Shown: in pieces, positions 1 through 64,000 of the stretch
Layout of the letters: every line of letters begins with the position of its first letter
How positions within the stretch are numbered: the stretch's first letter is position 1
Origin: Alphaproteobacteria bacterium
GTDB taxonomy: Bacteria > Pseudomonadota > Alphaproteobacteria > Bin95
Length of the DNA: 64,000 bases
Assembly: GCA_963665325.3 (NCBI GenBank)
Contig: CAXXWS020000002.1
Span: 497,644-561,643, forward strand
Reading direction: 5' to 3'
Made by a program: the position numbers and the translations under genes
The notes under the pieces: generated by a model
What the model saw: only the letters and a program-made list of their open reading frames with translations
Databases searched by the model: none
What the model was told of the DNA's origin: nothing

Positions 1-1
1 C

Positions 2-478
2 GAGAATCCTGGTGACGCGTTGGTGGATCTGGCTCCACGGGTATTGGCCAGGAGGCAGGAGAGACCAGTTTGCGTTGCGGATCGTGGGCGACGGTTCCGC
101 GCCGGCAGGCGGGAAAAGGCTGGGGGGTTGAGGCCTGTCCTTGGACTGTTCGCCGCCAGGGGCCTGGGTGGCCATGCCGAAATATTCGAGCCAGGAAGGG
201 TCGAGAGTTTCCCTGGCGGTCGGCATCGTCTCGAGGACGAGGGAAACAAGGCGCCGGCCCTGGTCCCTGCAGTCGGGTGACGGGCAGATAGCAACCAGTC
301 CCCAAGGATAGCGGCCGTCGGCAGCGGCTTTCCCGTCATGGGCCTCGATCCTGAACCAGCCGGGCTCGGCGTAGCATGTACGCCCGCAGAGCGAGCAGGA
401 CATGTGGCCGGAAACGGTCTGCTTTCCGAGAAGGGACTCGATTTCGTGCAGGCCGCGGGGGCATTCCAGTTTACGCAT
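2..478 (-). CDS. hypothetical Cys-rich protein, partial (3' end runs off the window start)
   Basis: Own translation of the minus strand: ATG at 476-478, then 159 codons open to position 2 with no stop (MRKLECPRGLHEIESLLGKQTVSGHMSCSLCGRTCYAEPGW...). GC3 about 75%. Absent from the ORF track because there is no stop inside the window. No family recognised. Confidence 0.35.
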   Translation of the reverse strand, partial: MRKLECPRGLHEIESLLGKQTVSGHMSCSLCGRTCYAEPGWFRIEAHDGKAAADGRYPWGLVAICPSPDCRDQGRRLVSLVLETMPTARETLDPSWLEYFGMATQAPGGEQSKDRPQPPSLFPPAGAEPSPTIRNANWSLLPPGQYPWSQIHQRVTRIL

Positions 479-562
479 GGAGTCGACCCGTCAGAGTGTC
501 ATTCGCCACTCATGCGGAATCGACCCAAATGCGGGCAAGGCGCCCGTCGAACTTCCTTTGCA

Positions 563-2116
563 TCACCTTCCCCGAACCTTGATCGTGCAATCCACGTACC
601 CGCTTTCGTCTTGTTCCGCCCGCTGGAAACACCCCCTTATGGCCGAACCGTAGTGCTCCCAGATATGGTCCTTCCAGCCCAGGGTGGGGTCCGCCCGGGG
701 CAGGAACGGCAAGCGGCTCTGGACCGCCGCGCCGCCGGCGAAGAAAACCAGCGCCAGCGCCGCCGCCGCCAGTGCCGTCCTTGCCACACGCCGGCGTCCC
801 CGCCTGCGATCCACGGCGATGACGGCCGTCGAGCCCGACAGCATTTCCATCTGCGGGCCCATCTTCGCGCTCCATGCCTCGATCCTGTCCACGACGCCGC
901 GAATGCCGTCCAGGTTCTCGGCCAGGTTGGCGACCGACTCCTCGCTGAGCCTGTTTCCCGCCCCGATTTCCTTCTCGGCTTCGGCGTCACTTTGCCTCCT
1001 GGCGTCCAATGTCGACTCGCCCGATCCCTCGGAACCGTCCTCCTCGTCTGCAGGGCTTTCCCGGTTCGCCTGCGGCCCCGTCTCCGGTTCGTCCCGGGCG
1101 GCCTCGGCGCGCTCTTCCCCGGCAGGGCTCACTTTACGGCTTCCCGACATCATCTCCTTGCCTAGCTTGACGGCCTTGCCTGCCACTCCCTTCGCGATAT
1201 CGAGCCCCTTCTTTGCCTTTCCAGGTCGTGGGGCTGCCGTTTCCGCTTCGCCCGCCCCTCCTTCGCCTTCGCCTCGACCCGGCGCCCCGCGCTCGTCGTC
1301 ATCGACATCGGCATCCGGATATCCGCTTGCAGCGTGCGCCCCGCCAGGCGCGTCGCGGCCTCTTTCCGTTCCGGTCCCGCTTTCAGCTTCCACGCGAGGC
1401 ATCCCGGACCGGTCGGCGCCCCCGGCCGTCTCTGCAACCTCTCCGTAGCGGTCGGTCGCTCCAGACCCGGTCACCTTGGCGATCGCCCCGGCCAGAGCCG
1501 CATCCGTCTGGCCGTCGTCGGCTTGCCCTTCGGGGACAGCTTCCGGCTCCCGGCTCGTGTCCGGGCCTTGCCCTACACTTTCGATTTCCAAGCCATCATC
1601 CGGGTCCCGGTATTCTCCCTCGCCTTCCGACAGAATCAGGCCGGTCTCCGTGTCGTATCTGTCGCCGGAGGGAGTCACCGACACAGCGCGCGTTCCGGCC
1701 CCGTCGCCGGCGCCCGGCGCCTCTTCCATGGCCGCGTCATTCGGCGGAGGTTCCGCTGCCCGTTCCGGCTCGGTGCTGTCCTGCGGGGCCGGGTTGTCGG
1801 CGTCCTCAGCCGGCGACGTTTCGACAGCGGTCTCCACACCCCCATCGCCGACCGCTTCGCTCAGGATTTTCCGCGCTGCCGTCCTCGCCTCTTCGAGGTT
1901 CATGTCTGCGTAGCGGGCGATCCGGATCCGGCGGCTCCGGACTTTCCCATCCTCCTGCCTCGTCCTGGCACTGACGATCCACGATTTTGTTCCCGAAGGC
2001 AGGATACGTAATCCGAAACCGGCCAAACCCTCGTCCCAGGCGACCCACTCCCTTTCCTTGGGCTTCAATGCATCGACGCTCGCCTGATCGAACTCAAACC
2101 TCCCTGACATCATCAC
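563..2116 (-). CDS. membrane-anchored protein with an integrase Arm-type (DUF4102-like) N-terminal DNA-binding domain, a long acidic low-complexity linker and a C-terminal TM segment; no recombinase catalytic domain
   Basis: The N-terminus FEFDQASVDALKPKEREWVAWDEGLAGFGLRILPSGTKSWIVSAR...IARYADMNLEEARTAARK matches the P4-type integrase Arm domain pattern. About 330 aa rich in D/E/G/A/P follow. Then comes the TM segment VARTALAAAALALVFFAGGAAV and a 50-aa tail with 2 Cys. A strong SD (GGGAGGTG) abuts the GTG-ATG-ATG start cluster at 2108-2116. Confidence 0.75.
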   Translation of the reverse strand: MMMSGRFEFDQASVDALKPKEREWVAWDEGLAGFGLRILPSGTKSWIVSARTRQEDGKVRSRRIRIARYADMNLEEARTAARKILSEAVGDGGVETAVETSPAEDADNPAPQDSTEPERAAEPPPNDAAMEEAPGAGDGAGTRAVSVTPSGDRYDTETGLILSEGEGEYRDPDDGLEIESVGQGPDTSREPEAVPEGQADDGQTDAALAGAIAKVTGSGATDRYGEVAETAGGADRSGMPRVEAESGTGTERGRDAPGGAHAASGYPDADVDDDERGAPGRGEGEGGAGEAETAAPRPGKAKKGLDIAKGVAGKAVKLGKEMMSGSRKVSPAGEERAEAARDEPETGPQANRESPADEEDGSEGSGESTLDARRQSDAEAEKEIGAGNRLSEESVANLAENLDGIRGVVDRIEAWSAKMGPQMEMLSGSTAVIAVDRRRGRRRVARTALAAAALALVFFAGGAAVQSRLPFLPRADPTLGWKDHIWEHYGSAIRGCFQRAEQDESGYVDCTIKVRGR

Positions 2117-2154
2117 CTCCCGCTACAGCCTTTCGTCGCACAGTTCCGGCTCAC

Positions 2155-2780
2155 GCTGGCGCGCCATGGAGCGGCCGTGGATTCCTGGAGCGCGCCCGTG
2201 GCGCTGGACCGCGCGCCATGGAGCGGCCGTGGATTCCTGGAGCGCGCCCGTGGCGCTGGACCGCGCGCCATGGAGCGGCCGTGGATTCCGTGGCGCGCGC
2301 CCGTGGGGCTGGCCCGCGCGCCATGGAGCGGCCGTGGATTCCTGGAGCGCGCCCGTGGGGCTGGCCGCGCGCCATGGAGCGGCCGTGGATTCCGTGGCGC
2401 GCGCCCGTGGGGCTGGCCCGCGCGCCATGGAGCGGCCGTGGATTCCTGGAGCGCGCCCGTGGCGCTGGACCGCGCGCCATGGAGCGGCCGTGGATTCCTG
2501 GAGCGCGCCCGTGGGGCTGGACCGCGCGCCATGGAGCGGCCGTGGATTCCTGGAGCGCGCCCGTGGGGCTGGCCGCGCGCCATGGAGCGGCCGTGGATTC
2601 CGTGGCGCGCGCCCGTGGGGCTGACCGCGCGCCATGGAGCGGCCGTGGATTCCGTGGCGCGCGCCCGTGGGGCTGACCGCGCGCCATGGAGCGGCCGTGG
2701 ATTCCGTGGCGCGCGCCCGTGGGGCTGGCCGTGCGCCATGGAGCGGCCGTGGATTCCTGGGGCGCAGCCGGCTCCACTGC
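2155..2780. repeat. tandem array of 12 copies of a ~52-bp unit (period 51-53 bp) with internally phased CC(A/G)TGG hexamers
   Basis: CCATGG cores at 2164, 2216, 2268, 2321, 2372, 2425, 2477, 2529, 2580, 2632, 2684 and 2736. There are two unit subtypes (..ATTCCTGGAGCGCGCCCGTGG.. and ..ATTCCGTGGCGCGCGCCCGTGG..). Units are directly adjacent with no unique spacers. Confidence 0.95.
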
Positions 2781-2802
2781 TTCGTCGGTTTTCCGCCGAG
2801 CC

Positions 2803-4845
2803 TCACTCTGCCGCTGCCGGCATGGACGCCGCCGGGCCGAGGCGCTTGCGTATCTTCCCGATTTCCTGCGCAAGGTCCCGGTCGAACCGGTCCAGTTCCG
2901 ACATGGCCTCCCGCCGGCGCAGCAGTCCGGCTGCTTTGAGCTTCCGCTCCACATAGGGATTGGGATCGGCATCGCCTCGCAGCGCGGCATGCTCCCAGTA
3001 GCGGGTGATGGCGAGCCGCATGGCGTCCCTCGGGAGCTCCTTGGAGGCGGCGATCACATACTGCTCGTCCGGTTTCATCATCACCAGGTCCTCGGGGCGC
3101 ACGATGCGCTCCTTGACGAGGTTGCGGCTGTCGCCGGTGGTGACCTTGTTGGCGGCGAGCAGGACCGAGCGGCCCATGGGCGTGCCGGAGGAGGTCTGGG
3201 TGTAGCCCTCGAAGGTGGCGTGGCCGATGGCCTTGGAGACTTCCTCCGCGCCGGCGGCGTCCGCGCGCGACCAGCCGAGGATCTGGACGACTTCGGAGAG
3301 GTCGATCATCTCCTGGCGGCGCTGCTTGCCCCAGCTGCCGTCGATCCCGGAGAGCGCCTGGGCGAAGGCCCAGAAATGGACGCCGCGCCCGGCGCCCGTC
3401 CTCCAGGCGTCCATGACGGGTTCGAGGTAGCCGACGGCCGGCATCTCGTCCATGACGACCAGCATGTCCTTCTTCAGAGACCGGCGGGCGGCGACGGCGA
3501 ACGGGATCGCGATCCAGAGCCTGAGCCAGGGGCGCGCCGCCTTGAGGACCTCCTCCGGCACCACGACGAAGATGTCCATGTTGCCTTCGGCCAGGTCGTG
3601 CGGATCGAATGTGCTGGCCGCCGTCTGCGCCTGGATCTTCGGATGCGCCAGGAACTGCATCTGGTTGGCGATCGTGGTGTAGTTCGAACCGCTCTCCTGC
3701 TTGCCGATGGCCTGCTCGGACTCCATGGCGCGGTGCGCGAGCCCGCCGGCGAACATGTCGCCCTCGAGGATCTGCGCCATCAGTGCGCTGCGCCTGTCGG
3801 GACCGGCCGAGAGGTTGTCGAACACGTGGGCCAGGTTCCGCTTCTCCTTCTCCGCCCCATAGGCCGCCCAGGCGATATGGCCGGAGATCAGGCGCTTGGC
3901 GCTCTCGTGGAAATGGCGGCTGTTGCCGCCGTCGTTCGCGGGCGGCGTGAGCAGGCCCTGGACGAGCACATCGACATCCTGGACGGCCTTCTCCTCGCCG
4001 CGCAGGAAATCGAGCGGGTTGTAGGTGTGCTTCTTCGCGAAGCGCGGCAGGTGGCAATGGGGATGCTGTTCGCGGTGGCGGTCGATAACGCCATAGGGGT
4101 CGAGCAGGATGACCTCGCGGCCGAGCTCGCGCCGGCGGCGGGCGACGATCGGATAGAGCTCGCCGCGCGGGTCGATGGTGACGGTCGAGCCCTGCCAGCC
4201 GCGCCCGTGGGGGGCCAGCATGTTGGCGGCGATGAGCGCGCCCTTGCCGGTGCGGGGCGGGGCGATGGTGACGGCATGGCCCTCGAGCGGCCAGACGGCG
4301 AGCGGGGCGCGGCTGCCGGGCCCGGTCTGGCCGAGCAGGATGCCGTCCTGGCGCCGCGCGAGCTTCCGGAGATGGCGCGCGCCCATGAGCTTCGAGGCGC
4401 CGTGGAGCTCGGACTTCGACCGCCTGCGCCTGGCGATCCGCCCGGCGCCGGTGAGCGCGGTCAGCAGCGCTACCAGCCAGAGGAACCCGAGCAGGGGCGC
4501 GATGAGCAGCGGCGCCGCCAGCCGGAACGCGTCGATCGCCGCGCTGCCCTTGGCCAGCGCCAGGACCCCGCCGAACTCGCCGGCGAGCAGGAACGGCGCC
4601 GTGTCGATCGCGATCGACATGGCGGCGATGGCGGCCGTCGGTCCCCAGACGCCGATCTTCCAGCCGAGGCCGCCGCGCTTGAGCTCGGTGAACAGCAGCA
4701 CGGCGAGCGAGGCCGCGGCCATGCCGGCAAGCGCCCAGCCCCGCAGCTCCGGATCGGGCCGTTCGGTCCAGAGCCACCAGACGAGGCCGGCGCCCGGAAT
4801 GCCGGTCGCCAGCGCCAGGCCCAGATGGGTTGCAAATCCGCCCAT
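2803..4845 (-). CDS. type IV secretion coupling protein (VirD4/TraG/DotL family)
   Basis: Multi-TM N-terminus, Walker A APPRTGKGA, and TraG/VirD4-like blocks TIDPRGELY, LLDPYG, YNPLDFL, VVMDEMPAVG. The track ORF starts at 4875, but the ATG at 4845 has a GGAAGGAA SD 6 nt upstream and is preferred. Confidence 0.85.
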   Translation of the reverse strand: MGGFATHLGLALATGIPGAGLVWWLWTERPDPELRGWALAGMAAASLAVLLFTELKRGGLGWKIGVWGPTAAIAAMSIAIDTAPFLLAGEFGGVLALAKGSAAIDAFRLAAPLLIAPLLGFLWLVALLTALTGAGRIARRRRSKSELHGASKLMGARHLRKLARRQDGILLGQTGPGSRAPLAVWPLEGHAVTIAPPRTGKGALIAANMLAPHGRGWQGSTVTIDPRGELYPIVARRRRELGREVILLDPYGVIDRHREQHPHCHLPRFAKKHTYNPLDFLRGEEKAVQDVDVLVQGLLTPPANDGGNSRHFHESAKRLISGHIAWAAYGAEKEKRNLAHVFDNLSAGPDRRSALMAQILEGDMFAGGLAHRAMESEQAIGKQESGSNYTTIANQMQFLAHPKIQAQTAASTFDPHDLAEGNMDIFVVVPEEVLKAARPWLRLWIAIPFAVAARRSLKKDMLVVMDEMPAVGYLEPVMDAWRTGAGRGVHFWAFAQALSGIDGSWGKQRRQEMIDLSEVVQILGWSRADAAGAEEVSKAIGHATFEGYTQTSSGTPMGRSVLLAANKVTTGDSRNLVKERIVRPEDLVMMKPDEQYVIAASKELPRDAMRLAITRYWEHAALRGDADPNPYVERKLKAAGLLRRREAMSELDRFDRDLAQEIGKIRKRLGPAASMPAAAE

Positions 4846-4991
4846 GGCGTTCCTTCCTTCGGAGCTTGTCTGCATTTCCGGTCATGCGGTTGTTCCGGGG
4901 GCCGACCCCGACCCGACCCGTCAATCCGGGGCGGCCGAAGCCGCCCCGATCTCCTTTATTTTCTTCATCGTGCTGCTCCAGTCGGCGATCT

Positions 4992-7313
4992 TCACAGCCC
5001 GTCATCCACGGGCGATTGCGGGCCCGGCCCCCCGCGGCCGGTCGGCAGCCGCCCGCCGCCGCGCCCTCTTTGACCGACCCGCATCGGTCCGACGCGCCCG
5101 AACGCGCCCGCGATGCCGCCGCCGAGGCGGTCGGCCTCGCCGTCCCTGCCGTCGCGCCCGCCGATCCAGTCCATGGCGATCGAGGGCAGGTGGTCGATCA
5201 GCTTGAAACAGCCGTTCATCAGCCCGTAGACGGTCATCAGGTAGATCGCCAACATGGCGAGCCAGCCGAGCACGCCGATCCCGTCCGAGGCGCCGGCGTC
5301 GAACACGAGGCCCCGGAACACGTCGTTGAAGGTGTCCATGATCGTGACGAACAGCAGGTAGCCAGTGACGAGGCCGAACAGCATCAGCACCGGGCGCAGG
5401 ATCAGCCCGGGCAGGAAGAGCCAGCCCTGGCGGGTCGCCTGCGTGACGAACCCCTCGCCGCGCACGGTGTGGCCGGCGAGCCAGACCGGCATGGCGAACA
5501 CGGCCGCGATGACGGCGACCAGCCAGGCGAGCAGGCCGAACAGGAACCGCAGGAACGGCAGCACCGGCACGAGATAGGCCAGCACCAGGCCGGCCAGGAT
5601 CATCACGCCCAGTATGGTCGAGATGAAGCTGTCCATGACCTGCCATGCCGCCTCGAACGCATCCAGCCCGCCGCCGATGAGCGGGATGGAGTTCAGCAGG
5701 TTCGATCCCGTCGCAAGGCCGCCGAGCAGCAGAATCGAGCCGAGCGCCTTGGTGACCAGGCTGTGTCCGAGCGAGACCAGGTCCAGGATCGGGTTGCCGC
5801 TGTCGACCAGCTGGATGTCCTCGATGTCGAGCCAGTCGAAGGAGCCGCGCCCGATCCCGCCGATGCCGCCGGAGCCGGGCGCGGGGTCCGCGCCGGCGCC
5901 CAGCACGGCCGGATATTCGAGCGAGCCGGCAAGCTGCTCGGCCGCCGCGGTCACCGCCGCGCTCGCCTGCGGGACGCGCTCGCCGAGCCGTGCGGACGGG
6001 CCCGCAACCCTCGGAATGCTTCCCGCGCCCAACTGGTATTCGCCGACATGGCGGGTTATGGTCATGAACAGCGAGGCCGCGAGCGTCCAGGGGCTGTTCT
6101 TCGCCTCCTCCTGCAGCGCCTCTTCGAGCGCGTTCGTGGCCTCGTCCCGGGTCGAGTCCGCCGCCGCCCTCACGGTCGCCAGATACGTCCCGAGCGGATC
6201 GGCGCCGACCAGCAGCGCCTCGATATCGGGCAGCGGGCCGTCATTGCGCACCGTGCCGGGGGGTGCGGCAAACCATAGGGCCACCCGGTCCGCAATGGCG
6301 CCCAGCGCCGGACGGATGGCGTCGAACGCGGCGCTCTGGGCCTCCGCCATCTTTCCGCCTGGCGTCACGCCGCCGTCGAGGCCCGACAGCCTGACGCTGC
6401 CGCACATGCCCTTCGGCATGCCGCCGGCCTTGCCGTCATAGCTTAGCGTCCGGAAGCCCCGGCCCCTGTAGGCCCTTCTCTGCTGCTGCAGGGGGCTGGA
6501 CCTCTGCGTCTCCGTCACCTCGACATAGGGCGGGTCGCCGACCTCCCGGGCCGCCAGGTTGGCGGTGCGCGCGCAGAGTTCCGCCAGGAAGATCCCCGCA
6601 ATGGCGGCCCGGAGCGGGCGCTGGTGCGGCGCCGGCGCCACCATGGTCCCGTTGCCGAGCACGTCGCGGGAGAACTCGCCCCAGACGATCTGGGCGATAT
6701 CGCCGCCGGTGCGGGCGAGCGAGAGCGCGATATGCTGGCCGCCGGAGAGCCCGCCGGCGAGCGGGACCATGAGCAGGAACGCGGCCACGATCCGGAGCGT
6801 CTCCTTGCCGGTGAACCCCCAGCGGCCCCGGCTTGCGGTATCGACCGTGCCGGCCGCCGTCCACCAGACGAGCAGCACGCCGGCGAGAACCAGGATCGCG
6901 CCGTTGTAGATCGTCAGCATGCCGGAGAGCGCGGTATTGTTGCCGGCATCGAGATCGGAGAGGAACGCCAGCAGGGCGCGTCCCGCTTGATCGGGCTCGC
7001 CCGACAGGTCCGGGACGGGCGGTGTCTGGGCCTCCGCCGGCGAGGACCCTGTCCACATGGCGAGCGCGGCCATGGCGATCCATATCAGCCCGGCGAGCGC
7101 CATGGCGACGCCGAGCCAGCCGAGCGGCCCGCGCGGGCGCGGCAGTCCGCTCTTGCCGCGCCGACGTGGCAGTCCGCCTCCCGCTCCCTGCGGCCGTCGC
7201 AGGCCGCCGGATATCGTGCGCAGCAGGCCGGCGGCGTCCCCGAGCGCCCGCGCGGCCGGGCCGAACAGATCGGGCAGCAGGATATAGCGGGCGAGGGAGG
7301 GACGGCGCGCCAT
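4992..7313 (-). CDS. dotA: large polytopic membrane protein, DotA/TraY-like
   Basis: 773 aa. The C-terminal half has many TM helices and Gly-rich loops (..LIGGGLDAFEAAWQVMDSFISTILGVMILAGLVLAYLVPVLPFLRF..). It occupies the TraY position, after the TraU-V-W-like genes and before the coupling protein, as in IncI R64. Confidence 0.6.
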   Translation of the reverse strand: MARRPSLARYILLPDLFGPAARALGDAAGLLRTISGGLRRPQGAGGGLPRRRGKSGLPRPRGPLGWLGVAMALAGLIWIAMAALAMWTGSSPAEAQTPPVPDLSGEPDQAGRALLAFLSDLDAGNNTALSGMLTIYNGAILVLAGVLLVWWTAAGTVDTASRGRWGFTGKETLRIVAAFLLMVPLAGGLSGGQHIALSLARTGGDIAQIVWGEFSRDVLGNGTMVAPAPHQRPLRAAIAGIFLAELCARTANLAAREVGDPPYVEVTETQRSSPLQQQRRAYRGRGFRTLSYDGKAGGMPKGMCGSVRLSGLDGGVTPGGKMAEAQSAAFDAIRPALGAIADRVALWFAAPPGTVRNDGPLPDIEALLVGADPLGTYLATVRAAADSTRDEATNALEEALQEEAKNSPWTLAASLFMTITRHVGEYQLGAGSIPRVAGPSARLGERVPQASAAVTAAAEQLAGSLEYPAVLGAGADPAPGSGGIGGIGRGSFDWLDIEDIQLVDSGNPILDLVSLGHSLVTKALGSILLLGGLATGSNLLNSIPLIGGGLDAFEAAWQVMDSFISTILGVMILAGLVLAYLVPVLPFLRFLFGLLAWLVAVIAAVFAMPVWLAGHTVRGEGFVTQATRQGWLFLPGLILRPVLMLFGLVTGYLLFVTIMDTFNDVFRGLVFDAGASDGIGVLGWLAMLAIYLMTVYGLMNGCFKLIDHLPSIAMDWIGGRDGRDGEADRLGGGIAGAFGRVGPMRVGQRGRGGGRLPTGRGGPGPQSPVDDGL

Positions 7314-7319
7314 GGCGGA

Positions 7320-8459
7320 TCAGTTCGCCCCCGCCCGTCCGGCGACCCTGCGGTCGCGGTCGATCCGCGCCGCCAGCATCGCGGCCTGGATGGCGAGGCG
7401 GCGCTCCTCCAGGCGGAACCGCTCGCGGTCGAGCAGCAGCGAGGCCGCAAGCAGCGAGGCGGTCTCGCGCAAGAGCGCCTCGCCGCCCATGGACTGGAGC
7501 TCCGTCCACCAGGCCGTGCGCTCGAACCGTTTCGCGGCCAGCAGGTCGACCAGCTCCAGCCGGCTGACAGCCGCTTCCGGATCGCGGTCCGGATCGACCG
7601 CCGCCGCCCAGGCGCCGAGTTCGGGTCCGGGCGCCCTGAGCGCGCGCAGATGGCCGAGCGCCTCGGCCGCCAGCGCGCGCCGGGCGGCGGCCGACCGCGA
7701 GGCCATGACGCGCGCGCGCTCCGAGGCGGAGTCGACGGCGCCGAGCGGCTCGGGGTCCTCGACCGCCGGCACGGTCAGGTTGCGGGAGAGGTCGATCGCC
7801 GCCTGCAGCTCGTTTTCCGAGGCGAAGGTCTCGACGCCGAACAGGCTGTCGGGGCGCAAGTCCGCGCCATGGTCCTCGGACGCGCCCGAGCAGGCCGCGC
7901 TCTGGAGCGGCGCGCGGTCCGGGCTGCACCAGCGCTCCAGGATGCGCCGGTAGCGCTCGGCGCTGTCGGTGGCGGCTGCCGGTGCCGATCCCGTCGCCCG
8001 GTCGCCGGCGATGCGGCCGGTCTCGGAGACGGCGGCCGCGCGGCCCGCGAGTCGGCTCGCGGCGCGCGCCTGGGCGAGGCCCTCCGCGCCGGTGGTCACG
8101 GTGCAGGCCGAGCGCGAGGGCCGGCGCGCGACCTGCGCCTTCACCTCGGCCGCCTCGCGCTCGGTCTGCGCGCGCACCGCGGCATGGCTGTCGATCGCCG
8201 TGGTGATCGCCTTCGCGCTCTGCGCGATGTAGCCCGACTGCTGGCCGGTCTGCCTCACCAGCGCGTCATGGATGGTGCGTTCCAGGATCGCGATGCGGGC
8301 GTTCACCCTGGTGATCACCCGGCTCGCCTCGCTCACCGTCTTCCAGGTCGGCGTGCATTTGCCACCGCCGCCGAAGAACGCCTCCGCTGGCGTGGCGGCG
8401 AGCGCCCAGGCCGCGACAATTGCCGCCCCGGCCGTCAGGAACCGCGCCGTCCTGCTCAT
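7320..8459 (-). CDS. secreted periplasmic T4BSS-associated protein (TraW/IcmX position)
   Basis: Signal peptide MSRTARFLTAGAAIVAAWALAATPAEA. ATGA overlap with the upstream gene at 8456-8459. Assignment is from synteny only. Confidence 0.5.
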   Translation of the reverse strand: MSRTARFLTAGAAIVAAWALAATPAEAFFGGGGKCTPTWKTVSEASRVITRVNARIAILERTIHDALVRQTGQQSGYIAQSAKAITTAIDSHAAVRAQTEREAAEVKAQVARRPSRSACTVTTGAEGLAQARAASRLAGRAAAVSETGRIAGDRATGSAPAAATDSAERYRRILERWCSPDRAPLQSAACSGASEDHGADLRPDSLFGVETFASENELQAAIDLSRNLTVPAVEDPEPLGAVDSASERARVMASRSAAARRALAAEALGHLRALRAPGPELGAWAAAVDPDRDPEAAVSRLELVDLLAAKRFERTAWWTELQSMGGEALLRETASLLAASLLLDRERFRLEERRLAIQAAMLAARIDRDRRVAGRAGAN

Positions 8460-8986
8460 TGCGTCGTTCCCCCGAAGAGGCGGCGGAATCGCTCGCGCTC
8501 GATACCGGCGTCCTCGAGGACATTGCCGCGCACGGTCGTGGTCCGCGTCCCCGGAATGTCATGGACCGGGCCGGCGAACACGCGCGCGTCGAGGCTTCGC
8601 CCGACATGGCGGTTGTAGACGTCGCGGGCCTCCGAGCAGATCCGCTTGCGGGCGAGGTTGAGGATGCGGTCGAGCGCGGCGCCCGGATCGTGGAGGATGT
8701 TGAAGCCGCGATAGTCGAACATGTCCCACACGCAGCTGAGGTCGAGGATCGAGTCCGGCTTGCGAATGCCCTGGTCGGAATGGCGGATGACCTGGAAATC
8801 CGCCTGCACGCCGGCCTCGGCCGCATCCACCAGCGCTTCCGCGACCCGGGGATCGCAGTCGGCCGGCCCGGAAGGGGGAGTGCCCGGCGCGTCCTGCGCA
8901 GCGGCCGGCCCCGCCGATATCAGCAGCAGGGCGAGCAGCGCCGCCGGTCCCCTTCTCGCCGCCATGCCTGCCTTCGCTGTCTTCAT
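8456..8986 (-). CDS. secreted 176-aa protein (TraV position)
   Basis: Trimmed from track ORF 8456..10051 to the ATG at 8986, which overlaps the dotO stop as ATGA. Signal peptide MKTAKAGMAARRGPAALLALLLISAGPAAA. Three Cys. Confidence 0.6.
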   Translation of the reverse strand: MKTAKAGMAARRGPAALLALLLISAGPAAAQDAPGTPPSGPADCDPRVAEALVDAAEAGVQADFQVIRHSDQGIRKPDSILDLSCVWDMFDYRGFNILHDPGAALDRILNLARKRICSEARDVYNRHVGRSLDARVFAGPVHDIPGTRTTTVRGNVLEDAGIERERFRRLFGGTTQ

Positions 8987-11900
8987 GCCGCCGCTCCACG
9001 CCGCTGTTGTCTGCCGGCCAGCCGGTCGGCCATGGCGTCCAGCACCTCGCGCACCGAGGCGCGGGAGCGGGCGCCGCGCGCCTCCAGCTCTGCCAGCACG
9101 TGCTCGATCTGCTGGAGAGCTGATCCGGCCGGGAACGCCTCGGCGAGCACGCGCCGCGCCTCGGCCGGCCCGAGGCGGGACTGGACCCTGCGCCTCAGCG
9201 CCACGTCCACCGGCCTTGTATTGAGCGCCCAGAGCTCCTGCGGCCCGGGCGCATTGACCACCAGCTGCTCCAGCCGCCCGCGTTCGCCGGGGGCGATCAG
9301 CAGCGCCGGCGCGCCGCCCGGGCCGGGTCCCGTCAGCTCGAACTTCACGATGTCGTTCAGCGTGTCCGTCAGGCCGAACGTGGCCGCCATGGCCTCGACC
9401 TCGCGCGCCTGGCCGCCCGCGCCCAGGATCCAGTATTGCGTCGCCAAATCGACCAGGCCGTCGCCGAAGTCCTCCAGCCGCTGGCTGGAGAGCGCGAGCC
9501 GGGCGCCCGCCTTCCTTGCCTCGCGCACGTCGCGCTCCACCTGGGCGCGCACGGCCGGCGCCCCGGCCGTGCGGTGGTATTCGTCGTAGCAGAGCCGCTT
9601 CGGGGTCTCGCGGACCTCCCGGTTGCGCCTGGCGTGCCAGTCGCGGTAGCGCTCCGGCACCCCGGCCAGGTCCTCTTCCGCCAGCCACCAGGTCCGCGTC
9701 AGCGCATGGCGGGCCAGCATGTAGAACGCCGCCGTCTGCCGGTCGGCCTCGGGGCTGCCCGTCGGCGCGACTTCGGCGAGATCGATCACCGCGAGGCGCG
9801 CATTGCCGATATCGAAGGACGTCGCCCGGAACATGTTCGGCCAGGCTGAGGAGAGCCCCGTCAGGATGCGCCGGAACGCGGCCGTCACCGTCTCGCCGCC
9901 GGACCCGTAACGGGCCTCGCGCACCAGGCCCTGCACGGCTTCGGCCTGCGCCGCCGAGGGCAGCTCCGCGAATGTCGGCGCCGCGCGGCGCTGCGCCCGG
10001 ATGGCGGCCTCGACGGCGCCGGCCTCGAAGAGCGCATCGACGACCTCCCATTGCAGCGCCTCTCCGTGCAGGGCGATCCCGTAGAGGTCGAGCGCGGCAT
10101 CCACTTGCGCGTCCTCGCCCCGGTTCCAGAGCTTCGGCTCGCCGTTCCTCGCCGTGTCGGAGGCGAGCTTGTAGGCTTCCTCGACGGTGGCCCCGATCAG
10201 CTCGCGCATGCCGTCGGGCAGGCCGCCGCTGCCGACCGGCGTCACCATCAGCGAGAGCAGGTTCACGAGGAACGCGCGCTCGGCCGGCAGCGGGAAGCGG
10301 CAGCCGAGCTGCGTGTCCATGGGGTTGACGGCATCGGAGGCGTCCATGCGCCAGCGCCAGCGGCCCGCCTCGTGGCGCCGCGAGACCGGCAATGCGTCGC
10401 GCACCATCTCCACGAGCCCGGCCGCCGAGGGCCCGATATCGACGACGGCCTGCAGCGGCAGGCGCGCCTGGCCGCCCTGGAGGCAGAAGGCGAGCCCGAG
10501 CGTGTTCAGCAGCACCGACTTGCCCCGCCCCGGAATGCCGTGGATCAGGTCGAAGCCGTGCTCGGCGCCCTCGAAGCCGAAGGGCAGCGCCTTGCCGTCG
10601 GGCGCCATGAACATGTGCGAGGCGGCCGCCATCCGGTCCGACCGCGCGAGCGGCGCCGGGCGCGACACCGGCAGCATGCGCAGCACCTGGTGAAGAGGCG
10701 CCAGGCCCGCCACCGCAGTCGAGCCGCAGGCGAAGCCCGGCGCCGACATCGCCAGCGCCTGGAGCGGGTCTCCGGTGACGCGCGTCACCGCGATCTCACC
10801 CCAGCCCTCGACGAGCTGCTGCAGACGGCTCGCGCGGCGCGTCAGCTCCTCCCGCCTCGCTTCCGTCGCGATCGGCCCGTCCACCCAAGTCAGGAACTGG
10901 ACCCGGACCCTGACCACGGCGCGCCCGGTGTCGGCATGGGCGGCAAGCGCCCGCGAGGCGTCGCGCACCGCCAGGCTGTCCGAGGAGGAGAACGCCAGGA
11001 ACGGCGCGAGCGCATGGCGCAGCACCGCGCCCGCATGCTTCATGCCGCCGCCTTCGATCAGCACCGAGACGCGGAGCGGCAGGTTGCCGGCGGCCGCCAG
11101 CCGCGCCATCAGCTCGGAGAACGGCCTCACGATGCGGGGTCCGAGCTCCATGTCGAACGGCGCCCAGAGGCGCGGGCCCAGCAGCACCGTGCGGGCGTCG
11201 AGAACCTCCGGGTCCTGGATCAGCACCTGCGGGGCGAGCGGCGGCGGGAAGGCGCCCAGGATCGCGGGCTCCAGCTGGCGCGGCGGGGCCTCGTTGGCCG
11301 AGGTCACCGGAACCCAGCCGTCGCCGACGCTCTCCGGGCCCATCAGCCACCAGCGCAGCACGCGCACCGCGTCATGCGCGCCGAGAACCCGTGCGACCAG
11401 GCCCGTCTCCTCCAGCACGGCCTGCACGGACTCCGTGAACGCCAGATGCCTTGCGCCCAGCGCGCCGTCGGCCGCGAACGGGCATTGCGACTCGTCATCG
11501 CCCGGCGCCCAGTCCTGCATCCGGCGCTCGATCGCCTTCCTCTCGCGCTTCGCCTGGTCGCGCGGCAGCACGGCCGCGCCGCTCCAGCAGGCGATGGTGA
11601 GCCGCTCGCCCGCCGCCCGGGGCGCCAGGCGCTCAACCCTCTCGGCGATCGGGCCCTCGAGATCGAGCCCGAGCCGGGCGCAGCTCTGCCGCTGGCGCCC
11701 GGCCGCGTCCTCGAGCAACCGCCTTCCTTCCTCCGGCGCGCGCTCGAAGACGACATGCAGCGTGTGGCCGCGCTCCAGGAACGCCGTGCCGAGCCGGCGC
11801 TCGACCGTCTCCACCAACCGGTCCAGCTCCGCCTCTCCCATCGCGCTGCGGGCGCCGCCGACATCGATGACCGACGCAAGCGAGCCGTCATGGCCGATCA

Positions 11901-12024
11901 GCAGGCCCGTCCCGTCGCGCTCGGCCGCGGCGCGCACCAGCATGAAGCTCTCCAGCGGCTTGCGCCGCACGTCCCACGACCAGTGAAGCAGGTCCTCCAG
12001 CCCGTCCGCGAGGCCCCGCCGCAT
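8983..12024 (-). CDS. dotO: T4BSS ATPase DotO/IcmB (TraU-like, VirB4 analogue)
   Basis: Trimmed from track ORF 8983..12483 to the ATG at 12022-12024 (MRRGLADGLEDLLHW..), which shares 1 nt with the upstream stop. 1013 aa. Walker A GIPGRGKS. Size and position match TraU/DotO. Confidence 0.85.
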   Translation of the reverse strand: MRRGLADGLEDLLHWSWDVRRKPLESFMLVRAAAERDGTGLLIGHDGSLASVIDVGGARSAMGEAELDRLVETVERRLGTAFLERGHTLHVVFERAPEEGRRLLEDAAGRQRQSCARLGLDLEGPIAERVERLAPRAAGERLTIACWSGAAVLPRDQAKRERKAIERRMQDWAPGDDESQCPFAADGALGARHLAFTESVQAVLEETGLVARVLGAHDAVRVLRWWLMGPESVGDGWVPVTSANEAPPRQLEPAILGAFPPPLAPQVLIQDPEVLDARTVLLGPRLWAPFDMELGPRIVRPFSELMARLAAAGNLPLRVSVLIEGGGMKHAGAVLRHALAPFLAFSSSDSLAVRDASRALAAHADTGRAVVRVRVQFLTWVDGPIATEARREELTRRASRLQQLVEGWGEIAVTRVTGDPLQALAMSAPGFACGSTAVAGLAPLHQVLRMLPVSRPAPLARSDRMAAASHMFMAPDGKALPFGFEGAEHGFDLIHGIPGRGKSVLLNTLGLAFCLQGGQARLPLQAVVDIGPSAAGLVEMVRDALPVSRRHEAGRWRWRMDASDAVNPMDTQLGCRFPLPAERAFLVNLLSLMVTPVGSGGLPDGMRELIGATVEEAYKLASDTARNGEPKLWNRGEDAQVDAALDLYGIALHGEALQWEVVDALFEAGAVEAAIRAQRRAAPTFAELPSAAQAEAVQGLVREARYGSGGETVTAAFRRILTGLSSAWPNMFRATSFDIGNARLAVIDLAEVAPTGSPEADRQTAAFYMLARHALTRTWWLAEEDLAGVPERYRDWHARRNREVRETPKRLCYDEYHRTAGAPAVRAQVERDVREARKAGARLALSSQRLEDFGDGLVDLATQYWILGAGGQAREVEAMAATFGLTDTLNDIVKFELTGPGPGGAPALLIAPGERGRLEQLVVNAPGPQELWALNTRPVDVALRRRVQSRLGPAEARRVLAEAFPAGSALQQIEHVLAELEARGARSRASVREVLDAMADRLAGRQQRRGAAA

Positions 12025-12452
12025 TACTGGAACTTCGGCTTCTGGAGCCCGGGATCGCGGTCGAGGCCGATACCTTCGACGATCGAATCGATCAGCGCCG
12101 GCGCCGAGGCCAGAGCCACCGCGACCAGAATGCCCACCACCGGCAAAGCGAGCCCGCCGCGCTGCTGGTTCTCCAGGTTGGTCTTGAAGCGCAGGATCGC
12201 CCAGCCGCCGACGAATATCGCCAGCCCATAGAACACCCATTCCATCAGGACCATCGCCTCCTCGATCTGGGTGGCTCCGTCCTCCGCCAGCTCGCCCAGC
12301 GTCACCGCCTTCGCCGGACCCGCCCGGAACAGCACCGCGGTGAACGCCGCCGCCGCCAGTCCCGCCATGAACTCCCGGACCTGCCGGGCCATGGCTTCCA
12401 TTCTCTCCTTCATCTCCAACCTCCTTCTTCCGGTTGAAATCCGCCGTCTCAT
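12024..12452 (-). CDS. small inner-membrane T4BSS protein (DotP/DotV/TraR-like), paralog of 12449..12805
   Basis: Two hydrophobic helices. ..GGWAILRFKTNLENQQRGGLALPVVGILVAVALASAPALIDSIVEG aligns with the neighbouring ORF. ATGA overlap at 12449-12452. Confidence 0.6.
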   Translation of the reverse strand: MRRRISTGRRRLEMKERMEAMARQVREFMAGLAAAAFTAVLFRAGPAKAVTLGELAEDGATQIEEAMVLMEWVFYGLAIFVGGWAILRFKTNLENQQRGGLALPVVGILVAVALASAPALIDSIVEGIGLDRDPGLQKPKFQ

Positions 12453-12805
12453 TCGCCGCGCCAGACGGGCGGTTCATGTCCAATGGCCAAACCCTCCAGC
12501 AGCGCCTCGATCAGCGAGGGCGCCGTGGCCAGCGCGACCGCGAAGGCGATCCCCACCACCGGCGTAATCAGGCCGCCGGGCTTCGGGGCATCGAAATGCA
12601 TTTTGAGCCTCAGGAGCGCCCAACCGCCGACGCACACTGCCAGCGCGTAGAATGTCCATGTCACCAGCCACGGCAGCAGGTCCTCGAGCGGATGGCCGGG
12701 GCGGTACAAGAGGTCCTCGCCCATCCCGTAAGGCTTCGCGACCGCCATGCCGGCCGCCAGCGACGCGCCGGCCGCGAAGGCGGAATACGCCGCCCGCCGC
12801 CTCAT
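12449..12805 (-). CDS. small inner-membrane T4BSS protein, paralog of 12024..12452
   Basis: Trimmed from track ORF 12449..13447 to the ATG at 12805 (ATGA overlap). ..GGWALLRLKMHFDAPKPGGLITPVVGIAFAVALATAPSLIEALLEG. Confidence 0.6.
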   Translation of the reverse strand: MRRRAAYSAFAAGASLAAGMAVAKPYGMGEDLLYRPGHPLEDLLPWLVTWTFYALAVCVGGWALLRLKMHFDAPKPGGLITPVVGIAFAVALATAPSLIEALLEGLAIGHEPPVWRGE

Positions 12806-13335
12806 ATCGGCACCGCCTGGACGCCGAGCGTCTCCTGAAGGGCGCGGACCAGGCCCGCCATGTGCCAGGCGAGCACGCCGCCCAAGAGGTGCGAGCCGGC
12901 CTGCGCCAGCGTCGCCTGGCCGCGCCCGTCCACCGCGTGCTTCAGCACGAACAGGCCGCGCATGAACGCGAACACGCCGATCCACGCCACCACGGTGAAC
13001 GCCGCCTGGACCGCGGCGCCGAAGCGCGCCCACTCGCCCGAGGCGGGCGGGATCCACGCCACCGCCGCCGCCGCCTCGCGCTCGGCGCCGAACAGCGACT
13101 CGCCGCCCGCGGCCAGCACCGCCGGCAGCTGGGCCAGCAGCGGCGCCAGCAGGAACAGCATCGCCGTGCCCGTCGCCGTGCCGGGCCAGTGGCCGCCCGC
13201 ATGGCGCAACAGGCGCAGGCACGCCCCCAGGAAGCAGAACGCCGCGAGCGCATAGCAGACCCAGGTCATCAGCGTCCGGAGCGCCGGGTCGACGTTCTCG
13301 ACCAGCGCCCGGAAGGCCTCCTCCAGACCGTTCAT
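12802..13335 (-). CDS. polytopic inner-membrane protein (DotE/IcmC-TraQ position)
   Basis: Trimmed from track ORF 12802..14871 to the ATG at 13335 (ATGA overlap with the dotG stop). 177 aa with about 4 TM helices. Confidence 0.6.
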   Translation of the reverse strand: MNGLEEAFRALVENVDPALRTLMTWVCYALAAFCFLGACLRLLRHAGGHWPGTATGTAMLFLLAPLLAQLPAVLAAGGESLFGAEREAAAAVAWIPPASGEWARFGAAVQAAFTVVAWIGVFAFMRGLFVLKHAVDGRGQATLAQAGSHLLGGVLAWHMAGLVRALQETLGVQAVPI

Positions 13336-14573
13336 TGCGCGGCGCCCACGTTGGGCCGGATGACGGCCCCGCCGGCATCGATCGTGGCGACGGGAGGTTC
13401 GCGTCCGGGCGGTGCGGCGCCTGACGCAGGCTCCGCACTGCCGCCACGCTCCTCCGGCTCGGGCGGCGCGGTCACGACCAGCACCAGCTCGGTGTCGACC
13501 GGGACCCGGACCGTCGGCCCGTCCGGAGCGGACTCCAGCAGCACCCGGCTCGCGACCCGGGCCGCGCTGGCCGCGCCCGCATGGACCTGCTGGCGGTGCG
13601 TGGGGGCCCCGCTCTCCACCGTTATCGAGTTGCCCGAGGCATCGCGCGTCACGATCTGCGCCGTGCGCGCGGCCGCATCGAGGAACCCTTCCGCGAAGGC
13701 CAGCGCCGAGGGCAGCAGCACGCGCTGGAACCAGTGCCGGTCGACCTCCCCCGGAATGCCGTAGCAGGCGCAGCCCGGGTCCACCGCCCAGCCCTCGACC
13801 GCCCAGCTTCGCCGCCCGAGCGAAAGCCGGTCGATCCGGATCACCAGCCGCTCGCCCTGCTCCTGGAACGCCCCGGTCGCGACGGCGCCCGCCAGAGGCG
13901 GCTCCAGCACCTCCAGCACCACCGGGCCCGGCCAGTCGCTGTTCGCTTCGTAGAGCGTGCGCGCATAGAGGCCCCGGCCGACGGCCAGGGCCGCGAGCGC
14001 CGCCGGCAGCCGGGACGCGGCCCGGCCCCGTTCCGGACCGGCCCGGGCGCTCTCCACCGTCTCTTCGCGGGCGTATTCCAGCCAGGCCGCCTTGCCCGGC
14101 GGCTCGCCCAGCACTTCCAGCAGCGCGTCGAGCGGCGAAGACGACGCCTCCCGGTCGCGGCCGCGCTCGGGCAGGCGCTCGCGGTATCCGGCCGCCGGCT
14201 CGGCGCGTTGCCGCTCCACCGGATCGTCCGGGGCCGGCCGGGCCTCCGGAGGAGCCTCCACGATGTCGGGAGGCGGTCCGGCTTCGGCGGCGGGCACGGC
14301 CGGGATCGTCGCCGGGGGCGGTCCCTCCCGCACAGCGGGCCCGGGAGGTGCTGGCCGCGTCGGCTTGTGGAAGGTCGGCGCGAAGCTCTCGCCCTCCTTC
14401 CGGGCCCGGCGCTCGCGCGTCGCGTCGTCCGCCTCGATCGCGTCGCGAAAGGCCGGCGCCACCGGCTTCTGCGGGTCGAACTGGACACCCTCGCCGCCCG
14501 ATTCCGCCCAGGCCCCCGAGAGCGGAAGCAGGAGCGCAGCGAGCGCCAGCGCCGCGAGACGGACAACCGCCAT
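13332..14573 (-). CDS. dotG: DotG/IcmE (TraO-like, VirB10/TrbI-domain) channel protein
   Basis: Signal/anchor segment, Pro-rich linker, and a C-terminal VirB10-like barrel block (..GWAVDPGCACYGIPGEVDRHWFQRVLL..). Confidence 0.75.
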   Translation of the reverse strand: MAVVRLAALALAALLLPLSGAWAESGGEGVQFDPQKPVAPAFRDAIEADDATRERRARKEGESFAPTFHKPTRPAPPGPAVREGPPPATIPAVPAAEAGPPPDIVEAPPEARPAPDDPVERQRAEPAAGYRERLPERGRDREASSSPLDALLEVLGEPPGKAAWLEYAREETVESARAGPERGRAASRLPAALAALAVGRGLYARTLYEANSDWPGPVVLEVLEPPLAGAVATGAFQEQGERLVIRIDRLSLGRRSWAVEGWAVDPGCACYGIPGEVDRHWFQRVLLPSALAFAEGFLDAAARTAQIVTRDASGNSITVESGAPTHRQQVHAGAASAARVASRVLLESAPDGPTVRVPVDTELVLVVTAPPEPEERGGSAEPASGAAPPGREPPVATIDAGGAVIRPNVGAAQ

Positions 14574-14579
14574 CGGCTG

Positions 14580-14885
14580 TCAGCCCTCCCCGCCGCCATT
14601 GACCGCGCGCTTCAACGCCGTCGCGGGGCGGAAGTGGACGACCCGCCGGGCCGGTGCCGTCCCGCGCTCTCCCGTACGGGGGTCGGTGAACGGCCTCTCG
14701 GCCCGCTCCCTCGTCGAGAACGTTCCGAAGTCCCGGAACACCACCCGGTCGCCGGCCGCGATCCGTTCCTGCATCCCCGAAATCACCGCGTCCACCGCAA
14801 TAGCGGCCGCCTTCCGGTTCAGTCCCGTCTCCCTCGCGACCGCGATCGTGAGCTCCTTGCGCGCCCACCATGTCTTCTCTGTCAT
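14580..14885 (-). CDS. HU/IHF-family DNA-binding protein
   Basis: 101 aa. ..KELTIAVARETGLNRKAAAIAVDAVISGMQERIAAGDRVVFRDFGTFSTRERAERPFTDPRTGE..VHFRPATALKRAVN aligns along its length with the HU fold consensus. Confidence 0.85.
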   Translation of the reverse strand: MTEKTWWARKELTIAVARETGLNRKAAAIAVDAVISGMQERIAAGDRVVFRDFGTFSTRERAERPFTDPRTGERGTAPARRVVHFRPATALKRAVNGGGEG

Positions 14886-14886
14886 G

Positions 14887-15915
14887 TCAGTTCTCCCTTG
14901 CAGGCTGCGGGATGTCGGTCCGTTCCAGGAAGGCCGCCCGCAGCTCGCGGCCCTCCTCGGAAACCATCGCGTAGGGAACCCCCGCCAGCCGGTAGGCCCA
15001 GCGCCCCGAGGGATCGCGCTCCGCCGCGCGCGGGCCGGGCGAGAGCAGATGCGCCCGGGTCACCAGCAGCAGCTCGTCGCCGAGCCGCCAGGCGCGCGCC
15101 TCGACGCCCTCGACATCGAGGGGAAGGGCGCCGGCCGGGGGATTGCCCGAAAGCAGGCCCAGCAGCATGTCGGAGCCGGCATGGAAGCCGGCGGCGCCGG
15201 CGCCGGCGAGCGGATCGGCATTGGGACCCGCCTTGGCGAGACGCAGGTCCACGCGGAAGTCGGCCACGCCCTCGCGCTCGCCCAGCATCAGCAGCACCGG
15301 CTCGGCCAGGCCCTCCAGCATCACCGAGGCATTGCCCGCGAGCCACCGGGCCTCCGGCGCGAAATGCACCAGGTGCGGACTGCCGTCCCGCTTCGTCGCG
15401 CCCAGGCGCCCGTCCGCCAGCACCGCCTCGATCGGCCAGGGCGCGCCCGTGCGGTCGAAGAACCCGACCGAGGTCACATAGCCCGCCCTGACCGCGATCT
15501 CCGGCACCCCGTCCGCGGCCAGCGGGTCGAGCCTGAGGCGGCGCACGCGCCCGAGGGCCTTGCCTTCCCGCGCATGGGCCGCCGCCTGCTGCGTCTGCCG
15601 CAGCAGGCGCCCCAGAAGCTCGATCTGCTCGCGGGTCAGGGGCAGCCGCGCCCGGCCCGCCGCAGCCGCCTCCTCGTCCGGCATCGCATGCTCCGGCCAG
15701 ATATCGCCGTCCGGATCGGGCGCGGCGCCGGTGTTCGGCACGGAGCCCACGTTGGGCACGGAGCCGACGTTCGGCCCGGAAGAGGGCGGAGGCAGCGTCT
15801 CCGGTCCGGGCGTCGCCGGCGCCTGCGCCCGGGCCGGCGAGGAGGCCGCCGGCATTCCGAGCGCCAGCAGCGCCGCAATCCCGGCAGCCCGGACCCGCGT
15901 TCCTGTCCACGTCAT
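14887..15915 (-). CDS. dotH: DotH/IcmK (TraN-like) outer-membrane-complex protein
   Basis: Trimmed from track ORF 14887..16500 to the ATG at 15915 (ATGA overlap). Signal peptide present. Position between the dotI-like genes and dotG as in IncI and Legionella. Short GSVPNV tandem repeat near the N-terminus. Confidence 0.7.
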   Translation of the reverse strand: MTWTGTRVRAAGIAALLALGMPAASSPARAQAPATPGPETLPPPSSGPNVGSVPNVGSVPNTGAAPDPDGDIWPEHAMPDEEAAAAGRARLPLTREQIELLGRLLRQTQQAAAHAREGKALGRVRRLRLDPLAADGVPEIAVRAGYVTSVGFFDRTGAPWPIEAVLADGRLGATKRDGSPHLVHFAPEARWLAGNASVMLEGLAEPVLLMLGEREGVADFRVDLRLAKAGPNADPLAGAGAAGFHAGSDMLLGLLSGNPPAGALPLDVEGVEARAWRLGDELLLVTRAHLLSPGPRAAERDPSGRWAYRLAGVPYAMVSEEGRELRAAFLERTDIPQPAREN

Positions 15916-16574
15916 CGCCGCCCCTCCGCCTTCCTCGCCAGCAGGAAGTCCGCGATCGCGACGCCCGAGAGCCGTTCGGAGCGCGGAACCCGGACCACCA
16001 GCGCCCGGGCCGCGAGGCGCTCGTCCGCCTTCTCGCCCTCGCCCGCGTAGAAGGTCAGCAGCAGCGGGAACTCGACCTCGTAGCCGACCGCCCCGTCCGG
16101 CATGGTCCGGAGCCGCGCCATCACCGGCGCCCCCTGCGCTACCGCCGAGACCACCTGGCGCTGCCTGCGCAGGCGCTCCAGCACCAGGCTCCGCTCCAGC
16201 ACAAGCTGCCAGGCCCGGAACCCGTCTTCCGTGAACCGGCCGCGCATTTCCTCCATGCGGGCCTCCCAGTCGTCGAAGCCGATATCCAGCGCCTTCGTCA
16301 CCGTCGCCACCGTCCAGGCGAGCATCACGTCCACCTCCATGCCGCCGCCGGCGTCCTCCTTGCCGTGGATCGGCACCGCCCGTCCGTCCGCGTCCAGCGC
16401 CAGCGCCACGGGGACCGTCTCGCGGAGCAGCATCGAGGCGAGCAGAACGGCCGCCGTCAGCAGCTGGCAGGCCGCGAGGCCGAGCGCGAGCGCCGGCCAC
16501 GGGCCGTGATGCAGGGGATCGCGCGCCGCCGCCGCAGGCCGGGCGTCCGCGCCGTGCGTGTCTGCCGCCGTCAC
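15912..16574 (-). CDS. dotI: DotI/IcmL-family (TraM-like) inner-membrane protein
   Basis: One TM helix followed by the conserved periplasmic domain (..VDVMLAWTVATVTKALDIGFDDWEARMEEMRGRFTEDGF..YEVEFPLLLTFYAGE..). GTGA overlap at 16571-16574. Confidence 0.75.
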   Translation of the reverse strand: MTAADTHGADARPAAAARDPLHHGPWPALALGLAACQLLTAAVLLASMLLRETVPVALALDADGRAVPIHGKEDAGGGMEVDVMLAWTVATVTKALDIGFDDWEARMEEMRGRFTEDGFRAWQLVLERSLVLERLRRQRQVVSAVAQGAPVMARLRTMPDGAVGYEVEFPLLLTFYAGEGEKADERLAARALVVRVPRSERLSGVAIADFLLARKAEGRR

Positions 16575-17275
16575 CGGCCCGCCTCCCTCGTCAGATGCAG
16601 CAGCGCGACCGCGATCCCGGCGAGCCGCTCCGAGCGCGACATGCGCATCACCAGCGCCTTCGCGCGGAGCGTCTCCTCGACCCGCTCGTCCTCGCCCGCC
16701 CAGAAGGTCAGCAGCAGCGGGAACTCGACCTCATAGCCCACGCCCCCGTCGTCGAAACGGCGCACCCGCAGGAGCACCGGCGCGCCCCGCGCCACCGCCG
16801 AGACCGCCTGGCCCTGGCTACCGACGCGCTGGAATACGAGGCTCTGCTCCAGCATCCGCCGGTAGCTCTCATAGCCCTCGTCCGTGAACCGCTTGCGAAC
16901 GCCCTCCACCCGCATCCGGAAATCGTGGAAGCCCATGGTGAAGGCCTCGGTCACGGCCGCCACCGTCCAGGTGAGCATGAAGCCCACCTCGTCCTGGGCA
17001 TCTGCGTTCTCCGCCGAGACGATCGGCAGCGTGCGGCCCGCCTGGTCCGTCGCGACCGCGACATAGACGGTCTCGCGCATGCCCATCCACAGCGCCAGCG
17101 CCGCCACCGTCAGAGCCTGGCCGGCAAGCGCGATCCCGGCGACCCGGCGCCAGACGCGGTGCTGCGCGATGTGGTAGGCCTCGGAGCGCGACACCGCCTC
17201 CATGACCGCACCGAGACGGGACGCGCGCTGCGTCTCCCTGCGTACCGTCCGGTCCCGCCACCAGAGGAGCCTCAT
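16571..17275 (-). CDS. second DotI/IcmL-family paralog (DotJ-like)
   Basis: Trimmed from track ORF 16571..17464 to the ATG at 17275 (ATGA overlap). ..VGFMLTWTVAAVTEAFTMGFHDFRMRVEGVRKRFTDEGY..YEVEFPLLLTFWAGE.. is clearly paralogous to 15912..16574. Confidence 0.75.
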   Translation of the reverse strand: MRLLWWRDRTVRRETQRASRLGAVMEAVSRSEAYHIAQHRVWRRVAGIALAGQALTVAALALWMGMRETVYVAVATDQAGRTLPIVSAENADAQDEVGFMLTWTVAAVTEAFTMGFHDFRMRVEGVRKRFTDEGYESYRRMLEQSLVFQRVGSQGQAVSAVARGAPVLLRVRRFDDGGVGYEVEFPLLLTFWAGEDERVEETLRAKALVMRMSRSERLAGIAVALLHLTREAGR

Positions 17276-18240
17276 CGCCGCGCCTCCGTCGTCATGAAGT
17301 CCGCCGAGGCCGGCAGCCCGGCATAGGTGCGAATCCCGCCGTCCCGCCCACGCCAGGCGAGCCACGGCACGGCGTCGGCCCCGAAGGCGCGCCAGAGCGC
17401 ATTGTTCGCCTCCAGGCGCAGCGCGTCCTCGGCGGTCGCCGGCGCCGGGTCCGAGCGGTACCACGCGAGGCCCGGGCGGGGCGAAGCAAGGATCCCGGCC
17501 GCATGCGTATGGGAGTCGGGGCTCATCACGCCCACCGGCACCGCATGCAGGCGGAACGCGCCCTCGAGCGCCAACTGCCCCAGCTCCGCCGCCGCACGCC
17601 TGGACCAGGGACAGCCGGGATCGACGAACGCGACCAGGTCCGGACCGCTCTCGCCCACCGTGAAGGCCGCGACATCGAGGCTGCGCTCGAACAGGGCGGC
17701 CGCGCGCGCCGGCCGCGCCGGGCCTGTGCCCGGGACCGAATGGCGCGGTTCTGCCGCCTCGCCGGCCGCAGCGCGCACCGCATCCGCCAACACGGCCTCG
17801 CCCGTTGCCGGCAGGGCGGCCCCAGCGGGGCTCGCTGACCGCGTCGGACCCGCAGTCCGCGTCGGACCCGCAGCCCGTTCGAGCTGGCCGCCCGTGAGCT
17901 CCAGGCCGTCCGGGCCGTAGAGCAGGCCCGCCACGACATGCCCGCCGGGCGCGGCATAGACCGTCAGCACGCTGCCGTCCGCCTTGCGCACGAGCCAGCC
18001 GTCCAGCACGCCCGCGCGCCCGAGCGGCACGAGCTCCGCGCCGGCATCCCGGAGCGCCGCCAGCGACGCCGGCGGCGGGTCCGACGCGGACCGCGGGCCC
18101 AACGTGGGCTCCGTGCCCGGCGCAGACTGCGGGTCCGGCGCGGACTGCGGGGCCTCTGCCGAGCGCCCGAGGCTGAGCCCGCCCAGGATCGCCAGCACCA
18201 GCAGCGCCGAGAACGCGAATGCGCGAAGGATCGTCTTCAT
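17272..18240 (-). CDS. periplasmic thioredoxin-fold DsbC/DsbG-like protein with a CPWS (CxxS) motif
   Basis: Signal peptide MKTILRAFAFSALLVLAILGG. DsbC-like N-terminal dimerisation-like region (GWLVRKADGSVLTVYAAPGGHVVAGLLYGPDG). Thioredoxin-like VAFVDPGCPWSRR. Confidence 0.6.
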   Translation of the reverse strand: MKTILRAFAFSALLVLAILGGLSLGRSAEAPQSAPDPQSAPGTEPTLGPRSASDPPPASLAALRDAGAELVPLGRAGVLDGWLVRKADGSVLTVYAAPGGHVVAGLLYGPDGLELTGGQLERAAGPTRTAGPTRSASPAGAALPATGEAVLADAVRAAAGEAAEPRHSVPGTGPARPARAAALFERSLDVAAFTVGESGPDLVAFVDPGCPWSRRAAAELGQLALEGAFRLHAVPVGVMSPDSHTHAAGILASPRPGLAWYRSDPAPATAEDALRLEANNALWRAFGADAVPWLAWRGRDGGIRTYAGLPASADFMTTEARR

Positions 18241-18241
18241 T

Positions 18242-18520
18242 TCAGCCCCGCCCGTAGTCGAGCGCGGTGCGCAGGCGCTTGCGCTGCACCGCGCGCCGCC
18301 CGCCCGCCATCGCGGCGCGGATCGCGCGGACCGCCGCCGGCGGCCGGTAGCCCCGCGCCTCCACCGCCCGGAATGCGAGCCACGCCAGGAATACCGCCGT
18401 CAGCGTCCACCAGCGGGGAAAGAACGCCGCCGGAATCGCGAAGGCCAGCAGGCGCGCGTCGAACGGCCCGAGCCGCACCGGGCGCATCGCGTCCCGCCAT
18501 GACCGGTCCTCCTCGTCCAT
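18242..18520 (-). CDS. icmT: IcmT/TraK-family small membrane protein
   Basis: 92 aa. SWRDAMRPVRLGPFDARLLAFAIPAAFFPRWWTLTAVFLAWLAFRAVEARGY matches the IcmT pattern (WRDS..RFF.D.R..FP...). Confidence 0.75.
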   Translation of the reverse strand: MDEEDRSWRDAMRPVRLGPFDARLLAFAIPAAFFPRWWTLTAVFLAWLAFRAVEARGYRPPAAVRAIRAAMAGGRRAVQRKRLRTALDYGRG

Positions 18521-18532
18521 GCCGCACCGCCC

Positions 18533-19030
18533 TCACGCCGTCCGCCGGGCCGAGCCGCCGGGTCCGGTATCGGCCGGTGCCTCCGGCGTTTCGGGCGCGC
18601 CGTCGGCTTCCGGCATGAACGCTTCGGCGACGACCGCCGCCCGTTCCTCGCCCAGCACCTCGCGCAGCAGCTCCATCGCCCGCTCGCGCCGGCCCTCGCG
18701 CGCCATCTTGCGCAGCGGCTCCTCCAGCAGGGCGCGGATGTCGTCCTGCACCTGCCGGGCCGCCTCGCCGTCTGCATCCAGACCCCGCGCCAGTTCCGTC
18801 ACCCCGTCCAGAAAGGCGCGCTGCCGCCCCTCGTCCAGAACCAGCGGCTGCGCCTTCTTCCCCTTCGGCGAAGGGTCCACGGTCAGCGCGCAATGCACCC
18901 ACCAGGCCGACACCGACATGCCGGCCCGCCTCGCGCCCTCCCGGACCGCTTCCCATTCCTCGTCGGTAGCGCAGACCGTGTGCGTCATGCCCTTCGCGCC
19001 GCGCCCGCCCGGCTTGCTCCGCTTCCTCAT
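18533..19030 (-). CDS. ribbon-helix-helix (MobC/NikA/CopG-like) DNA-binding protein
   Basis: Trimmed from track ORF 18533..19729 to the ATG at 19030 (ATGA overlap with the dotB stop). RHH core THTVCATDEEWEAVREGARRAGMSVSAWWVHCAL. Confidence 0.6.
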   Translation of the reverse strand: MRKRSKPGGRGAKGMTHTVCATDEEWEAVREGARRAGMSVSAWWVHCALTVDPSPKGKKAQPLVLDEGRQRAFLDGVTELARGLDADGEAARQVQDDIRALLEEPLRKMAREGRRERAMELLREVLGEERAAVVAEAFMPEADGAPETPEAPADTGPGGSARRTA

Positions 19031-20181
19031 CTTCGCTTCTTCCTGTCGCGCGGTCCGTCGCCAAGGTCGCCCGAGGCGGCGAGCGCGCGGGCCAGGTCGG
19101 CGCTGCCGATCCGCCCCTCGCCATGCGCGCGGGCCGCCGCAGCGCCGAGGCCGCCGCAGCGCGCCTTCACCTCCTCGCCGATCTCCCGGGGCCAGCGTTC
19201 CCGCGGCGTGGCGAACAGCCGGCGCTTCAGGTCCCCGTCGAACACGAGCCACTCCCGGAGCGCCGTCCGGCCGCCCTCGGGGTTCGGGACCAGCATCTGC
19301 GTCACCACCAGCGTCAGGCCGTCCAGCAGCGCTACCGCCCGCTCCGCCCGCTCGTCCGGAGGAAACGCCGTCAGCAGGCGCCGGATCGCGGCCGAGACCC
19401 CCACCACATGCGCCGTCGAATAGACCGCAATCCCGAAATCCGCCGCATTGACCACGGCCTCGATCGTCTCGAGATCGCGCGCCTCGCCCACCATTACCGC
19501 CGCCGGACGACGGCGGAGCGCCGCGCGCAGGCCGTCGGCAAAGCTCCCCACATGCGTCGGGACCTCGGTCTGCTCGATGAACGCCCGGCCCGCCCTCACG
19601 CCGTCGAGCTGGAACTCGATCGGGCTCTCGAAGGTCTGCACCTTGCCGAGGCCCCGCTCCAGCAGACGGCGCATCGCGGCCGCCAGAATGGTGGACTTGC
19701 CCGAGCCCGGCACGCCGGTGACCAGGCATATCCCCTCGCCCAGCTGGAGCGCATCCACGATCTGGGCCTCCACGCCGAGCGCGCCCAGCTCCGGAATGTC
19801 CTCCGGCAGAACCCGGAGCGCGACGCCCATGCCCCAGCGCCCGCGCGTCTGGAGCGGCAGCATGTTCACCCGGAACCGCCGGCGCTCCCGCCCCGGACCC
19901 CGGGCGGTGTGGCTGCAGTCGATCGCGCCGCCGCCGCGAAGCTCGGTCTCCGCCCGCTCGCGGCTCACATGCAAGGCGCCCGCAACCCGCGCCATGGCCG
20001 GGCCGTCGAGAGCCCCGCCGGTCGCATGCCTGAGGCGCCCGTCCACCTCCATGAACGCCGGCAGGCCCGTAGAGAACGCGATATCGGTCGCACCCTCGTC
20101 CGCCGCCCAGAGCAGGAACTCGTCGAGCCGCTCGGTCGGGAACGCATGCGCCGCCGGCTCCCAGAGCGCGGCGTCGGTCAC
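19027..20181 (-). CDS. dotB: DotB (TraJ-like) PilT/VirB11-class hexameric ATPase
   Basis: Trimmed to the GTG at 20179-20181 (GTGA overlap with the ssb-like stop). Walker A GVPGSGKST, Asp box VMVGEARD, His box YSTAHV. Confidence 0.85.
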   Translation of the reverse strand: MTDAALWEPAAHAFPTERLDEFLLWAADEGATDIAFSTGLPAFMEVDGRLRHATGGALDGPAMARVAGALHVSRERAETELRGGGAIDCSHTARGPGRERRRFRVNMLPLQTRGRWGMGVALRVLPEDIPELGALGVEAQIVDALQLGEGICLVTGVPGSGKSTILAAAMRRLLERGLGKVQTFESPIEFQLDGVRAGRAFIEQTEVPTHVGSFADGLRAALRRRPAAVMVGEARDLETIEAVVNAADFGIAVYSTAHVVGVSAAIRRLLTAFPPDERAERAVALLDGLTLVVTQMLVPNPEGGRTALREWLVFDGDLKRRLFATPRERWPREIGEEVKARCGGLGAAAARAHGEGRIGSADLARALAASGDLGDGPRDRKKRR

Positions 20182-20621
20182 GAGCCCTCTCCCTTCGCCG
20201 GAACCCGCCGCCAATGGGCGCGCACCAGCACCCGGCGCTCGGCGCCCATCCACTCGGGCTCGGCCTCGGCGCCGGCCTCGCGCGGGGGCCCGTCCAGCCG
20301 GTTCAGCCAGCCGCGCGCGCCCGCCAGCACCACCAGCGCAACCCGCCCGGACCGCTCCTCGCCGCTCAGCTCCCGGTATTCGAGGCGGCCCATCACCTGC
20401 AGCGCAGCACCCTTGACCACCAGCCGCCGCGCCACGTCCGCCAGCGCGCCCACCGCGCGCACATGATGCCACTCGACGCTCTCCTCATACTCGCCGCCGC
20501 GCCGGTAGCGCCGGAGGTTCGTCGCCAGCGAGAAATCCGCGATCTCGGTCTCGCCAGCCTTGCGTATCTCGGCATCCTTGCCGGCATGCCCAACCAGGTG
20601 GACGTCCGAAAGGTTCAGCAT
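20178..20621 (-). CDS. ssb: single-stranded-DNA-binding (OB-fold) protein lacking the usual acidic C-terminal tip
   Basis: MLNLSDVHLVGHAGKDAEIRKAGETEIADFSLATN...WHHVRAVGALADVARRLVVKGAALQVMGRLEYRE is SSB-like. GGAGG SD upstream. The C-terminus reads ..WRRVPAKGEGS. Confidence 0.75.
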   Translation of the reverse strand: MLNLSDVHLVGHAGKDAEIRKAGETEIADFSLATNLRRYRRGGEYEESVEWHHVRAVGALADVARRLVVKGAALQVMGRLEYRELSGEERSGRVALVVLAGARGWLNRLDGPPREAGAEAEPEWMGAERRVLVRAHWRRVPAKGEGS

Positions 20622-20643
20622 GGCAACCGCCTCCTTCCGCTCC

Positions 20644-20772
20644 GCGGAAAATCAAAACCTAAAGTTTCGGACTTGATATTTCCTTGTTGTTTCATTGGCT
20701 TGCCGGCCTCCCTCCACACCGCGAGCGCCGGCGGAAAATCAAAAGTCCGATTTTCGGACAGTTGATATTTCG
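20644..20772. promoter_or_regulatory. two ~40-bp AT-rich direct repeats, each an imperfect palindrome; candidate operator/promoter upstream of ssb-dotB
   Basis: 20644-20683 GCGGAAAATCAAAACCTAAAGTTTCGGACTTGATATTTCC and 20731-20772 GCGGAAAATCAAAAGTCCGATTTTCGGACAGTTGATATTTCG. Each has arms GAAAATCAA / TTGATATTTC. They lie in the only sizeable intergenic gap (160 bp) of the tra operon. Confidence 0.5.
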
Positions 20773-20781
20773 CCCTGCCTC

Positions 20782-21636
20782 TCATGGCCTTGCCCGCCCG
20801 CTGCCCTCGTCCACCGTCGGCAGCGGCTTCCACTCGCGCGGCAGGAGGTTGAAGGCGGACCGCGCGCCGAGGCGCACCACCGTCTCCGATATGCGCAGCA
20901 GCCGCTCATGGCCCGACACGGCCGTCACCTCGGTCTCTGTCCCGGGCGCGCTCACCATCGCCGCCCGGCGAAGCCGGTGCCAGCGCACCACGCCCTCGAA
21001 TGCCGCAACCAGCCGCTCCAGGTCCGAGGCATGGATATCGTCGGCCAGCCGGACCCCGTGCTTCCAGCCTTCCTCCAGCCAGCCGTTCCAGCGCCGGCGT
21101 TCCTCCGCGTTGCGCGGGAACAGCACCGACGCCGGAGGCCGGGCCGCCTCCCACCCCCGCTCCAGCCAGTCGCGCCAGACCGGCGGCGCGCCCACGATCC
21201 GCTCCCCGGCCGCGATGCGGAGCACGCGTCTCGCGCTCGCCGCCCTGCCGGGCTCGATCCGGATCGCGTCCCGCGTCTCCGCCAGAACGGGCGGCATCAC
21301 CTGGAACCCGCCCCGGTCCAGCAGCAGCGCCCGGAAGTCGAATACCTGAGAGAGCGCCTTCGACCGCTTCTCCAGCAGCCGCGCAATCTCCCGGCCGCGA
21401 TGCGCCAGGCCCGCCTGCGAGGCCCATGACAAGGCCGCCAGACGCTGCGCCTCGCCCCGGCGCTTCGCCGCCCGCTCCTTCTCGCCGCCGTCGCTTTCGG
21501 GCGCCTCCATCTCCTTCAACGCCTGCAGGCTGGTTACAGGGCTGTTACCTGCCACCACATCCGGCGCTGCCCGGACCGGCATGACACCCGCCAGCAGCAG
21601 CGCGGCCGCGAACAAGACCGGCACCACCCGCTTCAT
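20782..21636 (-). CDS. dotC: DotC (TraI-like) T4BSS outer-membrane-complex protein
   Basis: Trimmed from track ORF 20782..21969 to the ATG at 21636 (ATGA overlap). Signal peptide MKRVVPVLFAAALLLAGVMPVRA. Position next to dotD and upstream of dotB as in IncI traH-traI-traJ. Confidence 0.65.
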   Translation of the reverse strand: MKRVVPVLFAAALLLAGVMPVRAAPDVVAGNSPVTSLQALKEMEAPESDGGEKERAAKRRGEAQRLAALSWASQAGLAHRGREIARLLEKRSKALSQVFDFRALLLDRGGFQVMPPVLAETRDAIRIEPGRAASARRVLRIAAGERIVGAPPVWRDWLERGWEAARPPASVLFPRNAEERRRWNGWLEEGWKHGVRLADDIHASDLERLVAAFEGVVRWHRLRRAAMVSAPGTETEVTAVSGHERLLRISETVVRLGARSAFNLLPREWKPLPTVDEGSGRARP

Positions 21637-22262
21637 CCGGACGTTCCTCCGGCCTCGTTCGCCGCCGGCGCTGCCTGCCTTCTGCGCAAGACGCCCACCG
21701 CCACGCCGTCCGCATATCCCGCGCCCGCTATCGCCACGGACAGGATGTCCGGCGCAATGGCCAGCAGCGCCGGCGAGCCGAACAACACCGCCGCGAAGCC
21801 GATGGTGGCGATCGCCACGCGGCTCTCCCTGAAGGCTGTCCGGGCCAGCAACCCGTTCTCGACGCCCCAACGCCGTGCCGCCCAGAACGAAAACCCGAAC
21901 AGCGCGCACCAGCAACCGCCGGCAACTGCGATATGCTTCCAGCCTGCCGTTTGCGGTCCCAATGCACACACCGTCAGCGACCAGGCGAGAGCCAGCGTCA
22001 ATATGAGAGAGATCCCCGCATCATGGAAAGAATCGCCGACCTCCTCTGGAGCCTTACATGCTTCGCCGGATACTTCTTTTCCGTTCTCTTCGTGGTCCTC
22101 CTGACTTACCGCCTCCGCGCCATCCTGTGGGGGCAACACACTTCCCGATCGTCCTGGATCACCTTTCTGTTCTTCGCGATTCTGGCCGGCGCGCTGGTCC
22201 TGCCCTGCTACGTCGATCTCAGCTTTCGACCCTCGCCCGCTCGCTGGTGAACGCCTCCTCAT
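21633..22262 (-). CDS. membrane protein, function unknown; true start probably internal (TTG 22001 or GTG 21971)
   Basis: The 3' two-thirds has high GC3 and about 3 TM helices (..CWCALFGFSFWAARRW.., ..IATIGFAAVLFGSPALLAI..). In the 5' ~240 nt, minus-frame GC3 is only ~55%, although an ATGA overlap exists at 22259-22262. Confidence 0.55.
   Translation of the reverse strand: MRRRSPASGRGSKAEIDVAGQDQRAGQNREEQKGDPGRSGSVLPPQDGAEAVSQEDHEENGKEVSGEACKAPEEVGDSFHDAGISLILTLALAWSLTVCALGPQTAGWKHIAVAGGCWCALFGFSFWAARRWGVENGLLARTAFRESRVAIATIGFAAVLFGSPALLAIAPDILSVAIAGAGYADGVAVGVLRRRQAAPAANEAGGTSG
22023..22250 (+). CDS. candidate opposite-strand small (75 aa) two-TM protein nested in the operon
   Basis: MERIADLLWSLTCFAGYFFSVLFVVLLTYRLRAILWGQHTSRSSWITFLFFAILAGALVLPCYVDL... 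Hand-counted codon-position GC in this frame is GC1 55 / GC2 48 / GC3 77%, which is coding-like. The overlapping minus frame gives 77/48/55. Confidence 0.35.
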   Translation: MERIADLLWSLTCFAGYFFSVLFVVLLTYRLRAILWGQHTSRSSWITFLFFAILAGALVLPCYVDLSFRPSPARW

Positions 22263-22885
22263 CGCCCACTCCCTTCCGCGTTACCGCGGTGCGTCACCGA
22301 GAGCGTCCTGCCGCCGGGCGCGATCGCGGCCTCCGGCGCGCGGTCCAGCCCGGATAGGGAATCCGCGAGCGCGCCGACGGCCTCCGCGAACGTCCCCCGG
22401 AAGCGGCGCGTCTCGTGAACCCGGTATGTCCGGTCCGTCAGCCAGACGAGCTCGACACCCACCATGGCGCTCCAGCGCGCCAGCGCCTCCTGCAGCGTCT
22501 CACCCTGCGCGACGCTCCAGTCGGCGACGCCCCGGCCCACCGTCGCGAGCTCGACCTCGCCGGGGGGCAGGCCCGCGGGGCGCACATGCACCTCGTCATC
22601 GTGGCGCTGCCAGGCGAGGCCGAAATCGAAGAGCAGCATCTTCCAGTCCGCATGGACCGCCCGCGCCCGCCGGCTCGTGTCCACACGCCGGTCCCAGCGC
22701 AGCGTCATCCCCTTCGGGGCGAGCCTGGCCGCGACCTCCGCGATCCCGAGCCGGTCCGCCGGCCCGTGGATGAACAGCGACCGGTCCGACTGCACGGGCG
22801 CATAGGCGAACCCCGCATCCGCCGGCAGAGGCATGGCCGCCGGGAGCGCCGCCAGCACCGCAAGCACTGCCGGGACCGCTTTCAC
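22259..22885 (-). CDS. secreted protein with a TcpQ/PilL-like C-terminal domain
   Basis: Signal peptide MKAVPAVLAVLAALPAAMPLPADA. The C-terminal block VADWSVAQGETLQEALARWSAMVGVELVWLTDRTYRV..FRGTFAEAVGAL resembles the TcpQ/PilL module. GTGA overlap with the dotD stop. Confidence 0.55.
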   Translation of the reverse strand: MKAVPAVLAVLAALPAAMPLPADAGFAYAPVQSDRSLFIHGPADRLGIAEVAARLAPKGMTLRWDRRVDTSRRARAVHADWKMLLFDFGLAWQRHDDEVHVRPAGLPPGEVELATVGRGVADWSVAQGETLQEALARWSAMVGVELVWLTDRTYRVHETRRFRGTFAEAVGALADSLSGLDRAPEAAIAPGGRTLSVTHRGNAEGSGR

Positions 22886-23421
22886 GAACCGTCCTCCGCC
22901 GGAGGTGCGGCGCTCTCCGCCTTCGGTCCGATCCAGTCGAGCCGCACCTGCATCCGCCCGGCATCGACGGTCAGCACCGCCTGCTCCCTCGCCTGCAGGC
23001 CCACGTCGCGCAGCACGAAGATCGCGGGCTCGTCCTTTACCTCGATCTCCACCATCACCGGCGCCGGCGGCCGCGTGCCCGCGACCACGAAATCGTAGCC
23101 GATCTCGTCGGCCAGGCGCTCCGCCAGCCGCTCCAGCGGACCCAGCCAGTCGAGCGTCACCCGCGTCTGCAGCTCCGGCGTCACCAGGCGCGGCATATCC
23201 ACGGCGGGCGCCGCGCCGGCCGCGCGGTCCTCCGCGAGCCGCGTCAGCGCCTCCTGCGCGAGGATCATGGCCTCGGCCATGCGAACCTCCGCCGGGTCGC
23301 TCACCGCTGCCGCCTCATCCTTGCCGGGGCGATCCTTGGTCCAGTCCAGGTCGAGCGACTGGCAGCCCGCAAGCGCGAGCGCGCCGAGCGCCATGCCGCC
23401 GAGCGCGGCTGCCGCGCTCAT
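22882..23421 (-). CDS. dotD: DotD (TraH-like) lipoprotein
   Basis: Lipobox LALAGC. DotD-like block VTLDWLGPLERLAERLADEIGYDFVVAGTRPPAPVMVEIEVKDEPAIFVLRDVGLQA. Confidence 0.75.
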   Translation of the reverse strand: MSAAAALGGMALGALALAGCQSLDLDWTKDRPGKDEAAAVSDPAEVRMAEAMILAQEALTRLAEDRAAGAAPAVDMPRLVTPELQTRVTLDWLGPLERLAERLADEIGYDFVVAGTRPPAPVMVEIEVKDEPAIFVLRDVGLQAREQAVLTVDAGRMQVRLDWIGPKAESAAPPAEDGS

Positions 23422-24491
23422 TGCGCTGCACTCCCGATATCGCGCACCACCAGCCAGCGGTTCGGATAGGCGGTCACGCTCAGCAGCCGGCGCATCGGCG
23501 CGATCGCCAGCAGCGCATCGGCCGCCTTCAGGAACCCCTCTTCCTCCGTCTCGCCCGCAGGGAACGCCGCCGCCGCTCCGACCTCGAACTTCCGCTTCGT
23601 CTCCCAGGCCAGGCTCCAGCCGGCGCGCTCCGCCCAGGCGCGCAGCACACCCTCCACGGTCCCGTGCCGCGCCGGGTCTACGCCCCAGCCGGCCGGTTCT
23701 GCCGGCGCCGCGGCCGCTGGCGACGCCTCGCCCTGTCCTTCCAGCGCCGCGCGAGCTTCACCGTCCACAGGCGCTGCGGGTCCTGCTTCCACTCCCCCCG
23801 GAACGCCAGACGCCAGACGCCCCGCCGGATCCATTTCCGCACGGGCCCGTTCCTCCCCGTCTTCCAGTTCACCCGCCCCGTCGACCCGGGCCGCGTCCGC
23901 CTCGGTCTCGGCAAGCGCGGCGAGCAGATCGACCGCGACGCCGGACGGGAGCCTCAGCGCCTCGCGCTGCTCGCTGTCGGCATGGCGGAAGAACACCAGC
24001 CGCCCGTCCGACCAGGTCCAGTCATAGCCCGACAGACGCGCCAGCTCGTCCAGCACCGCCGGCACGGTCCCGGTCATGACCAGGCCGAACGGCACCGGCG
24101 CACCGTGGATGACCTGCTCGCCGGCGACGCGGCCCGGCCGCTCCTCGAGCGCCGCCTCGACGCTCATCAGTTCGGCAATCCGTCCGACCAGCTCCCGGAA
24201 CGCCAGCGGCTCCAGCTGCCTGACCGCGATCTCCCTGGCCGCAAGCTCTGGAGGCAGGGCGCGCGACGGCGCATCCACGCTCACCGTCGCCGGCAGGGGA
24301 CGTGCAGCCCGAGCCGGGCCCGCTGCCCGCTCGTCCGCCGCATCCGCTGACGCGAGCGCCAGGACTGCGGCGGCCAGGACGAACGCCATGAGCAGCAGAA
24401 GCTCCGCACCCGTGCGGTCCGCCCGCCGCCGGCGCGCGTGGCGGCCTCCCGAAGGCATCCAGGCCCGCATGTCCGCCACACGCCGCGTCAT
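23418..24491 (-). CDS. membrane-anchored protein with two TcpQ/PilL-like modules
   Basis: Trimmed from track ORF 23418..24809 to the ATG at 24491 (ATGA overlap). One TM helix. Modules are GTVPAVLDELARLSGYDWTWSDGRLVFF and GTVEGVLRAWAERAGWSLAWETKRKFEV. Confidence 0.55.
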   Translation of the reverse strand: MTRRVADMRAWMPSGGRHARRRRADRTGAELLLLMAFVLAAAVLALASADAADERAAGPARAARPLPATVSVDAPSRALPPELAAREIAVRQLEPLAFRELVGRIAELMSVEAALEERPGRVAGEQVIHGAPVPFGLVMTGTVPAVLDELARLSGYDWTWSDGRLVFFRHADSEQREALRLPSGVAVDLLAALAETEADAARVDGAGELEDGEERARAEMDPAGRLASGVPGGVEAGPAAPVDGEARAALEGQGEASPAAAAPAEPAGWGVDPARHGTVEGVLRAWAERAGWSLAWETKRKFEVGAAAAFPAGETEEEGFLKAADALLAIAPMRRLLSVTAYPNRWLVVRDIGSAAQ

Positions 24492-25066
24492 CGGCCCGCT
24501 CCCGCGCAGCGCCGCAGGGCCGTCCGCGCCTCGCGGTTCTCGCCCTCGCCGATCCGGTTCCAGACCGAGTTGTGGCCGTTCGAGACCAGCGCGCCCGTCA
24601 CCACCGCCGCATCGACGAAGCGCAGCACATCCGCCTTGTCGGCGATGACCGGGCTGTGAAAGCCCGCCGCCGGACCGCCGCCGCGCACGACCGGACCGAA
24701 CCGCTCCACCGGCCCGTCCGGATGGCCCGCGGCCGCCTGCACCGGCTTGCCGGCAGGAACCGTCCCGAAGGACAGATAGGCCTCCGCCTGCCCCGACGCC
24801 CGCTCGCACTGCACCGCGAAGCCGATACGCGGCCCGTTGTCGTCCCCGGTGAGCGGCTCCGCCACGGCGATCGTCAGGTAATCCCCGTCATCGACCCGGA
24901 TCGCGAACGACCGCGCCTCGGGCGTCTCGACACGCTGCGCATGCGCGGCCGCGGGCAACCCGCATGACAACGCCAGAAACAGCGCGACCGGTGCCGCAAC
25001 AGGCGGGCCACTTCTATTCTCTCGTCGCACCGAAAGCCCCCACGATCCCGTTTCGCTGGAAAACAC
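24488..25066 (-). CDS. putative lipoprotein, function unknown
   Basis: Lipobox FLALSCG. 2 further Cys. The start is uncertain: the GTG at 25066 overlaps the upstream gene by 53 nt. Confidence 0.55.
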   Translation of the reverse strand: MFSSETGSWGLSVRRENRSGPPVAAPVALFLALSCGLPAAAHAQRVETPEARSFAIRVDDGDYLTIAVAEPLTGDDNGPRIGFAVQCERASGQAEAYLSFGTVPAGKPVQAAAGHPDGPVERFGPVVRGGGPAAGFHSPVIADKADVLRFVDAAVVTGALVSNGHNSVWNRIGEGENREARTALRRCAGAGR

Positions 25067-26939
25067 CGCCTGCCTCGTTATGGCCGGCGCCGTAGAACCG
25101 GCCCTCGATCGAGCCGTTCATATCGCTCGCCTCGAACGCGCCCTGCGCGACAGAAATGCCTTCCCATCGCATGTCCGAAACCACACCGCCTCCGGTGTCC
25201 GTCATTCCCGTGAGTGCGACGTCCACGTCCGGTGCCGCCAGATCGTCGATGGCGAGCTCGGCATCGCCCCCGATGCGCAGGCCGCTTGTCCCGTCGAGGC
25301 CCACCACCGATCCCTGCCATACCGCCCTGCCGATCCCTGCCGGGTTCGTCTCCGGCCAGGCCCCGAACGAAACCGCGGTCGTCCCGTCCACCAGGCCGAA
25401 TACGCTGTCCTCGAACAAGGAGCCCCGGAAGCCGGACCCGTCGCCCCGCGCCAGCCGCTCCGCCAGCGCGTCCACGTCCAGGGCCCCCGACGCGCTCGAG
25501 GCGAAGCTGTCCGAACCCGCAAGCCGCTCGCCGCGCCGCCAGTCCGACGGCTCCACATGGTCGCCCCGATGCATCCCGCGACCGGCCGTCCGCGCCTCGT
25601 CTTCCTCATCGACATAGTCGTCGGCATATTGCCGGTAGGCGAGCGCCCAGCCGTTCGCGACCAGCCACGCATTCACGTCGATCCCGCCCGAGGAGCACTG
25701 GCCGATCGTGCGCCCGAAGCCGTCCGTCCCGCTGCCCGTGCAGCTCAACCCCGCAGCATGAGACCGCAGCGCCTCCGTCGCCGCCGCGCCGCAACCCCAT
25801 GACCGGCCCCAGGCCCGGCAGGTCTGCCGGCTCTCAGGCGCATCGATGCCGAACAGCCGGTAGCGCACGCCGTCGATATCGACCGTGTCGCCGTCTATCA
25901 CCCGGACCTCCCTGGCCGGCGCTACCGTCCCCGACCCGGGCGGGTTCGACCCGGAACCGGATACGGCGCCGAAGGCCCCCAGGATCCCGTTCTGCTCGAA
26001 GACGCCGGCGACTTCGTCCCTGTCGGGTCCGAAGAAGCCGCCCCTTATCCGGTTGCCGGCAACGCCCGCGTCGAAGGCCATTCTCGCCGTCACGTCGACC
26101 TCGGGCTCCTCGCCGGGCTCCAGCTCGCCCTCCTCCTCGACCGTCGTCTCCGTCACGTCGTGCAGGCTGACCGGCACATCCACGAAGCTCGCATCGGCAA
26201 ACGACGCGCCGGTCGACACGCTCACAATGTCGGTGAAGGCCGCATCGATCCGACCGACGACATCGCCGTCTTCGGCATCGTCGCCGAGCGCCTCGACCGA
26301 CCGGTAGGTGAGCGCCGCATCGCCATGCAGACGCCCTTCCGAAAACCCGCCGGTATCCGTCACCCCGACCATCCGGCCCCGCCAGACCGCGTTCACGTCC
26401 CGGCCCTCGGCGACCTCCGTCAGCCCCCCGAGCGCCAGCCCGTAGCGAAACTCGCGAAGCTCCGCATCCATGCCCGCGCGCTCCAGCAATACGCCGAAGC
26501 CGGCATGGCGCATCCAGCCGCCCCAGCTCTGCGCATCGAGGTCCGGCGCCCAAACCACGTCGATACCGCCAATCCGCTCGACAACGCCGGCGCTGGCGAG
26601 CGGTCCGGCATTGCCGATGCCGATCCCGCCGCCGCCCGACCCCGAGCAGCTCAGCCCCGAACATGCGGTGTCATGGACCGCGCTCTCGCCGTACCCGCGT
26701 TCCTCATGCACGCTCGTTGCGAACAGCGCATCCGCGCCTCCCAGAACCGAAGCCGCCCGCACCGAAGCGGCCCTTTCCCCATCCTCCGGCAAAGGCGTCG
26801 GTCTCTCTCCCGGCTCCGGACCCGCCGGCGCGATCCGGGCCGCTGGCCGCGACGGTCCCCCGTCGCCGCCGCAGGCCGACAGAACCGCGCCGCATGCCAG
26901 CAAGGCCGCGGCCAGACGCCCGTATCCCGATCCGCGCAT
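25014..26939 (-). CDS. lipoprotein: TbpB-like beta-barrel module, then a staphylococcal-nuclease (SNase) domain, then a second TbpB-like beta-barrel module
   Basis: Lipobox VLSACGG. Each barrel ends with the TbpB-type signature (..NRIRGGFFGPDRDEVAGVFEQNGILGAFGAV and ..IEGRFYGAGHNEAGGVFQRNGIVGAFGATRE). The SNase core is VRVIDGDTVDIDGVRYRLFGIDAPES..GRTIGQC..VNAWLVANGWALAYRQY, with the Ca-binding and catalytic D/D/E/R positions present (about nt 25530-25913). Confidence 0.8.
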   Translation of the reverse strand: MRGSGYGRLAAALLACGAVLSACGGDGGPSRPAARIAPAGPEPGERPTPLPEDGERAASVRAASVLGGADALFATSVHEERGYGESAVHDTACSGLSCSGSGGGGIGIGNAGPLASAGVVERIGGIDVVWAPDLDAQSWGGWMRHAGFGVLLERAGMDAELREFRYGLALGGLTEVAEGRDVNAVWRGRMVGVTDTGGFSEGRLHGDAALTYRSVEALGDDAEDGDVVGRIDAAFTDIVSVSTGASFADASFVDVPVSLHDVTETTVEEEGELEPGEEPEVDVTARMAFDAGVAGNRIRGGFFGPDRDEVAGVFEQNGILGAFGAVSGSGSNPPGSGTVAPAREVRVIDGDTVDIDGVRYRLFGIDAPESRQTCRAWGRSWGCGAAATEALRSHAAGLSCTGSGTDGFGRTIGQCSSGGIDVNAWLVANGWALAYRQYADDYVDEEDEARTAGRGMHRGDHVEPSDWRRGERLAGSDSFASSASGALDVDALAERLARGDGSGFRGSLFEDSVFGLVDGTTAVSFGAWPETNPAGIGRAVWQGSVVGLDGTSGLRIGGDAELAIDDLAAPDVDVALTGMTDTGGGVVSDMRWEGISVAQGAFEASDMNGSIEGRFYGAGHNEAGGVFQRNGIVGAFGATRE

Positions 26940-26942
26940 CGC

Positions 26943-27977
26943 CTACTCCGCCTCCTGCCGTCGCGCGCCGAAGGACCCGACAATGCCGAGCTGCTCCATC
27001 ACCCCCACGCTCTCCGGATGACCCGGCCCGTAGAAGCCGCCGGCGATACGGTTCCCGCGGACGCCCGCGTCGAACGTCCCGTCCAGACGAACCGGCACAT
27101 TGTCGAACCTGACCCGGGGCACGCTGTGCGGGCGCCGGTTTGCCAGGTCGTAAATGCCGGAGAACACCGCATCCAGCGAAGCGTCGCCGGCGTCATATGT
27201 GAGCACCGCGTCGCCCTGCAGCGGCAGGTAGCCGTTGGCCGAACTGCCACTCAGCACGCCCCGCCAGACCAGATCGAAATCGCGGACCGGAACCGGGCGT
27301 GTCCCGGCGAGATCGCCGCCCGCCAGCCCGTAGCGCCACTGCGTCTCCCAGCCGTCATCGACCGTCAGCGCATGGCTGAATACGAACCCGCTATGGTCCA
27401 TCCAGGCGCCGAGGCTTCGCATGTCGGGCGTGTCCGGCGCCGCCTTGCGCACGTCCGCCTGCGCTTCCAGGAGCGTGATCCCGTGCCGGCGCCCCCAGGC
27501 GCTGGAAGCCCGCGTCACCCAGTCCAGGTCCCGCAGCGCGAACCCGTCCGGCACGCCGCCAGCCGACGCCCCGCCCGCATCGCCTGCTGCCGCCAGCCTG
27601 CAGGATGCGCCCTCGCACTCGGCGTCGAACAGGAAGTCCTGCCGTTCGAGCTCCGGTTCCGGGTCGAACCCGCCCCGGTCGGGCAGCACCGCCACCTCCG
27701 GCGGCAGCTCGCGGCGCTGTCCGTGGACGCGCGTCGCCAGCAGAGAGTCGGTCCGGAACAGGATTTCGGCCATCCGCGCCGCCACCTCGCCGCCTGTCTC
27801 CGAAGGCGCGCCGGTATTGGGCGCCGGGCCGGGAGGAGAAGGAAGACGGGGCTCGTCGCCGGCGCCGCATGCCGACAAGGCGAGTATGGGTGCGGCCGCC
27901 ATGACGAATGCCTTCGCCAGCATCCGCCGGCGAGAGACTCGCTTCGTTGTCCTGCGTCGAATGCCTTGGGCCCTCAT
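26943..27977 (-). CDS. lipoprotein with a single TbpB-like beta-barrel module (paralogous to the modules in 25014..26939)
   Basis: Lipobox LALSACG. C-terminal NRIAGGFYGPGHPESVGVMEQLGIVGSFGARRQ. The ATG at 27977 gives an ATGA overlap; the track start at 27983 is TTG. Confidence 0.7.
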   Translation of the reverse strand: MRAQGIRRRTTKRVSRRRMLAKAFVMAAAPILALSACGAGDEPRLPSPPGPAPNTGAPSETGGEVAARMAEILFRTDSLLATRVHGQRRELPPEVAVLPDRGGFDPEPELERQDFLFDAECEGASCRLAAAGDAGGASAGGVPDGFALRDLDWVTRASSAWGRRHGITLLEAQADVRKAAPDTPDMRSLGAWMDHSGFVFSHALTVDDGWETQWRYGLAGGDLAGTRPVPVRDFDLVWRGVLSGSSANGYLPLQGDAVLTYDAGDASLDAVFSGIYDLANRRPHSVPRVRFDNVPVRLDGTFDAGVRGNRIAGGFYGPGHPESVGVMEQLGIVGSFGARRQEAE

Positions 27978-28612
27978 TCGCAAGCCTCCCCACCGAGAAG
28001 CCGCCGCCAGCGCGTCCGCTCCCGCCTGCTCGCCTCACGCCAGTGCCTCCGGCTCCACCCGATCGACAGCACCCGCCACGGGCTCACCCCATGCCTGGCG
28101 CCCAAAGCACCCAGCCACAGCCAGTCCGTCAGACCCGACAGCAGCCCTGCCGCAATGCCGCAGCCTCCCAGCACCGCGATCCACAACTCCGCATTCGCCC
28201 TGGCCTGCTTGCAGGCCTCCGCGAACGCCTCGATCACCTGCGCCTTGTCCATTTCCGGATCCGCCAGGCCTTCGATGAGGACGTCCGTCATCGCGAGCTT
28301 CAGCCCCGCAAGGATCAGACAACCCACAAACAACGTTGCGCAGACCGCTGCGAACCTGATCTCCCACGCCGCGACCCAACCCAGGGCCCGGCGCAAACGG
28401 CTGCCCGGCCCGCCCCGGTTTCGGCCCGTCCCGTCGGCCCTGAGCGCCGCCCAGGCGAGAGCCCCGCCGGCGCCCCAGGCCAGCAGCAGCCAATGCGGCC
28501 CGACGGCCAGCCACGCAACGACCGACACCATCGCCATCGACATCACGCCCAGCGCGGAGGCTCGCAACACCGCGCGCCTTTCCCAGGGTTTGAAGCCGAT
28601 CCGCCCGCTCAT
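27974..28612 (-). CDS. polytopic membrane protein, paralog of 29812..30432
   Basis: Trimmed to the ATG at 28612 (ATGA overlap). The C-terminal ..GIAAGLLSGLTDWLWLGALGARHGVSPWRVLSIGWSRRHWREASRRERTRWRRLL aligns with ..VGTAALSGLIDGVWVGRVSAGTGKRPWQVLPGGRAWSGWRRKERERCRRWL. Confidence 0.6.
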   Translation of the reverse strand: MSGRIGFKPWERRAVLRASALGVMSMAMVSVVAWLAVGPHWLLLAWGAGGALAWAALRADGTGRNRGGPGSRLRRALGWVAAWEIRFAAVCATLFVGCLILAGLKLAMTDVLIEGLADPEMDKAQVIEAFAEACKQARANAELWIAVLGGCGIAAGLLSGLTDWLWLGALGARHGVSPWRVLSIGWSRRHWREASRRERTRWRRLLGGEACE

Positions 28613-29202
28613 CGCCCCGGCTCCCGGAGCTGCCGCGCCGTCTCCACGGCCATGAAGCCCGACAGGAGGCAAATCAGGGCGGCCGTCGCGAGGAAAGCCA
28701 GCACCGTGACTCCGTATTCCAGTACGGGCCCCGCTCTACCGAACCGGACCAACGTGCCCATCGCGACCGACAGCGAGGCCAACATCATGCCGTTGCTGCA
28801 GGCGCCCCCGGCCATGGCCCCGCCGGCGAGCGCCAGAATGCATCGGCGCCAAAGGCGCAACCGGCCGCCCGCCTCCCTCAATCTCCAGACCGTAACCCCG
28901 CCGCCCGTGCAGAAGCAGCCCAGCGGGCCGGCGATCACAAAGGCCTTCACGACGATGAGGCCTTCCAGCGACACCGGCTGGCTCCATAGCGGCAGAACCC
29001 ACAGGAGAAGCCCCAGACAGAACCCTACCCCCACCGCCGCCAGGCCATAGCCGGTCCCGAACCACCACAGGCGCCGCGCCGGCCCTGGAGGCGGCCCGCA
29101 AAGCATCTGCTTCGCGCGGTCCCGCATGCCGGCAGGCCCGCAGTCCGACGCACCGGCGCCTTCATGCTTCATCGCTTCTGTCGAGCCGGTCATCGCCTTC
29201 AC
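28609..29202 (-). CDS. membrane protein, function unknown
   Basis: 4-5 hydrophobic helices. GTG start at 29202, 4 nt after the peptidase stop. An internal ATG start (MRDRAKQ..) is also possible. Confidence 0.5.
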   Translation of the reverse strand: MKAMTGSTEAMKHEGAGASDCGPAGMRDRAKQMLCGPPPGPARRLWWFGTGYGLAAVGVGFCLGLLLWVLPLWSQPVSLEGLIVVKAFVIAGPLGCFCTGGGVTVWRLREAGGRLRLWRRCILALAGGAMAGGACSNGMMLASLSVAMGTLVRFGRAGPVLEYGVTVLAFLATAALICLLSGFMAVETARQLREPGR

Positions 29203-29206
29203 CCCC

Positions 29207-29815
29207 TCACACGAACCCGAGACCGGCGCGGTCGAGAGCCGTCACCGCGAGGACCAGGCCCGCGCCCACGGCCATGCCGGGCCCGAGCGGCACATGGCCC
29301 CGGAGCCAGGACCGGCCCCGCCGGCGCTGGACAAGCGCATGGCGGGCAAGAGCGCAGACCGAGCCGAGGGCAAGCACCCAGAGAAGGCCGAAGGGCCCGA
29401 GCAGCCAGCCCAGCGCCGCGAACAGCAGCACGTCGCCCGGCTGGAACGGCCAGCGCCGGCCGAAGGCCTCCGCAGCGACGAGAGGCACGGCCCCGATCAG
29501 GAACCCGATGCCCGCGCCCGCCATCGCCCGCAACAGGCCGTCGGCCGCATCGGGACCGACCGTCTGCATCTGCCGGAGCACGCCGGCGCCCACGAGCAGA
29601 AGCAGCCACCAGGGATCGATCCGGAGCCGCTGCCCGTCGATGCTGCCGATCCGCCAGAGCGCGCCGCAGGCCCAGGCGAGCACGACCACAGAGAGCGCCT
29701 CCGTCCGGGGCGCGCCGGCCAGCATCGCCATGCCGCCGAACAGGAATACGACGCCTGCGAAAACCGCCGCGGCATCGCGGGAGGTCGCCTGCTTCTTTCC
29801 CGACCCTGTCGTCAT
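29207..29815 (-). CDS. pilU: A24-family prepilin peptidase, short form without the N-terminal methyltransferase/Zn domain (PilU/TadV-like)
   Basis: Trimmed from track ORF 29207..30607 to the ATG at 29815 (ATGA overlap). 202 aa, polytopic. Contains the two Asp-containing blocks ..SIDGQRLRIDPWW.. and ..FQPGDVLLFAALG... Confidence 0.7.
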   Translation of the reverse strand: MTTGSGKKQATSRDAAAVFAGVVFLFGGMAMLAGAPRTEALSVVVLAWACGALWRIGSIDGQRLRIDPWWLLLLVGAGVLRQMQTVGPDAADGLLRAMAGAGIGFLIGAVPLVAAEAFGRRWPFQPGDVLLFAALGWLLGPFGLLWVLALGSVCALARHALVQRRRGRSWLRGHVPLGPGMAVGAGLVLAVTALDRAGLGFV

Positions 29816-30432
29816 TCCGCTGCCCCGCTTTCGCCCCGCAGCCAGCGCCGGCATCGCTCGCGCTCCTTCCGGCGCCAGCCCGACCAGGCCCGTCCTCCCG
29901 GCAGCACCTGCCAGGGACGCTTGCCGGTCCCTGCCGACACCCGCCCGACCCAGACGCCGTCGATCAGCCCGGACAGCGCCGCCGTGCCGACCGCCAGCCC
30001 CATCGGGACCAGGAAAAGCGGCGCGTCGAAGCTGAAACCCGCCTTGACGGCCGCCGTCCAGGCGTTGCCGAATTCGGCAACGCTCACTGCCTCGTCCCCG
30101 AAGCGCTCGATCGTCTCCGCGAACGACTTGGCCACGCTCACGGCAAGGCCCCAACCCGTCCACGCCACGACGACCGTCATGAGCGGCCGCACGTCCAGCC
30201 CCGCGACCAGATCGACGAGAAACCCCGGGCCCCGATCCGCCCCGCCCCGGAGCAACCGCAAGCCGGCATACAGGCCCGCCCCGGCGCCGAGTGCGTATGC
30301 GAGGAACAGCCAATGCATCCCGATCGCCGGGCCGCACACCGCAACCGCAATGGCAAGGAACACCAGGCTCCGTCCAAGCGACCGGTCGAGCCGCCGCCGG
30401 CCCCAGGCGCTCGAATGCCGTTCGCCCGTCAC
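29812..30432 (-). CDS. polytopic membrane protein, paralog of 27974..28612
   Basis: Trimmed to the GTG at 30430-30432 (GTGA overlap). See the paralog alignment under 27974..28612. Confidence 0.55.
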   Translation of the reverse strand: MTGERHSSAWGRRRLDRSLGRSLVFLAIAVAVCGPAIGMHWLFLAYALGAGAGLYAGLRLLRGGADRGPGFLVDLVAGLDVRPLMTVVVAWTGWGLAVSVAKSFAETIERFGDEAVSVAEFGNAWTAAVKAGFSFDAPLFLVPMGLAVGTAALSGLIDGVWVGRVSAGTGKRPWQVLPGGRAWSGWRRKERERCRRWLRGESGAAE

Positions 30433-30827
30433 GACCCGTCCTCCCACACGCCGAACGTCGCCGGCAGGAGGCGGCACCAGCGCTCCAGCTCCTCTTCGCC
30501 GCAGATCTCCGGGCGCAGCGTCCTGACGGCCGAGCCGACCTCCGCCCGCTCCCGGTTCCACGCCCCGAGCTCCTTCTGCACCGCCAGAAGCCGGCGCATC
30601 CCGGCAACCTCGCGCGCCAGCGCCTCGCGGACCTTCAGGCCCTCGAGGCGCGTCGCCGCCCAGCCGTCCGGAGCCGCCGGCGTGTCCTGCTTCGGGGCGC
30701 TGTTCTGCGCGGGAGCCGTGTTCTCTGCCGGGACCGCGTCCTGCGCCGGGGCCGCAGACGGCAACGCCATCGCGCCCGCCAGCGACAGCAGCGTTGCCAG
30801 ACCCGAAATGCGCGCCGCCCTCAGCAT
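30429..30827 (-). CDS. small secreted protein, function unknown
   Basis: Trimmed from track ORF 30429..32006 to the ATG at 30827. Signal peptide MLRAARISGLATLLSLAGAMALPSAAPA. Pro/Ala-rich linker, helical C-terminus with 2 Cys. Confidence 0.55.
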   Translation of the reverse strand: MLRAARISGLATLLSLAGAMALPSAAPAQDAVPAENTAPAQNSAPKQDTPAAPDGWAATRLEGLKVREALAREVAGMRRLLAVQKELGAWNRERAEVGSAVRTLRPEICGEEELERWCRLLPATFGVWEDGS

Positions 30828-31897
30828 CCCTGGCAGCTCCCGACCGAGAGGGTCCCGAACGAGCCCGTGCCGGTCACCGATACAGACCCGGTGACGTCGG
30901 CGCCCGAGGCCGTGAGGTTGGCCTCGGCCTCGATATTCTCGGCCTCCACGTCGCCGGCGATATCGGCGCTCGCCGCCTCCAGCGCGCCCCTCGCCTCCAC
31001 CTCGTCGGCATTGACCACGCCCGTGAACGCCGCATCGCCCCGGAACACCAGCCCGTCCGGCACCGTGAAACTCCCCATGACCTCGACCGATCCCGCCGTC
31101 GTCGCCGTGCCCACCGTCAGCGCCCGGTCGATCCGGAACTCGCCCGCCCGCATGACGCGGTCCACCTGCAGCTCCTCGGCCGTCAGCACCCGCACGCCCA
31201 CCAGGTCGTTGTTGTTCATGTCGAGATCGGTCTCCATGCGCGCGGAGTCCGGACAGCCGGCGCGTACCCGCCGGAACACCGCGTCCCCGCACACGCTCTC
31301 CCGGTCGAGCTGCCGGTAGACGGCAAGCGCGCGGGCGCGCGGATGGCCGCCGGCCGCCGCCCGGAACGCGCCCAGGTCCTCCTGCACGGTCGGCCCGAGC
31401 AGCCGGCCCGCCGCGTCCACCACGCCGAGCGCCTGTGCGCCGCGCGCCTCGAAGACCGCATTCGCCGGAAAGCGCGTGTCGTTCGCATCCGCCAGCTGCA
31501 TCGACAAGAGCCGGACATTGCCCCCGCCGAGCGAGACCGCCCAGGCCTGGAGCGGGCGCTTCATCGCGTCGCCCGCCTCGTCGAAGCCCTGCGGCAGCAG
31601 CCTGTCGGTCCTCAGCGCGCCGATATCGATCCGCCGCGCCGTCCCGGCCGCGAGCGCGGCATAGGTCCCGTATTCCGAGCGCACATGGCTCTCGACCGCC
31701 TGCGCCAGCACCACCAGCTTCCGCGCCGAGCCGACCGCGTTCGAGGCCGCGATGCGGCCCTGCAGCCAGATCGCGAAACCGAGCGCGATCACCACCAGCA
31801 CGATCACCGCCACCAGCGCGCCCACAGGCGTCATGCCCCGCCAGCGCCCGATCCTGAGGCGCCGCGCGAACCCTGGTCTGCGCATGGGACCCCTCAT
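30821..31897 (-). CDS. pilV: PilV-like minor pilin / tip adhesin (shufflon-N-like constant region, fixed C-terminus)
   Basis: Basic leader plus hydrophobic helix (..RWRGMTPVGALVAVIVLVVIALGF..). Conserved ..METDLDMNNNDLVGV.. block as in R64 PilV. Ends ..LSVGSCQGC. Confidence 0.65.
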   Translation of the reverse strand: MRGPMRRPGFARRLRIGRWRGMTPVGALVAVIVLVVIALGFAIWLQGRIAASNAVGSARKLVVLAQAVESHVRSEYGTYAALAAGTARRIDIGALRTDRLLPQGFDEAGDAMKRPLQAWAVSLGGGNVRLLSMQLADANDTRFPANAVFEARGAQALGVVDAAGRLLGPTVQEDLGAFRAAAGGHPRARALAVYRQLDRESVCGDAVFRRVRAGCPDSARMETDLDMNNNDLVGVRVLTAEELQVDRVMRAGEFRIDRALTVGTATTAGSVEVMGSFTVPDGLVFRGDAAFTGVVNADEVEARGALEAASADIAGDVEAENIEAEANLTASGADVTGSVSVTGTGSFGTLSVGSCQGC

Positions 31898-33138
31898 TGC
31901 ACCACCGGCTCGCAGCCCGTGCAGCCGCCCGTCGTGACCGCACCGGTGAACGAGCCCGTATTCGCGCCGAGACCGCCGTCGATCCGCAGCCTCCGCGCCC
32001 GGGCATTGCCCGAGGCCTCGAGCCTGCCGCCGGCGTCCAGGCGCCCGGTCACATCCAGGCTGCCCGCGCCCGCTTTGCCCTCCACCGCCAGCGCCGTGTC
32101 CGTGGCAGTGAGCCCGGTGCCGACCGACAGCAGCTGCGGGATGTTGAAGGCCTGCGCCGGCGCGCCCGCATGGCCGAACCGGAACCCGCCATCCGCCCGG
32201 AACGCCGTCGCCGGAATGTCGCCCCCGAACGCCATGCTGCCGGGCTGGCCGGTCCGGCCCACGGTCACATTGCCGGCGACCTCAGCCGGCGTCCCGCCCG
32301 TCCCGGCAAAGCGGCCCTCCCGGTTGGTCCCCGCGTCGACCCCGGCGACGCTGCCGGCGTCCAGCACCCCGTAGCAGCGCCGGTCGTCCGCCAGCGCCGC
32401 ATCCCGGCAGTCCTCGCCGGCGACGACCGCAACCGGGCTCTCGATCTCGGCCGCCGGCAGCAGCGCCTGGCCGACCGCGCCCGCGTTCGGGCCGAACACG
32501 AAATCCGTCTCCATGCGCGCAAGCTCGGGACGCCCGCCCACCGGCCGCCGGTAGAGCCGGTCCTCGTCGTGGCCCACCGCATGGTCCGCCGTTGCGAACA
32601 GCGAGCCCGCCGGCAAAGTCCCGAGCACCGCCCGGACCGCCGGCAGCCGGTCATGCATCGCCGTCGCCTCGCCGCCGACCGCGCCGACAAGGTCGAGGCC
32701 GCCCATCACCGCGCCCGCCCTGAGCGCCGGCGCCCGGAACGAAAGCTCCGGGCCCGAGAGCGAGCAGGCCGCCATCGGAACGCTGTCGACCGTCACCGCG
32801 CCATAGGCAGCCGTCGCCACCGTGCCCCCGGCGCGACCGACCGTGCCGAGGCCGTCCGGGAGGAGGGACCAGCCCTTCAGCTGCGCCGGCGTCACGACAC
32901 CCGCCGCCGTCACCCGGCCCGACTGGACCGCCCGGTGGACCGCCGTGCAGGTCATCGCCCAGATGCGCCCGCGCTCGCGGTCGATCTCCGCGAGCCGCAA
33001 CTCCTCCTGCTGGCGCTCCCAGGCCGCCAGCACGACCACTACCGTCATGACCAGGAACAGCGCGCCCACAGGCAGCGCCGCGCCGCGGCGCGCGCCCCGG
33101 CGAAGACGGCAGAACAGCGATGTCCCGAGGCGCGCCAC
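31894..33138 (-). CDS. second PilV-like minor pilin / adhesin paralog
   Basis: ..RRGAALPVGALFLVMTVVVVLAAW.. leader and helix. ..ARMETDFVFGPNAG.. block. Ends ..GGCTGCEPVVQ. ATGA overlap at 31894-31897. GTG start. Confidence 0.6.
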   Translation of the reverse strand: MARLGTSLFCRLRRGARRGAALPVGALFLVMTVVVVLAAWERQQEELRLAEIDRERGRIWAMTCTAVHRAVQSGRVTAAGVVTPAQLKGWSLLPDGLGTVGRAGGTVATAAYGAVTVDSVPMAACSLSGPELSFRAPALRAGAVMGGLDLVGAVGGEATAMHDRLPAVRAVLGTLPAGSLFATADHAVGHDEDRLYRRPVGGRPELARMETDFVFGPNAGAVGQALLPAAEIESPVAVVAGEDCRDAALADDRRCYGVLDAGSVAGVDAGTNREGRFAGTGGTPAEVAGNVTVGRTGQPGSMAFGGDIPATAFRADGGFRFGHAGAPAQAFNIPQLLSVGTGLTATDTALAVEGKAGAGSLDVTGRLDAGGRLEASGNARARRLRIDGGLGANTGSFTGAVTTGGCTGCEPVVQ

Positions 33139-33141
33139 CGG

Positions 33142-33681
33142 TCACCCGAACACGAAGGTCAGGGCGTTGGACGCCGTGCCGTTGTCGCACTGGTTGTTGA
33201 GCCAGGTGACCGTGCGCGTCACCGGCGCGCCGGCATGCACCGCCGCCGGGGCGCTGCCGGCCACCTGCATCCGCACGATCCCCGAGCCCGCCCGCGTCCG
33301 GCCCACATAGGCCTGGCCCAGGTCCTTGCAGGTCTCGTCGTCCAGATCCGCGAACGTGATCGCGAACCGCCCGCCATTGCCCAGGATCGTCACCGCGCCG
33401 CCGAACGGATGACGGATCGTCGCCGACCCGCCCGTGCCCACCCGCGAGCCGTCCGGGATCTTCCCGAACCCGGCCAGGATCGGCACAAGGTCGTCATTCG
33501 CGCTGTCGCCGTAGCTGGCCTGGCCCGAATAGATCCTCTCGACATTGGCGCGCAGCTGGTTCAGCAGCTCGACCGACTCGCCCTCGCTCAGCCGCGCCGT
33601 GATCCCGTTGTAGATCCCCACAACCGCGACGATCGCGAAGAGGCCCGCTACCACCGACAGCAAGACTCCGATAGGGTTCAT
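33142..33681 (-). CDS. pilS: type IVb major pilin candidate (PilS-like) with an unusually short leader
   Basis: GAGGAGGGG SD. MNPIGVLLSVVAGLFAIVAVVGIYNGI hydrophobic N-terminus, followed by a globular domain with a C-terminal Cys pair (..ETCKDL.. and ..NNQCDNG..). Confidence 0.65.
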   Translation of the reverse strand: MNPIGVLLSVVAGLFAIVAVVGIYNGITARLSEGESVELLNQLRANVERIYSGQASYGDSANDDLVPILAGFGKIPDGSRVGTGGSATIRHPFGGAVTILGNGGRFAITFADLDDETCKDLGQAYVGRTRAGSGIVRMQVAGSAPAAVHAGAPVTRTVTWLNNQCDNGTASNALTFVFG

Positions 33682-33693
33682 GTTCCCCTCCTC

Positions 33694-34263
33694 TCAGTAG
33701 CTTCGTTCCACCTGGGTCGAGATGTCGAAACTCACCCACATGATCAGGATCATCTGCGCCGTCCCGAGCGCCATCAGCACCGTGTTCAGAACCATGGTGC
33801 GCATCCGCATCATCGCCTCCGAGCGCTCCACCCAGCGCTCCACGAACCCGGCAAGCGTCTCTTCCCAGTCCGCGCGCCCGTCCATCGCGCCCGCAACCGC
33901 AACCAGCGTCTCGTCCGGGAATCCCTGGCGGGCCGCCGAGAGCGCCGAGCCGAACCCCAGACCCTCGTTCAGCATCAGCTCCCGAACCCGGCGCATCCGC
34001 GAGCGCACATAGGGCGAGGCGCCCCGCTCGAATTGCTCGAACGTGTCCCGGTTCAGGTCCACGCCCATGCGCAGGAACTCCACGCACACGAACAGGAACC
34101 CGCTCCCCGACAGCATCCGGTAGAGCGAAAAGGGCGGGATCCGGTCCGCGAACACGCGCCCCCGGCCGGTCCAGCGCAGCACCACGAGCCGGAACGCCGC
34201 CAGAAACAGCAGGAAGGCGAGCCCGATGAGTGTGCTCTCGGTATCTGATGGCGGGATGGTCAC
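33694..34263 (-). CDS. pilR: T2SSF-domain platform protein, C-terminal-half equivalent of PilR/GspF
   Basis: One T2SSF-like cytoplasmic domain flanked by TM helices (..LNEGLGFGSALSAARQGFPDETLVAVAGAMDGRADWEETL..). GTG start at 34261-34263, immediately next to the transposon. Confidence 0.7.
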   Translation of the reverse strand: MTIPPSDTESTLIGLAFLLFLAAFRLVVLRWTGRGRVFADRIPPFSLYRMLSGSGFLFVCVEFLRMGVDLNRDTFEQFERGASPYVRSRMRRVRELMLNEGLGFGSALSAARQGFPDETLVAVAGAMDGRADWEETLAGFVERWVERSEAMMRMRTMVLNTVLMALGTAQMILIMWVSFDISTQVERSY

Positions 34264-34499
34264 GTTGTTCGATGGTTTTCAGGCGTCGGGCCGGGCGTGA
34301 CGGCGGGGGTGTCGGACGGCCGTCGGCGCGTCAAGCCGCTTCGCGGCTCCTGCGCTGCGCTCCGGCCCTTCGGGTGACCCGCCGCCGTCCCTCCGACGGA
34401 GTGCATCCATGGCCGTAAGCAAGCTTCCGGCCACGGGCCGGCCGCTTTACGCAGTGTGACAATGGGAGCGGTGTTACCCGTTACCGTTACCCTCTCTCC

Positions 34500-35498
34500 C
34501 TAGGGGTTCGAGGCGGTAACGGTTTTCGGTAACGTGTCCCTGCGGTCGTTGCCGTTGAGGGCGGCGAGGCGGTATCCGCCTTCGGATGCGCGCTCGACGC
34601 GTCCTTCGCGGACGAGCCTGTGCAGCGCCTCGGCGACGGTTGCGGGCCGGGTTGCCGCGCGCTCGCGGATCCGGCGCTGGGAGAGCGGCGCGTCGGCGTC
34701 GGCGAGGGCCTGCAGGATGCGCCGTTCGGGGGTATCCGGCTCCGGCGCCTGGTCTTCCGGCGTCTCGCGCAACCGCAGGGCGGGGCGCTCGTCGTCGTCG
34801 GCGAGTTCGATCTCGAGGTCTTCGAGGCCAGGGGCGTCGCGATGCTCGACGGTCATGAGGATCTGGCGGTCTCGCCGGCGCAGGTACAGATTCGAATCGC
34901 CCCAGGCGTGAAGTTCGCTGCTGCCGCGCAGCGCCTGCCCGGGCCGGGAGCCGCCGCTCTTTCGTGCGTGATGGACGAGGAGGACGGCGGTTTCGAAGCG
35001 GCGCTGTATGTCGCGCAGGAAGCCCAGCATGGGGGCGACCTCGGCGACGGTATTTTCGTCGACGCCGTGCAGGCGCACGAGGGGGTCGAGGACGACGAGG
35101 CGGGGTGAGACGCGCTCCACCGTCTCGACCAGGCGCTGGCGATCGGCGCGATGGTCGAGACGCAGCGTGGGCACGTCGATGACGGCGATGTCGAGGGTCT
35201 CGAACGCGGTGCCTGCCGCCTTTGCGATGCCCTGGAGGCGTGCGCGCACGATATGGCCGGCGTCCTCGGCGGCGAACAGCAGCACGGGGCCGCTTGCGGC
35301 GGGACGGAAGTGGCGCAGGCAGGGGACGCCGGCGGCGACCGCGACGGCGATGTCGAGTGCGAGGAAGGATTTGCCGCACTTGGGCTCGCCGCCGACGATG
35401 CCGACGCCCTGCTCGGACCACAACGCCTCGACCATCCAGCGGCGCGCCTGGGGGCGCTCTTCGAGCTCCGCCGGCGCCCGTGTCGGGAAGCCCTTCAC
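34500..35498 (-). CDS. RepA/RecA-like AAA_25-type ATPase with a C-terminal winged-helix domain
   Basis: Trimmed from track ORF 34500..36512 to the GTG at 35496-35498 (GTGA overlap). Walker A GGEPKCGKS, Walker B-like RLVVLDPL. C-terminal wHTH ..RRILQALADADAPLSQRRIRERAATRPATVAEALHRLVREGRVER... Confidence 0.7.
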   Translation of the reverse strand: MKGFPTRAPAELEERPQARRWMVEALWSEQGVGIVGGEPKCGKSFLALDIAVAVAAGVPCLRHFRPAASGPVLLFAAEDAGHIVRARLQGIAKAAGTAFETLDIAVIDVPTLRLDHRADRQRLVETVERVSPRLVVLDPLVRLHGVDENTVAEVAPMLGFLRDIQRRFETAVLLVHHARKSGGSRPGQALRGSSELHAWGDSNLYLRRRDRQILMTVEHRDAPGLEDLEIELADDDERPALRLRETPEDQAPEPDTPERRILQALADADAPLSQRRIRERAATRPATVAEALHRLVREGRVERASEGGYRLAALNGNDRRDTLPKTVTASNP

Positions 35499-36328
35499 CG
35501 CCGCGCCCTCCTCGGCTTGGCGGGTTCGCCCAGGGTCTCGATGAAGAGCTTCTCGTCGAGGACCTCGCGCTCCTTCTCGGCGGCGGCGGCGAGCAGGGCG
35601 TCGGCCATGACGGTGAGCGCCCGCGGGTTGCCGTCGGCATGGGCGACCAGGGTGTCCTTGAGGCCCGCGGTCATGAGGCCGGGATTGCCGGCCTGCTCGA
35701 TCAGATGGTCGAGCAGGGCCGCGAGGTCGCCGGCCTCGGCCTTGGTCATGACCAGGCGCTGGCGGATGCGCGAGGCGATGGGCTGCAGATCGGGCTGGCG
35801 GAGCTTGTCGAGCAGGCGCGTGTCGCCGGCGAGGACGACCGAGAGGATGGCGCGCGAGTCGAAGTCGGTCGAAGCCAGCAGGCGGATCTCGGAGAACACC
35901 GAGGGCAGCAGCTCCTGGGCCTCGTCGACGAGCACGACGGGGCGCATGCGGGTATCGTCGACATGGGCGAGCCAGCGCTCGCGCAGGCTTTTGAAGCTGG
36001 CCCAGCGGTTGTTGTACATCAGGTCGACGCCGAACATCTCGCCGATCTCGCGGTAGAAGTCGGACAGCCGGGAGGAGGGATGGGTGATGGCGGCGATGCT
36101 GAGCCCCTCGCAGCGGCCGAGACGGTCGGCGAGCAGGCGCAACGCCACACTCTTTCCGGCGCCGGGCTCGCCGGCGATCAAGGCGAAGCCGCCCTGGCGC
36201 ACCAGGTGGCGCTCGATCCTGAGGCAGAAGCTGTCGACGGCAGGCGTCGCCATGAGACTGTCGACCGGCAGGTCGGTGGCGAAGGGGTTCCACTTGAGCC
36301 CGTAGAAGGTGAGCAGTTCCCGGTTCAT
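35495..36328 (-). CDS. TniB/ExeA-like AAA+ transposition ATPase
   Basis: Walker A GEPGAGKS, Walker B VVLVDEAQ. ATGA overlap with the transposase stop. Confidence 0.8.
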   Translation of the reverse strand: MNRELLTFYGLKWNPFATDLPVDSLMATPAVDSFCLRIERHLVRQGGFALIAGEPGAGKSVALRLLADRLGRCEGLSIAAITHPSSRLSDFYREIGEMFGVDLMYNNRWASFKSLRERWLAHVDDTRMRPVVLVDEAQELLPSVFSEIRLLASTDFDSRAILSVVLAGDTRLLDKLRQPDLQPIASRIRQRLVMTKAEAGDLAALLDHLIEQAGNPGLMTAGLKDTLVAHADGNPRALTVMADALLAAAAEKEREVLDEKLFIETLGEPAKPRRARR

Positions 36329-37800
36329 GGCGCATCTCCCCGATCTTCGTCCTCGCCCGGACCGGGCGTCTTGTCATGGGGCAGCCAGGCCGGCGGCAGG
36401 CCGGTTGCGGCCTGGGCGTCGAGCATGCCCTTGAGCAGCGGCGGAAGTTCCCCCGTCCCCGCGCCGCCATTGCCATCGTTGCCGCCGGGGCCGGCGGGAC
36501 GGCGCACGCCATCGGCGTTGCCGCGCTTGTCGAGGGGGTACAGCGTGCACAGGCGCTCGCCGCCTCGACCGTCGATCAGATCGACGCTGGCGAGGTTCCA
36601 GCGCGCGTAACGGATCCAGGCCTCGCGCAGGTGGCGCCACGGCTGTGGCACCTGGTAGCGGATGCCCTCGACCGAGACGGTGCCGTCCGAGCGCCTGAGC
36701 GTGCGCTTCCTGGTGATGCGGAAGGCCGCCTTGAGCTCGGCCGAGCCGGGGCAGGATCTCGACGCGTCGACGCTCCCGGCCAGGCGTTGATGCGGCGTCA
36801 TGCCGAGCTCGCGGTGCTTGCGGCGGTGATAGTCCTGCTCCAGCCAGGCGATGGTGGCGTCGTTGAGCATCTTCAAGGTAAGCGCGTCGACGCCTTCGAG
36901 CTGAGCCATCAGGCGCGATTCGACCGTGCCCCAGAACGACTCGATCTTGCCGTTCTGATGGGGGCTGTAAGCGAGCGTCGTGACCCCCGCGATGCCGAGC
37001 CGGTGCAACCCCTCCTCGACCTCGCCCGCGGTCATCGCCGCGCCGTTGTCGGTCAGCAGGGACCTCGGCAGACCGCGCTTCATGAAGGCCTGGCAAAGGC
37101 CGTGGACGAACACCTCGGCGGTCTCGGCGAGGTACCACTGAAGGTGGCAGCCGAGGCGCGAGTGGTCGTCGAGGAAGCCGAGCAGGATCGGCGTCTTCCA
37201 CTCGCCCGAGGCGGTCAGCACGCGACGCTTGGCGCTGTGCATGTCGGCGTGCCACAGGGCGTGAGAGCGCGAGACCTCGTAGCTCAATACCTCGCGGGCT
37301 TCGACCGCCGGCCTGGCCTCGCTCTCATGCCACTTGCGCCGGCGCTTGCGTACCAGCCCGCGAGCCCGCATCGCCCGGGTCAGCGTCGCGTAGGACGGTA
37401 TCGGGCCGAGCTCGGGATCGGCCTCGACCCGCGCGGCCAGATTCTCGTGATGAAGCTGCGCCGACCACGACGGATGCGCCCGGTACTGCTCGTGCAGCGC
37501 CTCGATCAGCGTCGGCGACATCGCGCGCGGGCGCCCGGCATCGGCGCGCGGGCGCCGCTTGAGCGCCCCCACCGGATCGTTGTCCGCCGCCCGCGCCTGG
37601 TAGTACCAGCGCTCGATCGTGGACACCGCGAAGCGCACCCGGCCCTTGCCGGACGGGTGATCCCACTCGCGTTCGGCAAGCCGCTCAAGCTCGGCGTGCA
37701 GCCGCCCCGCCGGCGGCGGCGAGGCCAGAAGCGGCCCGACCACCGCGAAGCGCAACCGCGCCCACCGGTCGCGACGCTCGCTCCCGTCGTTGCTGTTCAT
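36325..37800 (-). CDS. DDE (rve/Mu-type) transposase, TniA/TnsB-like
   Basis: HTH-rich N-terminus. DDE triad context LWHADMH, LLTDNGAAM, HQNGKIESFW. Mu-transposase-like C-terminal barrel (..VSVEGIRYQVP..). Confidence 0.85.
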   Translation of the reverse strand: MNSNDGSERRDRWARLRFAVVGPLLASPPPAGRLHAELERLAEREWDHPSGKGRVRFAVSTIERWYYQARAADNDPVGALKRRPRADAGRPRAMSPTLIEALHEQYRAHPSWSAQLHHENLAARVEADPELGPIPSYATLTRAMRARGLVRKRRRKWHESEARPAVEAREVLSYEVSRSHALWHADMHSAKRRVLTASGEWKTPILLGFLDDHSRLGCHLQWYLAETAEVFVHGLCQAFMKRGLPRSLLTDNGAAMTAGEVEEGLHRLGIAGVTTLAYSPHQNGKIESFWGTVESRLMAQLEGVDALTLKMLNDATIAWLEQDYHRRKHRELGMTPHQRLAGSVDASRSCPGSAELKAAFRITRKRTLRRSDGTVSVEGIRYQVPQPWRHLREAWIRYARWNLASVDLIDGRGGERLCTLYPLDKRGNADGVRRPAGPGGNDGNGGAGTGELPPLLKGMLDAQAATGLPPAWLPHDKTPGPGEDEDRGDAP

Positions 37801-37848
37801 TCCGGCATCCCCCTCGCTGCTTCGTGGAGGTGCCGATGATGCGGTGCC

Positions 37849-38463
37849 CTATCCGTGCATCATAGAAACGCTTTCTGCGGGCGAAGCCGGACCTGCGCCG
37901 AGCGCGCAAAAGCCGGTCCACGGCATCAGCCAGACCAGGCTCCGCAGCAGCCGCGAGCGGAAGCCACGGCCCCGCATGATGCGCAGCAGCCGGCGCAGCG
38001 GCGCCTCTTCGGGCGGCGCCGCCAGCTCGCCCCGTCTCGCCTGCCACTCCCGGGTCAGCGGGAAGGCTTCCAGCCACCAGCGCCGCCAGCGCTTCAGCGT
38101 CGAGGCCGGAACCCCGCACCGCCGCGCGATCGTCTGCAACCGCGCGCCGCCGGCCACAGCCAGCGCACTCACCACAAGGAACAGCGCCCCGACGTAAAAG
38201 CGCCTGCCGAAGAAACGCACCGACGGCGGCTTCACGCGGCGTCGGCACACCGAACAGCACAGGCTGAAGCGCCGAACGTCGTTCCGAAGATTCGCCGCCA
38301 GACCGTGCGGCTTGCGCGGGTAGCTCGCGCTGTGAAGCGCGCCGCCGCAGCGCGGGCAACCCGCCGCCCGGCACGCCTCCGCCTCGGCCGCGTCGACCTG
38401 CTTCAGAAAATCCCAAACCCGGGCGTTGGAGAGATTGGAGTGCCGGAACAGCTTGTGCGACAT
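37849..38463 (-). CDS. Zn-ribbon plus HTH protein (possible TniQ-like target selector or regulator)
   Basis: CPRCGG..(26 aa)..CCSVCRRR four-Cys cluster. HTH-like LQTIARRCGVPASTLKRWRRWW. First gene of the transposon operon. Confidence 0.55.
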   Translation of the reverse strand: MSHKLFRHSNLSNARVWDFLKQVDAAEAEACRAAGCPRCGGALHSASYPRKPHGLAANLRNDVRRFSLCCSVCRRRVKPPSVRFFGRRFYVGALFLVVSALAVAGGARLQTIARRCGVPASTLKRWRRWWLEAFPLTREWQARRGELAAPPEEAPLRRLLRIMRGRGFRSRLLRSLVWLMPWTGFCALGAGPASPAESVSMMHG

Positions 38464-38607
38464 TGGGGCCGTCTCAGGTTGATGTCACTGTCACCGAGAC
38501 AAGCCCTCCGGCGGCCTTCTTGCAAGATCGCCGGGGGGCACCCAATCCAAAACCTCGATTAATCCGAGCCGATCAGCCCCTGATCGCCGCTGAAAGCCTG
38601 CGCCCGC

Positions 38608-39150
38608 TCACCCGATCTCGATATCGTTCGCGTAGAAACCCTCCGAGACCCAGGCGAACGAGCGCGACCAGATATCCCAGCGCGACCGGTCGCTCACCTC
38701 CAGCATCGCCGGAATGACCTCGTAGCCCATGAACCAGGTCATGCCGATGCAGCCCACGAAGATCACCAGCGGCAGAAACATCGCGCTCGCCACCGCGCGC
38801 ACCTGCTTCGAGCGCATCTCCGCGACGCGCGCCGCCGCCAGGAACAGAACCTCAGCCCGCGCCCGGCCGAGCCCGTAGAAGATCATCGCCTCCGAGGCCG
38901 GAACCCAGCGCGACAGCTCCACCGCGAAATCGTCCCCGCCGCCCGCAAGCGCCGCCTGCCAGTCCCGAAGCATCCGCACCCGGATCGTCTCGCGCGACTT
39001 CGCCTGCATCACCACGCCGAGCGCCTCGCGCAGACCAAGCCCGCCCTGGAGCAGGTCGTGCAGCAGATACCAGATGTCGATCCGCGCCTCCGTCCCCGCC
39101 GCCAGGAACCGCCGCACCGGAAACCAGACCGCCCCCCAGAGACGCCTCAT
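38608..39150 (-). CDS. pilR: T2SSF-domain platform protein, N-terminal-half equivalent of PilR/GspF
   Basis: Trimmed to the ATG at 39150 (ATGA overlap with the pilQ stop). ..LLHDLLQGGLGLREALGVVMQ..VPASEAMIFYGLGRARAEVLF.. is T2SSF-like, followed by a TM helix. Stop at 38608-38610, at the transposon edge. Confidence 0.7.
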   Translation of the reverse strand: MRRLWGAVWFPVRRFLAAGTEARIDIWYLLHDLLQGGLGLREALGVVMQAKSRETIRVRMLRDWQAALAGGGDDFAVELSRWVPASEAMIFYGLGRARAEVLFLAAARVAEMRSKQVRAVASAMFLPLVIFVGCIGMTWFMGYEVIPAMLEVSDRSRWDIWSRSFAWVSEGFYANDIEIG

Positions 39151-40838
39151 TCCACCGCCTCCGCGCCCGCGACCAGCACCGGCTTGCCCGGCGCGGGCGC
39201 GGCGCCGGCATGACCCGGCCCGTCCTCCACCCGGCCTTCGCCCGGAGGCCCGAACGCCGCCTTCGCCACGGCGATCTCCGCGCCCTTCAGCATCGCGTCC
39301 GCCGGATCGACCCGGCCCTTGCCGACCGCGCCCCAGATCTTCCGTCCGATCGGGACCCCGCCCATCGCGCCCGTCCAGTGGTTCCACGCGCCCACCGCAT
39401 CCCGCTTCTGGACGAACCTGAGATAGCCGTCGTCCGGGACGATCCACTCCGCCACCGCAAGCGGGCGCACATAGCCCGCCCACGCCGCCAGCGAGAGCGC
39501 CGACTGGCCCGCCGTCCGGCAACCGGCGCAGCCCTCCGGATTGCGGTAGCGGACCTCCGGGCCCAGCAGCGCCGCCAGCTCCTCCGGGAGGTCCCGGCCC
39601 TCCGGCAGAACCGGCAGCGCGCAGGACGGGCAGAGCAGCGGCACCAGCGTCTGCTTCATCAGGAGGCGCACATTGCCGGGCTTGGTCACCTCCGACACCT
39701 CGACGCCGAGGTCCATCAGCCGGAACAGGATGCCGTTCGCCGTGTGCACGTGGATTGTCGTCCACACCTGGTGGCCCGAGTCGATGAACTGCAGCACCTG
39801 CTGCGCGCCCATCTTGTCGCGGATCTCGCCCACCATCCCCGAGGCCGGATGCACCCGCACGAAATGCATCAGCGCGGCTGCAAACCCGAGCCCCCGCTCC
39901 TCGCCGATGCCCCGGGTCGGAACCGCAATCTGCACCGCGCCGGGTATGTCGTATTCGACCGGGTCCTCCAGCGTGATCATGTTGAGCTTCCCGCCATGCT
40001 CACGCATCTGGAGGTTCAGGTTCACCGCAAGCGTCGTCGACTTGCCGTCGCCCGTCGTCCCGCCGATGAAGATGCCGCCGTATTTCGACATCCGGATCTC
40101 GCGGAACAGGCCCGCCACCTCCGCCGTGAAGCCCAGGTCCTCCAGCGTCTGCCGGCCCCCGACCTGGTCGCGGTAGAAAAGCCGCATGTAGAGGTGGTGG
40201 CCCTCCGGCTCGTGCGGACCCGCCTCGCAGCGCAGCGCCGCGATCTCCTCCGGAAGCGGGAACGTCTCCGAGCGCCTCACGCTGAAACCCTGGAAGCTCG
40301 CACGCTGCAGCGAGGTCTGCCGCGAGCCTTCGTCCTTCACGAAGAACAGGAACCCGAACACCTGCTCCGCCTCCCGCACCGTCATCGCAGAACCCAGGGG
40401 CAGCTTGCGGTCGTTCACGATCGCGAACACCCGGCAGTCGTCCGGGCCCTTCTCCAGCACCACGTCCGAAGCCCGGGCCCGGGCCGCCTCCGTGAAGATC
40501 GCGACAAGCCCCTCCACGATCCGCGGGTTCACGTCCAGGCTCTCGTCACGGACCCGGTTGCCGCGCCAGACCTCCGCCACCTCCTGGAGCGAGGCCGTCT
40601 CCTCCCGGAACTGGCCCCGGACCGCGCCCGTGCGCTGCAACTCCACCAGCAGCGCGCGCAGCTCCACGTCGTTCGCATAGCCGTCCGCGATCAGCACGCG
40701 CCCGTCCGACCAGACCGCGCAGCGCTCCCGGAAGCGCTCGTCCATCCGCTCCCAGCGCAACAGGCCCGACGGCATCACCTCCGGAGGTCGCTCCTTGAAC
40801 ATGAGGCGGCCCCACCATGTGTCCCGCCAGCCCGTCAT
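39147..40838 (-). CDS. pilQ: GspE/PilB-family pilus assembly ATPase (R64 PilQ-like)
   Basis: Trimmed from track ORF 39147..42071 to the ATG at 40838 (ATGA overlap). Walker A GGTTGDGKSTT, LEDPVEY, Asp box MVGEIRD, His box TTIHVHTA, tetra-Cys CPSC..CAGC. Confidence 0.85.
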   Translation of the reverse strand: MTGWRDTWWGRLMFKERPPEVMPSGLLRWERMDERFRERCAVWSDGRVLIADGYANDVELRALLVELQRTGAVRGQFREETASLQEVAEVWRGNRVRDESLDVNPRIVEGLVAIFTEAARARASDVVLEKGPDDCRVFAIVNDRKLPLGSAMTVREAEQVFGFLFFVKDEGSRQTSLQRASFQGFSVRRSETFPLPEEIAALRCEAGPHEPEGHHLYMRLFYRDQVGGRQTLEDLGFTAEVAGLFREIRMSKYGGIFIGGTTGDGKSTTLAVNLNLQMREHGGKLNMITLEDPVEYDIPGAVQIAVPTRGIGEERGLGFAAALMHFVRVHPASGMVGEIRDKMGAQQVLQFIDSGHQVWTTIHVHTANGILFRLMDLGVEVSEVTKPGNVRLLMKQTLVPLLCPSCALPVLPEGRDLPEELAALLGPEVRYRNPEGCAGCRTAGQSALSLAAWAGYVRPLAVAEWIVPDDGYLRFVQKRDAVGAWNHWTGAMGGVPIGRKIWGAVGKGRVDPADAMLKGAEIAVAKAAFGPPGEGRVEDGPGHAGAAPAPGKPVLVAGAEAVE

Positions 40839-41770
40839 CGCCCGGACCTCGACCGGTAGGGGAGGTGCGGGCTCGTCCAGCCCTTCACGCGAACGCCCGG
40901 AGGACGCGCCTCGACCGAGACCACCCTCACGCCGCCCGGCAAGCGGTCGCCGGCCTCCACCCGCCAGACGTTCTCGCCGTCCGTCACCGCCGCGCGCAGC
41001 GCCTCGCCCGATCCCATCACCGCGAACCAGCCATAGGCGCGGGGCGGCTCGGGAGGCGGCGCCTTCTTCTCTTCCTTCGGCGCCGTCCTGGCCGCCTCGG
41101 CGGCCGCCTTCGCCTGCTGCTCGCGCACGATCTCCGCCCGCGCCGCCTCCAGCATCGCCGCATGCGCGCCGCGAACCCGCGCATCCGCCTCGCGGCGCGC
41201 CGTCTCCAGCTTCAGGGCTTCCGCCGCCCTCGCGGCCGCAGACTTGTTCAACGCCGCCGCCAGCTCGATCTCCGAGCCCACAAGCTCCTTCAGGATCGCC
41301 TGACGGTCCCGGCACAGCACCAGAACCTCGCGCTCCAGCTCCAGAGCCTCGCTGAACTGGCCCTCGTTCACCGCGCTCGACAGCATCCGCACGATCGCCT
41401 CGCGCGGACACTCGAAGGTCCGCAATATCGCCGGCTCGTAAGCGATAACCGGAGGACCGGAAGGAGAAGCCGGGGCGGCAGGGGGAGGATCGGCCTGCCG
41501 CCCCGGCAGACCGGCAGCGGCCGCAGCCGCCCCGCCCGCACGCCGCCCCGGCGCGCCGGCAGCGGACGGGGCGGCCACAGTACCCGCCGCCGCCGGTGTT
41601 GGTTGAAGATCGTCGCCCGCGCCGGACGGCTCCGATGCAGGCCTGAACTCCGGAGCCGGAGTCTTGATCGACGACCCGTCGGGGTCCTGCGCCGAGACCT
41701 CGCCGAACGACAGCACCGCCACCGACAGCGCGACCGCCGACAGCAGGAGACCGCGACGGAGGCCGGCCAC
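40835..41770 (-). CDS. PilP-like periplasmic pilus biogenesis protein
   Basis: Trimmed from track ORF 40835..42697 to the GTG at 41768-41770. Signal peptide VAGLRRGLLLSAVALSVAVLSFGEVSA, coiled-coil region, and a PilP-like C-terminal beta domain (..YGWFAVMGSGEALRAAVTDGENVWRVEAGDRLPGGVRVVSVE..). Confidence 0.55.
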   Translation of the reverse strand: MAGLRRGLLLSAVALSVAVLSFGEVSAQDPDGSSIKTPAPEFRPASEPSGAGDDLQPTPAAAGTVAAPSAAGAPGRRAGGAAAAAAGLPGRQADPPPAAPASPSGPPVIAYEPAILRTFECPREAIVRMLSSAVNEGQFSEALELEREVLVLCRDRQAILKELVGSEIELAAALNKSAAARAAEALKLETARREADARVRGAHAAMLEAARAEIVREQQAKAAAEAARTAPKEEKKAPPPEPPRAYGWFAVMGSGEALRAAVTDGENVWRVEAGDRLPGGVRVVSVEARPPGVRVKGWTSPHLPYRSRSGR

Positions 41771-41816
41771 GAAGGCTCCATTTGCCCCGCATCCCGAAAC
41801 CGGGCAGGCTCCACCC

Positions 41817-42209
41817 GTGGCAAAATCGCCCCTCGATCTGGCCGGCATCGCCAAGGCGCTCGAAGACGCCGGAATGGAACCGGACGATGCCAGGGCCGCA
41901 GCCATGCGCGTGCGCGCCGGCGCCACCGCGAACCCTCCCGGATACCACCTCGATATCCGGGACCGGAAACTCCGCAACGAGCTCATCGAAGCCGTCGCCG
42001 AAACCGGGAGGCATATCGACCGTAGCGAAGGACGAATCCTCGAACGCTTCTCGGAGATCGAACGTCGGCACATCGACGCCTCAGCGCGCCATCTCGACGC
42101 CGTCGAATACCGCCTCGGAAAACGCCTCGCCCGGCTCGTCTGGATGCTGTTCGCAGCCCTCGCGGCAATCCTCGCCGTCGCAGCAGCCGCGCTCCGATAT
42201 CTGGACTGA
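41817..42209 (+). CDS. DUF1640-like coiled-coil protein with a C-terminal TM anchor (paralog a)
   Basis: In-frame GTG at 41817 inside track ORF 41664..42209. LDLAGIAKALEDAGMEPDDARAAA.. N-terminus, heptad-like middle, ..RLVWMLFAALAAILAVAAAAL TM helix. Confidence 0.55.
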   Translation: MAKSPLDLAGIAKALEDAGMEPDDARAAAMRVRAGATANPPGYHLDIRDRKLRNELIEAVAETGRHIDRSEGRILERFSEIERRHIDASARHLDAVEYRLGKRLARLVWMLFAALAAILAVAAAALRYLD

Positions 42210-42245
42210 GCCGGCGCGACCGGGCCGGGAAGAGCCGTTGCCGCC

Positions 42246-42632
42246 TTGACGAGAACCGGCGCTGCAATACAGGATGCGCCCATCGCCGCACAGTTCGATA
42301 CGCTTATCGCCGCAGAGGCGCTGGAAGATGCCGGTATCGACCGGACGCACGCCAAGGCCATCGCTGCCCAGCTCCAGGTCGCCTCCGATGCTGGCGAGCC
42401 GGTGAGCCGCCCGGCACTCGAAGCCGCACTCGGCGCGCTCAAGGCTGAACTGCTCGAACGCATCGGAAAAACCGACGAGCGAATCGCTTCAACCGAGAAG
42501 AACCTGCTCGAACGCATCGCCGAGACCGAACGCCGGCTTATGGACCGGACTGCCGCTTTGCTCTGGCGATTCTTCGGCGCCATGGTCGCGCTTGCCGGCG
42601 TCATCATCGCCGCAGTCAAGCTGATCCCCTGA
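42246..42632 (+). CDS. DUF1640-like coiled-coil protein with a C-terminal TM anchor (paralog b)
   Basis: FDTLIAAEALEDAGIDRTHAKAIAAQL.. and ..AALLWRFFGAMVALAGVIIAAVKLIP. The track start is TTG, so the start is uncertain. Confidence 0.6.
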   Translation: MTRTGAAIQDAPIAAQFDTLIAAEALEDAGIDRTHAKAIAAQLQVASDAGEPVSRPALEAALGALKAELLERIGKTDERIASTEKNLLERIAETERRLMDRTAALLWRFFGAMVALAGVIIAAVKLIP

Positions 42633-42710
42633 CCGGGCACGCCCGGCCCGGCAGAAACCGGGACCGCGTAGGAAAGACGGCGGAAAGCGCGCGGCATCGT
42701 CCGGCAAGCC

Positions 42711-43964
42711 TCAGTCGATCTTGTCCGGCGTGGACCGCGTCCATACCGCCGGTTGCATATCGAGGTCGGCCGCCAGTTCGCGCCAGCCTATGCTCCGCAG
42801 ACCCGCCGGATCGTCCCTGACCGTCATCTCAAGACGGCCCCGCGTCCAACGCCAGACCCCGTCAAAATGCGGGCCCTCGACAAGGTTCCCGGCCTCGTCC
42901 ACCACCGAGAACTTCCCCTCGGGATGGAATACGAAACGCTTGTCCGCATAGGCCGCGCCCATGAACGGCAACTCGCGCGGATATGGGCGCGCCAGAAACT
43001 CGTCCGTCAGTTGGAACGCCTCATGGCGATGACCGGTGGGGAGATAGGGTAATGGATCGCCCATCCGATAGCGGGCCACGGTCTTCCCGTCGAATTTCCA
43101 GGCGAACCATTTGCTGCCTGACTCTTCGTACTCCACCAGGCCCGCTATCCACGCGAGGGTCCCCTCGTCCTTCAGTCCCCATATTTCATGCTGCCCCACA
43201 CCTTCTTCATGCCGAACGAACACGCGTCCGTGTCCCTGCGGACCGCGCATCACATTGCCTTCCTGCTCATTCAGGAACGTCCACACCTCGTCTCTCGTGG
43301 TTGTAGGAACGCCCGATGCCGCTATGCCCGTCCGGCCGGGTCCCGTCAGATGGGAACCCGGAAAGTGCCGGATGACTGCATCCGTATCCTGCTCTCGCAG
43401 CTTCCGCAGGCTCGACGAGGTCTGTTTCTCGTTCACTTTCATGCCCGCTGGCAGTTCTATGCGGGGACAGCCATTTGCGAACAAGCGGGGCCAACTGTCC
43501 TGCACCCAGCCTGCAGTAAAGCGCATCCAAGCTTGCTTTTCGCCGCGCCTGATCTCGTTGGCCAAGGTACCGGTTATCCGGTCGTAGTAGAGAAATTTAA
43601 ACTTGGGTTTGGTTTGCTTTCTTACAGTCTTTATGGAGGCTTCGAGGTTGTTCTCTACTTCCCAACGAACTGGTTCCTGCGCCACCCAATGCAACCTGTT
43701 GGTCGTCTTGTCTGTCCACCACGCTTTGCACTCCACATACTGCCCATTCTTCCGGAACAGCAGGGCATGCGGAACATTGCGATATTTTGGATGTTTCGGG
43801 TTATGGAAAACCCAAACTTTCCCCGAGAGTAATTCCCCGAAAAACTCCGCATGATGAGACGTGTAATTGATTGTCCTGTAGGCCTCTTCTTTGGCCGACA
43901 CTGGTCCAGGTGCCATGCCGAACGACAGCACCAACGCCATTCCAACCAAGATCGTTTTCTTCAT
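42711..43964 (-). CDS. secreted protein of unknown function, GC-poor relative to its surroundings
   Basis: Trimmed from track ORF 42711..44090 to the ATG at 43964 (GGAGGG SD upstream). Signal peptide MKKTILVGMALVLSFGMAPGPVSA. Lys/Trp/His/Phe-rich composition. No family recognised. Confidence 0.7.
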   Translation of the reverse strand: MKKTILVGMALVLSFGMAPGPVSAKEEAYRTINYTSHHAEFFGELLSGKVWVFHNPKHPKYRNVPHALLFRKNGQYVECKAWWTDKTTNRLHWVAQEPVRWEVENNLEASIKTVRKQTKPKFKFLYYDRITGTLANEIRRGEKQAWMRFTAGWVQDSWPRLFANGCPRIELPAGMKVNEKQTSSSLRKLREQDTDAVIRHFPGSHLTGPGRTGIAASGVPTTTRDEVWTFLNEQEGNVMRGPQGHGRVFVRHEEGVGQHEIWGLKDEGTLAWIAGLVEYEESGSKWFAWKFDGKTVARYRMGDPLPYLPTGHRHEAFQLTDEFLARPYPRELPFMGAAYADKRFVFHPEGKFSVVDEAGNLVEGPHFDGVWRWTRGRLEMTVRDDPAGLRSIGWRELAADLDMQPAVWTRSTPDKID

Positions 43965-44001
43965 GCCATCCGCCCTCCAACCCTGCGGTAGCTCATCCAG
44001 C

Positions 44002-45303
44002 TCAAGGCGGTGATCCCCCATTCCCGGATTCGCTGCCGCTGCTCCCGTCAGCGCCGCCGTCGTTGCCACCGTCGCCATGCCCCGAGTCACCAGGGCTCAC
44101 ACCGGAATGGCTGTCCGTCGTTCCGTGATAGCCACCTATCCCGCCGACCTCTCCGGGATTGCCGCTGGTGCCGCTGGTGCCGCTGGTGCCGGAGTGCCCG
44201 CCGTTTTCGCCGTCGGGGCCCTCGCCGCAGCCGCTCTGACACTCATCGGGCGGTATCGGCGTGCAGTTCTCGACCGTGCGCACCAGCCGCCTGGCGCCGT
44301 TTACCCGCGCCACGCGCCGGGTCGTGACGACCGGAGCTCCCGGGCGCACCTGGAAGTCGCGATACTCCGTGTTCTGCTCGTAATGCAGCGTGCAGGTCCC
44401 CGAATAGCCGGCAGGGCAGCTGCAGGGCCCCGTCGTCTTGTGGACGGGCCCCGGCCTCCAGTTGATGATCGGGTCCGGGATCGGCGTCGGAGGCGGCGCC
44501 TGCGCATACTGGAACGGACAGAGGCCCTCGGCATGGCGCCAGTCGGTGCATGCGGCCCGCGAGCCCAGACCCGCCCGGAGCGCGCAGTCGCGCGGCCAGA
44601 GATGCGGTGCGGACGGTGCCGTCTCCGAGAGGTCGTTGCAGTTGGGCGTCGCCGCCGGGCAGTCGGTCAGCGCCGTCACCTGGATCGGAACCTGCCGCGC
44701 CTCGCGGAAGGTGTCCGCCGGCGAGCCCGGACAGGCGACGTCCCGCGTCTCCGTCTCCCAGCGTATGCCCGTCACCGTGCGGATCGGATCGGCGACCGCG
44801 CCCACAAGGCCCACACGGTCCTCGGCCGTCGAGGGAATACCCATACAGGCGGGCAGCGCCGTGTCATCGCGTCCATGCGCGCCCCGCGCGATGCGCGTGT
44901 TCGCCAGGATCACATGCAGGCCCGTCCGGTCGCCGCCATGAAGCACGGGCGCAACCTGGACCTCCCTGTGGCCCCGGCCCAGGCCCTTCAGCTCGTCCTG
45001 TCCCGCATAGACCGCCAGCACCCCCTCGCAGTAGCGCGCCGTCAGACCCCGCTCCGTCCAGGACGAAAGCCACCAGGACCCGGAAGGGGGAGCGGCAAGG
45101 CCGGTCCATTCATCTTCCCAGAGATTCGCAACATCCGTCACCCGGATGCGCGCCTCCACGCTCTGCCAGGCGCTCTGGATCGCCACCGCATGCGCCAGCG
45201 CCTCCTGCTGGCGCGTCCGGTCCGGATCGCCCGTCTGGGCCATGGCGCCCGAGGCGAGCCCCGCGAATACAAGCGCCAGAAGCGCCGTTGCAAACGGTCT
45301 CAT
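44002..45303 (-). CDS. secreted Cys-rich protein with a Gly/Ser/Asp-rich C-terminal tail
   Basis: Trimmed from track ORF 44002..45966 to the ATG at 45303. Signal peptide MRPFATALLALVFAGLASGAMA. About 18 Cys. The tail ..GGHSGTSGTSGTSGNPGEVGG..GDGGNDGGADGSSGSESGNGG is encoded partly by a 9-bp triplicated repeat near 44160-44190. Confidence 0.65.
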   Translation of the reverse strand: MRPFATALLALVFAGLASGAMAQTGDPDRTRQQEALAHAVAIQSAWQSVEARIRVTDVANLWEDEWTGLAAPPSGSWWLSSWTERGLTARYCEGVLAVYAGQDELKGLGRGHREVQVAPVLHGGDRTGLHVILANTRIARGAHGRDDTALPACMGIPSTAEDRVGLVGAVADPIRTVTGIRWETETRDVACPGSPADTFREARQVPIQVTALTDCPAATPNCNDLSETAPSAPHLWPRDCALRAGLGSRAACTDWRHAEGLCPFQYAQAPPPTPIPDPIINWRPGPVHKTTGPCSCPAGYSGTCTLHYEQNTEYRDFQVRPGAPVVTTRRVARVNGARRLVRTVENCTPIPPDECQSGCGEGPDGENGGHSGTSGTSGTSGNPGEVGGIGGYHGTTDSHSGVSPGDSGHGDGGNDGGADGSSGSESGNGGSPP

Positions 45304-45384
45304 CCGGATCACCCCGCTTTCGTGCATAATGTCCGCCCTCCCGCCTGTTCGCCCCGGACACGCCCCGCACCACAGGAGGCCCCC

Positions 45385-45798
45385 ATGGCCGAGCCGTTCG
45401 ACATTGTCGCCGCGGCCGGCACGCTCGTGGACGCCGGGATAGAGCCGCAGAAGGCCCGGGCGGTCGCCCTCCAGCTCCGGGCCGCCGCCGTCGCGGGCGA
45501 GCCGGTGAACGGGGCCGAGCTCGAAGCCGCGCTCGACGCGCTCCGGGCCGCCCTGCTCGAAGCCGGCGCCGGGACCGACCGCAATATCGCCGCCACCGAA
45601 GAGCGGCTCATGGAACGCTTCGAGAAGTCCGACCGGCGCATCGAGTCCATCCTCCGGCAGTTCAACGCGACCGAGCACCGCCTCAACGCGACCGCAGCCG
45701 AGACCGACCGGCACATGGCCCGGCTGTTCTGGCGCTTCTTCGCCGCCATGGCCGCGCTCACCTGCCTCGCCGTCCTCGCCATCAAATACCTGCCCTGA
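45385..45798 (+). CDS. DUF1640-like coiled-coil protein with a C-terminal TM anchor (paralog c)
   Basis: ATG at 45385 with an AGGAGG SD (inside track ORF 44077..45798). FDIVAAAGTLVDAGIEPQKARAVALQL.. and ..ARLFWRFFAAMAALTCLAVLAIKYLP. Confidence 0.7.
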   Translation: MAEPFDIVAAAGTLVDAGIEPQKARAVALQLRAAAVAGEPVNGAELEAALDALRAALLEAGAGTDRNIAATEERLMERFEKSDRRIESILRQFNATEHRLNATAAETDRHMARLFWRFFAAMAALTCLAVLAIKYLP

Positions 45799-45853
45799 CC
45801 CGAAGGGCACGGCACGGCGGCAACCGTCGCGACGGTCGGAGCGGCCGGGCGCA

Positions 45854-46546
45854 TCATCGCGACTCCCCGAACAGGGCAACCCAGCATTGCCTCCGGGCTT
45901 CCCTCTCCCCGGCAATGAGGTCCCGCCAGGCGCGCCAAAGGCCGACGCCGCGACGCTCGGCGGCAATGGCTATCCACCCGCCGTCCGACCAGCCCCCGAG
46001 AAGCAGCGCGGAGAAGGCCAGCCAGCCGGCCAGGTTGCCCCCGCCTTCTCTGCCGACAGAGGCAAGAACAATTGCCGCGAAGATCAGGGCGAAACGCCCG
46101 CCTCCGAACCGGTCCGCCGGCAGCAGGGCCTTGCGCTTTCGGTGATTGCGGCGCTCCAGGACGAAGATCAGCAGCAGCATGGCCAGGTAGGCGCCAACGC
46201 CACCGAAAACCCTTCCCGGATTCGAACCGTCAGGATCGACAAGGTCGGCCCCGATGAGGACAATTCCGGCGAGACACGACAACATCAGGGATCGACCGCC
46301 ATGCAGGAACTCCCACCGGATGCCGCTCGCGCCATCGCTCAAGAGTTCGCTCTCCTCGATTTCGCAAGGGACGCCGCGACCAGCGAAGTCACCGGGCTCA
46401 TTGCCGCGCTCCTTGTCGCTGCCGGCTTCTGGTGTGCCGAGCATGTCGAGTTGGCCATTACTGTCGTCTGCATCGGGTTTTCCATCTATGGCCTGGCCCA
46501 GGTCTTCTGACCGGCCAGTCCGTCCGACACGCCTCAACCACCGCAT
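45854..46546 (-). CDS. membrane protein, function unknown
   Basis: Trimmed from track ORF 45854..47929 to the ATG at 46544-46546 (TGATG 1-nt overlap with the pilO stop). The C-terminal two-thirds has 4 TM helices. The hydrophilic N-terminal ~80 aa is less certain. Confidence 0.5.
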   Translation of the reverse strand: MRWLRRVGRTGRSEDLGQAIDGKPDADDSNGQLDMLGTPEAGSDKERGNEPGDFAGRGVPCEIEESELLSDGASGIRWEFLHGGRSLMLSCLAGIVLIGADLVDPDGSNPGRVFGGVGAYLAMLLLIFVLERRNHRKRKALLPADRFGGGRFALIFAAIVLASVGREGGGNLAGWLAFSALLLGGWSDGGWIAIAAERRGVGLWRAWRDLIAGEREARRQCWVALFGESR

Positions 46547-47841
46547 CAGCCCGACCTCCCCGTTGTGCGATCCGCCGCCGCGCCCGCCTGCGTCAGCGCG
46601 TCGAACTCGCTCTCCAGCATGGTGAACGGCCGCGTCCGCCTGACCCCGAACCGCCAGCCGCCCTCTTCGCTCCAGGAGACCGAGGCGACCTCGACACCCT
46701 CCATGGCGGACAGCATCGCCACCGCCTCCCTGAGCGGCCTGCCGGTGCCGAGCACCGCTTCTGCGTCCGCGCCGAACTCCGTGTATTCGATATCGAAGCC
46801 GCGAAGCGCCAGCGTCCGGTCCAGAAGGTCCCGGAACTGCGTCGGCTCCAGCGCGTGGCCGGCCTTCGGGTCGTGCCGCTCGAGCACCGAAGGCAGTGCG
46901 ACAAGCGCAACCGATGCGCCGTTGTCGTCGATGAACGCCTTCGGCCAGCCGCGCAGCATGTCCCGGGCCATCGGTTCGTAGACGCGCGGGTCGAGGCCTT
47001 CCCTGAGCGCCCAGCGGACCTCCAGCACCGGCCGGCCCATCCCGGCGCCCCATGAGGCGCCCGACTCGCTCCCGGCAAACCTCGGATGGCAGACCACGGC
47101 GCGGCGGTCGAACCCCGCCATGCGCACCCTGAGCCCGTCCCAGCCCGCCTGGCACGACCGCAGGAATGCCGGCGTCACCACGACCGCCTCCACCGTCGGC
47201 GGCTCCTCCGGTTCCGGCTTCCCGTACCCGGCCAGCTCCAGAATGTCGTCGTAATGCTGCCAGCCCGCATATGCGGCCCCGCCCACGACCAGCAGCAGCG
47301 TCGCCGCCCAGGTCGCGGCCTTCGACAGGCTCCCCTTCGGCGCCTCGACCAGGACCGGCAGGTCCTTCGCGGCGGCAGCAATGCTCGACGGCTCGACGGT
47401 CGCGGCTTCCTCGAACAGCGCCGCCAGGCCCGGCGTCGCGAGAATGCGCACGCCCTGGGTGGCGCCTGTCCCGAGCGCCCTCTGCGCCTCCGCAGCCGAC
47501 TGAAACACGCCGTCGCCGCCGGGAAGGACCGTGCCGCCCGAACCGCGCACCACCCCGACCCGCTTCGGCCCCTCGCCCTCGCCGTCCTCCTCGATGAACG
47601 CCGTCCAGGGCGACCTGCCCTCCGGGCGCTTGCGCATATACTCCACGAGCGCGCCCGCCAGCGGCGCCAGCCCGCCGGGGTTCTCGATATCGCCGAGGAA
47701 TCCCGTCTGCCCGCCGAGCTCGACCGCCCAGCGATGGCCCCGGTCGCGCGCCGCCTTCGCCGCCTTGCCCCCGCGCAGGACCTCGCGCTCCCAGTCGAGA
47801 CCGGCCGCGAAACGGTGACCGCCGACGACAAGTACGCTCAT
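46546..47841 (-). CDS. pilO: type IVb pilus biogenesis protein PilO (PilO2-like)
   Basis: The N-terminal MSVLVVGGHRFAAGLDWE.. pattern and a mid-protein TM helix are as in R64 PilO. ATGA overlap with the pilN stop. Confidence 0.65.
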   Translation of the reverse strand: MSVLVVGGHRFAAGLDWEREVLRGGKAAKAARDRGHRWAVELGGQTGFLGDIENPGGLAPLAGALVEYMRKRPEGRSPWTAFIEEDGEGEGPKRVGVVRGSGGTVLPGGDGVFQSAAEAQRALGTGATQGVRILATPGLAALFEEAATVEPSSIAAAAKDLPVLVEAPKGSLSKAATWAATLLLVVGGAAYAGWQHYDDILELAGYGKPEPEEPPTVEAVVVTPAFLRSCQAGWDGLRVRMAGFDRRAVVCHPRFAGSESGASWGAGMGRPVLEVRWALREGLDPRVYEPMARDMLRGWPKAFIDDNGASVALVALPSVLERHDPKAGHALEPTQFRDLLDRTLALRGFDIEYTEFGADAEAVLGTGRPLREAVAMLSAMEGVEVASVSWSEEGGWRFGVRRTRPFTMLESEFDALTQAGAAADRTTGRSG

Positions 47842-49349
47842 CCGCCAGCCTCCCGGGCCGCGCCGGCTGCCGCCGGAGAGACCGCATCCTGGAGGGCCGG
47901 GGCCGCCGGGGCCGCATTGCCGCTTTCAACCTTCGCGACAGGCCCGCCGGCGCCCTCGCCGAGCTGGCGTTCCGTAATGCCGAGCGGCGTCCCGATATCG
48001 GCCGTCACCAGCAGCGCCGTCTCGGCGCGGACGATGGCCGCATCCGCGCCGCCTTCGGGCAGGGGCACCGCCGGATGGAACGTGCCCGACCGCTCGCCAG
48101 AGGACGCCCGCTCGCGGAAGCCCGTGAGGAGAAGCGTCTCGCCCCTCGCGATGCGCTGCGTCACCACGATCGCGCGGCGTCCGGACGCCGGAAGCTGGAT
48201 CTGGTTGCCAGCCGGCCCGAAAGGCACGATCTCAGGAGCATCCTGGATCGTCGCCGTAATCCGCGCCAGAACCTCGTCCGGCGCGACGATCCGCGCCACG
48301 AAACTCAACCCGAAACCCCACGACACCGTATCGGGCTCCAGTTCGAACGTCCGCAGCCCTTCCTGAACCGTTGTCGTGATCTTCGCCAGATAGGCTTGGT
48401 CGAACAGGTCGTAGAACTGCGCCGGGCGCCCGTTCAGGGTCGGTACGTCCACCGACAGCACCCGCGAGGCCGTGCCGACCTTGCGGAGCGCATTCACCGT
48501 CGCCCGCAGGGACGAGGCACCGATCGATGTCGGCCTCACCACGGAAATCGTGCCGCCGTCGACGCCGACCACGAAGTTGGACCCAAACACCTCCGGCAGA
48601 ATGCCCGTCAGACCCACCTCATAGTCCGAGCCCTTGTCGAAGCGCACCGAGTAGACGTGCACCGACAAGGTCACCGGGCGCAGCACATGCCCGTTCACAT
48701 GCTCCAGATAGGCCCGCACACGGTCCGCCGCCCGGGGCAGGCCGGTCACCGTCACCGTCCCGGCCGTCGTCGAAACCGAAACCGCGCCCTCCGGACCCGC
48801 CGCCGCAACCGCCTGCGGCCCGATCTCCTGCCAGGGATCGTAGGTCATCTCGGACGAGATCGATTGCGAGGAAGTGCCGCTCGTCCCCTCGCCGGCGCTC
48901 CCGGACGTCGTCGTCGTCACGCCGTATGTTTGCCTCCCCGCCAGTGCGTGGACCTCGAAGATGCGCGTCTCGGAGCGCACGACCTCGACCAGCGCCGCCT
49001 CGTCATCGTACTGCCACCGGTAGCCCGCAGCCTGCGTCCAGGCGTCCAGCAGCCGGTCAAGCGGACCCGACCACACGCCGGCCTCGCCCGCCAGCTCGTC
49101 TGACCAGGACGAGAGCCAGTCCACGCGAACGGTGTCCGTCAGCGTACGAACGGTATCCGTTACTGCGTCCACGGGTCCGCCCTCGCCGACAGGGGACTGC
49201 CAGCGGACGCCGACCAGGCGGACCCCGATCCCGGCCGCATCCGATATCCGCCGCGCCAGAACCTCGTCACCCGGCTCGTCGCCGAGCGTGACAACGATCC
49301 CGGTCTCCGAGCGCAGGTCCTCGGGCAGGAGCGAACGATCCTCCGCCAC
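47838..49349 (-). CDS. pilN: secretin PilN (type IVb pilus); the annotated GTG start is probably not the true N-terminus
   Basis: The secretin C-domain (..LSVDVPTLNGRPAQFYDLFDQAYL..VVTQRIARGETLLLTGFRE..) is present. The same frame stays open upstream to 49619 and encodes ..GAVGALFLAAAILLPGCGW.., a lipobox with its Cys codon at 49491-49493. There is no ATG/GTG/TTG in that stretch. Confidence 0.75.
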   Translation of the reverse strand: MAEDRSLLPEDLRSETGIVVTLGDEPGDEVLARRISDAAGIGVRLVGVRWQSPVGEGGPVDAVTDTVRTLTDTVRVDWLSSWSDELAGEAGVWSGPLDRLLDAWTQAAGYRWQYDDEAALVEVVRSETRIFEVHALAGRQTYGVTTTTSGSAGEGTSGTSSQSISSEMTYDPWQEIGPQAVAAAGPEGAVSVSTTAGTVTVTGLPRAADRVRAYLEHVNGHVLRPVTLSVHVYSVRFDKGSDYEVGLTGILPEVFGSNFVVGVDGGTISVVRPTSIGASSLRATVNALRKVGTASRVLSVDVPTLNGRPAQFYDLFDQAYLAKITTTVQEGLRTFELEPDTVSWGFGLSFVARIVAPDEVLARITATIQDAPEIVPFGPAGNQIQLPASGRRAIVVTQRIARGETLLLTGFRERASSGERSGTFHPAVPLPEGGADAAIVRAETALLVTADIGTPLGITERQLGEGAGGPVAKVESGNAAPAAPALQDAVSPAAAGAAREAGG

Positions 49350-49597
49350 CGGGCGCAGCGCCAGATAAGGGTCCCTGGATTGCGTGAGAGAGCGGAAGCC
49401 GGGCCTGTCCGGCTCCAGCGAGCCGACCGAACCCAGGCGGGCCTCTACGGACGCCGCATCTCGCGCAACCTCATCCTGGTCGAACCAGCCGCAGCCCGGC
49501 AGCAGAATTGCCGCCGCGAGGAAGAGCGCCCCGACAGCCCCTCCGGAACCTGACGCGGCAGCGTTCGAACCGGCCGTAAGTCCTTGTCGAGCGGTAG

Positions 49598-50377
49598 TTG
49601 ACAGACCCCCGAATCCCCATCATCCTTCTTCCGAATGCAGTTGCCGGTCGGGTGCTTTTCATGGACCTGCTGGTGGCGCGGGAGAACACCGAGGGCTTCT
49701 ATGCCGACCGCAACATGTTCGCAGGCTCGGGCGAGTTCATGGCGACCGAGGATGTCGGGCTCGCAGTGCGCAAGATCACCCGCAGGGGCTCGGAAAGGAT
49801 CGCCCGCGCCGCCTTCGCCGCCGCCCGCGACCGGCGGCGCAAGGTGACGGTCGTCCACAAGTCGAATGTGCTGAAACACACGGACGGCCTCTTCGAGCGC
49901 GTGGCCTACGAGGTCGGCGCCGAGTGGCCCGATGTCGAGGTGGACGATGTGCATGTCGATGCCGCCGCCGCGCTGCTCGTTCGCGAGCCCGAGCGTTTCG
50001 ACGTGCTGCTCTGCACCAACATGTTCGGCGACATCCTCTCCAATCTCGCTGCGGAGTTGTCGGGTGGCCTCGGGCTCGGCGGCTCGATCAATGCGGGCGA
50101 TGCAGTGGCTGTGGCCCAGGCCGCGCACGGCAGTGCGCCGGACATTGCGGGTAAGGACATGGCCAACCCGAGCGCGCTCCTGTTCTCGGCGGCGCAACTG
50201 CTCGCATGGAAGGGCGCACGGGAGCAGAACAACTCGCTCATGGAAGCCTCGCGGGTGCTGGAACGCACCGTCGAGAGGCTGCTTGCCTTGCCCGAAACGC
50301 GCACGTTCGACCTCGGCGGCCCGCTCGGCACGCGGGCGTTTGCCGACAGGGTGGTCGCCGGCATTTCTGACGGATAG
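49598..50377 (+). pseudogene. 5'-truncated isocitrate/isopropylmalate/tartrate dehydrogenase-family gene (lacks roughly the first 90-100 codons)
   Basis: The reading frame begins just before the conserved ..DLLVARENTEGFY.. block, which normally lies about 100 aa into these enzymes. It continues through ..CTNMFGDILSNLAAELSGGLGLGGSIN.. to a normal C-terminus. In-frame TAG and TAA occur immediately upstream. Confidence 0.7.
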
Positions 50378-50840
50378 CGCGGAAGGCCAGCGGATTCGGC
50401 CTGGATCGCCACTCCCGGCCGTTCGGGGGAGGGCCGCCCTTTGCCGCTCTCCGGCAAGGGCCTGCAGCGGAGCCCCCCGGAGAGTGTCATGCAATGTCAT
50501 GTTTCGTCATGTTTCCCATGTGCAAAACGCGTGTTGGGGGCCCCGTTCCGGCATGACGCCATCGCTTCGGCTAGAGGTTCCGGGGGTATTCCGCCTTTTC
50601 CGGCGCCTGTCTGTCTTCGGCATAGGTCCTTCCTTTCGATCCGGTTCCACTCCCGCCGCAGCGCCGTGGCGGGTCCCTTTGTCGCGCGTATCGCGGGCGG
50701 GCGGGCGCGCCCGTCGGCGCCGGCGCGGTTCGCGCGCCTGATTGCGCACGCGCGCGAGGCAAACGCCGGACGCAACTGTCCTGTCCGCTCCCGCCGGAAC
50801 ATTTTTTGCCTCAGCCGCTTTTCCGCCCAAGAAAGCGTAA

Positions 50841-50861
50841 AGGCGGCCCCGGGAGCCGCCT
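50841..50861. terminator. GC-rich hairpin, candidate terminator downstream of the racemase-family operon
   Basis: AGGCGGC-CCCGGGA-GCCGCCT. On the minus strand it is followed by TTTACGCTTTCTT. It lies 90 nt after the stop at 50952. Confidence 0.4.
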
Positions 50862-50951
50862 CTCTACTCTCATTCTAACATAGATATTTGCTTGTCAATC
50901 CTGTTTCGGGAATTATTTCCAAAAAATTCATGATCGGATAGAGAATACCAT

Positions 50952-51689
50952 TCAATCCCTTGCTTCTGCCATCGGCGGTCGATGCGCGTCGGCGAAGCCG
51001 GAATGCACCCAGCTTATGAAGCTGAAAATGTCATGCACCGGCAGGGCCGTTTCGTTGCGTACGGCGGCGGCGTAGGGGGCCATGTTGGCGCATTCGAGCA
51101 CGATGGCGCCGACCTCCGGGCAGCGCGCCTTGAGGCGGCGGGCGGCGGCGATGACATCGGCTTCGGCCGCGGCAATGTCGAGCCAGGGCTCATTGCCGAT
51201 CAGCACGCGGGTGAGCTCGCGCCCGCTTTCGGTGCCCTCGACGGGTGTGTCCGCGCGTGCGCCGACGGTAGTGAAATGGTCGTCCCAAAGGCTCTCGCGG
51301 CTGACCGTGACGACGCCCGTCCGCTTTCCGGGAGGCAACATCCGGTCGAGCGCCGCCACCTGCATCAGGGTGGACGAGGCGACCGGCACGCCGGCATGGG
51401 CGGCGAGTTCGGACTGGAAGAAGGACAGGAACCCGCAAACCGTGGTGAGGGCCGTGGCGCCGCGATCCACCAGCCGCCGGGCGGCATCGAGGAAGGCGCC
51501 GTCCAGCCCTTCGGCGCGGCGGCGCACCACCCGTTCGGGCGTTGCGCCGCGCACGATCTCGTAAAGCACCGGGAACGGCCAGGTATCGCCATTGCCCATG
51601 TCGCCCGGGACGCGCGGAAAACGGGCGTCCAGCATGAGGATGCCGAGCGCCGCTCCGCCGATGGGCGAGCCTCCGACCGCGACCGTCAT
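50952..51689 (-). CDS. Asp/Glu/hydantoin-racemase-family protein
   Basis: ..GILMLDARFPRVPGDMGNGDTWPFPV.. N-terminal signature and ..IVLECANMAPYA.. second-half motif. Confidence 0.75.
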   Translation of the reverse strand: MTVAVGGSPIGGAALGILMLDARFPRVPGDMGNGDTWPFPVLYEIVRGATPERVVRRRAEGLDGAFLDAARRLVDRGATALTTVCGFLSFFQSELAAHAGVPVASSTLMQVAALDRMLPPGKRTGVVTVSRESLWDDHFTTVGARADTPVEGTESGRELTRVLIGNEPWLDIAAAEADVIAAARRLKARCPEVGAIVLECANMAPYAAAVRNETALPVHDIFSFISWVHSGFADAHRPPMAEARD

Positions 51690-52309
51690 CGCGGGAAGAC
51701 CCTGGGGGCAAGGCTGGCGTGGAACCAGGCGAGGAAGCGGGTCCGGTCATAGACGGGCCGGCCGGTGGCGGCGCGGATATCGGATGCGAATGGGCCCATC
51801 TCCGGCTCCTCTAGCAGCCAGGCGGCGATGCCGGGCCGATTGGAAACGGCCCGCTCGGCAGCGGTGGCGAGGCTGTCCCGCGCGCGCTCCACATCGAGCC
51901 TGTCCTGATCCGCCGCCACGGCGTCGGCGAGATAGCCGGGCGCTGCAATCCGGTCATTGTCTGCGGAGAAGGCCAGCACGCCGACCTCGGCGCTCGGCGG
52001 GAGCATGGCTTCGATGAGGTCCCGTTGCGTCGCCAGTCCGCCCGCATATGGGGCGTCGAGAGCGTCCGCAAGGTCGAATTCCGCGTTGAAGGCGAGGCCG
52101 ATGCCTTCCGCGCCCTCGTCCAGCAGGCGTTCCGCGGCGTCCAGAGCCGCTGTCCGGTCGGTCTGCTCCAGCACCGCATAGCGCACGCTGAAGGGGAAGC
52201 TGCTTGCATTGGCCGGGTCGCCCGGCAGCCGCGGAAAGCGCGTCCGGCGCACCAGCAGCCCGAGCCGCGCACCGTAGAAGCTCCTGCCGCCCGTCGCGAC
52301 TGTGCTCAT
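51686..52309 (-). CDS. Asp/Glu-racemase-family paralog
   Basis: ..GLLVRRTRFPRLPGDPANASSFPFSV.. is similar to 50952..51689. The ATG at 52309 (MSTVATGG..) is preferred over the track start at 52327. ATGA overlap at 51686-51689. Confidence 0.65.
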   Translation of the reverse strand: MSTVATGGRSFYGARLGLLVRRTRFPRLPGDPANASSFPFSVRYAVLEQTDRTAALDAAERLLDEGAEGIGLAFNAEFDLADALDAPYAGGLATQRDLIEAMLPPSAEVGVLAFSADNDRIAAPGYLADAVAADQDRLDVERARDSLATAAERAVSNRPGIAAWLLEEPEMGPFASDIRAATGRPVYDRTRFLAWFHASLAPRVFPR

Positions 52310-52522
52310 GGTCCCATCTATGCCCATCTGACATATCGATTTGTCGAGCCCGAGCTTACGAGCCGGCGGCAGCTCATGCTATAGCGGCCAAGGGCGTCCC
52401 GAAGACCCGGGAGGGGACGGAATGGTGGCCAATGCTGCCAGGCCGAAGGTGTTGCCCGGCGACGGCAGACATCCCGGGCGGCGACCGGGAAGTTTCTGCC
52501 GAAGGCATGAGCGATGCGGTGA

Positions 52523-53773
52523 TTGCGGCGATGGAGCGGCGCTGTGGCTGAAAACGCGGATGTCTCGGCGGCGATAGAGCAAGCTTCCGGACGGTCCGCG
52601 CGCTTCGACGGGCGGCTCGGCGCGCTCGGCGTGCTGATGCTGCGGAACCTGCTGTTCTCCATTCTGACGTTCGGCATTTACCGCTTCTGGGGCCGGACGC
52701 ATGTGCGGCGGTTTGTCTGGCGCCATACGACCGTTCTGGACGATGCGCTGGAATATCTCGGCACGGGCGGGGAGCTGTTCATCGGCTTCCTGATCGCGGT
52801 CGCCGTTCTGTTGCCCGTGTTCGCCGCCTATTCGGTGTTGCAGTTCGTCTTCGCGGACGGGTCGCAAGTTGCGCTGATTGCGCTCGAAGTCCTGTATTAC
52901 CTGGCGCTGTTCTTCCTGATCCAGATCGCCATCCACCGGATGCGCCGCTACCGGCTGACGCGGACAGCCTGGCGCGGCGTGCGTTTCGGACTCGGCGGCT
53001 CGTCGCTCGCTTATGCCCGCGTGGCGTTCGGTTACGGTCTGCTGACGGCGGCTACCCTTGGATTTGCCTATCCCTGGCTGCGGGTCGCGACGCTGAAATA
53101 TTTCGCAAGCCACGCCTATTTCAGGACAGCATCGGTCGCGCTCACGCCGGACGCCCGCTGGCTGTTCCGACGGTGGCTGGCGGTTGTTGCGCCGCTGACG
53201 GCAATTCTTGCTCTCTTTATCGCACTCAACCTGGAAATGTTCGAAAACATTCGCTTCTTCTTTGAGGAGGGATACGACAGGGCTGGTGGGCGCGCCATGC
53301 TCCGCTTGTCATTCTGGCCTCTCTTCATCTATCCGATAGCGCTTCTCGCTTGGATCTGGTACCGCGTGGTCGAATTCCGGCACATGGTCGGTTGTCTGAT
53401 CATTGGCGATACCGGATTCGGCTCCTGCGCCCGACCGAAATATGTTTTCTGGCGACTTCTTATTTTCGTTTTGGCCATGGTCTCGATCGGTGTGCTCGTC
53501 GGCGGCTTTGCGGCCTCGATGGCGACCGGTTTGGCAAAGACCGGGGCCGCGCCCGCCACTGTGGCCGCTACTGTGATCGTGCCGCTTCTCGCGTTCGTTC
53601 TTGTTGCGGGCATCCTCAGAACCCTGCTCCTGGACATCCCGCTGCTGGCCCATGCCTGCGAGACGCTCGAAATCTCGAACGGCGGGGCGCTGGACGAGGT
53701 CGTGCAGTCCTCGGCCGCCGTGCCGAGCTACGGCGAGGGGACGGCCGAGGCGCTGGATGTCGGCGGGTTCTGA
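52523..53773 (+). CDS. DUF898/YjgN-family membrane protein
   Basis: ..LRNLLFSILTFGIYRFWGRTHVRRFVW.. and a repeated ..TLGFAYPWLRV.. motif. Start is uncertain (TTG 52523 or GTG 52544). Confidence 0.75.
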   Translation: MRRWSGAVAENADVSAAIEQASGRSARFDGRLGALGVLMLRNLLFSILTFGIYRFWGRTHVRRFVWRHTTVLDDALEYLGTGGELFIGFLIAVAVLLPVFAAYSVLQFVFADGSQVALIALEVLYYLALFFLIQIAIHRMRRYRLTRTAWRGVRFGLGGSSLAYARVAFGYGLLTAATLGFAYPWLRVATLKYFASHAYFRTASVALTPDARWLFRRWLAVVAPLTAILALFIALNLEMFENIRFFFEEGYDRAGGRAMLRLSFWPLFIYPIALLAWIWYRVVEFRHMVGCLIIGDTGFGSCARPKYVFWRLLIFVLAMVSIGVLVGGFAASMATGLAKTGAAPATVAATVIVPLLAFVLVAGILRTLLLDIPLLAHACETLEISNGGALDEVVQSSAAVPSYGEGTAEALDVGGF

Positions 53774-53776
53774 CGC

Positions 53777-54907
53777 ATGGCCCGGTATCCGGCGCGGTAC
53801 TATGACGGGCTGACGGCGCGCTCGCGGGCGGTCGAGATCGAGATTGCGGCAACCGGGCTTGCGATCTTCGACGAGGCCGGGCCGGTCGTCGGGTCCTGGC
53901 CGGGCGAGGGCATACGGCTGGTGGAGAAGCTGCGTGAGGGGGAGCCGGTGCGCCTCGGCCTCGCCGGCACGACGGCGCGGCTCATCGTGGACGATCCGGG
54001 GATCGTCGCCTCGCTCGGCGGGGTGGCGCCGCGCCTCCGGAGCCGGCAGAGGACATCGGGCAGGGCGGTCGGCCGGATCGCGCTCTGGGCCGTGCTGGCC
54101 GCCGGGTCGCTGACCGGCATCGTGCTCGTGCTCATCCCGCTGCTCGCGGCCCAGCTTGCGGCGGCAACGCCGGAGTCGGCGAAATACCGGCTGGGCCGGG
54201 CGGTTCTCGCCCAGGTCGCTGAGTTGCTGCCGGGTCCGGCCGGCCCGGCAAGCCGCCAGCGCTACTGTTCCTACGAAGATGGGCAGGCGGCACTGCAGCG
54301 CCTTGCGGACCGTCTCGCTGCGGACTTGCCGGACCCGCCGACGGTTCGGGTGGTCGTGGTGAATACCCTTCTGGTCAATGCCTTTGCGCTGCCGGGAGGA
54401 ATCATGGTCTTCACCCGGGGGCTGCTGGTCCATGCGGGCAGCGCGGAGGAAATCGCGGGCGTTGCCGCGCACGAACTCGGCCATATCGCGCACGACCATT
54501 CGATCCGCGCTCTCTTCCGTTCCTTCGCCGTCTCGCTGCTGATCGGTGTGCTTCTGGGCGACCTGACCGGCGGCACGCTGGCGGGCGGGCTCGCGGAGTG
54601 GCTGGTCAACACCGGCTACTCCCGCGAGGCCGAGCGCGACGCGGACGCCTTTGCGCTGGCTCGCCTGGAGGCTGCGGGAATCGATACTCAGGGGCTCGCG
54701 GATTTCTTCGCCCGCTTGAAGGAACAGGAGAAGGACGAAGGCGGGCTGCTGGCCCGAATGCTCTCTACCCACCCGGCCACCGAGGAGCGTTTGGCCCATA
54801 TCCGCGATGCCGCACGCCCGGGTCTCCGGCCCGCTATGAGCGAAGAGGACTGGACACATGCCCTGAAGGCATGTCTCACGCTTCAAATGACGCCGCCGCT
54901 GCCGTAA
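53777..54907 (+). CDS. M48-family zinc metallopeptidase (the usual partner of DUF898 proteins)
   Basis: HELGHIAHDH (HExxH), downstream ..EAERDADAFA.., and an N-terminal ..ARYYDGLTARSRAVEI.. domain. Confidence 0.8.
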   Translation: MARYPARYYDGLTARSRAVEIEIAATGLAIFDEAGPVVGSWPGEGIRLVEKLREGEPVRLGLAGTTARLIVDDPGIVASLGGVAPRLRSRQRTSGRAVGRIALWAVLAAGSLTGIVLVLIPLLAAQLAAATPESAKYRLGRAVLAQVAELLPGPAGPASRQRYCSYEDGQAALQRLADRLAADLPDPPTVRVVVVNTLLVNAFALPGGIMVFTRGLLVHAGSAEEIAGVAAHELGHIAHDHSIRALFRSFAVSLLIGVLLGDLTGGTLAGGLAEWLVNTGYSREAERDADAFALARLEAAGIDTQGLADFFARLKEQEKDEGGLLARMLSTHPATEERLAHIRDAARPGLRPAMSEEDWTHALKACLTLQMTPPLP

Positions 54908-54949
54908 GAAGCGAGCTGTGTGCCGCAGCCGGAAGCGAGGGAGAGGGCA

Positions 54950-56104
54950 ATGCCCGAACCGGGTCTGGAGTTCACCTTCGGGATAGAAGAAGAGTTTTTC
55001 CTGGTCGATCCGGAAACGCGGGACATCATCGCCGATCCCGACCCCGGAATCATGGAACGCTGCGAACGGGAAAGCGGCCCGCATACGGTGGTGCCCGAAT
55101 TGCTGCGCTCCCAGGTCGAGACCAACACGCGGGTCTGCTCCTCCATTGCGGACCTGCGCACGGCGCTTGCCGAAACCCGCCGGCTGGTCGTTGAGGCGGC
55201 GGAGGCCTACGGCGCCCGCGCCATGGCCGTCTCGACACACCCGTTTGCGGCCTGGCGGGAGCAGCAGGTCACGCCGAAGGCGCGTTACCAGGAGGCCGAG
55301 ATCGCATTGCAGGAGGCCGTGCGGCGCTTTCTTGTGGGCGGCATGCACATCCATGCCGGCTTCGGCGATCCGGACTCCCGCCTGCGCGTCATGACGGCGA
55401 TCCGCCGCCATCTGCCGCTGTTCATCGCGCTCTCGGCCTCCTCTCCCTTCAATGCCGGGAGCCACACCGGGTTCAAGTCCTACCGACCCATCATCATCGG
55501 CGCCCTGCCTCGCACGGGACTTCCCCGCCCGTTCGCCTCGCAGGCTGAGTTCGACGGGCTGGTGACGGAATACCGGCGCATCGGCGCCATCGAAGACAGC
55601 AGCGAATTGCGCATGGATATCCGTCCTTCCCACGCCTATCCGACGATCGAGCTCAGGAGCTGCGATATCTGCCCGCGCATGGACGAATCGATGACTCTGG
55701 CGGCCCTCTATGCCTCGCTCCTGCGCCGGCTGTTGCGCCAGGACGGGGCGGAGGGGCTGCCGCCCGAACCGCCGACCGAGATCATCGCCGAGAACTGCTG
55801 GCTCGCCCAGCGCTACGGCACGCTGGCCTTCATCGGCGATCTGGAACGCGGCGGGCGCATCGATATTGCGGATTGTGTCGAGGCGCTGGTGGAGGAGGTC
55901 ATGGAGGATGCGCGCGCGCTCGGCTGCGAAGAGGAACTCACGCGGGTTTCCCTCATCCTGCATGACGGCGCCTCGGCGGATCGGCAGCTCGAACGCTACA
56001 GCCTCTGCCGCCTGGACGGCGCGGACCACAAGGAAGCGCTGCATGCGGTGGTGGACGAGGTGCTGGAGGAAACACGCACAGGGACAGGCGGGCCAGCCCG
56101 TTGA
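54950..56104 (+). CDS. carboxylate-amine ligase, YbdK/GCS2 family
   Basis: ATG at 54950 with a GAGGGAGAGGG SD. FTFGIEEEFFLVD.., ..GMHIHAG.., ..ELRSCDICP.. blocks. Confidence 0.8.
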   Translation: MPEPGLEFTFGIEEEFFLVDPETRDIIADPDPGIMERCERESGPHTVVPELLRSQVETNTRVCSSIADLRTALAETRRLVVEAAEAYGARAMAVSTHPFAAWREQQVTPKARYQEAEIALQEAVRRFLVGGMHIHAGFGDPDSRLRVMTAIRRHLPLFIALSASSPFNAGSHTGFKSYRPIIIGALPRTGLPRPFASQAEFDGLVTEYRRIGAIEDSSELRMDIRPSHAYPTIELRSCDICPRMDESMTLAALYASLLRRLLRQDGAEGLPPEPPTEIIAENCWLAQRYGTLAFIGDLERGGRIDIADCVEALVEEVMEDARALGCEEELTRVSLILHDGASADRQLERYSLCRLDGADHKEALHAVVDEVLEETRTGTGGPAR

Positions 56105-56162
56105 ACGCCCGCGCGAAAAAGCGCAGCCTTCCTGGAATTCCCTGATCGCGGGGCGGCTTCGG

Positions 56163-59100
56163 ATGGCGGGTCTGGCGAGAGAGTGGATCGAGGCTGGCGC
56201 AGAGCTTCCGGTCGTTGCCGATACCGAGGCGGCGCAAACCTGCTGGCAGCGCTGGCGCGAGGCGGCGGACGAGGCGGGCGACGATGCCCTGCGTGCCTTC
56301 ATGCTGGCGGCGGAGGGCGACGCGACTGCCGGGCGGCTGCTCTCCTCGGTGTTCGCGAACAGCCCCTATCTCAGCCACAGCCTGATCTCCGATCCCGGTT
56401 TCGCCCGGCTGGCGCTGGAGGCCGGACCGGACGCGGGCTACCGGGCGGCGTATGACGAGGCTGCCGATCGGGCCGGCTTCGCAGGGGAATCGACAGCGGA
56501 CATCATGCTCCGCCTGCGCCGGGCCAAGAGGCGCGCGGCGCTCGTCATCGCCCTGGCCGACATCGCGTCCGCCTGGCCGCTGGAGAAGGTGACCGGCGCG
56601 CTTTCCGAATTTGCCAACGCCACGCTGGGCGCCGCCTTCCGGCATTTGCTTCGCGGACTGCACGAGGCGGGCGAGCTGGCCTTGCCGGACCCCGAGGATC
56701 CGGAGCGCGGCTCGGGACTGTTCGCGCTCGGCATGGGCAAGCTCGGTGCCTCGGAACTCAACTATTCCAGCGATATCGACTTGATCCTGTTCTACGACCA
56801 GGATCGGGCGCCCTATATCGGCAGGCGTGGCATCCAGCCTGCCTTTGCGCGGTTGGCGCAGGGCCTGGTGCGAATCATGGGCCAGCAGACTGCCCAGGGC
56901 TACGTGTTCCGCACCGATCTGCGGCTGCGCCCCGACCCGGGATCGACGCCGCCTGCCGTCTCGGTACGCTCCGCTGAGGTGTACTACCGCACTGCCGGGC
57001 GCAACTGGGAGCGGGCGGCGATGATCAAGGCGCGGCCGGTCGCCGGCGATATCGAGGCGGGGGAAGCGTTCCTGGAGGTGTTGCAGCCCTTCATCTGGCG
57101 CCGCCATCTCGACTTCGCCGCAGCGCAGGACATCCGGGCGATCAAGGAGCAGATCGACACCGCGCGCGGCGCGGGCGGGGAGGGACTGGAAGGGCACAAT
57201 GTCAAGCTCGGCCGCGGCAGCATCCGCGAGATCGAGTTCTTCGTGCAGGCGCAACAACTCCTCTGGGGCGGGCGCAACCCGGACCTTCGCAGGCGCGGCA
57301 CACTGGAATCTCTGGAGGCGCTGGTGTCGGCAGGCCATGTCGATTCCGGCGCGGCGGTGGAGCTTCAGGCGGCCTACGGCTTCCAGCGCAGCGTTGAGCA
57401 CCGTCTGCAAATGGTGGATGACCGGCAGACCCACAGCCTGCCTGACAGCGGGGACGGCATTGCGGGCATCGGGGCGTTCATGGCCTTCCCTTCCGCGGGT
57501 GCGTTCGGGGACCGGCTCAACGGGCATATCGCGGCGGTGGAACGCCACTATGGAGCATTGTTCGAAGACCCGCTGGCTGTGACGGACGCCGAAGGAGTGG
57601 ACTTCTCGGCGGAGGGCGAGGGGGAAACGGCGCTTGCAGGCATGGGCTATGCCGATGCTGGGCAGGCCGCGGCAACGGTCCGCCGCTGGCTGGCTGGCGG
57701 CGCGCCGGTATTGCGAAGCGAAGAGGCGTGCGGGCTGCTCGCGAGGTTGTTGCCCGGGATTCTGGCGGCGTTCTCGGCCGCGCCCGACCCCGACGCAGCC
57801 TTGTCGCGGTTCGACCGGTTCCTCGCCGGACTGCCGGCCGACCGGCGGCTGCTCTCCCTGCTGGCGGCGCGGCCCGAATTGCTGGGCATCGTGACGGATG
57901 TCGCCGGTTCCGCACCCCTGCTCGCCGGCTGGCTCACCCGCCGCCCGCTGCTGCTGGAGAGCGCGCTCAGCCGCGATTTCACCGATCTTGACCTGCCGGA
58001 CGAGGAGGGCCTCGAGCCGGAGATCGCGGAGGCGGCCCGCCGGGGGCTGGTGCGGCTCTTCTATGCGCGGGAGTTCGGCCGGCCGGAAATGCAGGCGGAG
58101 CTGGAAGCTGCGGCCGGCCGCGCGGGCGACCTTATGGATTTGCTCGACTCCGTCAGGCGTTGGGCCAATGACCGGTTGTTCCAGATCGGGACCCATATAT
58201 TGCGCGGACGCCTCTCGCCGGAGGAGGCGGGGTCGCCGCTTTCCGAAATCGCTGATGCTTGTATCGGGGCGCTGGCGCCGGCGGTGCAGGAAGTGTTCGC
58301 GGCCGTCCATGGGCGCGTGCCGGGCGGCAGAGCGGCGGTGCTGGCCTTCGGCGACCTCGGCAGCCGCGAAATGACGCTGAACTCCGATCTCGATCTCATG
58401 CTGCTCTACGATTTTGAGGGAAGCGAGTCGGACGGCTCCCGGCCGCTGGACGCCGACACCTACTATGCGAGGTTTTGCCGGCGCCTGACGGCTGCTCTGA
58501 CTGCCGAGACCGCCGAAGGCGGCCTTTACCGCATCGACATGCGGCCGCGCGAGACGGGCAGCAGCGGTCCGCTGGCCTGCTCTCTGCCGGCTTTCCTGGA
58601 CTATCCGCACGACCGCGCCGAAGCGCCGGAACTGGCGGCGCTCCGGCGCGCGCGGGTCGTCTGGTCCGAGGACGGACTGGGAGAGCGTTTCGAAGAGGCG
58701 AAGCGGGCCGTGCTCGCTGCGCCCCAGCCGGCGGGTCCGCTGGCGGCTGGGCTTGTCCCGGTGCGGGGACGAAAGGACGAGGCCGGGGACGACCTCTGGG
58801 CCATCGAGCACATGGCCGGCGGCCTGCGCGACGTGGCTGCCGCCGCCGACTTCCTCCGATTGCTCCACGCCGCCGAACGGCCGTCCATCCTCCACGGCGA
58901 CGCGCCGGCGGTCTTCCGGGCGGCGCAGGCGCTGGGCTCCATCGGAGCCGGTGCGGCGGAGGACCTTGAAGAGGCCGCGCACCTCTGGCGTAACCTCTGG
59001 GGCCTGGCGCAGCTGGCCGTGGACGGGAACCTCGTCGGCGAAGCCGCAGGACCGGAGCTGATGAGCGTGATCGGCCGGTCGGGCGGGAAGCTTGTCGTCG

Positions 59101-59192
59101 AGGCATTGAGCGATTCGGTACAGGATATCGCGGCCCGCGCCGCCGGGCATGTCGACGGGATACTGGGCCCCGCCCGGACGGGAGGACCGTGA
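56163..59192 (+). CDS. glnE: bifunctional glutamine synthetase adenylyltransferase / adenylyl-removing enzyme GlnE
   Basis: Two nucleotidyltransferase halves (..GMGKLGASELNYSSDIDLILFY.. and ..AFGDLGSREMTLNSDLDLMLLYD..). About 1009 aa. The first in-frame ATG after the ybdK-like stop was chosen. Confidence 0.85.
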   Translation: MAGLAREWIEAGAELPVVADTEAAQTCWQRWREAADEAGDDALRAFMLAAEGDATAGRLLSSVFANSPYLSHSLISDPGFARLALEAGPDAGYRAAYDEAADRAGFAGESTADIMLRLRRAKRRAALVIALADIASAWPLEKVTGALSEFANATLGAAFRHLLRGLHEAGELALPDPEDPERGSGLFALGMGKLGASELNYSSDIDLILFYDQDRAPYIGRRGIQPAFARLAQGLVRIMGQQTAQGYVFRTDLRLRPDPGSTPPAVSVRSAEVYYRTAGRNWERAAMIKARPVAGDIEAGEAFLEVLQPFIWRRHLDFAAAQDIRAIKEQIDTARGAGGEGLEGHNVKLGRGSIREIEFFVQAQQLLWGGRNPDLRRRGTLESLEALVSAGHVDSGAAVELQAAYGFQRSVEHRLQMVDDRQTHSLPDSGDGIAGIGAFMAFPSAGAFGDRLNGHIAAVERHYGALFEDPLAVTDAEGVDFSAEGEGETALAGMGYADAGQAAATVRRWLAGGAPVLRSEEACGLLARLLPGILAAFSAAPDPDAALSRFDRFLAGLPADRRLLSLLAARPELLGIVTDVAGSAPLLAGWLTRRPLLLESALSRDFTDLDLPDEEGLEPEIAEAARRGLVRLFYAREFGRPEMQAELEAAAGRAGDLMDLLDSVRRWANDRLFQIGTHILRGRLSPEEAGSPLSEIADACIGALAPAVQEVFAAVHGRVPGGRAAVLAFGDLGSREMTLNSDLDLMLLYDFEGSESDGSRPLDADTYYARFCRRLTAALTAETAEGGLYRIDMRPRETGSSGPLACSLPAFLDYPHDRAEAPELAALRRARVVWSEDGLGERFEEAKRAVLAAPQPAGPLAAGLVPVRGRKDEAGDDLWAIEHMAGGLRDVAAAADFLRLLHAAERPSILHGDAPAVFRAAQALGSIGAGAAEDLEEAAHLWRNLWGLAQLAVDGNLVGEAAGPELMSVIGRSGGKLVVEALSDSVQDIAARAAGHVDGILGPARTGGP

Positions 59193-60478
59193 TGCTGTGC
59201 CGGACCGGTTTCGGGCTGGCGCTGGCGGTGTGTCCGCTGCCGGCCCTGGCGGAGGCCGGAACCGTGAGTGCCGGCGATACGGCATGGATGATCGCCGCAA
59301 GCGCTCTTGTCCTGCTGATGACCCTGCCGGGCCTCGCCATGTTTTATGCAGGCCAGGTGCGCGCGCAGGCCGTGCTATCGGTCGTCATGCAGTGCCTGGC
59401 CGTCGCCTGCCTCTCGAGTGTGCTCTGGCTCGCGGGCGGCTACAGCCTTGCATTCGGAGACAGCCTGGGCGGGCTCGTCGGCAGCCTCGACAGGATTTTC
59501 TTCGCGGGCATCGGGCGGGATGCGGTCAGGGGCACGATTCCGGAGATTGTCTTCGCCGTTTTCCAGATGACCTTCGCGATCGTCGCACCCGCAATCATGA
59601 TCGGCGCCTGGGTGGAGCGGATACGTTTCCCGGTCGTACTGATCGTAAGCGGGGCCTGGCTGCTGCTGGTCTATGCGCCGGTCTGCCACTGGGTGCGGGG
59701 CGGCGGCTGGCTGGCGGGACTCGGCGTCGCGGATTTCGCCGGTGGACTCGTCGTCCACGTCAGTGCGGGCGTTTCGGCTCTCACGATTGCGAAACTCCTT
59801 GGCGCCCGGCAGGGCTTCCCCGGCAATATCCATCCGCCGCACAATCCCGGCATGACGGCTGTCGGCGCGGCGCTGCTCTGGGTCGGCTGGTTCGGTTTCA
59901 ACGGCGGCAGCGCGTTGGCGGCCGACGCCACGGCCGGCATGGCGGTTGCGGCGACGCATATTGCCGCGGCGACGGCCGCCATGACCTGGGCGGCGATCGA
60001 GTGGATCAGGTTCGGCAAGGCCTCGCTCGTCGGGGCGGTGACGGGCATGATTGCCGGCCTCGCCGCGGTGACGCCGGCGTCCGGCTTCATCGAGCCCGCA
60101 GGCGCGTTGGTGCTGGGCGCGGTTGCTGGAGCCGCCTGTTTCGCGGCGACGGAAGCAGTCAGGAAGTCATTGAAAATCGATGATTCTCTGGGTGTATTCG
60201 CCGTGCACGGAGTGGGCGGTGCGGCCGGCGCACTGCTGGTTGCCGTCCTGGTGACGGATGCGCTCGGTGGTCCGGGCCTGGGTGAGGGAGCGACCGCCGG
60301 TGGCCGAATCGCCGTGCAGGCGGCGGGTGTGCTGGGGGTCGCCGCTTGGGCGGTCGTCGCGACCTTCGTCATCGTCAAGGCCGCCGAAGCGTTGGTCGGC
60401 GGCCTGACAGTGGACAAGGAAGATGAACTGGTGGGTCTTGACCTTGCCGCCCACGGCGAACGGGGCTACGACCTTTAG
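59189..60478 (+). CDS. amtB: ammonium transporter (Amt family)
   Basis: Signal peptide then ..DTAWMIAASALVLLMTLPGLAMFYAG.., ..DFAGGLVVHVSAG.., ..GVFAVHGVGG... The start overlaps the glnE stop (GTGATG). Confidence 0.9.
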   Translation: MMLCRTGFGLALAVCPLPALAEAGTVSAGDTAWMIAASALVLLMTLPGLAMFYAGQVRAQAVLSVVMQCLAVACLSSVLWLAGGYSLAFGDSLGGLVGSLDRIFFAGIGRDAVRGTIPEIVFAVFQMTFAIVAPAIMIGAWVERIRFPVVLIVSGAWLLLVYAPVCHWVRGGGWLAGLGVADFAGGLVVHVSAGVSALTIAKLLGARQGFPGNIHPPHNPGMTAVGAALLWVGWFGFNGGSALAADATAGMAVAATHIAAATAAMTWAAIEWIRFGKASLVGAVTGMIAGLAAVTPASGFIEPAGALVLGAVAGAACFAATEAVRKSLKIDDSLGVFAVHGVGGAAGALLVAVLVTDALGGPGLGEGATAGGRIAVQAAGVLGVAAWAVVATFVIVKAAEALVGGLTVDKEDELVGLDLAAHGERGYDL

Positions 60479-60609
60479 CCAAGGGTGAGTACAGTTACCG
60501 AAGGCTATGTCGGGCGGCGGGATCGTGCAAGAATAGGGCAAACAGCGCCTGAGATGGGCGAAACAGGTGCTTGGGCCGCGCTGGACGCCGCCGGACACGG
60601 ACAGGAGGA

Positions 60610-60954
60610 ATGAGAATGGAAGTCAGGATGGAACGGCGCGAGGGCGCTCTGCTTGCGGTGCCGGAAGGCCGCATCGACAGTGCGACGGCCCGTGATTTCG
60701 AGAGCAAGATGAAAGCGGCGATCCAGGACGACGACCGTGCCGTCGTCGTGAACCTGTCCCAGCTTTCCTATATCAGCAGTGCCGGTCTTCGCGCGGTGCT
60801 CGTGATCGCCAAGGGTCTCTGGAGGCGGGATGCGAGCTTCGCGCTCTGCGCGCTTCCCGACACCGTCCGGGAGATCGTCCAGCTTTCCGGTTTCGACAAG
60901 ATCATCCAGATTCACGGGTCCGAGGTCGAGGCGCTCGACGCGGTCGGGAACTGA
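60610..60954 (+). CDS. STAS-domain protein (anti-sigma-factor antagonist-like)
   Basis: AGGAGG SD then ATG at 60610. ..LSQLSYISSAGLRAVLVIAK.. STAS core. Confidence 0.75.
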   Translation: MRMEVRMERREGALLAVPEGRIDSATARDFESKMKAAIQDDDRAVVVNLSQLSYISSAGLRAVLVIAKGLWRRDASFALCALPDTVREIVQLSGFDKIIQIHGSEVEALDAVGN

Positions 60955-61178
60955 CGGGCGGATCGCGGACCGATCCGGCGCCCGACGGATTCGGCGCAGC
61001 AATCCTTCCAACTGCCGCACCGCGGTAAACTTCTATTGAGAGGCGGCGCAGCGGGTTTCGCAACCGTTGCGCCGCAGTATTTGGAACAGGGTGCGAAGGC
61101 GGCCCGGCTGTCCGATACCGGGAGCGGGCGCTGCGGCTCCGGTCTATACTGCCCGCTCCGAAGCAACGGAAATGCGCG

Positions 61179-62048
61179 ATGACCGGCCTCTGCGCCTTCT
61201 TCCCGACCAGGGATTTCGGCTCCGATTTCGCTGCCATCCGGGACTGGGCCCAGGCAGCGGAGGATCTGGGCTACGACTGGATTACGGTTCCCGACCATGT
61301 GCTCGGTGCGGACCCGGCCACGCGCGACGGCTGGAAGCCGCCCTACACCCACCTGGACCAGTTCCACGAGACCTTCGTCACGATGGGCTATCTGGCGGCC
61401 TGCACGACGCGAATCGGGCTGGCCTCTGGCGTGTTGATTCTGCCGCAACGCCAGACGGCGCTCGTCGCCAAGCAGGCGGCCGAGGTGGATATCCTGTCCG
61501 GCGGGCGCCTTAGGCTCGGCATCGGTACCGGTTGGAACTTCGTCGAATACGAGGCACTGAACGAGGACTGGGAAACGCGCGGCGCCCGGCAGGCGGAGCA
61601 GGTGGCGCTGATGCGCCGGCTCTGGACGGAGGACCTGGTGACGACCGAGGGACGCTGGCACGGCTTTGCCGACGCCGGGCTCAATCCGTTGCCGCCCCAA
61701 CGCCCGATCCCGGTCTGGTTCGGCGGCACGCATCCGGCCGTGCTGCGCCGCGCGGCAAAGATGGGCGACGGGTGGATTCCCATCGCCCGCCCGGACGACG
61801 CCGGCAAGCGGCTGGTCGAGACGCTTCACGGTCTGCTGGAGGCGGAGGGGCGCGATCCGGCTTCGTTCGGCATCGACGCCTGGCTGCGCGCTTCCTCGCC
61901 CGACGTGCAGAAATGGGCTGCTGCTGCCGAGGGCTGGCGGGCGCTCGGCGCAAGCCTGCTGACGCTCTACCCGCTCTACCGGGTGGAGTCGGTGGACGAA
62001 CGCATCCAGGCGCTTGCGCGCTTCAAGGAGGCGGCCGGCGCTTGCTGA
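61179..62048 (+). CDS. luciferase-like monooxygenase (LLM) class oxidoreductase, F420-dependent-type
   Basis: ..ITVPDHVLG.., ..ILPQRQTALVAKQAAEVDILSGGRLRLGIGTGW.. LLM signature. Confidence 0.8.
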   Translation: MTGLCAFFPTRDFGSDFAAIRDWAQAAEDLGYDWITVPDHVLGADPATRDGWKPPYTHLDQFHETFVTMGYLAACTTRIGLASGVLILPQRQTALVAKQAAEVDILSGGRLRLGIGTGWNFVEYEALNEDWETRGARQAEQVALMRRLWTEDLVTTEGRWHGFADAGLNPLPPQRPIPVWFGGTHPAVLRRAAKMGDGWIPIARPDDAGKRLVETLHGLLEAEGRDPASFGIDAWLRASSPDVQKWAAAAEGWRALGASLLTLYPLYRVESVDERIQALARFKEAAGAC

Positions 62049-63169
62049 CGATCTCCGGCGGACAGGTCCTGTCGCCGGAAGGCGGCTTCGAGCGGGGCGA
62101 TCTTGCCGTCGCCGACGGGCGCATTGCGGCCGCCGGCAGCGGCGGAGGCGAGGTTCTCGACGCCTCCGGGCTTCTGGTCCTGCCGGGAATCGTGGATATC
62201 CACGGCGACGCCTTCGAACGCCAGATCATGCCGCGCCCGGGCGTCCATTTCCCGCTGGACGTGGCGCTGCTGGACACCGACCGGCAGATGGCCGCCAACG
62301 GCATCACCACGGCTTACCACGCCGTCACATGGTCGTGGGAACCGGGACTGCGCGGGCGCGGCACGCTGGTGGCGCTGATGAATGCGCTGGAGGCGCTGGA
62401 AGGCCGCCTCGTCGTGGACACCCGCCTGCACCTGCGCATCGAGACCTACAATCTGGGCGCGGTGGACGAGCTTTGCGAGTGGATGGGAGCGGGGAAAGTC
62501 GATCTCCTCGCCTTCAACGACCATTTCGAGGAGATCTACGAGCAGTGCCGCGACGGCGAAAAGATCGGGAAATACGCAGAGCGCGCGGGGCTCGCGCACG
62601 ACGCCTTTCTTGACCTTCTGGAGGAGGTGCGAAAGGGAGTGCCCGAGGTGCCGGCGGCCATGCGGCGGGTCGCAGCGGCGGCGGAAGCGGCGGGCGTCGT
62701 CCGGCTCGCCCATGACGAGGAGACGCTCGAAGACCGGAGCCTTTATCGCAGCCTGGGCGCGCTGATTTCCGAGTTTCCGGAGATTGTGCCGGTGGCGCGC
62801 GAGGCGGCTGCGGCAGGGGAGGACGTCGTGTTCGGGGCGCCGAATGTGCTGCGGGGCGGCAGCCACGCCGGCTGTCCCGGAGCGGCTGACATGGTCCGCG
62901 AGGGCTTCTGCACAGTGCTGGCCTCGGACTACTACTATCCCGCCCTGCTGCTGGCGCCGTTCCGGCTGGCGGAGCAGGGCATCCTCAAGCTGGAGGAGGC
63001 CTGGCCGCTGGTCTCCGCAAACCCGGCCCGCGCGGCGGGCTTGGCCGACCGGGGTGCGCTCGTCGAGGACGCACGGGCGGACATCTTGCTCGTCGATCCC
63101 TCCGGCCCCGTGCCCCGCCCCGCCGCCATGCTCGCCGGAGGCAGGCTGCTGCGCTTCGGGATCGGCTGA
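62042..63169 (+). CDS. PhnM-like amidohydrolase (alpha-D-ribose 1-methylphosphonate 5-triphosphate diphosphatase family)
   Basis: ..LVLPGIVDIHGDAFE.., ..AHDEET.., ..VLASDYYYPALL... TTG start at 62042 overlaps the upstream stop by 7 nt (inside track ORF 61532..63169). Confidence 0.7.
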   Translation: MLTISGGQVLSPEGGFERGDLAVADGRIAAAGSGGGEVLDASGLLVLPGIVDIHGDAFERQIMPRPGVHFPLDVALLDTDRQMAANGITTAYHAVTWSWEPGLRGRGTLVALMNALEALEGRLVVDTRLHLRIETYNLGAVDELCEWMGAGKVDLLAFNDHFEEIYEQCRDGEKIGKYAERAGLAHDAFLDLLEEVRKGVPEVPAAMRRVAAAAEAAGVVRLAHDEETLEDRSLYRSLGALISEFPEIVPVAREAAAAGEDVVFGAPNVLRGGSHAGCPGAADMVREGFCTVLASDYYYPALLLAPFRLAEQGILKLEEAWPLVSANPARAAGLADRGALVEDARADILLVDPSGPVPRPAAMLAGGRLLRFGIG

Positions 63170-63328
63170 CGATTCGGTTCAAGAAACGATCTGCCCCCGT
63201 CCTGCCGGCGGCGCCGGCAGCTTGAGCCCGGCCTCTCGGTATTCGGGGCCGGCATGGCTGGCGCAGGGGCTTGCGGCCGGTGGCCAAGGCTTGCTTGACT
63301 GACAGCTGACCCTTGCCGGAGACCTCGA

Positions 63329-64000
63329 ATGAATCTGGCCGCATTGATGATCCGTGCAGCCCGCGCCAGGCCGGACAGCCTTGCGCTGGCGCGCGGGCTC
63401 GAACCGCACTCCGACTACCGCACGCTTGCCGACCGCTCAGCCGCTATCGCCGGCTCCCTGCGCGCCGCCGGCCTGCAGCCCGGAGACCGTGTGGCGATCG
63501 CGATGAAGAACTGCCCGGAATTCATCGAACTGCTTTACGGCATCTGGCATGCGGGCCTCTGCGCCGTACCGGTCAATGCCCGGCTGCACCCGGCGGAGTT
63601 CGCCTACATCTTCGAGAACTCCGGCGCTCGGGTCGTGGCCGTCACGCCGGACCTAGCGGACGCGCTGGCCCCGGTCTGCGACGGCCTGCCCGAGGTGGAA
63701 CGCATGCTCGTCGTCGGGGAGGCGGAGTTCCGGGCCCTCTACGACGGCGAGCGGATCGGCCTCGCCGATGTCGCGCCGACGGACAATGCGTGGCTGTTCT
63801 ACACCAGCGGCACGACCGGCCGGCCAAAGGGTGCCGCGCTCTCGCACCGCAACCTGATGCACTGCACGCTCGGCTATTTCTCCGACGTGGACGACATCTC
63901 CGAGGGCGATGCCGTGCTGCATCCCGCGCCGCTCAGCCATGCATCCGGCTGCTACAGCATCCCCTATGTCGTCCGCGCCAGCCCCCAGGTGGTGCCCCAC
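63329..64000 (+). CDS. AMP-dependent acyl-CoA synthetase/ligase, partial (runs off the window end)
   Basis: Own translation from the ATG at 63329: MNLAALMIRAARARPDSLALA... with the AMP-binding signature FYTSGTTGRPKGA. Not in the ORF track because there is no stop in the window. Confidence 0.8.
   Translation, partial: MNLAALMIRAARARPDSLALARGLEPHSDYRTLADRSAAIAGSLRAAGLQPGDRVAIAMKNCPEFIELLYGIWHAGLCAVPVNARLHPAEFAYIFENSGARVVAVTPDLADALAPVCDGLPEVERMLVVGEAEFRALYDGERIGLADVAPTDNAWLFYTSGTTGRPKGAALSHRNLMHCTLGYFSDVDDISEGDAVLHPAPLSHASGCYSIPYVVRASPQVVPH

Follow-up and report, generated by a model that had tools for sequence, protein, structure and literature searches.

The window, a 64,000-nucleotide stretch of DNA from a sponge-associated alphaproteobacterium, contains a type IVb pilus (pil) operon on its minus strand, in which two fragments of a platform gene flank a block of four further genes. 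The features are listed below in order of position.

33142 to 33681, minus strand: PilS-type type IVb prepilin (PF08805), next in the operon, in the same order as in related loci L001-L003
33694 to 34221, minus strand: platform gene 3' part, native codons 181-355 and the stop, LAFLLFLAAFRL...
34222 to 34226, unstranded: target-site duplication, left copy, CCCGA
34227 to 38610, minus strand: Tn6049-like transposon, 4384 bp, four genes, all co-oriented with the pil operon
34227 to 34263, minus strand: downstream terminus of the transposon, ...CATCAGATACCGAGAGCACACTCA, which holds GTG 34261-34263 and 12 foreign codons (MTIPPSDTESTL) of the apparent C-half ORF
34500 to 35498, minus strand: 332-aa AAA_25 (RSF1010 RepA-helicase-like) and winged-HTH protein (AAA_25 E 4e-36; 1g8y RepA E 2e-8)
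35495 to 36328, minus strand: 277-aa AAA_22 (ExeA/GspA/TniB-like) ATPase, its start overlapping the transposase stop (ATGA, 36325-36328)
36325 to 37800, minus strand: 491-aa DDE transposase (HTH_32 and rve domain matches)
37849 to 38463, minus strand: 204-aa CxxC zinc-ribbon and HTH_23 protein, an accessory DNA-binding protein (HTH_23 match)
38581 to 38610, minus strand: upstream terminus of the transposon, coding strand TGAGCGGGCGCAGGCTTTCAGCGG..., conserved in 65 copies and homologous to the Tn6049 end TGTGCATAAGCAGCTTTCG
38611 to 38615, unstranded: target-site duplication, right copy, CCCGA on the plus strand and TCGGG on the coding strand
38611 to 39150, minus strand: platform gene 5' part, native codons 1-180, ...ANDIEIG, collinear with residues 1-180 of the 355-aa homologues P0001-P0004
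39147 to 40850, minus strand: T2SSE (PilQ-type) assembly ATPase (PF00437, E 7e-41), start approximate, upstream of the platform gene

The restored 355-aa platform ORF has the T2SSE ATPase upstream and the PilS prepilin downstream, an arrangement that L001-L003 share. At its ATG the ORF has 4 bp in common with the stop end of the ATPase gene, and such start/stop overlaps are common along the operon. Shufflon_N/PilV-like proteins follow the prepilin, and a T4SS_TraI-like gene lies nearby. As a single polytopic protein of 355 aa, the platform resembles PilR of IncI1 plasmid R64 and PilR2 of PAPI-1/ICEclc-type elements, which are type IVb platforms of the GspF/PilC family. The likeness extends to gene order, since in those systems too the platform gene has the T2SSE ATPase on one side and the PilS-type prepilin on the other, with Shufflon_N/PilV-like proteins after these. 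In contrast to PilR and PilR2, the protein here is very divergent and interrupted in the window; tblastn gave 24-28% identity to plasmid genes annotated as type II secretion system F family or PilR2. Neither half nor the restored protein matched a Pfam model at E<=0.01, and the assignment to the GspF/PilC/PilR family is therefore based on homologues and gene context. PF00482 is matched by 35 of 52 homologues (best E 1e-9), and a PDB profile search with the platform protein returned PilC weakly (E 0.26). Pfam does not directly detect the T2SSF domain that the first-pass annotation assigned to the N-half.

Comparison with homologues indicates that the platform is encoded by one gene. Each of the 11 closest (57-88% identity) covers both halves in one protein of 349-356 aa, and the fused halves align to the homologues with 95-100% coverage. 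The alignment runs unbroken across the split point (...ANDxExG|xxFLL...), and no homologue has a counterpart for the 12 residues that follow the GTG. In loci L001-L004, a single platform ORF separates the T2SSE ATPase gene from that of the PilS prepilin. Short homologue matches are only truncations or fragments; one of them (P0029), traced to its contig, proved to be a gene cut short in a locus that has been rearranged. Decay is visible in related pil clusters of sister genomes: the ATPase is split in L002, and the platform gene is truncated in L086.

The ends of the transposon were located from its other copies. In blastn searches against 80 other loci, most alignments run exactly from query position 201 to 4584, equivalent to 38610 and 34227. 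Many unrelated flanks abut these two positions, and sequencing depth steps there in public runs. The TGAG...CTCA termini are common to 65 other copies, with the imperfect consensus TGAGnGnGC...GCnCTCA. Flanking direct repeats measure 5 bp in 35 of the 65 copies and 4 bp in 21, and are absent in eight. As first annotated, a transposon interrupts a PilR/GspF-type platform gene with a short target duplication. The DNA between the halves encodes an rve transposase and an AAA_22 ATPase and has many copies elsewhere. The element had, however, been placed between two TCAC tetranucleotides (34264/38607) that were read as the duplication, whereas the alignments of other copies end at 34227 and 38610 and the actual duplication is 5 bp, CCCGA on the plus strand.

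The empty site is present in sponge-metagenome contigs (X1-X3), which join 34221 to 38611 and skip 4389 nt, the sum of the 4384-nt element and the 5-bp duplication. The joint is ambiguous over the duplicated CCCGA letters. Deletion of 34227-38610 and one CCCGA copy from the window likewise gives a continuous 355-aa ORF in one frame (...EGFYANDIEIGLAFLLFLAAFRL...). Because a few flanking bases differ from the window, the empty-site contigs come from co-existing strains and are only a putative precursor. Occupied junctions are also crossed by contigs, at 34160-34253 in X1 and X2 and at 38583-38640 in X2. The insertion is polymorphic, with occupied and empty alleles co-existing in sponge metagenomes. 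Taken together with the element boundaries, the 5-bp duplication, the single-ORF empty site and the high copy number, all directly observed, the homologues make it almost certain that a Tn6049-family transposon of 4384 bp inserted behind codon 180 of a single pilR-type platform gene, 355 codons long, in a conjugative-type IVb pilus operon. It entered where the periplasmic loop meets the second transmembrane helix.

The element is a new member of a known transposon family, related to Tn6049. Tn6049 has been described as a transposon of 3.5 kb, present in 12 copies, that encodes a gspA-like ATPase and has likewise interrupted genes, among them pbrU (PMC2864759). Its inverted repeats are reported to be imperfect and 12 bp long, and its duplication to measure 4 bp (PMC4739549). 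The transposase is 50% identical over 94% of its length to that of Tn6049 in Cupriavidus metallidurans and Pseudomonas aeruginosa records (E 9e-115), the AAA_22 ATPase is 52% identical to the Tn6049 gspA ATPase (277 versus 277 aa, E 2e-98), and the 204-aa protein is 40% identical to the 181-aa first gene product of Tn6049 on pMOL30 (E 3e-30). The element shares with Tn6049 of C. metallidurans CH34 and P. aeruginosa plasmid pHS87a the core order of a small zinc-ribbon/HTH protein, rve transposase and AAA_22 ATPase. Both have short imperfect termini that start with TG and contain the motif GCAG(G)CTTTC, short target duplications (6 bp read on pMOL30, 4-5 bp here) and a multi-copy, gene-disrupting habit (PMC2864759, PMC3384475). 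It is a relative or variant rather than Tn6049 itself, given its size (4384 bp versus 3517 bp) and its extra gene for a RepA-like AAA_25/winged-HTH protein, where Tn6049 of CH34 has a 71-aa ORF. The GTG start of this fourth gene overlaps the stop of the ATPase gene (GTGA, 35495-35498) and has a strong Shine-Dalgarno sequence. In addition, the termini begin TGAG here but TGTG in Tn6049, and in sponge-associated Alphaproteobacteria the lineage has multiplied until single genomes hold tens of copies. Base-pair-exact ends, a 4-5 bp duplication and gene content are now available for a Tn6049-related lineage with a RepA-like gene.

Membership of the IS481 family was considered and rejected. The best NCBIfam model for the transposase is IS481 (NF033577), but its score of 123.9 bits (E 8e-36) lies well below the curated cut-off of 224; RefSeq labels the Tn6049 transposase as “IS481 family”. 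IS481 elements also have an rve DDE core, ends that start with TG and short duplications, but they measure about 1 kb and carry one gene, whereas here an AAA+ ATPase is obligatorily linked and two more genes are present. By Pfam domains, the element also resembles Mu (MuA/MuB), Tn7 (TnsB/TnsC), Tn5053/Tn402 (TniA/TniB) and Tn552, in which a P-loop ATPase likewise stands next to an rve-fold DDE transposase; ends of the TG...CA type and duplications of about 5 bp at the target are further common traits. It differs from these transposons in its AAA_22/ExeA-type ATPase and its duplication length, which varies between 4 and 5 bp, and a search for Pfam domains found no TnsA, TniQ or resolvase homologue in it. 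Transposons with a transposase and AAA+ ATPase are likely to be a working analogy for its mechanism. Transposition would proceed by DDE (rve) chemistry, the staggered cuts being offset by 4-5 bp, and the AAA_22 ATPase may assist the transposase as MuB, TnsC and TniB assist theirs.

The apparent stop codon of the N-half, TGA 38608-38610, belongs to the element: these are its first three bases, and as they fall in frame the upstream fragment stops immediately. An N-terminal fragment could still be produced. The in-frame GTG of the downstream fragment lies by chance in the last 37 bases of the element. No Shine-Dalgarno sequence precedes it (anti-SD duplex dG +0.1 kcal/mol, versus -8 to -12.5 kcal/mol for well-supported nearby starts), and there is no translational coupling at this codon. 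In-frame GTG codons further in, at codons 37 and 59, have moderate Shine-Dalgarno matches. The platform gene is predicted to be inactivated, and the downstream pil genes would now rely on read-through from the co-oriented transposon. This amounts to ordinary insertional disruption of one gene and has little to add to pilus biology. The polymorphic insertion and the lesions in sister pil clusters fit ongoing transposon-driven gene decay in symbiont genomes.

It is improbable that the real insertion is functionally tolerated, with both fragments made and assembled into a working platform so that the pilus functions. Split membrane proteins can reassemble at times. The break separates the protein's two homologous halves at a loop/transmembrane boundary, and transcription beyond the element is plausible, as it is co-oriented with the operon and no convincing terminator was found at its downstream end. 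Against this, the C-terminal fragment has neither Shine-Dalgarno sequence nor coupling, a terminator-like hairpin lies just inside the upstream end of the element (38554-38568), and the decay in L002 and L086 fits loss of function better than preservation. A natural fission of the platform gene is likewise an improbable reading: the TGA-stopped N-fragment and a C-fragment, started in or near the transposon end on read-through transcripts, would reassemble in the manner of TadB/TadC. If true, this would explain why roughly half of the population, or more, still carries the occupied allele. TadB and TadC of Tad/Flp pili bear a superficial likeness to the fragments, each of which is roughly one T2SSF-like half. 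The genes of the Tad systems are ancient paralogues, whereas here one gene has been split by a transposon insertion that is recent and polymorphic.

It is very improbable that the insertion is an assembly artefact, with a high-copy repeat misplaced between two contigs of an organism whose gene is in fact whole. Such an error might be expected where an element is 12-80 times deeper than its flanks in public runs and an intact allele occurs in the same samples. However, the two flanks together make up one gene, half on each side, and carry a perfect duplication of 5 bp, and independent Logan contigs span the left junction (X1, depth 87.8; X2, depth 26.7) and the right junction (X2, depth 25.9) without mismatch. 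In X2, the occupied (25.9) and empty (25.5) depths add to the flank depth of 50.1.

There is next to no probability that, as the alternative favoured by the title of the first-pass annotation held, the platform was natively encoded by two coupled, TadB/TadC-like cistrons with a GTGA overlap that the transposon duplicated as TCAC, keeping both ORFs: close homologues are continuous ORFs, empty-site contigs skip 4389 nt rather than 4348, the termini of 65 copies lie 36 bp and 3 bp off the proposed edges, and the residues after the GTG are foreign. Each refuting criterion named in that annotation goes against it. A Tad-type, natively two-gene platform was rejected on the same grounds, as every close homologue is a single ORF, and so is the empty-site allele that occurs in the same samples. 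The observations behind the proposal were accurate. TGA 38608-38610 closes minus-strand ORF 38608-39150, GTG 34261-34263 opens minus-strand ORF 33694-34263, and TCAC occurs at both 34260-34263 and 38608-38611. Deletion of 34264-38607 and one TCAC copy does give ...GAG ATC GGG TGA CC..., but this reconstruction yields a stop and then a frameshift. The supposedly intact ORFs are two fragments of one 355-aa ORF, and their 369-aa sum includes 12 transposon-encoded and two duplicated residues. The other alternative, a single pilR split with a fortuitous 4-bp match, is correct once the boundaries are shifted.

The seeming start/stop overlap is a coincidence arising from the transposon's own end sequences. 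Coupling looks preserved only because one end supplies a TGA and the other an open frame and a GTG. Four-bp overlaps are frequent in the operon and occur even within the transposon (36325-36328, 35495-35498), and in 70% G+C genomes with such overlaps a tetranucleotide shared at ORF edges is not evidence of a transposon boundary. The TCAC identity is at chance level, as 28 different 4-mers are common to the 100-nt windows around both junctions and, given a TGA stop and a GTG start, only two further bases need to fit (p ~0.05).

A Tn6049-family transposon has inserted into a single gene of the pil locus; the insertion is ordinary, recent and polymorphic. The element lies at 34227-38610 on the minus strand (4384 bp), and its four genes are co-oriented on that strand. 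The interrupted gene is flanked by genes of a type IVb pilus operon, with the T2SSE ATPase gene upstream and a PilS-type prepilin gene downstream; two genes for Shufflon_N/PilV-like proteins follow pilS, and a T4SS_TraI-like gene lies farther on. The features are as follows.

38608-39150, minus strand: N-terminal half of the platform gene (N-half; 180 aa)
37849-38463, minus strand: 204-aa HTH_23 protein with CxxC motifs (Pfam), transposon
36325-37800, minus strand: 491-aa HTH_32/rve transposase (Pfam), transposon
35495-36328, minus strand: 277-aa AAA_22 ATPase (Pfam), transposon
34500-35498, minus strand: 332-aa AAA_25 plus winged-HTH protein (Pfam), transposon
33694-34263, minus strand: C-terminal half of the platform gene (C-half; 189 aa)
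31894-33138 and 30821-31897, minus strand: two consecutive Shufflon_N/PilV-like proteins (domain matches)
25014-26939, minus strand: 641-aa protein with an SNase (staphylococcal-nuclease) domain and a TbpB-like beta-barrel match, in the same minus-strand gene block
20782-21969, minus strand: T4SS_TraI-like protein (E 1e-53)

Homologues of the platform protein were searched for with the two halves joined. The proteins P0001-P0011 (349-356 aa, 57-88% identity, 95-100% query coverage) are uninterrupted across the junction, where P0003 reads ...EGFYANDLEIGVLFLLFLAAFRL.... When aligned with them, the N-half of the window ends ...ANDIEIG and the C-half reads MTIPPSDTESTL-IG-LAFLLFLAAFRL..., so that 12 foreign residues and a second copy of ‘IG’ account for the combined length (369 = 355 + 14). 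The platform gene is one ORF in the homologous loci L001-L004, on the contigs encoding P0003 and P0002, where it has a 4-bp overlap with the ATPase stop codon and precedes the PilS gene. Removal of 34227-38610 with one copy of CCCGA restores ...GAT ATC GAG ATC GGG CTC GCC TTC CTG..., collinear with L001. Three short matches (P0029, P0055, P0057) were considered as natural half-genes and rejected, since all are truncated or fragmentary: on the contig that encodes P0029 the locus is rearranged and the gene breaks off at about residue 140, and the other two sit on short contigs of about 5 and 18 kb.

Identification of the interrupted gene as a PilR-type platform gene is supported by homology and synteny rather than by a direct domain match. 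At E<=0.01, neither half nor the restored window protein matches Pfam T2SSF, a family matched by 35 of the 52 aligned homologues (best 1e-9). Plasmid genes annotated as ‘type II secretion system F family’ or PilR2, mostly on conjugative plasmids, share 24-28% identity (tblastn), and a PDB profile search with the platform protein returned nothing significant.

The transposon ends were defined by comparison of copies, because the terminal repeats are short and imperfect and were not reported by a generic inverted-repeat search of 34100-38800. The GTDB genome collection holds 238 relatives of the transposase, and the loci of 80 were fetched, including up to about 33 copies from one Alphaproteobacteria MAG. 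When the window element with 200-nt flanks was used as a blastn query against these loci, most alignments ran from query position 201 to 4584, corresponding to 38610 and 34227 of the window. For several lineages, alignments end earlier downstream, near query position 4251 or element position about 4050 (loci L010, L012-L014, L017-L019, L021-L031, L033 and L036, of the CAXXVO, CBDEUP and CAXXIZ MAGs). The CAXXVO and CBDEUP copies with located termini measure 5185-5192 bp and carry a different, roughly 0.8-kb longer segment ahead of the shared terminal sequence. All copies start TGAG(N)G(N)GC... and finish ...GC(N)CTCA, between flanks that are mutually unrelated. Of 65 copies, 35 have a flanking direct repeat of 5 bp, 21 have one of 4 bp, one has a repeat of 3 bp and eight have none; the window copy has TCGGG, as read on the coding strand (CCCGA at 34222-34226 and 38611-38615). 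Ends at GTGACA-like motifs near 34455 and 38490 were ruled out, as the copy alignments reach 34227 and 38610. So was a 6-bp duplication (CCCGAT), which would put the start of the element at 34228: all copies finish in ...CTCA, so that the T at 34227 is part of the element.

These ends bear directly on the first-pass annotation, which had described a TGA stop at 38608-38610, a GTG start at 34261-34263 and the tetranucleotide TCAC at 34260-34263 and 38608-38611. These observations are accurate, and deleting 34264-38607 with one TCAC does yield ...GAG ATC GGG TGA CC.... From them it had proposed, as its favoured reading, a natural two-cistron platform with a GTGA overlap, duplicated by an insertion that left both ORFs intact. 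At the DNA level, the proposed deletion gives a stop followed by a frameshift. With the element ending at 34227 and 38610 rather than at the proposed edges 34264 and 38607, the TGA is formed by its first three bases and the GTG lies 35-37 nt inside its other end. The two TCAC copies match by coincidence: 28 different 4-mers are common to the sequences around the two junctions and, given the TGA stop and GTG start, only two further bases must match (p about 0.05). The C-half is not an intact gene, since it holds the 12 foreign residues and the restored gene is one ORF. The two-cistron reading is refuted on the terms set for it, as the homologues, L001-L004 and contigs from three sequencing runs all give one continuous ORF, the contigs show different junction coordinates, and other copies of the element place its termini elsewhere. 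The alternative offered alongside it, in which one pilR gene was split and the 4-bp identity arose by chance, is correct once its coordinates are shifted. Start/stop overlaps of 4 bp are generic in the window DNA; inside the element itself, ATGA (36325-36328) joins the transposase and AAA_22 genes and GTGA (35495-35498) the AAA_22 and AAA_25 genes.

Both alleles of the single gene are present in public data. The junction sequence was found in sponge-metagenome and related runs, and Logan contigs of four runs (X1-X4) were compared with window 33400-39500. Contigs of X1, X2 and X3 join 34221 to 38611 with six ambiguous letters, skipping 4389 nt, the exact sum of the 4384-nt element and 5 bp; their loose sequence translates as the uninterrupted ORF ...IG LAFLLFL(A/V)AF.... 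The occupied left junction (34226/34227) is covered by a 125-nt contig in X1 (depth 87.8) and X2 (26.7), and the right junction (38610/38611) by a 58-nt contig in X2 (depth 25.9). In X2 the occupied (25.9) and empty (25.5) depths sum to about the depth of the common flank (50.1), and the co-existing strains are therefore polymorphic for the insertion. In the sponge runs, the element has 12-80 times the depth of flanking single-copy DNA, and many different flanks adjoin exactly 34227 and 38610. The element family is massively amplified, with up to about 33 near-identical copies in one Alphaproteobacteria MAG (CBDEUT...) and many more in four or five others.

The relation to Tn6049 was detected at the protein level only. 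The nearest NCBIfam family of the transposase is IS481, at 124 bits well below the cut-off of 224, and PLSDB plasmids gave no megablast match to either the element or the upstream operon. In tblastn against plasmids, the transposase shares 50% identity over 94% of its length with an ‘IS481 family transposase’ carried by pMOL28 and pMOL30 of Cupriavidus metallidurans CH34 and by pHS87a of P. aeruginosa; the transposon matched is Tn6049. Tn6049 is 3.5 kb long, is present in 12 copies in CH34, always includes a gspA-like ATPase gene and has inserted in pbrU (PMC2864759, PMC3384475); its imperfect inverted repeats (TGTGCaTaAGCA) are 12 bp long, and a 4-bp duplication is reported for the pHS87a copy (PMC4739549). 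In the pMOL30 sequence itself, the copy in pbrU spans L085 (NC_007971.2) 2695-6211, or 3517 bp, with the 6-bp direct repeat CTATCG at 2689-2694 and 6212-6217, and duplication length seems to vary across the family. The annotated pMOL30 region encodes a 181-aa protein, a 479-aa transposase, a 277-aa AAA ATPase and then a 71-aa ORF. The order of small protein, transposase and ATPase is common to both elements, with 40% identity for the small protein and 52% for the ATPase, and the pMOL30 end TGTGCATAAGCAGCTTTCG is similar to TGAGCGGGCGCAGGCTTTCAG of the window element. In contrast to C. metallidurans Tn6049, the window element has a fourth gene, whose AAA_25 product is similar to the hexameric RepA helicase of RSF1010 (1g8y, E 2e-8) and ends in a winged HTH. 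Judged from these comparisons, the window element belongs to the Tn6049 family as a new member or sub-lineage. Transposition would proceed by DDE chemistry with target cuts staggered by 4-5 bp, and the AAA_22 ATPase may assist the transposase by analogy with MuB, TnsC and TniB. Novelty is limited to this four-gene member and its high amplification in sponge-associated Alphaproteobacteria.

Loss of the platform protein is the most likely outcome of the insertion, as predicted from sequence. The break follows residue 180, with the loop after the first membrane segment on one side and the hydrophobic LAFLLFLAAFRLVVL stretch on the other. The N-terminal fragment retains its native start and coupling to the ATPase gene. 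The C-half GTG lacks Shine-Dalgarno complementarity: its duplex energy is +0.1 kcal/mol, whereas the platform ATG reaches -9.5, pilS -12.5, and three of the four transposon genes lie at -8 to -12. A terminator-like hairpin lies 42-56 nt inside the upstream end of the element. A sigma-70 scan returned 0 sites, with no significant promoter at either element end, and the RNA folds of the two untranslated ends did not improve on shuffled sequences (z-scores -1.0 and -0.3). With the platform protein lost, transcription of the downstream genes would rely on read-through from the transposon genes, which have the same orientation.

Some minor features were also recorded. PADLOC made no defence-system assignment for the element’s genes and gave one weak P-loop match. 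Repeats of the GTTACC/GGTAAC type (gttacccgttaccgttaccc ... ggtaacggttttcggtaacg) form an inverted pair around the AAA_25 stop codon (34470-34530) and could be a protein-binding site or terminator. The region to which the pil operon belongs appears to be integrative-conjugative or plasmid-like, of the PAPI-1/R64 type. Lesions in sister pil clusters fit gene decay: the T2SSE ATPase of L002 is split into 321 and 223 aa (4368-6004), the platform gene of L086 is truncated at about residue 140 (7001-7633) next to a rearranged stretch that carries a phage-type integrase, and L001, unlike L002, has a 765-aa DDE_Tnp_1/DruA gene inserted after the PilV-like gene (8857-11154).

Follow-up and report, generated by a model that had tools for sequence, protein, structure and literature searches.

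A Tn6049-family transposon in multiple copies encodes a predicted RepA-like helicase beside a palindromic hexamer array

A 64,000-nt stretch of the genome of an alphaproteobacterium (contig CAXXWS020000002.1; hereafter, the window) contains a transposon of 4384 bp (positions 34227..38610, with all genes on the minus strand and TG..CA termini), which we assign by sequence comparison to a variant branch of the Tn6049 family. The element probably combines an autonomous Tn6049-family transposition core with an initiator-helicase module that would support replication of the element. In the usual view, DDE transposons of bacteria rely on the replication machinery of their host. The branch described here is large and spans phyla within a barely studied family; its members encode a replicative-type helicase and often add a primase-like protein and an apparent helicase loading site. 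Our literature searches on AAA_25/AAA_22 transposons, on IS481 transposases with ExeA, and on transposon-encoded helicases or primases found nothing relevant, and we found no paper describing the helicase-bearing branch of the Tn6049 family.

A genome-wide copy search identified 24 copies of the element with identical ends in the same genome. Of these, 21 are 100% identical across the full 4384 bp with all four open reading frames (ORFs) intact, an identity that polishing of the assembly could have inflated. The genome also contains an empty-site paralogue (C1:1989446-1992028) that is colinear with the window and 95% identical to it once the element and one copy of the target-site duplication (TSD) are subtracted. 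This uninterrupted paralogue confirms the boundaries at 34227 and 38610; the preliminary description had placed the ends at 34264 and 38607, and the true left end lies 37 bp beyond that proposal. The TSD is CCCGA, with a left copy at 34222..34226 (from comparison of the 24 copies) and a right copy at 38611..38615 (from the copies and the empty-site paralogue). Most of the 24 copies are flanked by 5-bp duplications and a few by 4-bp duplications, and relatives in other genomes likewise show 5 bp, now and then less. The 24 targets have a weak common bias, CCNGS, and 10 copies lie in paralogous regions of conjugative type (i.e., 7 in C1:1.98-2.10 Mb and 3 in C3:531-598 kb). No relationship between insertion orientation and GC skew was apparent across the genome copies, searches of the assembly for head-to-tail junctions or solo ends found none, and the element had no match in a megablast search of PLSDB plasmids. 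The element is a genuine 4.4-kb transposon that has been very active recently and is autonomous and expanding, and it seems to have driven exchange between replicons.

In the window, the insertion interrupts a pilR-like platform gene on the minus strand, of which the downstream half occupies 33694..34226 and the upstream half 38611..39150 (the limit near 39150 was estimated from an internal Met, MRRLWGAV). Removal of the element restores a single ORF reading ...YANDIEIG-LAFLLFL... over the junction, and the C1 paralogue is continuous at this point; because the reconstructed site and the paralogue both give one continuous ORF, insertion between two half-genes was rejected. The interrupted gene adjoins genes for a T2SSE ATPase, the pilin PilS, and a Shufflon_N PilV-like protein, and the window also encodes DotH/IcmK. 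These genes support the conjugative setting that had been proposed for the element, which has inactivated a pilus gene of this conjugative system.

The element carries four co-oriented ORFs of 204, 491, 277, and 332 amino acids (aa), whose Pfam domains are, in gene order, HTH_23, rve, AAA_22, and AAA_25 with a winged HTH. The last three genes are joined by 4-nt overlaps (ATGA at 36325-36328 and GTGA at 35495-35498). Operon order, ORF sizes, and overlaps all agree with the preliminary description. The first gene (P0004; 37849..38463, minus strand) encodes the 204-aa Zn-ribbon and HTH protein (HTH_23, E 3.4e-6), whose residues C36, C39, C70, and C73 do not vary among 32 relatives. It is 40% identical (E 3e-30) to the first gene product of Tn6049 (181 aa), and its gene occurs in every family member, helicase bearing or helicase-less alike. 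The Zn-ribbon protein is the constant first and core gene product of the family and not an unconventional add-on. Its AlphaFold model (mean pLDDT, 65) gave a best Foldseek match against PDB of E 0.6, with weak MqsA, NrdR, and TetR rows and no likeness to TniQ.

The second gene (P0003; 36325..37800, minus strand) encodes a DDE transposase of 491 aa with rve and HTH_32 matches, in which D186, D251, and E287 are invariant. Its top NCBIfam match is IS481 NF033577 (123.9 bits, under the cutoff of 224), and it is about 50% identical to the Tn6049 transposase (tblastn E 9e-115). In its AlphaFold model (pLDDT, 56; catalytic core, <50), the confident part is limited to a C-terminal beta-barrel at 362-420. 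The third gene (P0002; 35495..36328, minus strand) encodes an AAA_22 ATPase of the MuB/ExeA type (277 aa; AAA_22, E 5e-20). Its family profile matches MuB (8xvb) at E 1.1e-7 and ShTnsC only at E 0.07, and the protein matches phrog_296, a "DNA transposition protein," at E 1.4e-23 and the Tn6049 ATPase with 52% identity (E 2e-98). The ORF list and a Pfam search revealed no resolvase, TnsA, or TniQ gene inside the element, as had been noted from the ORFs. The proposal of a TnsB/TniA-TniB core did not hold in the Tn7/Tn5053 sense: Pfam gave no Mu-transpos_C, TniB, or TniQ match, and the three genes are homologous to those of Tn6049. The three genes of the transposition core code for a DNA-binding Zn-ribbon/HTH protein, a DDE transposase related to IS481 and Mu, and an AAA+ ATPase of the MuB/ExeA type.

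The fourth gene (P0001; 34500..35498, minus strand) begins with a GTG codon that overlaps the stop codon of the AAA_22 gene and encodes a RepA-like protein of 332 aa with a DnaB/RecA fold and a C-terminal winged helix (winged-HTH matches at 258-309). The protein matches AAA_25 at E 4.6e-36 (PF13481; 124.7 bits versus a cutoff of 27), its family profile matches the RSF1010 RepA helicase (1g8y) at E 1.2e-16, and it also matches phage primase/helicase PHROGs. Across 19 relatives, both the Walker A/B motifs and a GQxLRGSS motif are retained; the conserved Walker A lysine lies in GGEPKCGKS. With the domain, the NTPase motifs, and the similarity to a solved hexameric helicase, P0001 appears to be a replication-type helicase of the RepA/DnaB (AAA_25) class, with a predicted activity of that kind.

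We examined 80 of roughly 540 genomic hits. The helicase gene occupies the slot of the 90-aa ORF of Tn6049 and is kept, translationally coupled, in most relatives; its position and the 4-nt overlap are unchanged in relatives whose transposases are 51-92% identical. Helicase homologues at 37-39% identity lay directly after an AAA_22 gene in all three cases sampled, and one in-frame fusion of AAA_22 to AAA_25 recurs in three independent contigs. These constancies, together with the fusion and the conserved catalytic motifs, argue that the helicase gene is integral to the element; the evidence from relatives likewise supports the view, already put forward from the window, that the RepA-like and Zn-ribbon genes belong to the transposon and are not chance neighbors. 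Most AAA_22-AAA_25 "fusions" in the databases are apparent frameshifted reads, in which AAA_22 similarity breaks off at residue 170-220 and R/G/P-rich junk takes over; P0133 and P0125 are the only ones that look genuine, and a 576-aa call in another relative (L013) is probably a frameshift too. Many relatives have a gene for a DUF3991-Toprim primase-like protein directly after the helicase gene, and this gene appears and disappears within a single clade. A 76%-identical helicase, with its hexamer array, was found on a different backbone, the transposase of which is 28% identical. A PADLOC search for defense systems gave no match.

An inverted hexamer array (34473..34533) straddles the stop codon of the helicase gene. 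It consists of three GTTACC units, a spacer with the palindromic core CCCTAGGG, and two GGTAAC units, the arms lying at 34473-34496 and 34510-34533. The imperfect hairpin previously noted over the last stop codon is this GGTAAC/GTTACC inverted repeat, which is conserved across the family: an array is present in nearly all helicase-bearing relatives, always adjoins the helicase gene, and is absent elsewhere in the element. The hexamer unit differs by lineage (GGTAAC here), with both arms varying in step, and it tracks the type of the helicase recognition helix across differing transposase clades; physical linkage and common descent partly confound this match. The helicase appears to read the palindromic array beside its own gene. 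In some lineages the array is a near-perfect long hairpin, and we found no T-run after it. Alternatively, the inverted array could be a regulatory hairpin at the RNA or DNA level. Between the array and the end of the element lies a hairpin-rich, conserved noncoding block of about 150 nt (34285..34445), common to four Toprim-less relatives (L042, L076, L017, and L045). Folding of 34227-34545 as single-stranded DNA gave z = -2.98. An Rfam search of the element returned no family, and scans of the coding region for direct and inverted repeats returned only GC-rich noise.

The element has TGAG...CTCA termini with a 5-bp TSD. At the Zn-ribbon-gene end, an imperfect terminal inverted repeat (38585..38610) reads inward TGAGCGGGCGCAGGCTTTCAGCGG..., and its TGAGCG and TTTCAGCGG are kept in relatives. 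The terminal inverted repeat at the helicase-gene end (34227..34275; TGAGTGTGCTCTCGG...) includes a pair of CCATCRA-type repeats in subterminal position (34237-34251 and 34261-34275). Repeats of the form CCATCRAnnAnCGTG are common to the matching end of Tn6049 and are presumed to be transposase-binding sites. The GGYTTTCAG motifs reported near both ends are present (34274-34282 and 38590-38598) but do not form a symmetric pair, lying 47 nt inside the true left end and 12 nt inside the right one, and conservation in relatives is limited to the right-hand TTTCAGCGG. The real common subterminal signals are the CCATCRA-type repeats.

In the mechanism that we consider probable, the winged helix would bind the hexamer array, which would then serve as an origin-like or loading site, and unwinding of the element by the helicase would let a replisome copy it. 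The primase would be that of the host here and, in sister elements, their own Toprim protein. As in phage Mu, copying might take place at the Shapiro (strand-transfer) intermediate; alternatively, it might form part of a copy-out step like that of IS3-type elements. By either route the donor copy would be kept, in accord with the burst that produced 24 near-identical copies. Both the DUF3991-Toprim gene in relatives and the cognate palindromic array lend support to the "replication-coupled" half of the earlier proposal. The helicase is not essential to the transposition chemistry, since Tn6049 and its whole clade lack it and Tn6049 nevertheless reached 12 copies in Cupriavidus metallidurans CH34. 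We infer helicase activity, DNA binding, and a role in transposition from sequence. A further possibility, which we put forward tentatively, is that the helicase and array (with the Toprim primase in sister elements) form a minimal replication origin inside a DDE transposon, used to load its own replisome or to maintain a transient episome.

Other roles for the fourth gene fit the data less readily. The gene might belong to a captured replication cassette of plasmid or satellite type that stands outside transposition (e.g., a remnant, or one with an incompatibility or interference function). The helicase-free transposition of the Tn6049 clade, the swapping of the module between backbones, and the gain and loss of the Toprim gene within one clade would all suit such a passenger, which we nonetheless consider unlikely given the slot and the overlap coupling to the AAA_22 gene, which stay constant down to 37-39% identity, the genuine in-frame fusion to that ATPase, the conserved catalytic motifs, and the lack of a PADLOC defense match. 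The preliminary description had favored target selection, and the helicase-wHTH and Zn-ribbon proteins could in principle replace TniQ/TnsD/TnsE and steer the element to, for example, replicating or conjugating DNA. No TniQ-like gene is present, 10 of the 24 copies lie in the two paralogous conjugative-type regions, and Tn6049 is reported to be frequently associated with genomic islands; such clustering could equally arise from local hopping or from the tolerance of accessory DNA to insertion. A Zn-ribbon protein found in all members, with or without the helicase, cannot be a helicase-specific partner, and the site that the winged helix seems to fit lies within the element itself. Since the 24 targets share only the weak CCNGS bias and insertion orientation is unrelated to GC skew, we regard a targeting role for the helicase as quite improbable and the earlier proposal as unsupported.

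The position of the palindrome exactly at the operon end, and its near-perfect long hairpin form in some lineages, would also accord with regulation, with the winged helix and array acting as an autoregulatory operator, or the palindrome as a transcript-end hairpin, and the ATPase having a nonreplicative role such as transpososome remodeling or disassembly, like that of ClpX in Mu. The hairpin has no following T-run, a simple stem needs no internal hexamer periodicity, and an associated primase-like gene is more in keeping with DNA synthesis, so that we consider regulation very unlikely. If the initiator-helicase module does work in transposition, the element would offer a simple system for replisome assembly on a transposition intermediate, with four genes, one palindrome, and 24 fresh copies in the genome. 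A minimal origin, if true, could free replicative transposition from the need for host restart proteins, through a replisome of the element's own on the transposition intermediate, or else could let an excised circular copy replicate for a time as an episome; the element would then be a hybrid of transposon and small replicon, across many bacterial phyla.

Among known systems, the closest is Tn6049 (C. metallidurans CH34; Pseudomonas aeruginosa plasmid pHS87a, NZ_KR106190.1), for which published accounts give a length of 3.5 kb, a gspA-like ATPase, a TG-started inverted repeat (TGTGCATAAGCA), a 4-bp direct repeat, 12 copies in CH34, and a frequent association with genomic islands. The two share gene order and gene overlaps (the Zn-ribbon/HTH, DDE, and AAA_22 proteins being 40%, about 50%, and 52% identical to those of pHS87a), TG-started termini with CCATCRAnnAnCGTG subterminal repeats, a short (4-5 bp) target duplication, and a multicopy habit in islands and plasmids. 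They differ in size (4384 bp versus about 3.5 kb), in the fourth ORF (that of Tn6049 has 90 aa and no similarity to the helicase), in the hexamer array (Tn6049 has a plain GC hairpin instead), and in the duplication (4 bp reported for Tn6049 versus mostly 5 bp). Tn6049 falls within a helicase-less clade of the transposase tree. Because of its length and its 332-aa AAA_25-wHTH protein without similarity to the 90-aa ORF, we file the element as a variant branch of the family and not as Tn6049 proper. The concern that the genes might match a family already well described and understood in its mechanism was half borne out: the family has a name, but the mechanism of Tn6049 is unstudied.

The element is also distinct from Tn5053/Tn402 (no PF09299, PF05621, or TniQ match at E <= 0.01 and no resolvase ORF), from Tn7-like elements (only four ORFs, without a TnsA, TniQ, or TnsE signature), from typical IS481 (NF033577 under its cutoff; four genes in 4.4 kb versus a single gene in ~1 kb), and from IS21 (NF033546 at 45 bits versus a cutoff of 160; an AAA_22 ATPase with no IstB_IS21 match). 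With phage Mu (MuA and MuB) and the Tn552/Tn5053/Tn7 group, it shares a DDE transposase paired with a MuB/TnsC-class AAA+ ATPase, TG..CA ends, a 5-bp duplication, and several presumed transposase-binding repeats per end, but it lacks Mu-transpos_C, TniB, TniQ, TnsA, and resolvase, and its transposase scores best, below the cutoff, on IS481. Mu transposes replicatively and depends on the restart proteins and helicase of its host, whereas the present element encodes a helicase of its own. That helicase has the RepA-type core of small-replicon initiator-helicases such as RSF1010 RepA, which works with the RepB' primase and ssi hairpins, and its architecture presumably resembles those of the RSF1010 system and the phage P4 alpha protein. 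The likeness extends to a winged helix on the same chain, short palindromic repeats beside the gene, and a Toprim partner in sister elements; unlike those systems, the module sits in a DDE transposon, coupled to a transposition ATPase and free of plasmid or phage functions.

The four-gene element is a complete, recently active transposon. Its genome (5 contigs, 5.58 Mb, 67% GC) carries 24 copies, and the search for additional copies recommended in the preliminary description defined both the ends and the duplication length: the window copy occupies 34227-38610 (4384 bp) rather than 34264-38607, as had been proposed. The ends read TGAGTGTGC... and ...GCCCGCTCA and are therefore of the form TG..CA; the duplication flanking the window copy is CCCGA, and duplications among the 24 copies are mostly 5 bp, with a few of 4 bp. 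Of the 24, 21 show no base differences and keep all four ORFs open; two others carry a 1-bp deletion, and one contains another insertion sequence (IS). Once the element and one CCCGA are removed, the remaining sequence aligns gap-free (95% identity) to a paralogous region on contig C1 (C1:1989446-1992028), which independently confirms the element boundaries. No plasmid in PLSDB matched the element in a nucleotide search. Two copies, C2:25283-29666 and C4:930514-934897, lack matching duplications, and each has those of the other (GGTCG on the left and CCGT on the right of the C4 copy; CCGT on the left and GGTCG on the right of the C2 copy), which is the pattern of inter-replicon recombination between copies or of an unresolved or re-sorted cointegrate.

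The alignment with the element removed also showed that the insertion split one continuous membrane-protein gene of ~355 aa. It is flanked by a T2SSE ATPase gene on one side and by PilS and Shufflon_N (PilV-like) genes on the other, and a gene for the type IVB secretion core protein DotH/IcmK (E, 4.9e-44) is present at window 14890-16500. Because of these neighbors and DotH/IcmK, the setting, already taken for a conjugative element from the sequence alone, is interpreted as an IncI-like conjugation and thin-pilus region; the gene content points to an IncI-like system. The upstream half of the split, pilR-like gene takes its stop codon (TGA, minus strand) from the terminal TCA of the element (38608-38610), and within the opposite element end (34227-34263), the GTG at 34263 is in frame and starts a 189-aa ORF that enters the downstream half. 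A second copy of the conjugation/thin-pilus region (window 23964-49505) lies at C1:1970366-1999409 and is 81 to 95% identical. Elsewhere in the window, the segment 2159-2769 matches itself at offsets in multiples of ~52 bp, indicating a tandem array of repeats ~600 bp long.

All four genes were found on the minus strand at the positions first described: a Zn-ribbon/HTH gene (38463-37849; 204 aa; Pfam HTH_23), a DDE transposase gene (37800-36325; 491 aa; rve/HTH_32), an AAA_22 ATPase gene (36328-35495; 277 aa), and a helicase gene (35498-34500; 332 aa; GTG start) encoding an AAA_25 domain (E, 4.6e-36) and a C-terminal winged helix. As had been noted, 4-nt overlaps link the second, third, and fourth genes. 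The nearest NCBIfam families are IS481 for the transposase (124 bits versus a cutoff of 224) and the ExeA-like PEP-CTERM ATPase for the AAA_22 protein. In family-profile searches, the transposase core matched only retroviral integrases, and the AAA_22 ATPase matched MuB (E, 1.1e-7). This ATPase is of the MuB class, and the fourth protein is a RepA-class helicase whose motifs are intact and whose gene is integrated into the transposition operon. No structural match was found for the Zn-ribbon protein, the predicted structure model of the transposase was poor, and the element had no defense-system match.

Relatives of the transposase number in the thousands. We sampled eighty genomic loci, mostly from metagenome-assembled genomes labeled as Alphaproteobacteria, Gammaproteobacteria, Acidobacteriota, Actinomycetota, Planctomycetota, Nitrospinota, and others. 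All 80 have the trio of Zn-ribbon, DDE, and AAA_22 genes, and a helicase gene comes next in every relative with a transposase identity of ≥58% and, at 51 to 55%, in roughly half. In the transposase tree, Tn6049 lies inside a helicase-free clade and helicase-bearing elements form the larger part; because the tree is unrooted, it is compatible with either helicase gain or loss. Multi-copy genomes revealed the same ends (TGAGCG...CGCTCA) and duplications (5 bp, occasionally shorter) and two size classes (4.35 to 4.42 kb and 5.03 to 5.19 kb). In the longer class, the helicase gene is followed by a fifth gene, encoding a DUF3991-Toprim_2 (primase-like) protein (in 5.0- to 5.2-kb sister elements at L018:8404-9273, L071:8284-9114, and L013:8275-9144, among others). 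This gene is patchy in the window's own clade, even among close relatives, and is absent from the window element. Its place is occupied there by a conserved, hairpin-rich non-coding block of ~150 nt (34285-34445), common to the Toprim-less loci L042, L076, L017, and L045; neither this block nor the element had an Rfam match.

The helicase subfamily comprises 489 cluster representatives at E ≤ 1e-30. Distant homologs (37 to 39% identity) have an AAA_22 gene directly upstream in all three sampled cases, with a 4-nt overlap in both contigs that reach far enough upstream. At locus L097:4099-7862, an in-frame fusion joins a 76%-identical helicase to the AAA_22 protein of a foreign backbone, in which the transposase (with a weak Mu-transpos_C match) and AAA_22 are each 28% identical, the first gene is unrelated, and no Zn-ribbon homolog is present; an inverted hexamer array of the same kind (GGTTCC/GGAACC) accompanies it. 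A second in-frame fusion, P0133, was seen in three independent contigs, and the remaining apparent fusions were rejected as frameshift artifacts.

The imperfect hairpin reported across the last stop codon proved to be an inverted hexamer array (34473-34533) directly at the helicase stop codon, with an arm of three GTTACC units, a ~20-nt spacer with the core CCCTAGGG, and an arm of two GGTAAC units. Nearly all helicase-bearing relatives have it at the same place, also where the Toprim gene comes next, and within the elements its hexamers are confined to this site. The unit varies among lineages (GGTAAC, GGGAAC, GGAAAC, GGAAGY, or GGAACC), the arms change jointly, and it tracks the start of the helicase recognition helix: TRPATV accompanies GGTAAC, RNAT(V/L) accompanies GGGAAC (in two transposase clades), R(A/T)ATLY accompanies GGAAGY, and TRH(T/K)TVG accompanies GGAACC. 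The last pair occurs both in L016, the window's closest transposase relative (92%), and in the foreign-backbone L097 (28%). These comparisons suggest that the winged helix reads the array, with physical linkage and shared descent as other potential contributors to the pattern. The palindrome may instead be a hairpin with a purely regulatory role, but this would leave the hexamer periodicity and the primase association unexplained. The interrupted copy (C1:2290596-2297053) contains a different, 2070-bp IS (ends CCCAAGTTTAAC...; ~620-aa transposase), of which the genome has at least 12 identical copies, at a breakpoint equivalent to window 34500-34503; its target is CTAG in the array spacer, with a 4-bp duplication. 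A rearranged remnant of a related element (81 to 86% identity) at C1:446362-452348 (L096:1863-2049 and 7756-7849) retains a terminal stretch of 43 bp, the 3' end of the helicase gene together with the palindrome region, and some of the non-coding tail, in pieces ~5.7 kb apart with other DNA between them.

We propose that the palindrome is where the helicase assembles, opening the element to replication, which might proceed on a Mu-like strand-transfer intermediate or in a copy-out step like that of IS3; sister elements would use their own primase, and the window element would rely on that of the host. The 24-copy burst is compatible with a donor-keeping mode but is no proof of one. Since Tn6049-type elements multiply without a helicase, the module must act either as an enhancer or as an alternative route, outside the basic chemistry. 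That it merely rides along is opposed by the constant helicase slot, the translational coupling of its gene, and the in-frame helicase-ATPase fusions. The earlier suggestion that the helicase and Zn-ribbon proteins choose insertion targets is at best a weak candidate. Seven copies cluster at C1:1.98-2.10 Mb and three at C3:531-598 kb, placing 10 of 24 in two related islands of paralogous, conjugative-type regions, which a real preference could explain; however, local hopping or insertion tolerance could equally do so, the 24 targets have only CCNGS in common (18 of them have G at position -2), and insertion orientation is independent of GC skew.

The absence of Mu-transpos_C, TniB, TniQ, TnsA, and resolvase signatures agrees with the gene set first described, which had no resolvase, TnsA-like endonuclease, or full-length TniQ, and indicates that the element is not Tn7-like, Tn5053-like, or a typical IS481 or IS21, the transposase also scoring below the IS481 cutoff. 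The TnsB/TniA-TniB core initially proposed gives way to that of Tn6049, whose copy on pHS87a (NZ_KR106190.1) has genes for a 181-aa protein, a transposase of 479 aa with an IS481-family annotation, and an AAA ATPase of 277 aa, as well as a 90-aa ORF. Identity to the window proteins is 40% (E, 3e-30) for the 181-aa protein, about 50% (E, 9e-115) for the transposase, and 52% (E, 2e-98) for the ATPase, and subterminal CCATCRAnnAnCGTG repeats are common to the helicase-side end and the matching Tn6049 end; in contrast, the helicase is no relative of the 90-aa ORF, and Tn6049 has no inverted hexamer array. These matches place the element in a named family, for which we found no mechanistic study in the literature and no paper on a helicase- or primase-bearing branch; published accounts of Tn6049 go no further than its size (3.5 kb), its 12 copies, its gspA-like ATPase, its inverted repeats starting with TG, and its 4-bp repeats. 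Beyond the known family name, the new findings are the element's exact limits, its burst in this genome, the proof from the empty site, the Toprim class inside the window's clade, the module on a foreign backbone, and the helix-hexamer covariation.

Follow-up and report, generated by a model that had tools for sequence, protein, structure and literature searches.

A conserved insertion of secreted-protein genes and antisense DUF1640-like genes between the pilO and pilP positions of a type IVb pilus cluster

The pilO and pilP positions of a type IVb thin-pilus cluster are separated, within a 64-kb stretch of DNA (hereafter, the window), by a block of two minus-strand genes for predicted secreted proteins (cargoA and cargoB), a membrane-protein gene (TM218) and three small plus-strand genes (ORF1–ORF3; Table 1). 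The best overall explanation, which we hold with a probability of roughly 60%, is that the block is a conserved accessory insertion in which ORF2 would encode a cytoplasmic, tail-anchored scaffold, and that ORF1 and ORF3 are later copies. The arrangement departs only modestly from a known system.

Judging from its gene content, the window carries an integrated IncI/R64-type conjugative element, combining a Dot/Icm-like type IV secretion system with a type IVb thin-pilus cluster. Domains detected in the element context were T4SS-DNA_transf, DotH/IcmK, DotI/IcmL, TrbI, T4SS_TraI, T2SSE, TcpQ, Shufflon_N and PilS. The thin-pilus genes follow the order pilN-pilO...pilP-pilQ-pilR, and the Dot/Icm-like conjugation system adjoins them. 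The PilN-family secretin, which also has a weak Pfam Secretin match, opens the cluster at the island edge; homology between the window and the related locus L001 stops at ~49496. As the earlier note had placed it, the block has the pilO-position gene and the secretin upstream, and the PilP-family gene and the T2SSE ATPase downstream. For the pilO-position gene, Pfam and NCBIfam gave no match, and orthologues with 55–92% identity were found in L001 and L003–L008. The PilP-like gene has a GTG start, a signal-peptide-like N-terminus and an orthologue in every related locus. The platform gene pilR is a single ORF of ~355 aa with contiguous halves in L003 and L005, whereas it is split in the window; its C-terminal half also aligns with the T2SSF gene of Bosea pANAM02. 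The GC skew reverses at 34–37 kb, within the region of the IS21-type insertion.

Table 1. Features of the block and of the neighboring pil genes
Feature	Coordinates	Strand	Remarks
pilR (T2SSF platform gene), C-terminal half	33694..34263	-	aligns with the latter half of the unsplit pilR ORF in L003/L005
IS21-type insertion, 4.3 kb	34264..38607		splits pilR; rve/HTH_32 and AAA_22 domains
istB, IS21-type	35495-36328		within the insertion
istA, IS21-type	36325-37800		within the insertion
pilR (T2SSF platform gene), N-terminal half	38608..39150	-	weak T2SSF matches; cut by the insertion
PilQ-like type IVb pilus ATPase	39147..40904	-	start approximate; PF00437 T2SSE 7.9e-41
PilP-like gene	40835..41770	-	downstream flank; TIGR03021 pilP_fam 2.5e-5
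ORF1, 130 aa	41817..42209	+	DUF1640/CCDC90-like, divergent, tail-anchored coiled-coil protein; between ORF2 and pilP
ORF2, 128 aa	42246..42632	+	DUF1640-like, conserved copy; converges on cargoA 3' end
cargoA, 417 aa	42711..43964	-	predicted secreted beta-rich protein, uncharacterised conserved family; low-GC allele
cargoB short form, 433 aa	44002..45303	-	predicted secreted Cys-rich protein; alternative start 45327
ORF3, 137 aa	45385..45798	+	additional DUF1640-like copy; flanked by cargoB and pilO/TM218
TM218, 218 aa	45854..46510	-	predicted membrane protein; variable insert between pilO and ORF3; dN/dS 0.18
pilO-position gene, 431 aa	46546..47841	-	upstream flank; directly after the PilN-family secretin
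PilN-family type IVb secretin	47838..49349	-	TIGR02520 1.6e-40, 139 bits, under the 287.65-bit cut-off

The three plus-strand ORFs proposed earlier lie at these coordinates and are real genes, as judged by their codon-position GC and by dN/dS (see below). The GC content at codon positions 1/2/3 was 0.76/0.48/0.74 for ORF1, 0.71/0.49/0.73 for ORF2 and 0.74/0.49/0.93 for ORF3, the last value corresponding to the native composition; the antisense ORFs that overlap them showed no coding pattern by the same measure. The start codons are GTG (ORF1), TTG (ORF2) and ATG (ORF3), the last with AGGAGG upstream. Their paralogy was evident from BLASTP (ORF2/ORF3, 2e-20; ORF1/ORF3, 7e-23; ORF1/ORF2, 9e-14), with pairwise identities of 32–42% and 30 invariant columns, and a profile HMM searched against all six reading frames of the 64-kb window recovered exactly these three copies. 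The reported likeness of the DNA at the 3' ends was also reproduced: 30-nt patches at 42563 and 45729 agree at 27/30 positions. Likewise, each protein has one hydrophobic segment, located within its last ~24 residues (residues 107–125 in ORF1), in agreement with the proposed C-terminal anchor.

The three copies differ in their distribution and in their selection regime. ORF2, for which the protein database has the entry P0011, shares 68.5–69% amino-acid identity with the single antisense gene of L006 and L018–L020, and 47–59% with the antisense genes of L003, L005, L007 and L008. Close orthologues of ORF3 (P0002–P0005; 87–92% identity) include one on L001 (P0002, 92%), and none was found in L003–L008 or L018. 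Orthologues of ORF1 were found in L001 and L014 only. In comparison with orthologues, dN/dS was 0.29 for ORF3, 0.29–0.45 for ORF2 and 0.86–1.03 for ORF1. ORF2 is the ancestral copy, and ORF1 and ORF3 are later gains limited to the window and its near relatives. ORF1 may be decaying; given this and the disruption of pilR, some features of the window may be non-functional.

The earlier assignment of these proteins to DUF1640 held at the level of remote homology, via profiles, and not as a direct match: none of ORF1, ORF2 and ORF3 reached any score against Pfam PF07798 (DUF1640). A profile search identified 252 relatives; PF07798 was matched by 44 of the 70 relatives sampled (best E 1.3e-16), and hhalign against the relatives gave a probability of 99.6%. 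When the 70-sequence alignment (A3) served as a profile, it matched PDB 6h9m (CCDC90B) at 1.2e-7 and 6h9l at 0.005. At the same spot, L001 has a bona fide PF07798 gene (51.2 bits, compared with a cut-off of 33.5). Since the profile link exists despite the lack of a direct match, ORF1–3 constitute a divergent DUF1640 subfamily. We know of no bacterial member of the family whose function is known.

In each of the three proteins, two helices form a head, which is followed by a long coiled-coil stalk and, at the C-terminus, by a membrane anchor. In the AF2 model of ORF3 (pLDDT 93.8), helices span residues 7–16, 21–36 and 43–135, and self-similarity peaks at offsets of 7, 11 and 18 indicate a stalk of 7/11-residue periodicity; a fold search with the monomer model returned nothing significant. 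Hydropathy revealed no N-terminal signal peptide in ORF1, ORF2 or ORF3, and only 1–5 residues follow the membrane segment. Thus, the head and stalk of the ORF2-type protein are most likely cytoplasmic and tethered to the inner membrane. This predicted orientation agrees with that of the mitochondrial relatives, among which Put6 and Put7 form a matrix-facing, hetero-oligomeric complex (PMC7519068). By analogy, the ORF2-type protein is probably an oligomeric membrane scaffold. A cytoplasmic head argues against the surface, exclusion or recipient-recognition roles suggested previously for the paralogs, although such roles are possible for the two secreted proteins.

Both enclosed minus-strand genes are real, with dN/dS of 0.21 (cargoA) and 0.23 (cargoB) and signal-peptide-like starts, but they are not the orphans they were taken for: the cargoA family alone has 104 homologous clusters. 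None of these has a Pfam domain of its own, and one 483-aa member, P0225, bears Radical_SAM PF04055. No related pil locus that extends to its position lacks cargoA. GC over 43–44 kb, where cargoA lies, is 56%, and its AF2 model (pLDDT 88.6) is mainly beta, with only partial lipocalin-like matches. CargoB is 92% identical to residues 1–366 of a 701-aa protein of L001. In the L001 protein, an acidic linker and Cys-Pro-rich repeats precede a C-terminus that matches the self-processing module (SPM) of Neisseria meningitidis FrpC (PDB 6sjw) at 1.4e-23, whereas cargoB of the window ends in a Gly/Ser/Asp-rich linker and has no SPM. L018 also has a short cargoB, of 444 aa. In L001, the conserved P-x-x-L-D-L-D-G-D-G stretch has a Lys immediately before its first Pro, at the putative equivalent of the Asp-Pro bond at which FrpC cleaves; self-cleavage of the L001 protein is therefore uncertain. 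The remaining minus-strand gene of the block, TM218, was missing from the earlier gene count. It had no family match in domain searches, is 73% identical in amino acids to the same-position ORF of L004, and was not found in L001, L003 or L005–L008.

In each of the ten related pil loci recovered, at least one of the two secreted-protein genes occurs, and an antisense ORF2-like gene adjoins either it or pilP. Seven of the loci (L001, L003, L005–L008 and L018) show the pilO flank as well as the pilP flank, and their order is pilO, cargoB, cargoA, antisense ORF2-like gene, pilP; the shorter contigs of L014, L019 and L020 show cargoA, the antisense gene or genes, and pilP only. The antisense orientation is kept throughout. 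A GNAT gene was detected in L001, L003 and L006–L008, and a radical-SAM gene in L001 and L003. In L003, L006–L008 and L018–L020, a single ORF2-like gene flanks the cargo at one end only. L005 bears a tandem pair of short copies at that same end, and the arrays of L001 and L014 run to four or five copies or fragments, accompanied by a Uma2 gene. Truncated fragments in L001 measure 57 and 62 aa, and the ORF2 orthologue at the corresponding position of that locus lacks the C-terminus. Within a single MAG, three copies of the element have stalks with different numbers of repeats. Compared with L018, the closest short-form relative (81.5% identity over 3.1 kb), the window contains two additional insertions, namely ORF1, and ORF3 with TM218.

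No insertion exists at the pilO/pilP position of two alphaproteobacterial reference type IVb clusters, Bosea pANAM02 and an Acidiphilium MPF_I plasmid. As all ten related loci have such genes there and the references do not, the block is a conserved lineage-specific insertion rather than a repeat-bounded cassette. The earlier description of an accessory module therefore stands with respect to ordinary type IVb clusters, and the secreted-protein module also occurs with no pil genes nearby (L011). The converse possibility, that related islands would have the same genes as conserved components, was borne out in part: they are present at the same place, as lineage-specific components. Cargo modules without any DUF1640-like gene were found in L011 and L012, while L002, L010 and L013 have single, close subfamily members in ordinary chromosomal neighborhoods; a specific coupling of the subfamily to the pilus or the module is thus not demonstrated.

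The best explanation of the block runs as follows. The pilO-pilP junction of this lineage holds a pil-strand secreted-protein module and a small opposite-strand gene adjoining pilP. The long form of the module consists of cargoB with its FrpC-like self-processing domain, genes for a GNAT acetyltransferase and for a radical-SAM enzyme, and cargoA; the short form, which is that of the window, has only a cut-down cargoB and cargoA. The opposite-strand gene is ORF2, which encodes a divergent DUF1640/CCDC90-like protein that probably acts as an oligomeric membrane scaffold, as its mitochondrial relatives suggest. ORF1 and ORF3 are later copies, inserted at both ends of the module, where it meets the pil backbone. 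Birth-and-death turnover at the locus is seen in the one to five copies or fragments, the variable stalk length and the near-neutral ORF1.

Alternatively, the antisense genes could be passengers with no role in the pilus or the module, that is, mobile or duplicating accessories at permissive junctions, with the position of ORF2 reflecting shared ancestry. The dN/dS of ORF1, the truncated copies in L001, the copy number of one to five, the unrelated genes (Uma2, TM218) that gather in the same gap and the subfamily members in housekeeping contexts are all consistent with this. However, ORF2-type copies keep their position and orientation where pilO has diverged to 55% identity, and purifying selection acts on ORF2, with dS reaching 0.76, and on ORF3, making this alternative rather unlikely. 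A transcriptional role, as suggested in the earlier note, is less likely still; the antisense genes would lie within a long pil transcript and, by head-on transcription or antisense RNA, would influence how far read-through from pilN-pilO and the module extends to pilP-pilV. The conserved antisense orientation is in its favor, as is the divergent gap between the PilP-like gene and ORF1, which is ~46 bp here and is replaced in L020 by a 2-nt overlap of the antisense gene with pilP, so that pilP probably lacks a free-standing promoter region; moreover, terminator scans and folds between the convergent genes gave nothing above chance. Yet the sole consensus promoter match in the region falls outside the antisense junctions, and purifying selection on ORF2 and ORF3 indicates that the proteins themselves matter, and not the act of transcription alone.

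Recombination between the directly repeated paralogs, raised in the earlier note as a possible origin of the block and here considered as a means of mobilizing or swapping the enclosed cargo, is highly improbable. In the window and L001, directly oriented paralogs do flank the cargo at either end, and these two loci differ in cargo form (short and long) despite flanks 83–92% identical. In most relatives, however, the paralogs lie on one side only; their DNA is ~70–80% alike, and this only in patches no longer than ~190 nt, a similarity insufficient for homologous recombination of recent date; the window/L001 breakpoints (43074 and 44249) fall inside cargoA and cargoB and outside the paralogs; and the window differs from L018 by simple insertions, with no exchange between paralogs.

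In comparison with known systems, ORF1–3 share with the DUF1640/CCDC90-like family (human MCUR1 and CCDC90B, yeast Put6 and Put7, and prokaryotic homologues) a small size, a helical head with the N-terminal motif FDT-L...L..AG....A.A, a coiled-coil stalk and a single C-terminal anchor. The beta-layer neck motif that is the hallmark of the family (aliphatic-A-T-K-polar-D/E; PMC4786415) is absent, and P-V/P-x-x-x-x-L is found instead; a further difference is that these genes lie antisense within a conjugative pilus operon. With the thin-pilus operon of the IncI1 plasmid R64 (pilIJKLMNOPQRSTUV; PMC6232867) and alphaproteobacterial PilN/PilO2/PilP clusters, the window shares the secretin, the pilO-position gene, PilP, T2SSE and T2SSF, as well as a PilS prepilin, PilV-like shufflon N-domains and adjoining Dot/Icm-like tra genes. 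In the two reference plasmids, the secretin, pilO2, pilP-position and ATPase genes are contiguous on one strand, with pilP before pilO2 in Acidiphilium. In contrast to these and to R64, pilO and pilP of the window are 4.7 kb and six genes apart, three of them antisense, and its pilR is split by an IS21-type insertion.

As judged by sequence comparison, the window holds an R64-type pilus cluster that carries a conserved accessory insertion together with a divergent DUF1640-like gene family. The latter had been noticed earlier as three plus-strand genes (ORF1-ORF3) within the minus-strand pil cluster, and all three were recovered at their claimed positions (see the table below). The start of ORF1 agrees with the orthologous start in L001 and with an ATG start in L014, both loci from other genomes; the 128-aa product of ORF2 is present in the protein database as cluster P0011; and the start of ORF3 has AGGAGG upstream. 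The window has a GC content of ~70% and contains long spurious ORFs in every frame. In ORF1-ORF3, GC by codon position follows the coding pattern, being high at position 1, low at position 2 (0.48-0.49), and high at position 3, and this pattern is absent from the overlapping minus-strand ORFs. Codon-position GC, homologues, and dN/dS ruled out that the three genes are artefacts lying antisense to a long minus-strand ORF (40835-42697 or 44002-45966). When a family profile was run against the six-frame translation, exactly three copies were found in the window. Their homology was confirmed by pairwise BLASTP (2e-20, 7e-23, and 9e-14, at 32-42% identity). The likeness of the 3' ends also held, 27 of 30 positions being identical between the patches at 42563 and 45729, as did the C-terminal anchor, a single hydrophobic segment in the last ~24 residues of each protein with 1-5 residues beyond it.

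Features discussed in the text (window positions unless a locus is named)
Feature	Position	Strand	dN/dS	Description
Conjugation gene cluster	2.8-49.35 kb	minus		Dot/Icm-like (MPF_I)
pilR	33694-39150			T2SSF, split into halves
Insertion in pilR	34264-38607			4.3 kb
istB	35495-36328			IS21-type, inside pilR insertion
istA	36325-37800			IS21-type, inside pilR insertion
HTH ORF	37849-38463			inside pilR insertion
pilP	40835-41770	minus
ORF1	41817-42209	plus	0.86-1.03	GTG start at 41817
ORF2	42246-42632	plus	0.29-0.45	TTG start at 42246
cargoA	42711-43964	minus	0.21	secreted protein
cargoB	44002-45303	minus	0.23	secreted protein
ORF3	45385-45798	plus	0.29	ATG start at 45385
TM218	45854-46510		0.18 (L004)	218-aa membrane protein
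pilO-position gene	46546-47841	minus	0.27
End of homology to window	L001 1-1956			AAA_16 gene in place of pilQ
Long-form cargoB	L001 7838-9943			FrpC-like C-terminus
ORF2-type gene	L006 15861-16241
ORF2-type gene	L007 15791-16279
ORF2-type gene	L008 15861-16307
Module outside pil context	L011 7586-12877

The three proteins had been assigned to DUF1640 (PF07798, a family since renamed CCDC90-like), and HMM analysis upheld this as remote homology, without a direct match. In a Pfam scan, ORF1, ORF2, and ORF3 had no PF07798 match at E <= 1 (gathering score, 33.5 bits), and direct scans gave no convincing match to other Pfam or NCBIfam models; sub-threshold PF07798 scores were obtained for just two close members of the subfamily, P0008 (30.8 bits) and P0016 (15.1 bits). 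A word-indexed search returned only seven clusters. When 1.8 billion representatives were searched exhaustively with a profile, 252 relatives reached E <= 1e-3, of which 32 reached E <= 1e-10. PF07798 was matched by 44 of 70 sampled profile-search hits (best E 1.3e-16). Profile-profile alignment by hhalign linked the close subfamily to the distant hits with 99.6% probability (E 2e-24, 139 columns), the compared set having itself been retrieved by the query profile. The alignment A3 (70 sequences: the three ORFs and 67 search hits), used as a profile against the PDB, matched CCDC90B (6h9m) at E 1.2e-7 and a prokaryotic homologue (6h9l) at 0.005.

The head, stalk, and C-terminal membrane anchor architecture of the DUF1640 family is present in the window proteins. 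The AF2 monomer model of ORF3 (pLDDT 93.8) comprises a two-helix head (7-16 and 21-36), a short loop, and a single helix (43-135), and the stalk is self-similar at 7, 11, and 18 residues. Foldseek found no significant PDB fold match to this model, as expected for a long single helix. The family hallmark is a beta-layer motif, aliphatic-A-T-K-polar-D/E, located where the stalk begins (Hartmann et al., PMC4786415). Distant relatives keep this neck motif (consensus LATKxDL), but it is missing from the window proteins, which have P-V/P-x-x-x-x-L instead (aligned residues EPVNGAEL, EPVSRPAL, and NPPGYHLD). Given the lack of a convincing direct match, the remote profile links, and the lost motif, we file ORF1-ORF3 outside the regular DUF1640 membership, as a divergent but related subfamily. 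PHROGs left the window proteins unmatched except for a marginal match of ORF2 to phrog_17872, and a scan of viral contigs found zero relatives of the subfamily alignment. PADLOC defence models gave zero matches for ORF1-ORF3, cargoA, cargoB, and TM218; the only hit was a partial pVip match (1.9e-12) of the L001 radical-SAM enzyme, a protein that the window lacks.

With the pilO-position protein as query, GTDB genomes yielded six loci in alphaproteobacterial MAGs, and further loci were obtained through homologous-protein look-ups. Loci with both flanks (L001, L003, L005-L008, and L018) share the order pilO, cargoB, cargoA, antisense DUF1640-like gene(s), and pilP. The contigs of L014, L019, and L020 stop short of pilO and hold cargoA, antisense gene(s), and pilP, to which L019 and L020 add part of cargoB. 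In L003 and L005-L008, pilP is followed by pilQ and pilR, and L004 holds pilN, pilO, TM218, and cargoB before the contig ends. Identity of pilO among the related loci goes down to 55%. In long-form loci, cargoB and cargoA are separated by further genes, among which GNAT was identified in L001, L003, and L006-L008, and a radical-SAM gene in L001 and L003. TM218, a multi-pass membrane protein encoded between pilO and ORF3, received no family assignment; its sole recurrence is in L004 (73% identity), and the other compared relatives lack it. At one end of L001, homology to the window stops exactly at the 3' end of pilP; since no pilQ follows, the L001 pilus cluster is truncated. In L012 and L014, too, Uma2 and AAA_16 genes lie close to cargoA homologues.

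Of the three window paralogs, ORF2 is the closest to the relatives' single antisense gene: identity is 68.5-69% for L006 and L018-L020, against 47-59% for L003, L005, L007, and L008. The similarity of that gene is 35-48% to ORF3 and about 33% to ORF1. Window positions 42218-45316 align with L018 in one uninterrupted stretch of 3.1 kb at 81.5% identity, and the pilO and pilP flanks align too. Relative to L018, the window has two extras: ORF1, between ORF2 and pilP, and ORF3 with TM218, between pilO and cargoB. Together with the dN/dS values, these comparisons mark ORF2 as the ancestral, constrained copy, ORF3 as a constrained gain of recent date, and ORF1 as a copy in almost neutral evolution. 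ORF1 and ORF3 have orthologues in L001, and ORF1 also in L014; three more ORF3-type database clusters (P0003-P0005, 87-91% identity) belong to loci outside the synteny comparison. Between pilP and cargoA, L001 and L014 hold larger arrays; alongside an ORF1-type gene and a DUF1640-family gene, these contain copies that are short or truncated and a Uma2 nuclease-like gene. The DUF1640-family gene of the L001 array is a bona fide PF07798 member (51.2 bits), and its L014 homologue is 33% identical; L005 has two short tandem DUF1640-like copies. We favor a birth-and-death turnover by which such extra copies would come and go. One MAG has the element three times (OZ219786 and OZ219789; L006-L008), and the three ORF2-type genes are distinguished solely by how many 11-residue stalk repeats (ERIAxxxxxLx) they have, which suggests that the stalk coiled coil undergoes rapid length variation.

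The earlier note had proposed recombination between the directly repeated paralogs. Nothing points to such exchange: similarity between the paralogs at the DNA level is about 70-80%, and a search for long direct repeats able to drive recombination found only short patches at this level. The short module of the window and the long module of L001 part at 43074 and 44249, breakpoints that fall within cargoA and cargoB. The short module is an established variant: four further contigs carry it, and three of these were retrieved for comparison. A deletion private to the window was thus ruled out. The cargoA allele of the short module is low in GC (56% over 43-44 kb). Across window positions 42700-44250, GC is 56-66% versus about 72% elsewhere, and this segment resembles the short module of L018-L020 (81.5% identity), not L001, otherwise the closest relative. 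Its low GC and this likeness indicate that the module was replaced allelically, via recombination with a lower-GC donor. L012 has cargoA alone, and L011 has a set of cargoB-like, cargoA-like, GNAT, radical-SAM, and P450 genes with no pil or DUF1640-like genes within 10 kb; the module is therefore an independent unit, able to move between contexts.

The cargoA family comprises about 104 clusters of ~415-aa proteins, among which no Pfam domain of the family's own was found; one 483-aa member carries Radical_SAM (PF04055), and most members have a lipoprotein-type N-terminus. The AF2 model of cargoA (pLDDT 88.6) is mostly beta. Foldseek returned no global match to it (TM-scores below 0.2) and only partial lipocalin-like barrel similarity, and a PDB sequence search with the cargoA profile gave zero matches. 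In cargoB, the N-terminal ~360 aa form a conserved, Cys-rich region, after which the long form has Cys-Pro repeats, an acidic linker, and, at the C-terminus, an FrpC-like domain. In L001 this C-terminus matches the FrpC self-processing module (SPM; PDB 6sjw) at 1.4e-23, and GNAT and radical-SAM genes come next; all three are missing from the window. Neisseria FrpC carries a Ca-dependent self-processing ("clip-and-link") module. The window cargoB aligns to L001 residues 1-366 only and ends within the linker. An SPM protein within a conjugative pilus operon appears to be undescribed.

The surrounding conjugation genes encode a coupling protein, DotH/IcmK, DotI/IcmL, TrbI, a TraI lipoprotein, a T2SSE ATPase, and TcpQ-domain proteins. 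The adjoining R64-type thin-pilus cluster encodes a PilN-family secretin (TIGR02520 at 1.6e-40) and a PilP-family protein (TIGR03021 at 2.5e-5), both below the NCBIfam cut-off, a PilQ-like ATPase (T2SSE at 7.9e-41), a PilS prepilin (30.6 bits versus a 22-bit cut-off), two PilV-like proteins (Shufflon_N twice, weakly), and a T2SSF platform (weak matches). Overall, the required gene set is present, and the cluster is best classed as a divergent R64-type type IVb member. The element lies on a 1.34-Mb contig and its homology to a related element ends at ~49.5 kb; it is therefore integrated. PLSDB plasmids gave no match to 38-50 kb (megablast) or to pilO or ORF2 (tblastn). pilR is one intact ~355-aa ORF in L003 and L005. 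With its pilR split, the thin pilus of the window element is probably not functional, which lowers our confidence that everything in the block between pilO and pilP is still in use here.

The three proteins are tail-anchored, with 1-5 residues past the anchor, and no signal peptide was found in ORF1, ORF2, or ORF3; from this we infer a cytoplasmic location for head and stalk, with tethering to the inner membrane. This agrees with the orientation of the mitochondrial relatives Put6 and Put7, which are matrix-facing and hetero-oligomeric (PMC7519068). Such a topology makes surface, exclusion-by-surface, and recipient-recognition roles unlikely for ORF1-ORF3. We favor a reading in which ORF2 and ORF3 would form a membrane scaffold. 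In its specific form, to which we assign a probability of about 15%, the ORF2-type protein would be a dedicated cytoplasmic-face scaffold or regulator for the type IVb pilus machine (e.g., the PilQ ATPase or PilR platform) or for secreted-module export, with stalk length and ORF1/ORF2/ORF3 hetero-oligomers tuning its function. It is possible, if doubtful, that the DUF1640-like genes are passengers with no role in pilus or module. A transcriptional gate, in which the antisense genes modulate pil read-through, is distinctly improbable, even with a very short divergent gap to pilP (46 bp in the window, a 2-nt overlap in L020) and with terminator signals absent, as scans for terminators and promoters and folds of the convergent intergenic regions gave no signal above shuffled controls.

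If the dedicated scaffold or regulator is real, a bacterial DUF1640-type protein would for the first time be placed in a functional context, and conjugative mating pili would have a new accessory module; we know of no function for bacterial DUF1640/CCDC90-like proteins. With a DUF1640-type copy kept at a fixed position and orientation in a conjugative pilus operon, function can be tested in a genetically tractable setting. A further result is an accessory module, previously undescribed, that belongs to a lineage of IncI-type integrated elements of alphaproteobacterial MAGs. It contains two uncharacterised secreted-protein families, to which the long form adds an FrpC-like domain, a GNAT acetyltransferase, and a radical-SAM enzyme, and it could affect mating-pair formation or cell-surface chemistry. 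The value of this particular window is limited by its reduced module, one paralog in neutral evolution, and an insertion sequence that interrupts a pilus platform gene. Thus, the observation in the earlier note stands, and its interpretation stands in part.

The R64 operon has the order pilIJKLMNOPQRSTUV (PMC6232867). The contiguous, co-oriented pilN-pilO-pilP-pilQ-pilR of R64-type clusters is not found in the window, where pilO and pilP are 4.7 kb apart with three antisense genes between them. In two annotated plasmids of alphaproteobacteria, Bosea pANAM02 and an Acidiphilium MPF_I plasmid, by contrast, the secretin, pilO2, pilP-position, and ATPase genes are contiguous and on one strand, pilP preceding pilO2 in the latter. 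The idea of an accessory module gains from the absence of the block from these two reference plasmids and loses from its retention at the same place in the related loci. Set against the contiguous plasmid clusters, the order common to the related loci marks the block as a lineage-specific yet conserved insertion.
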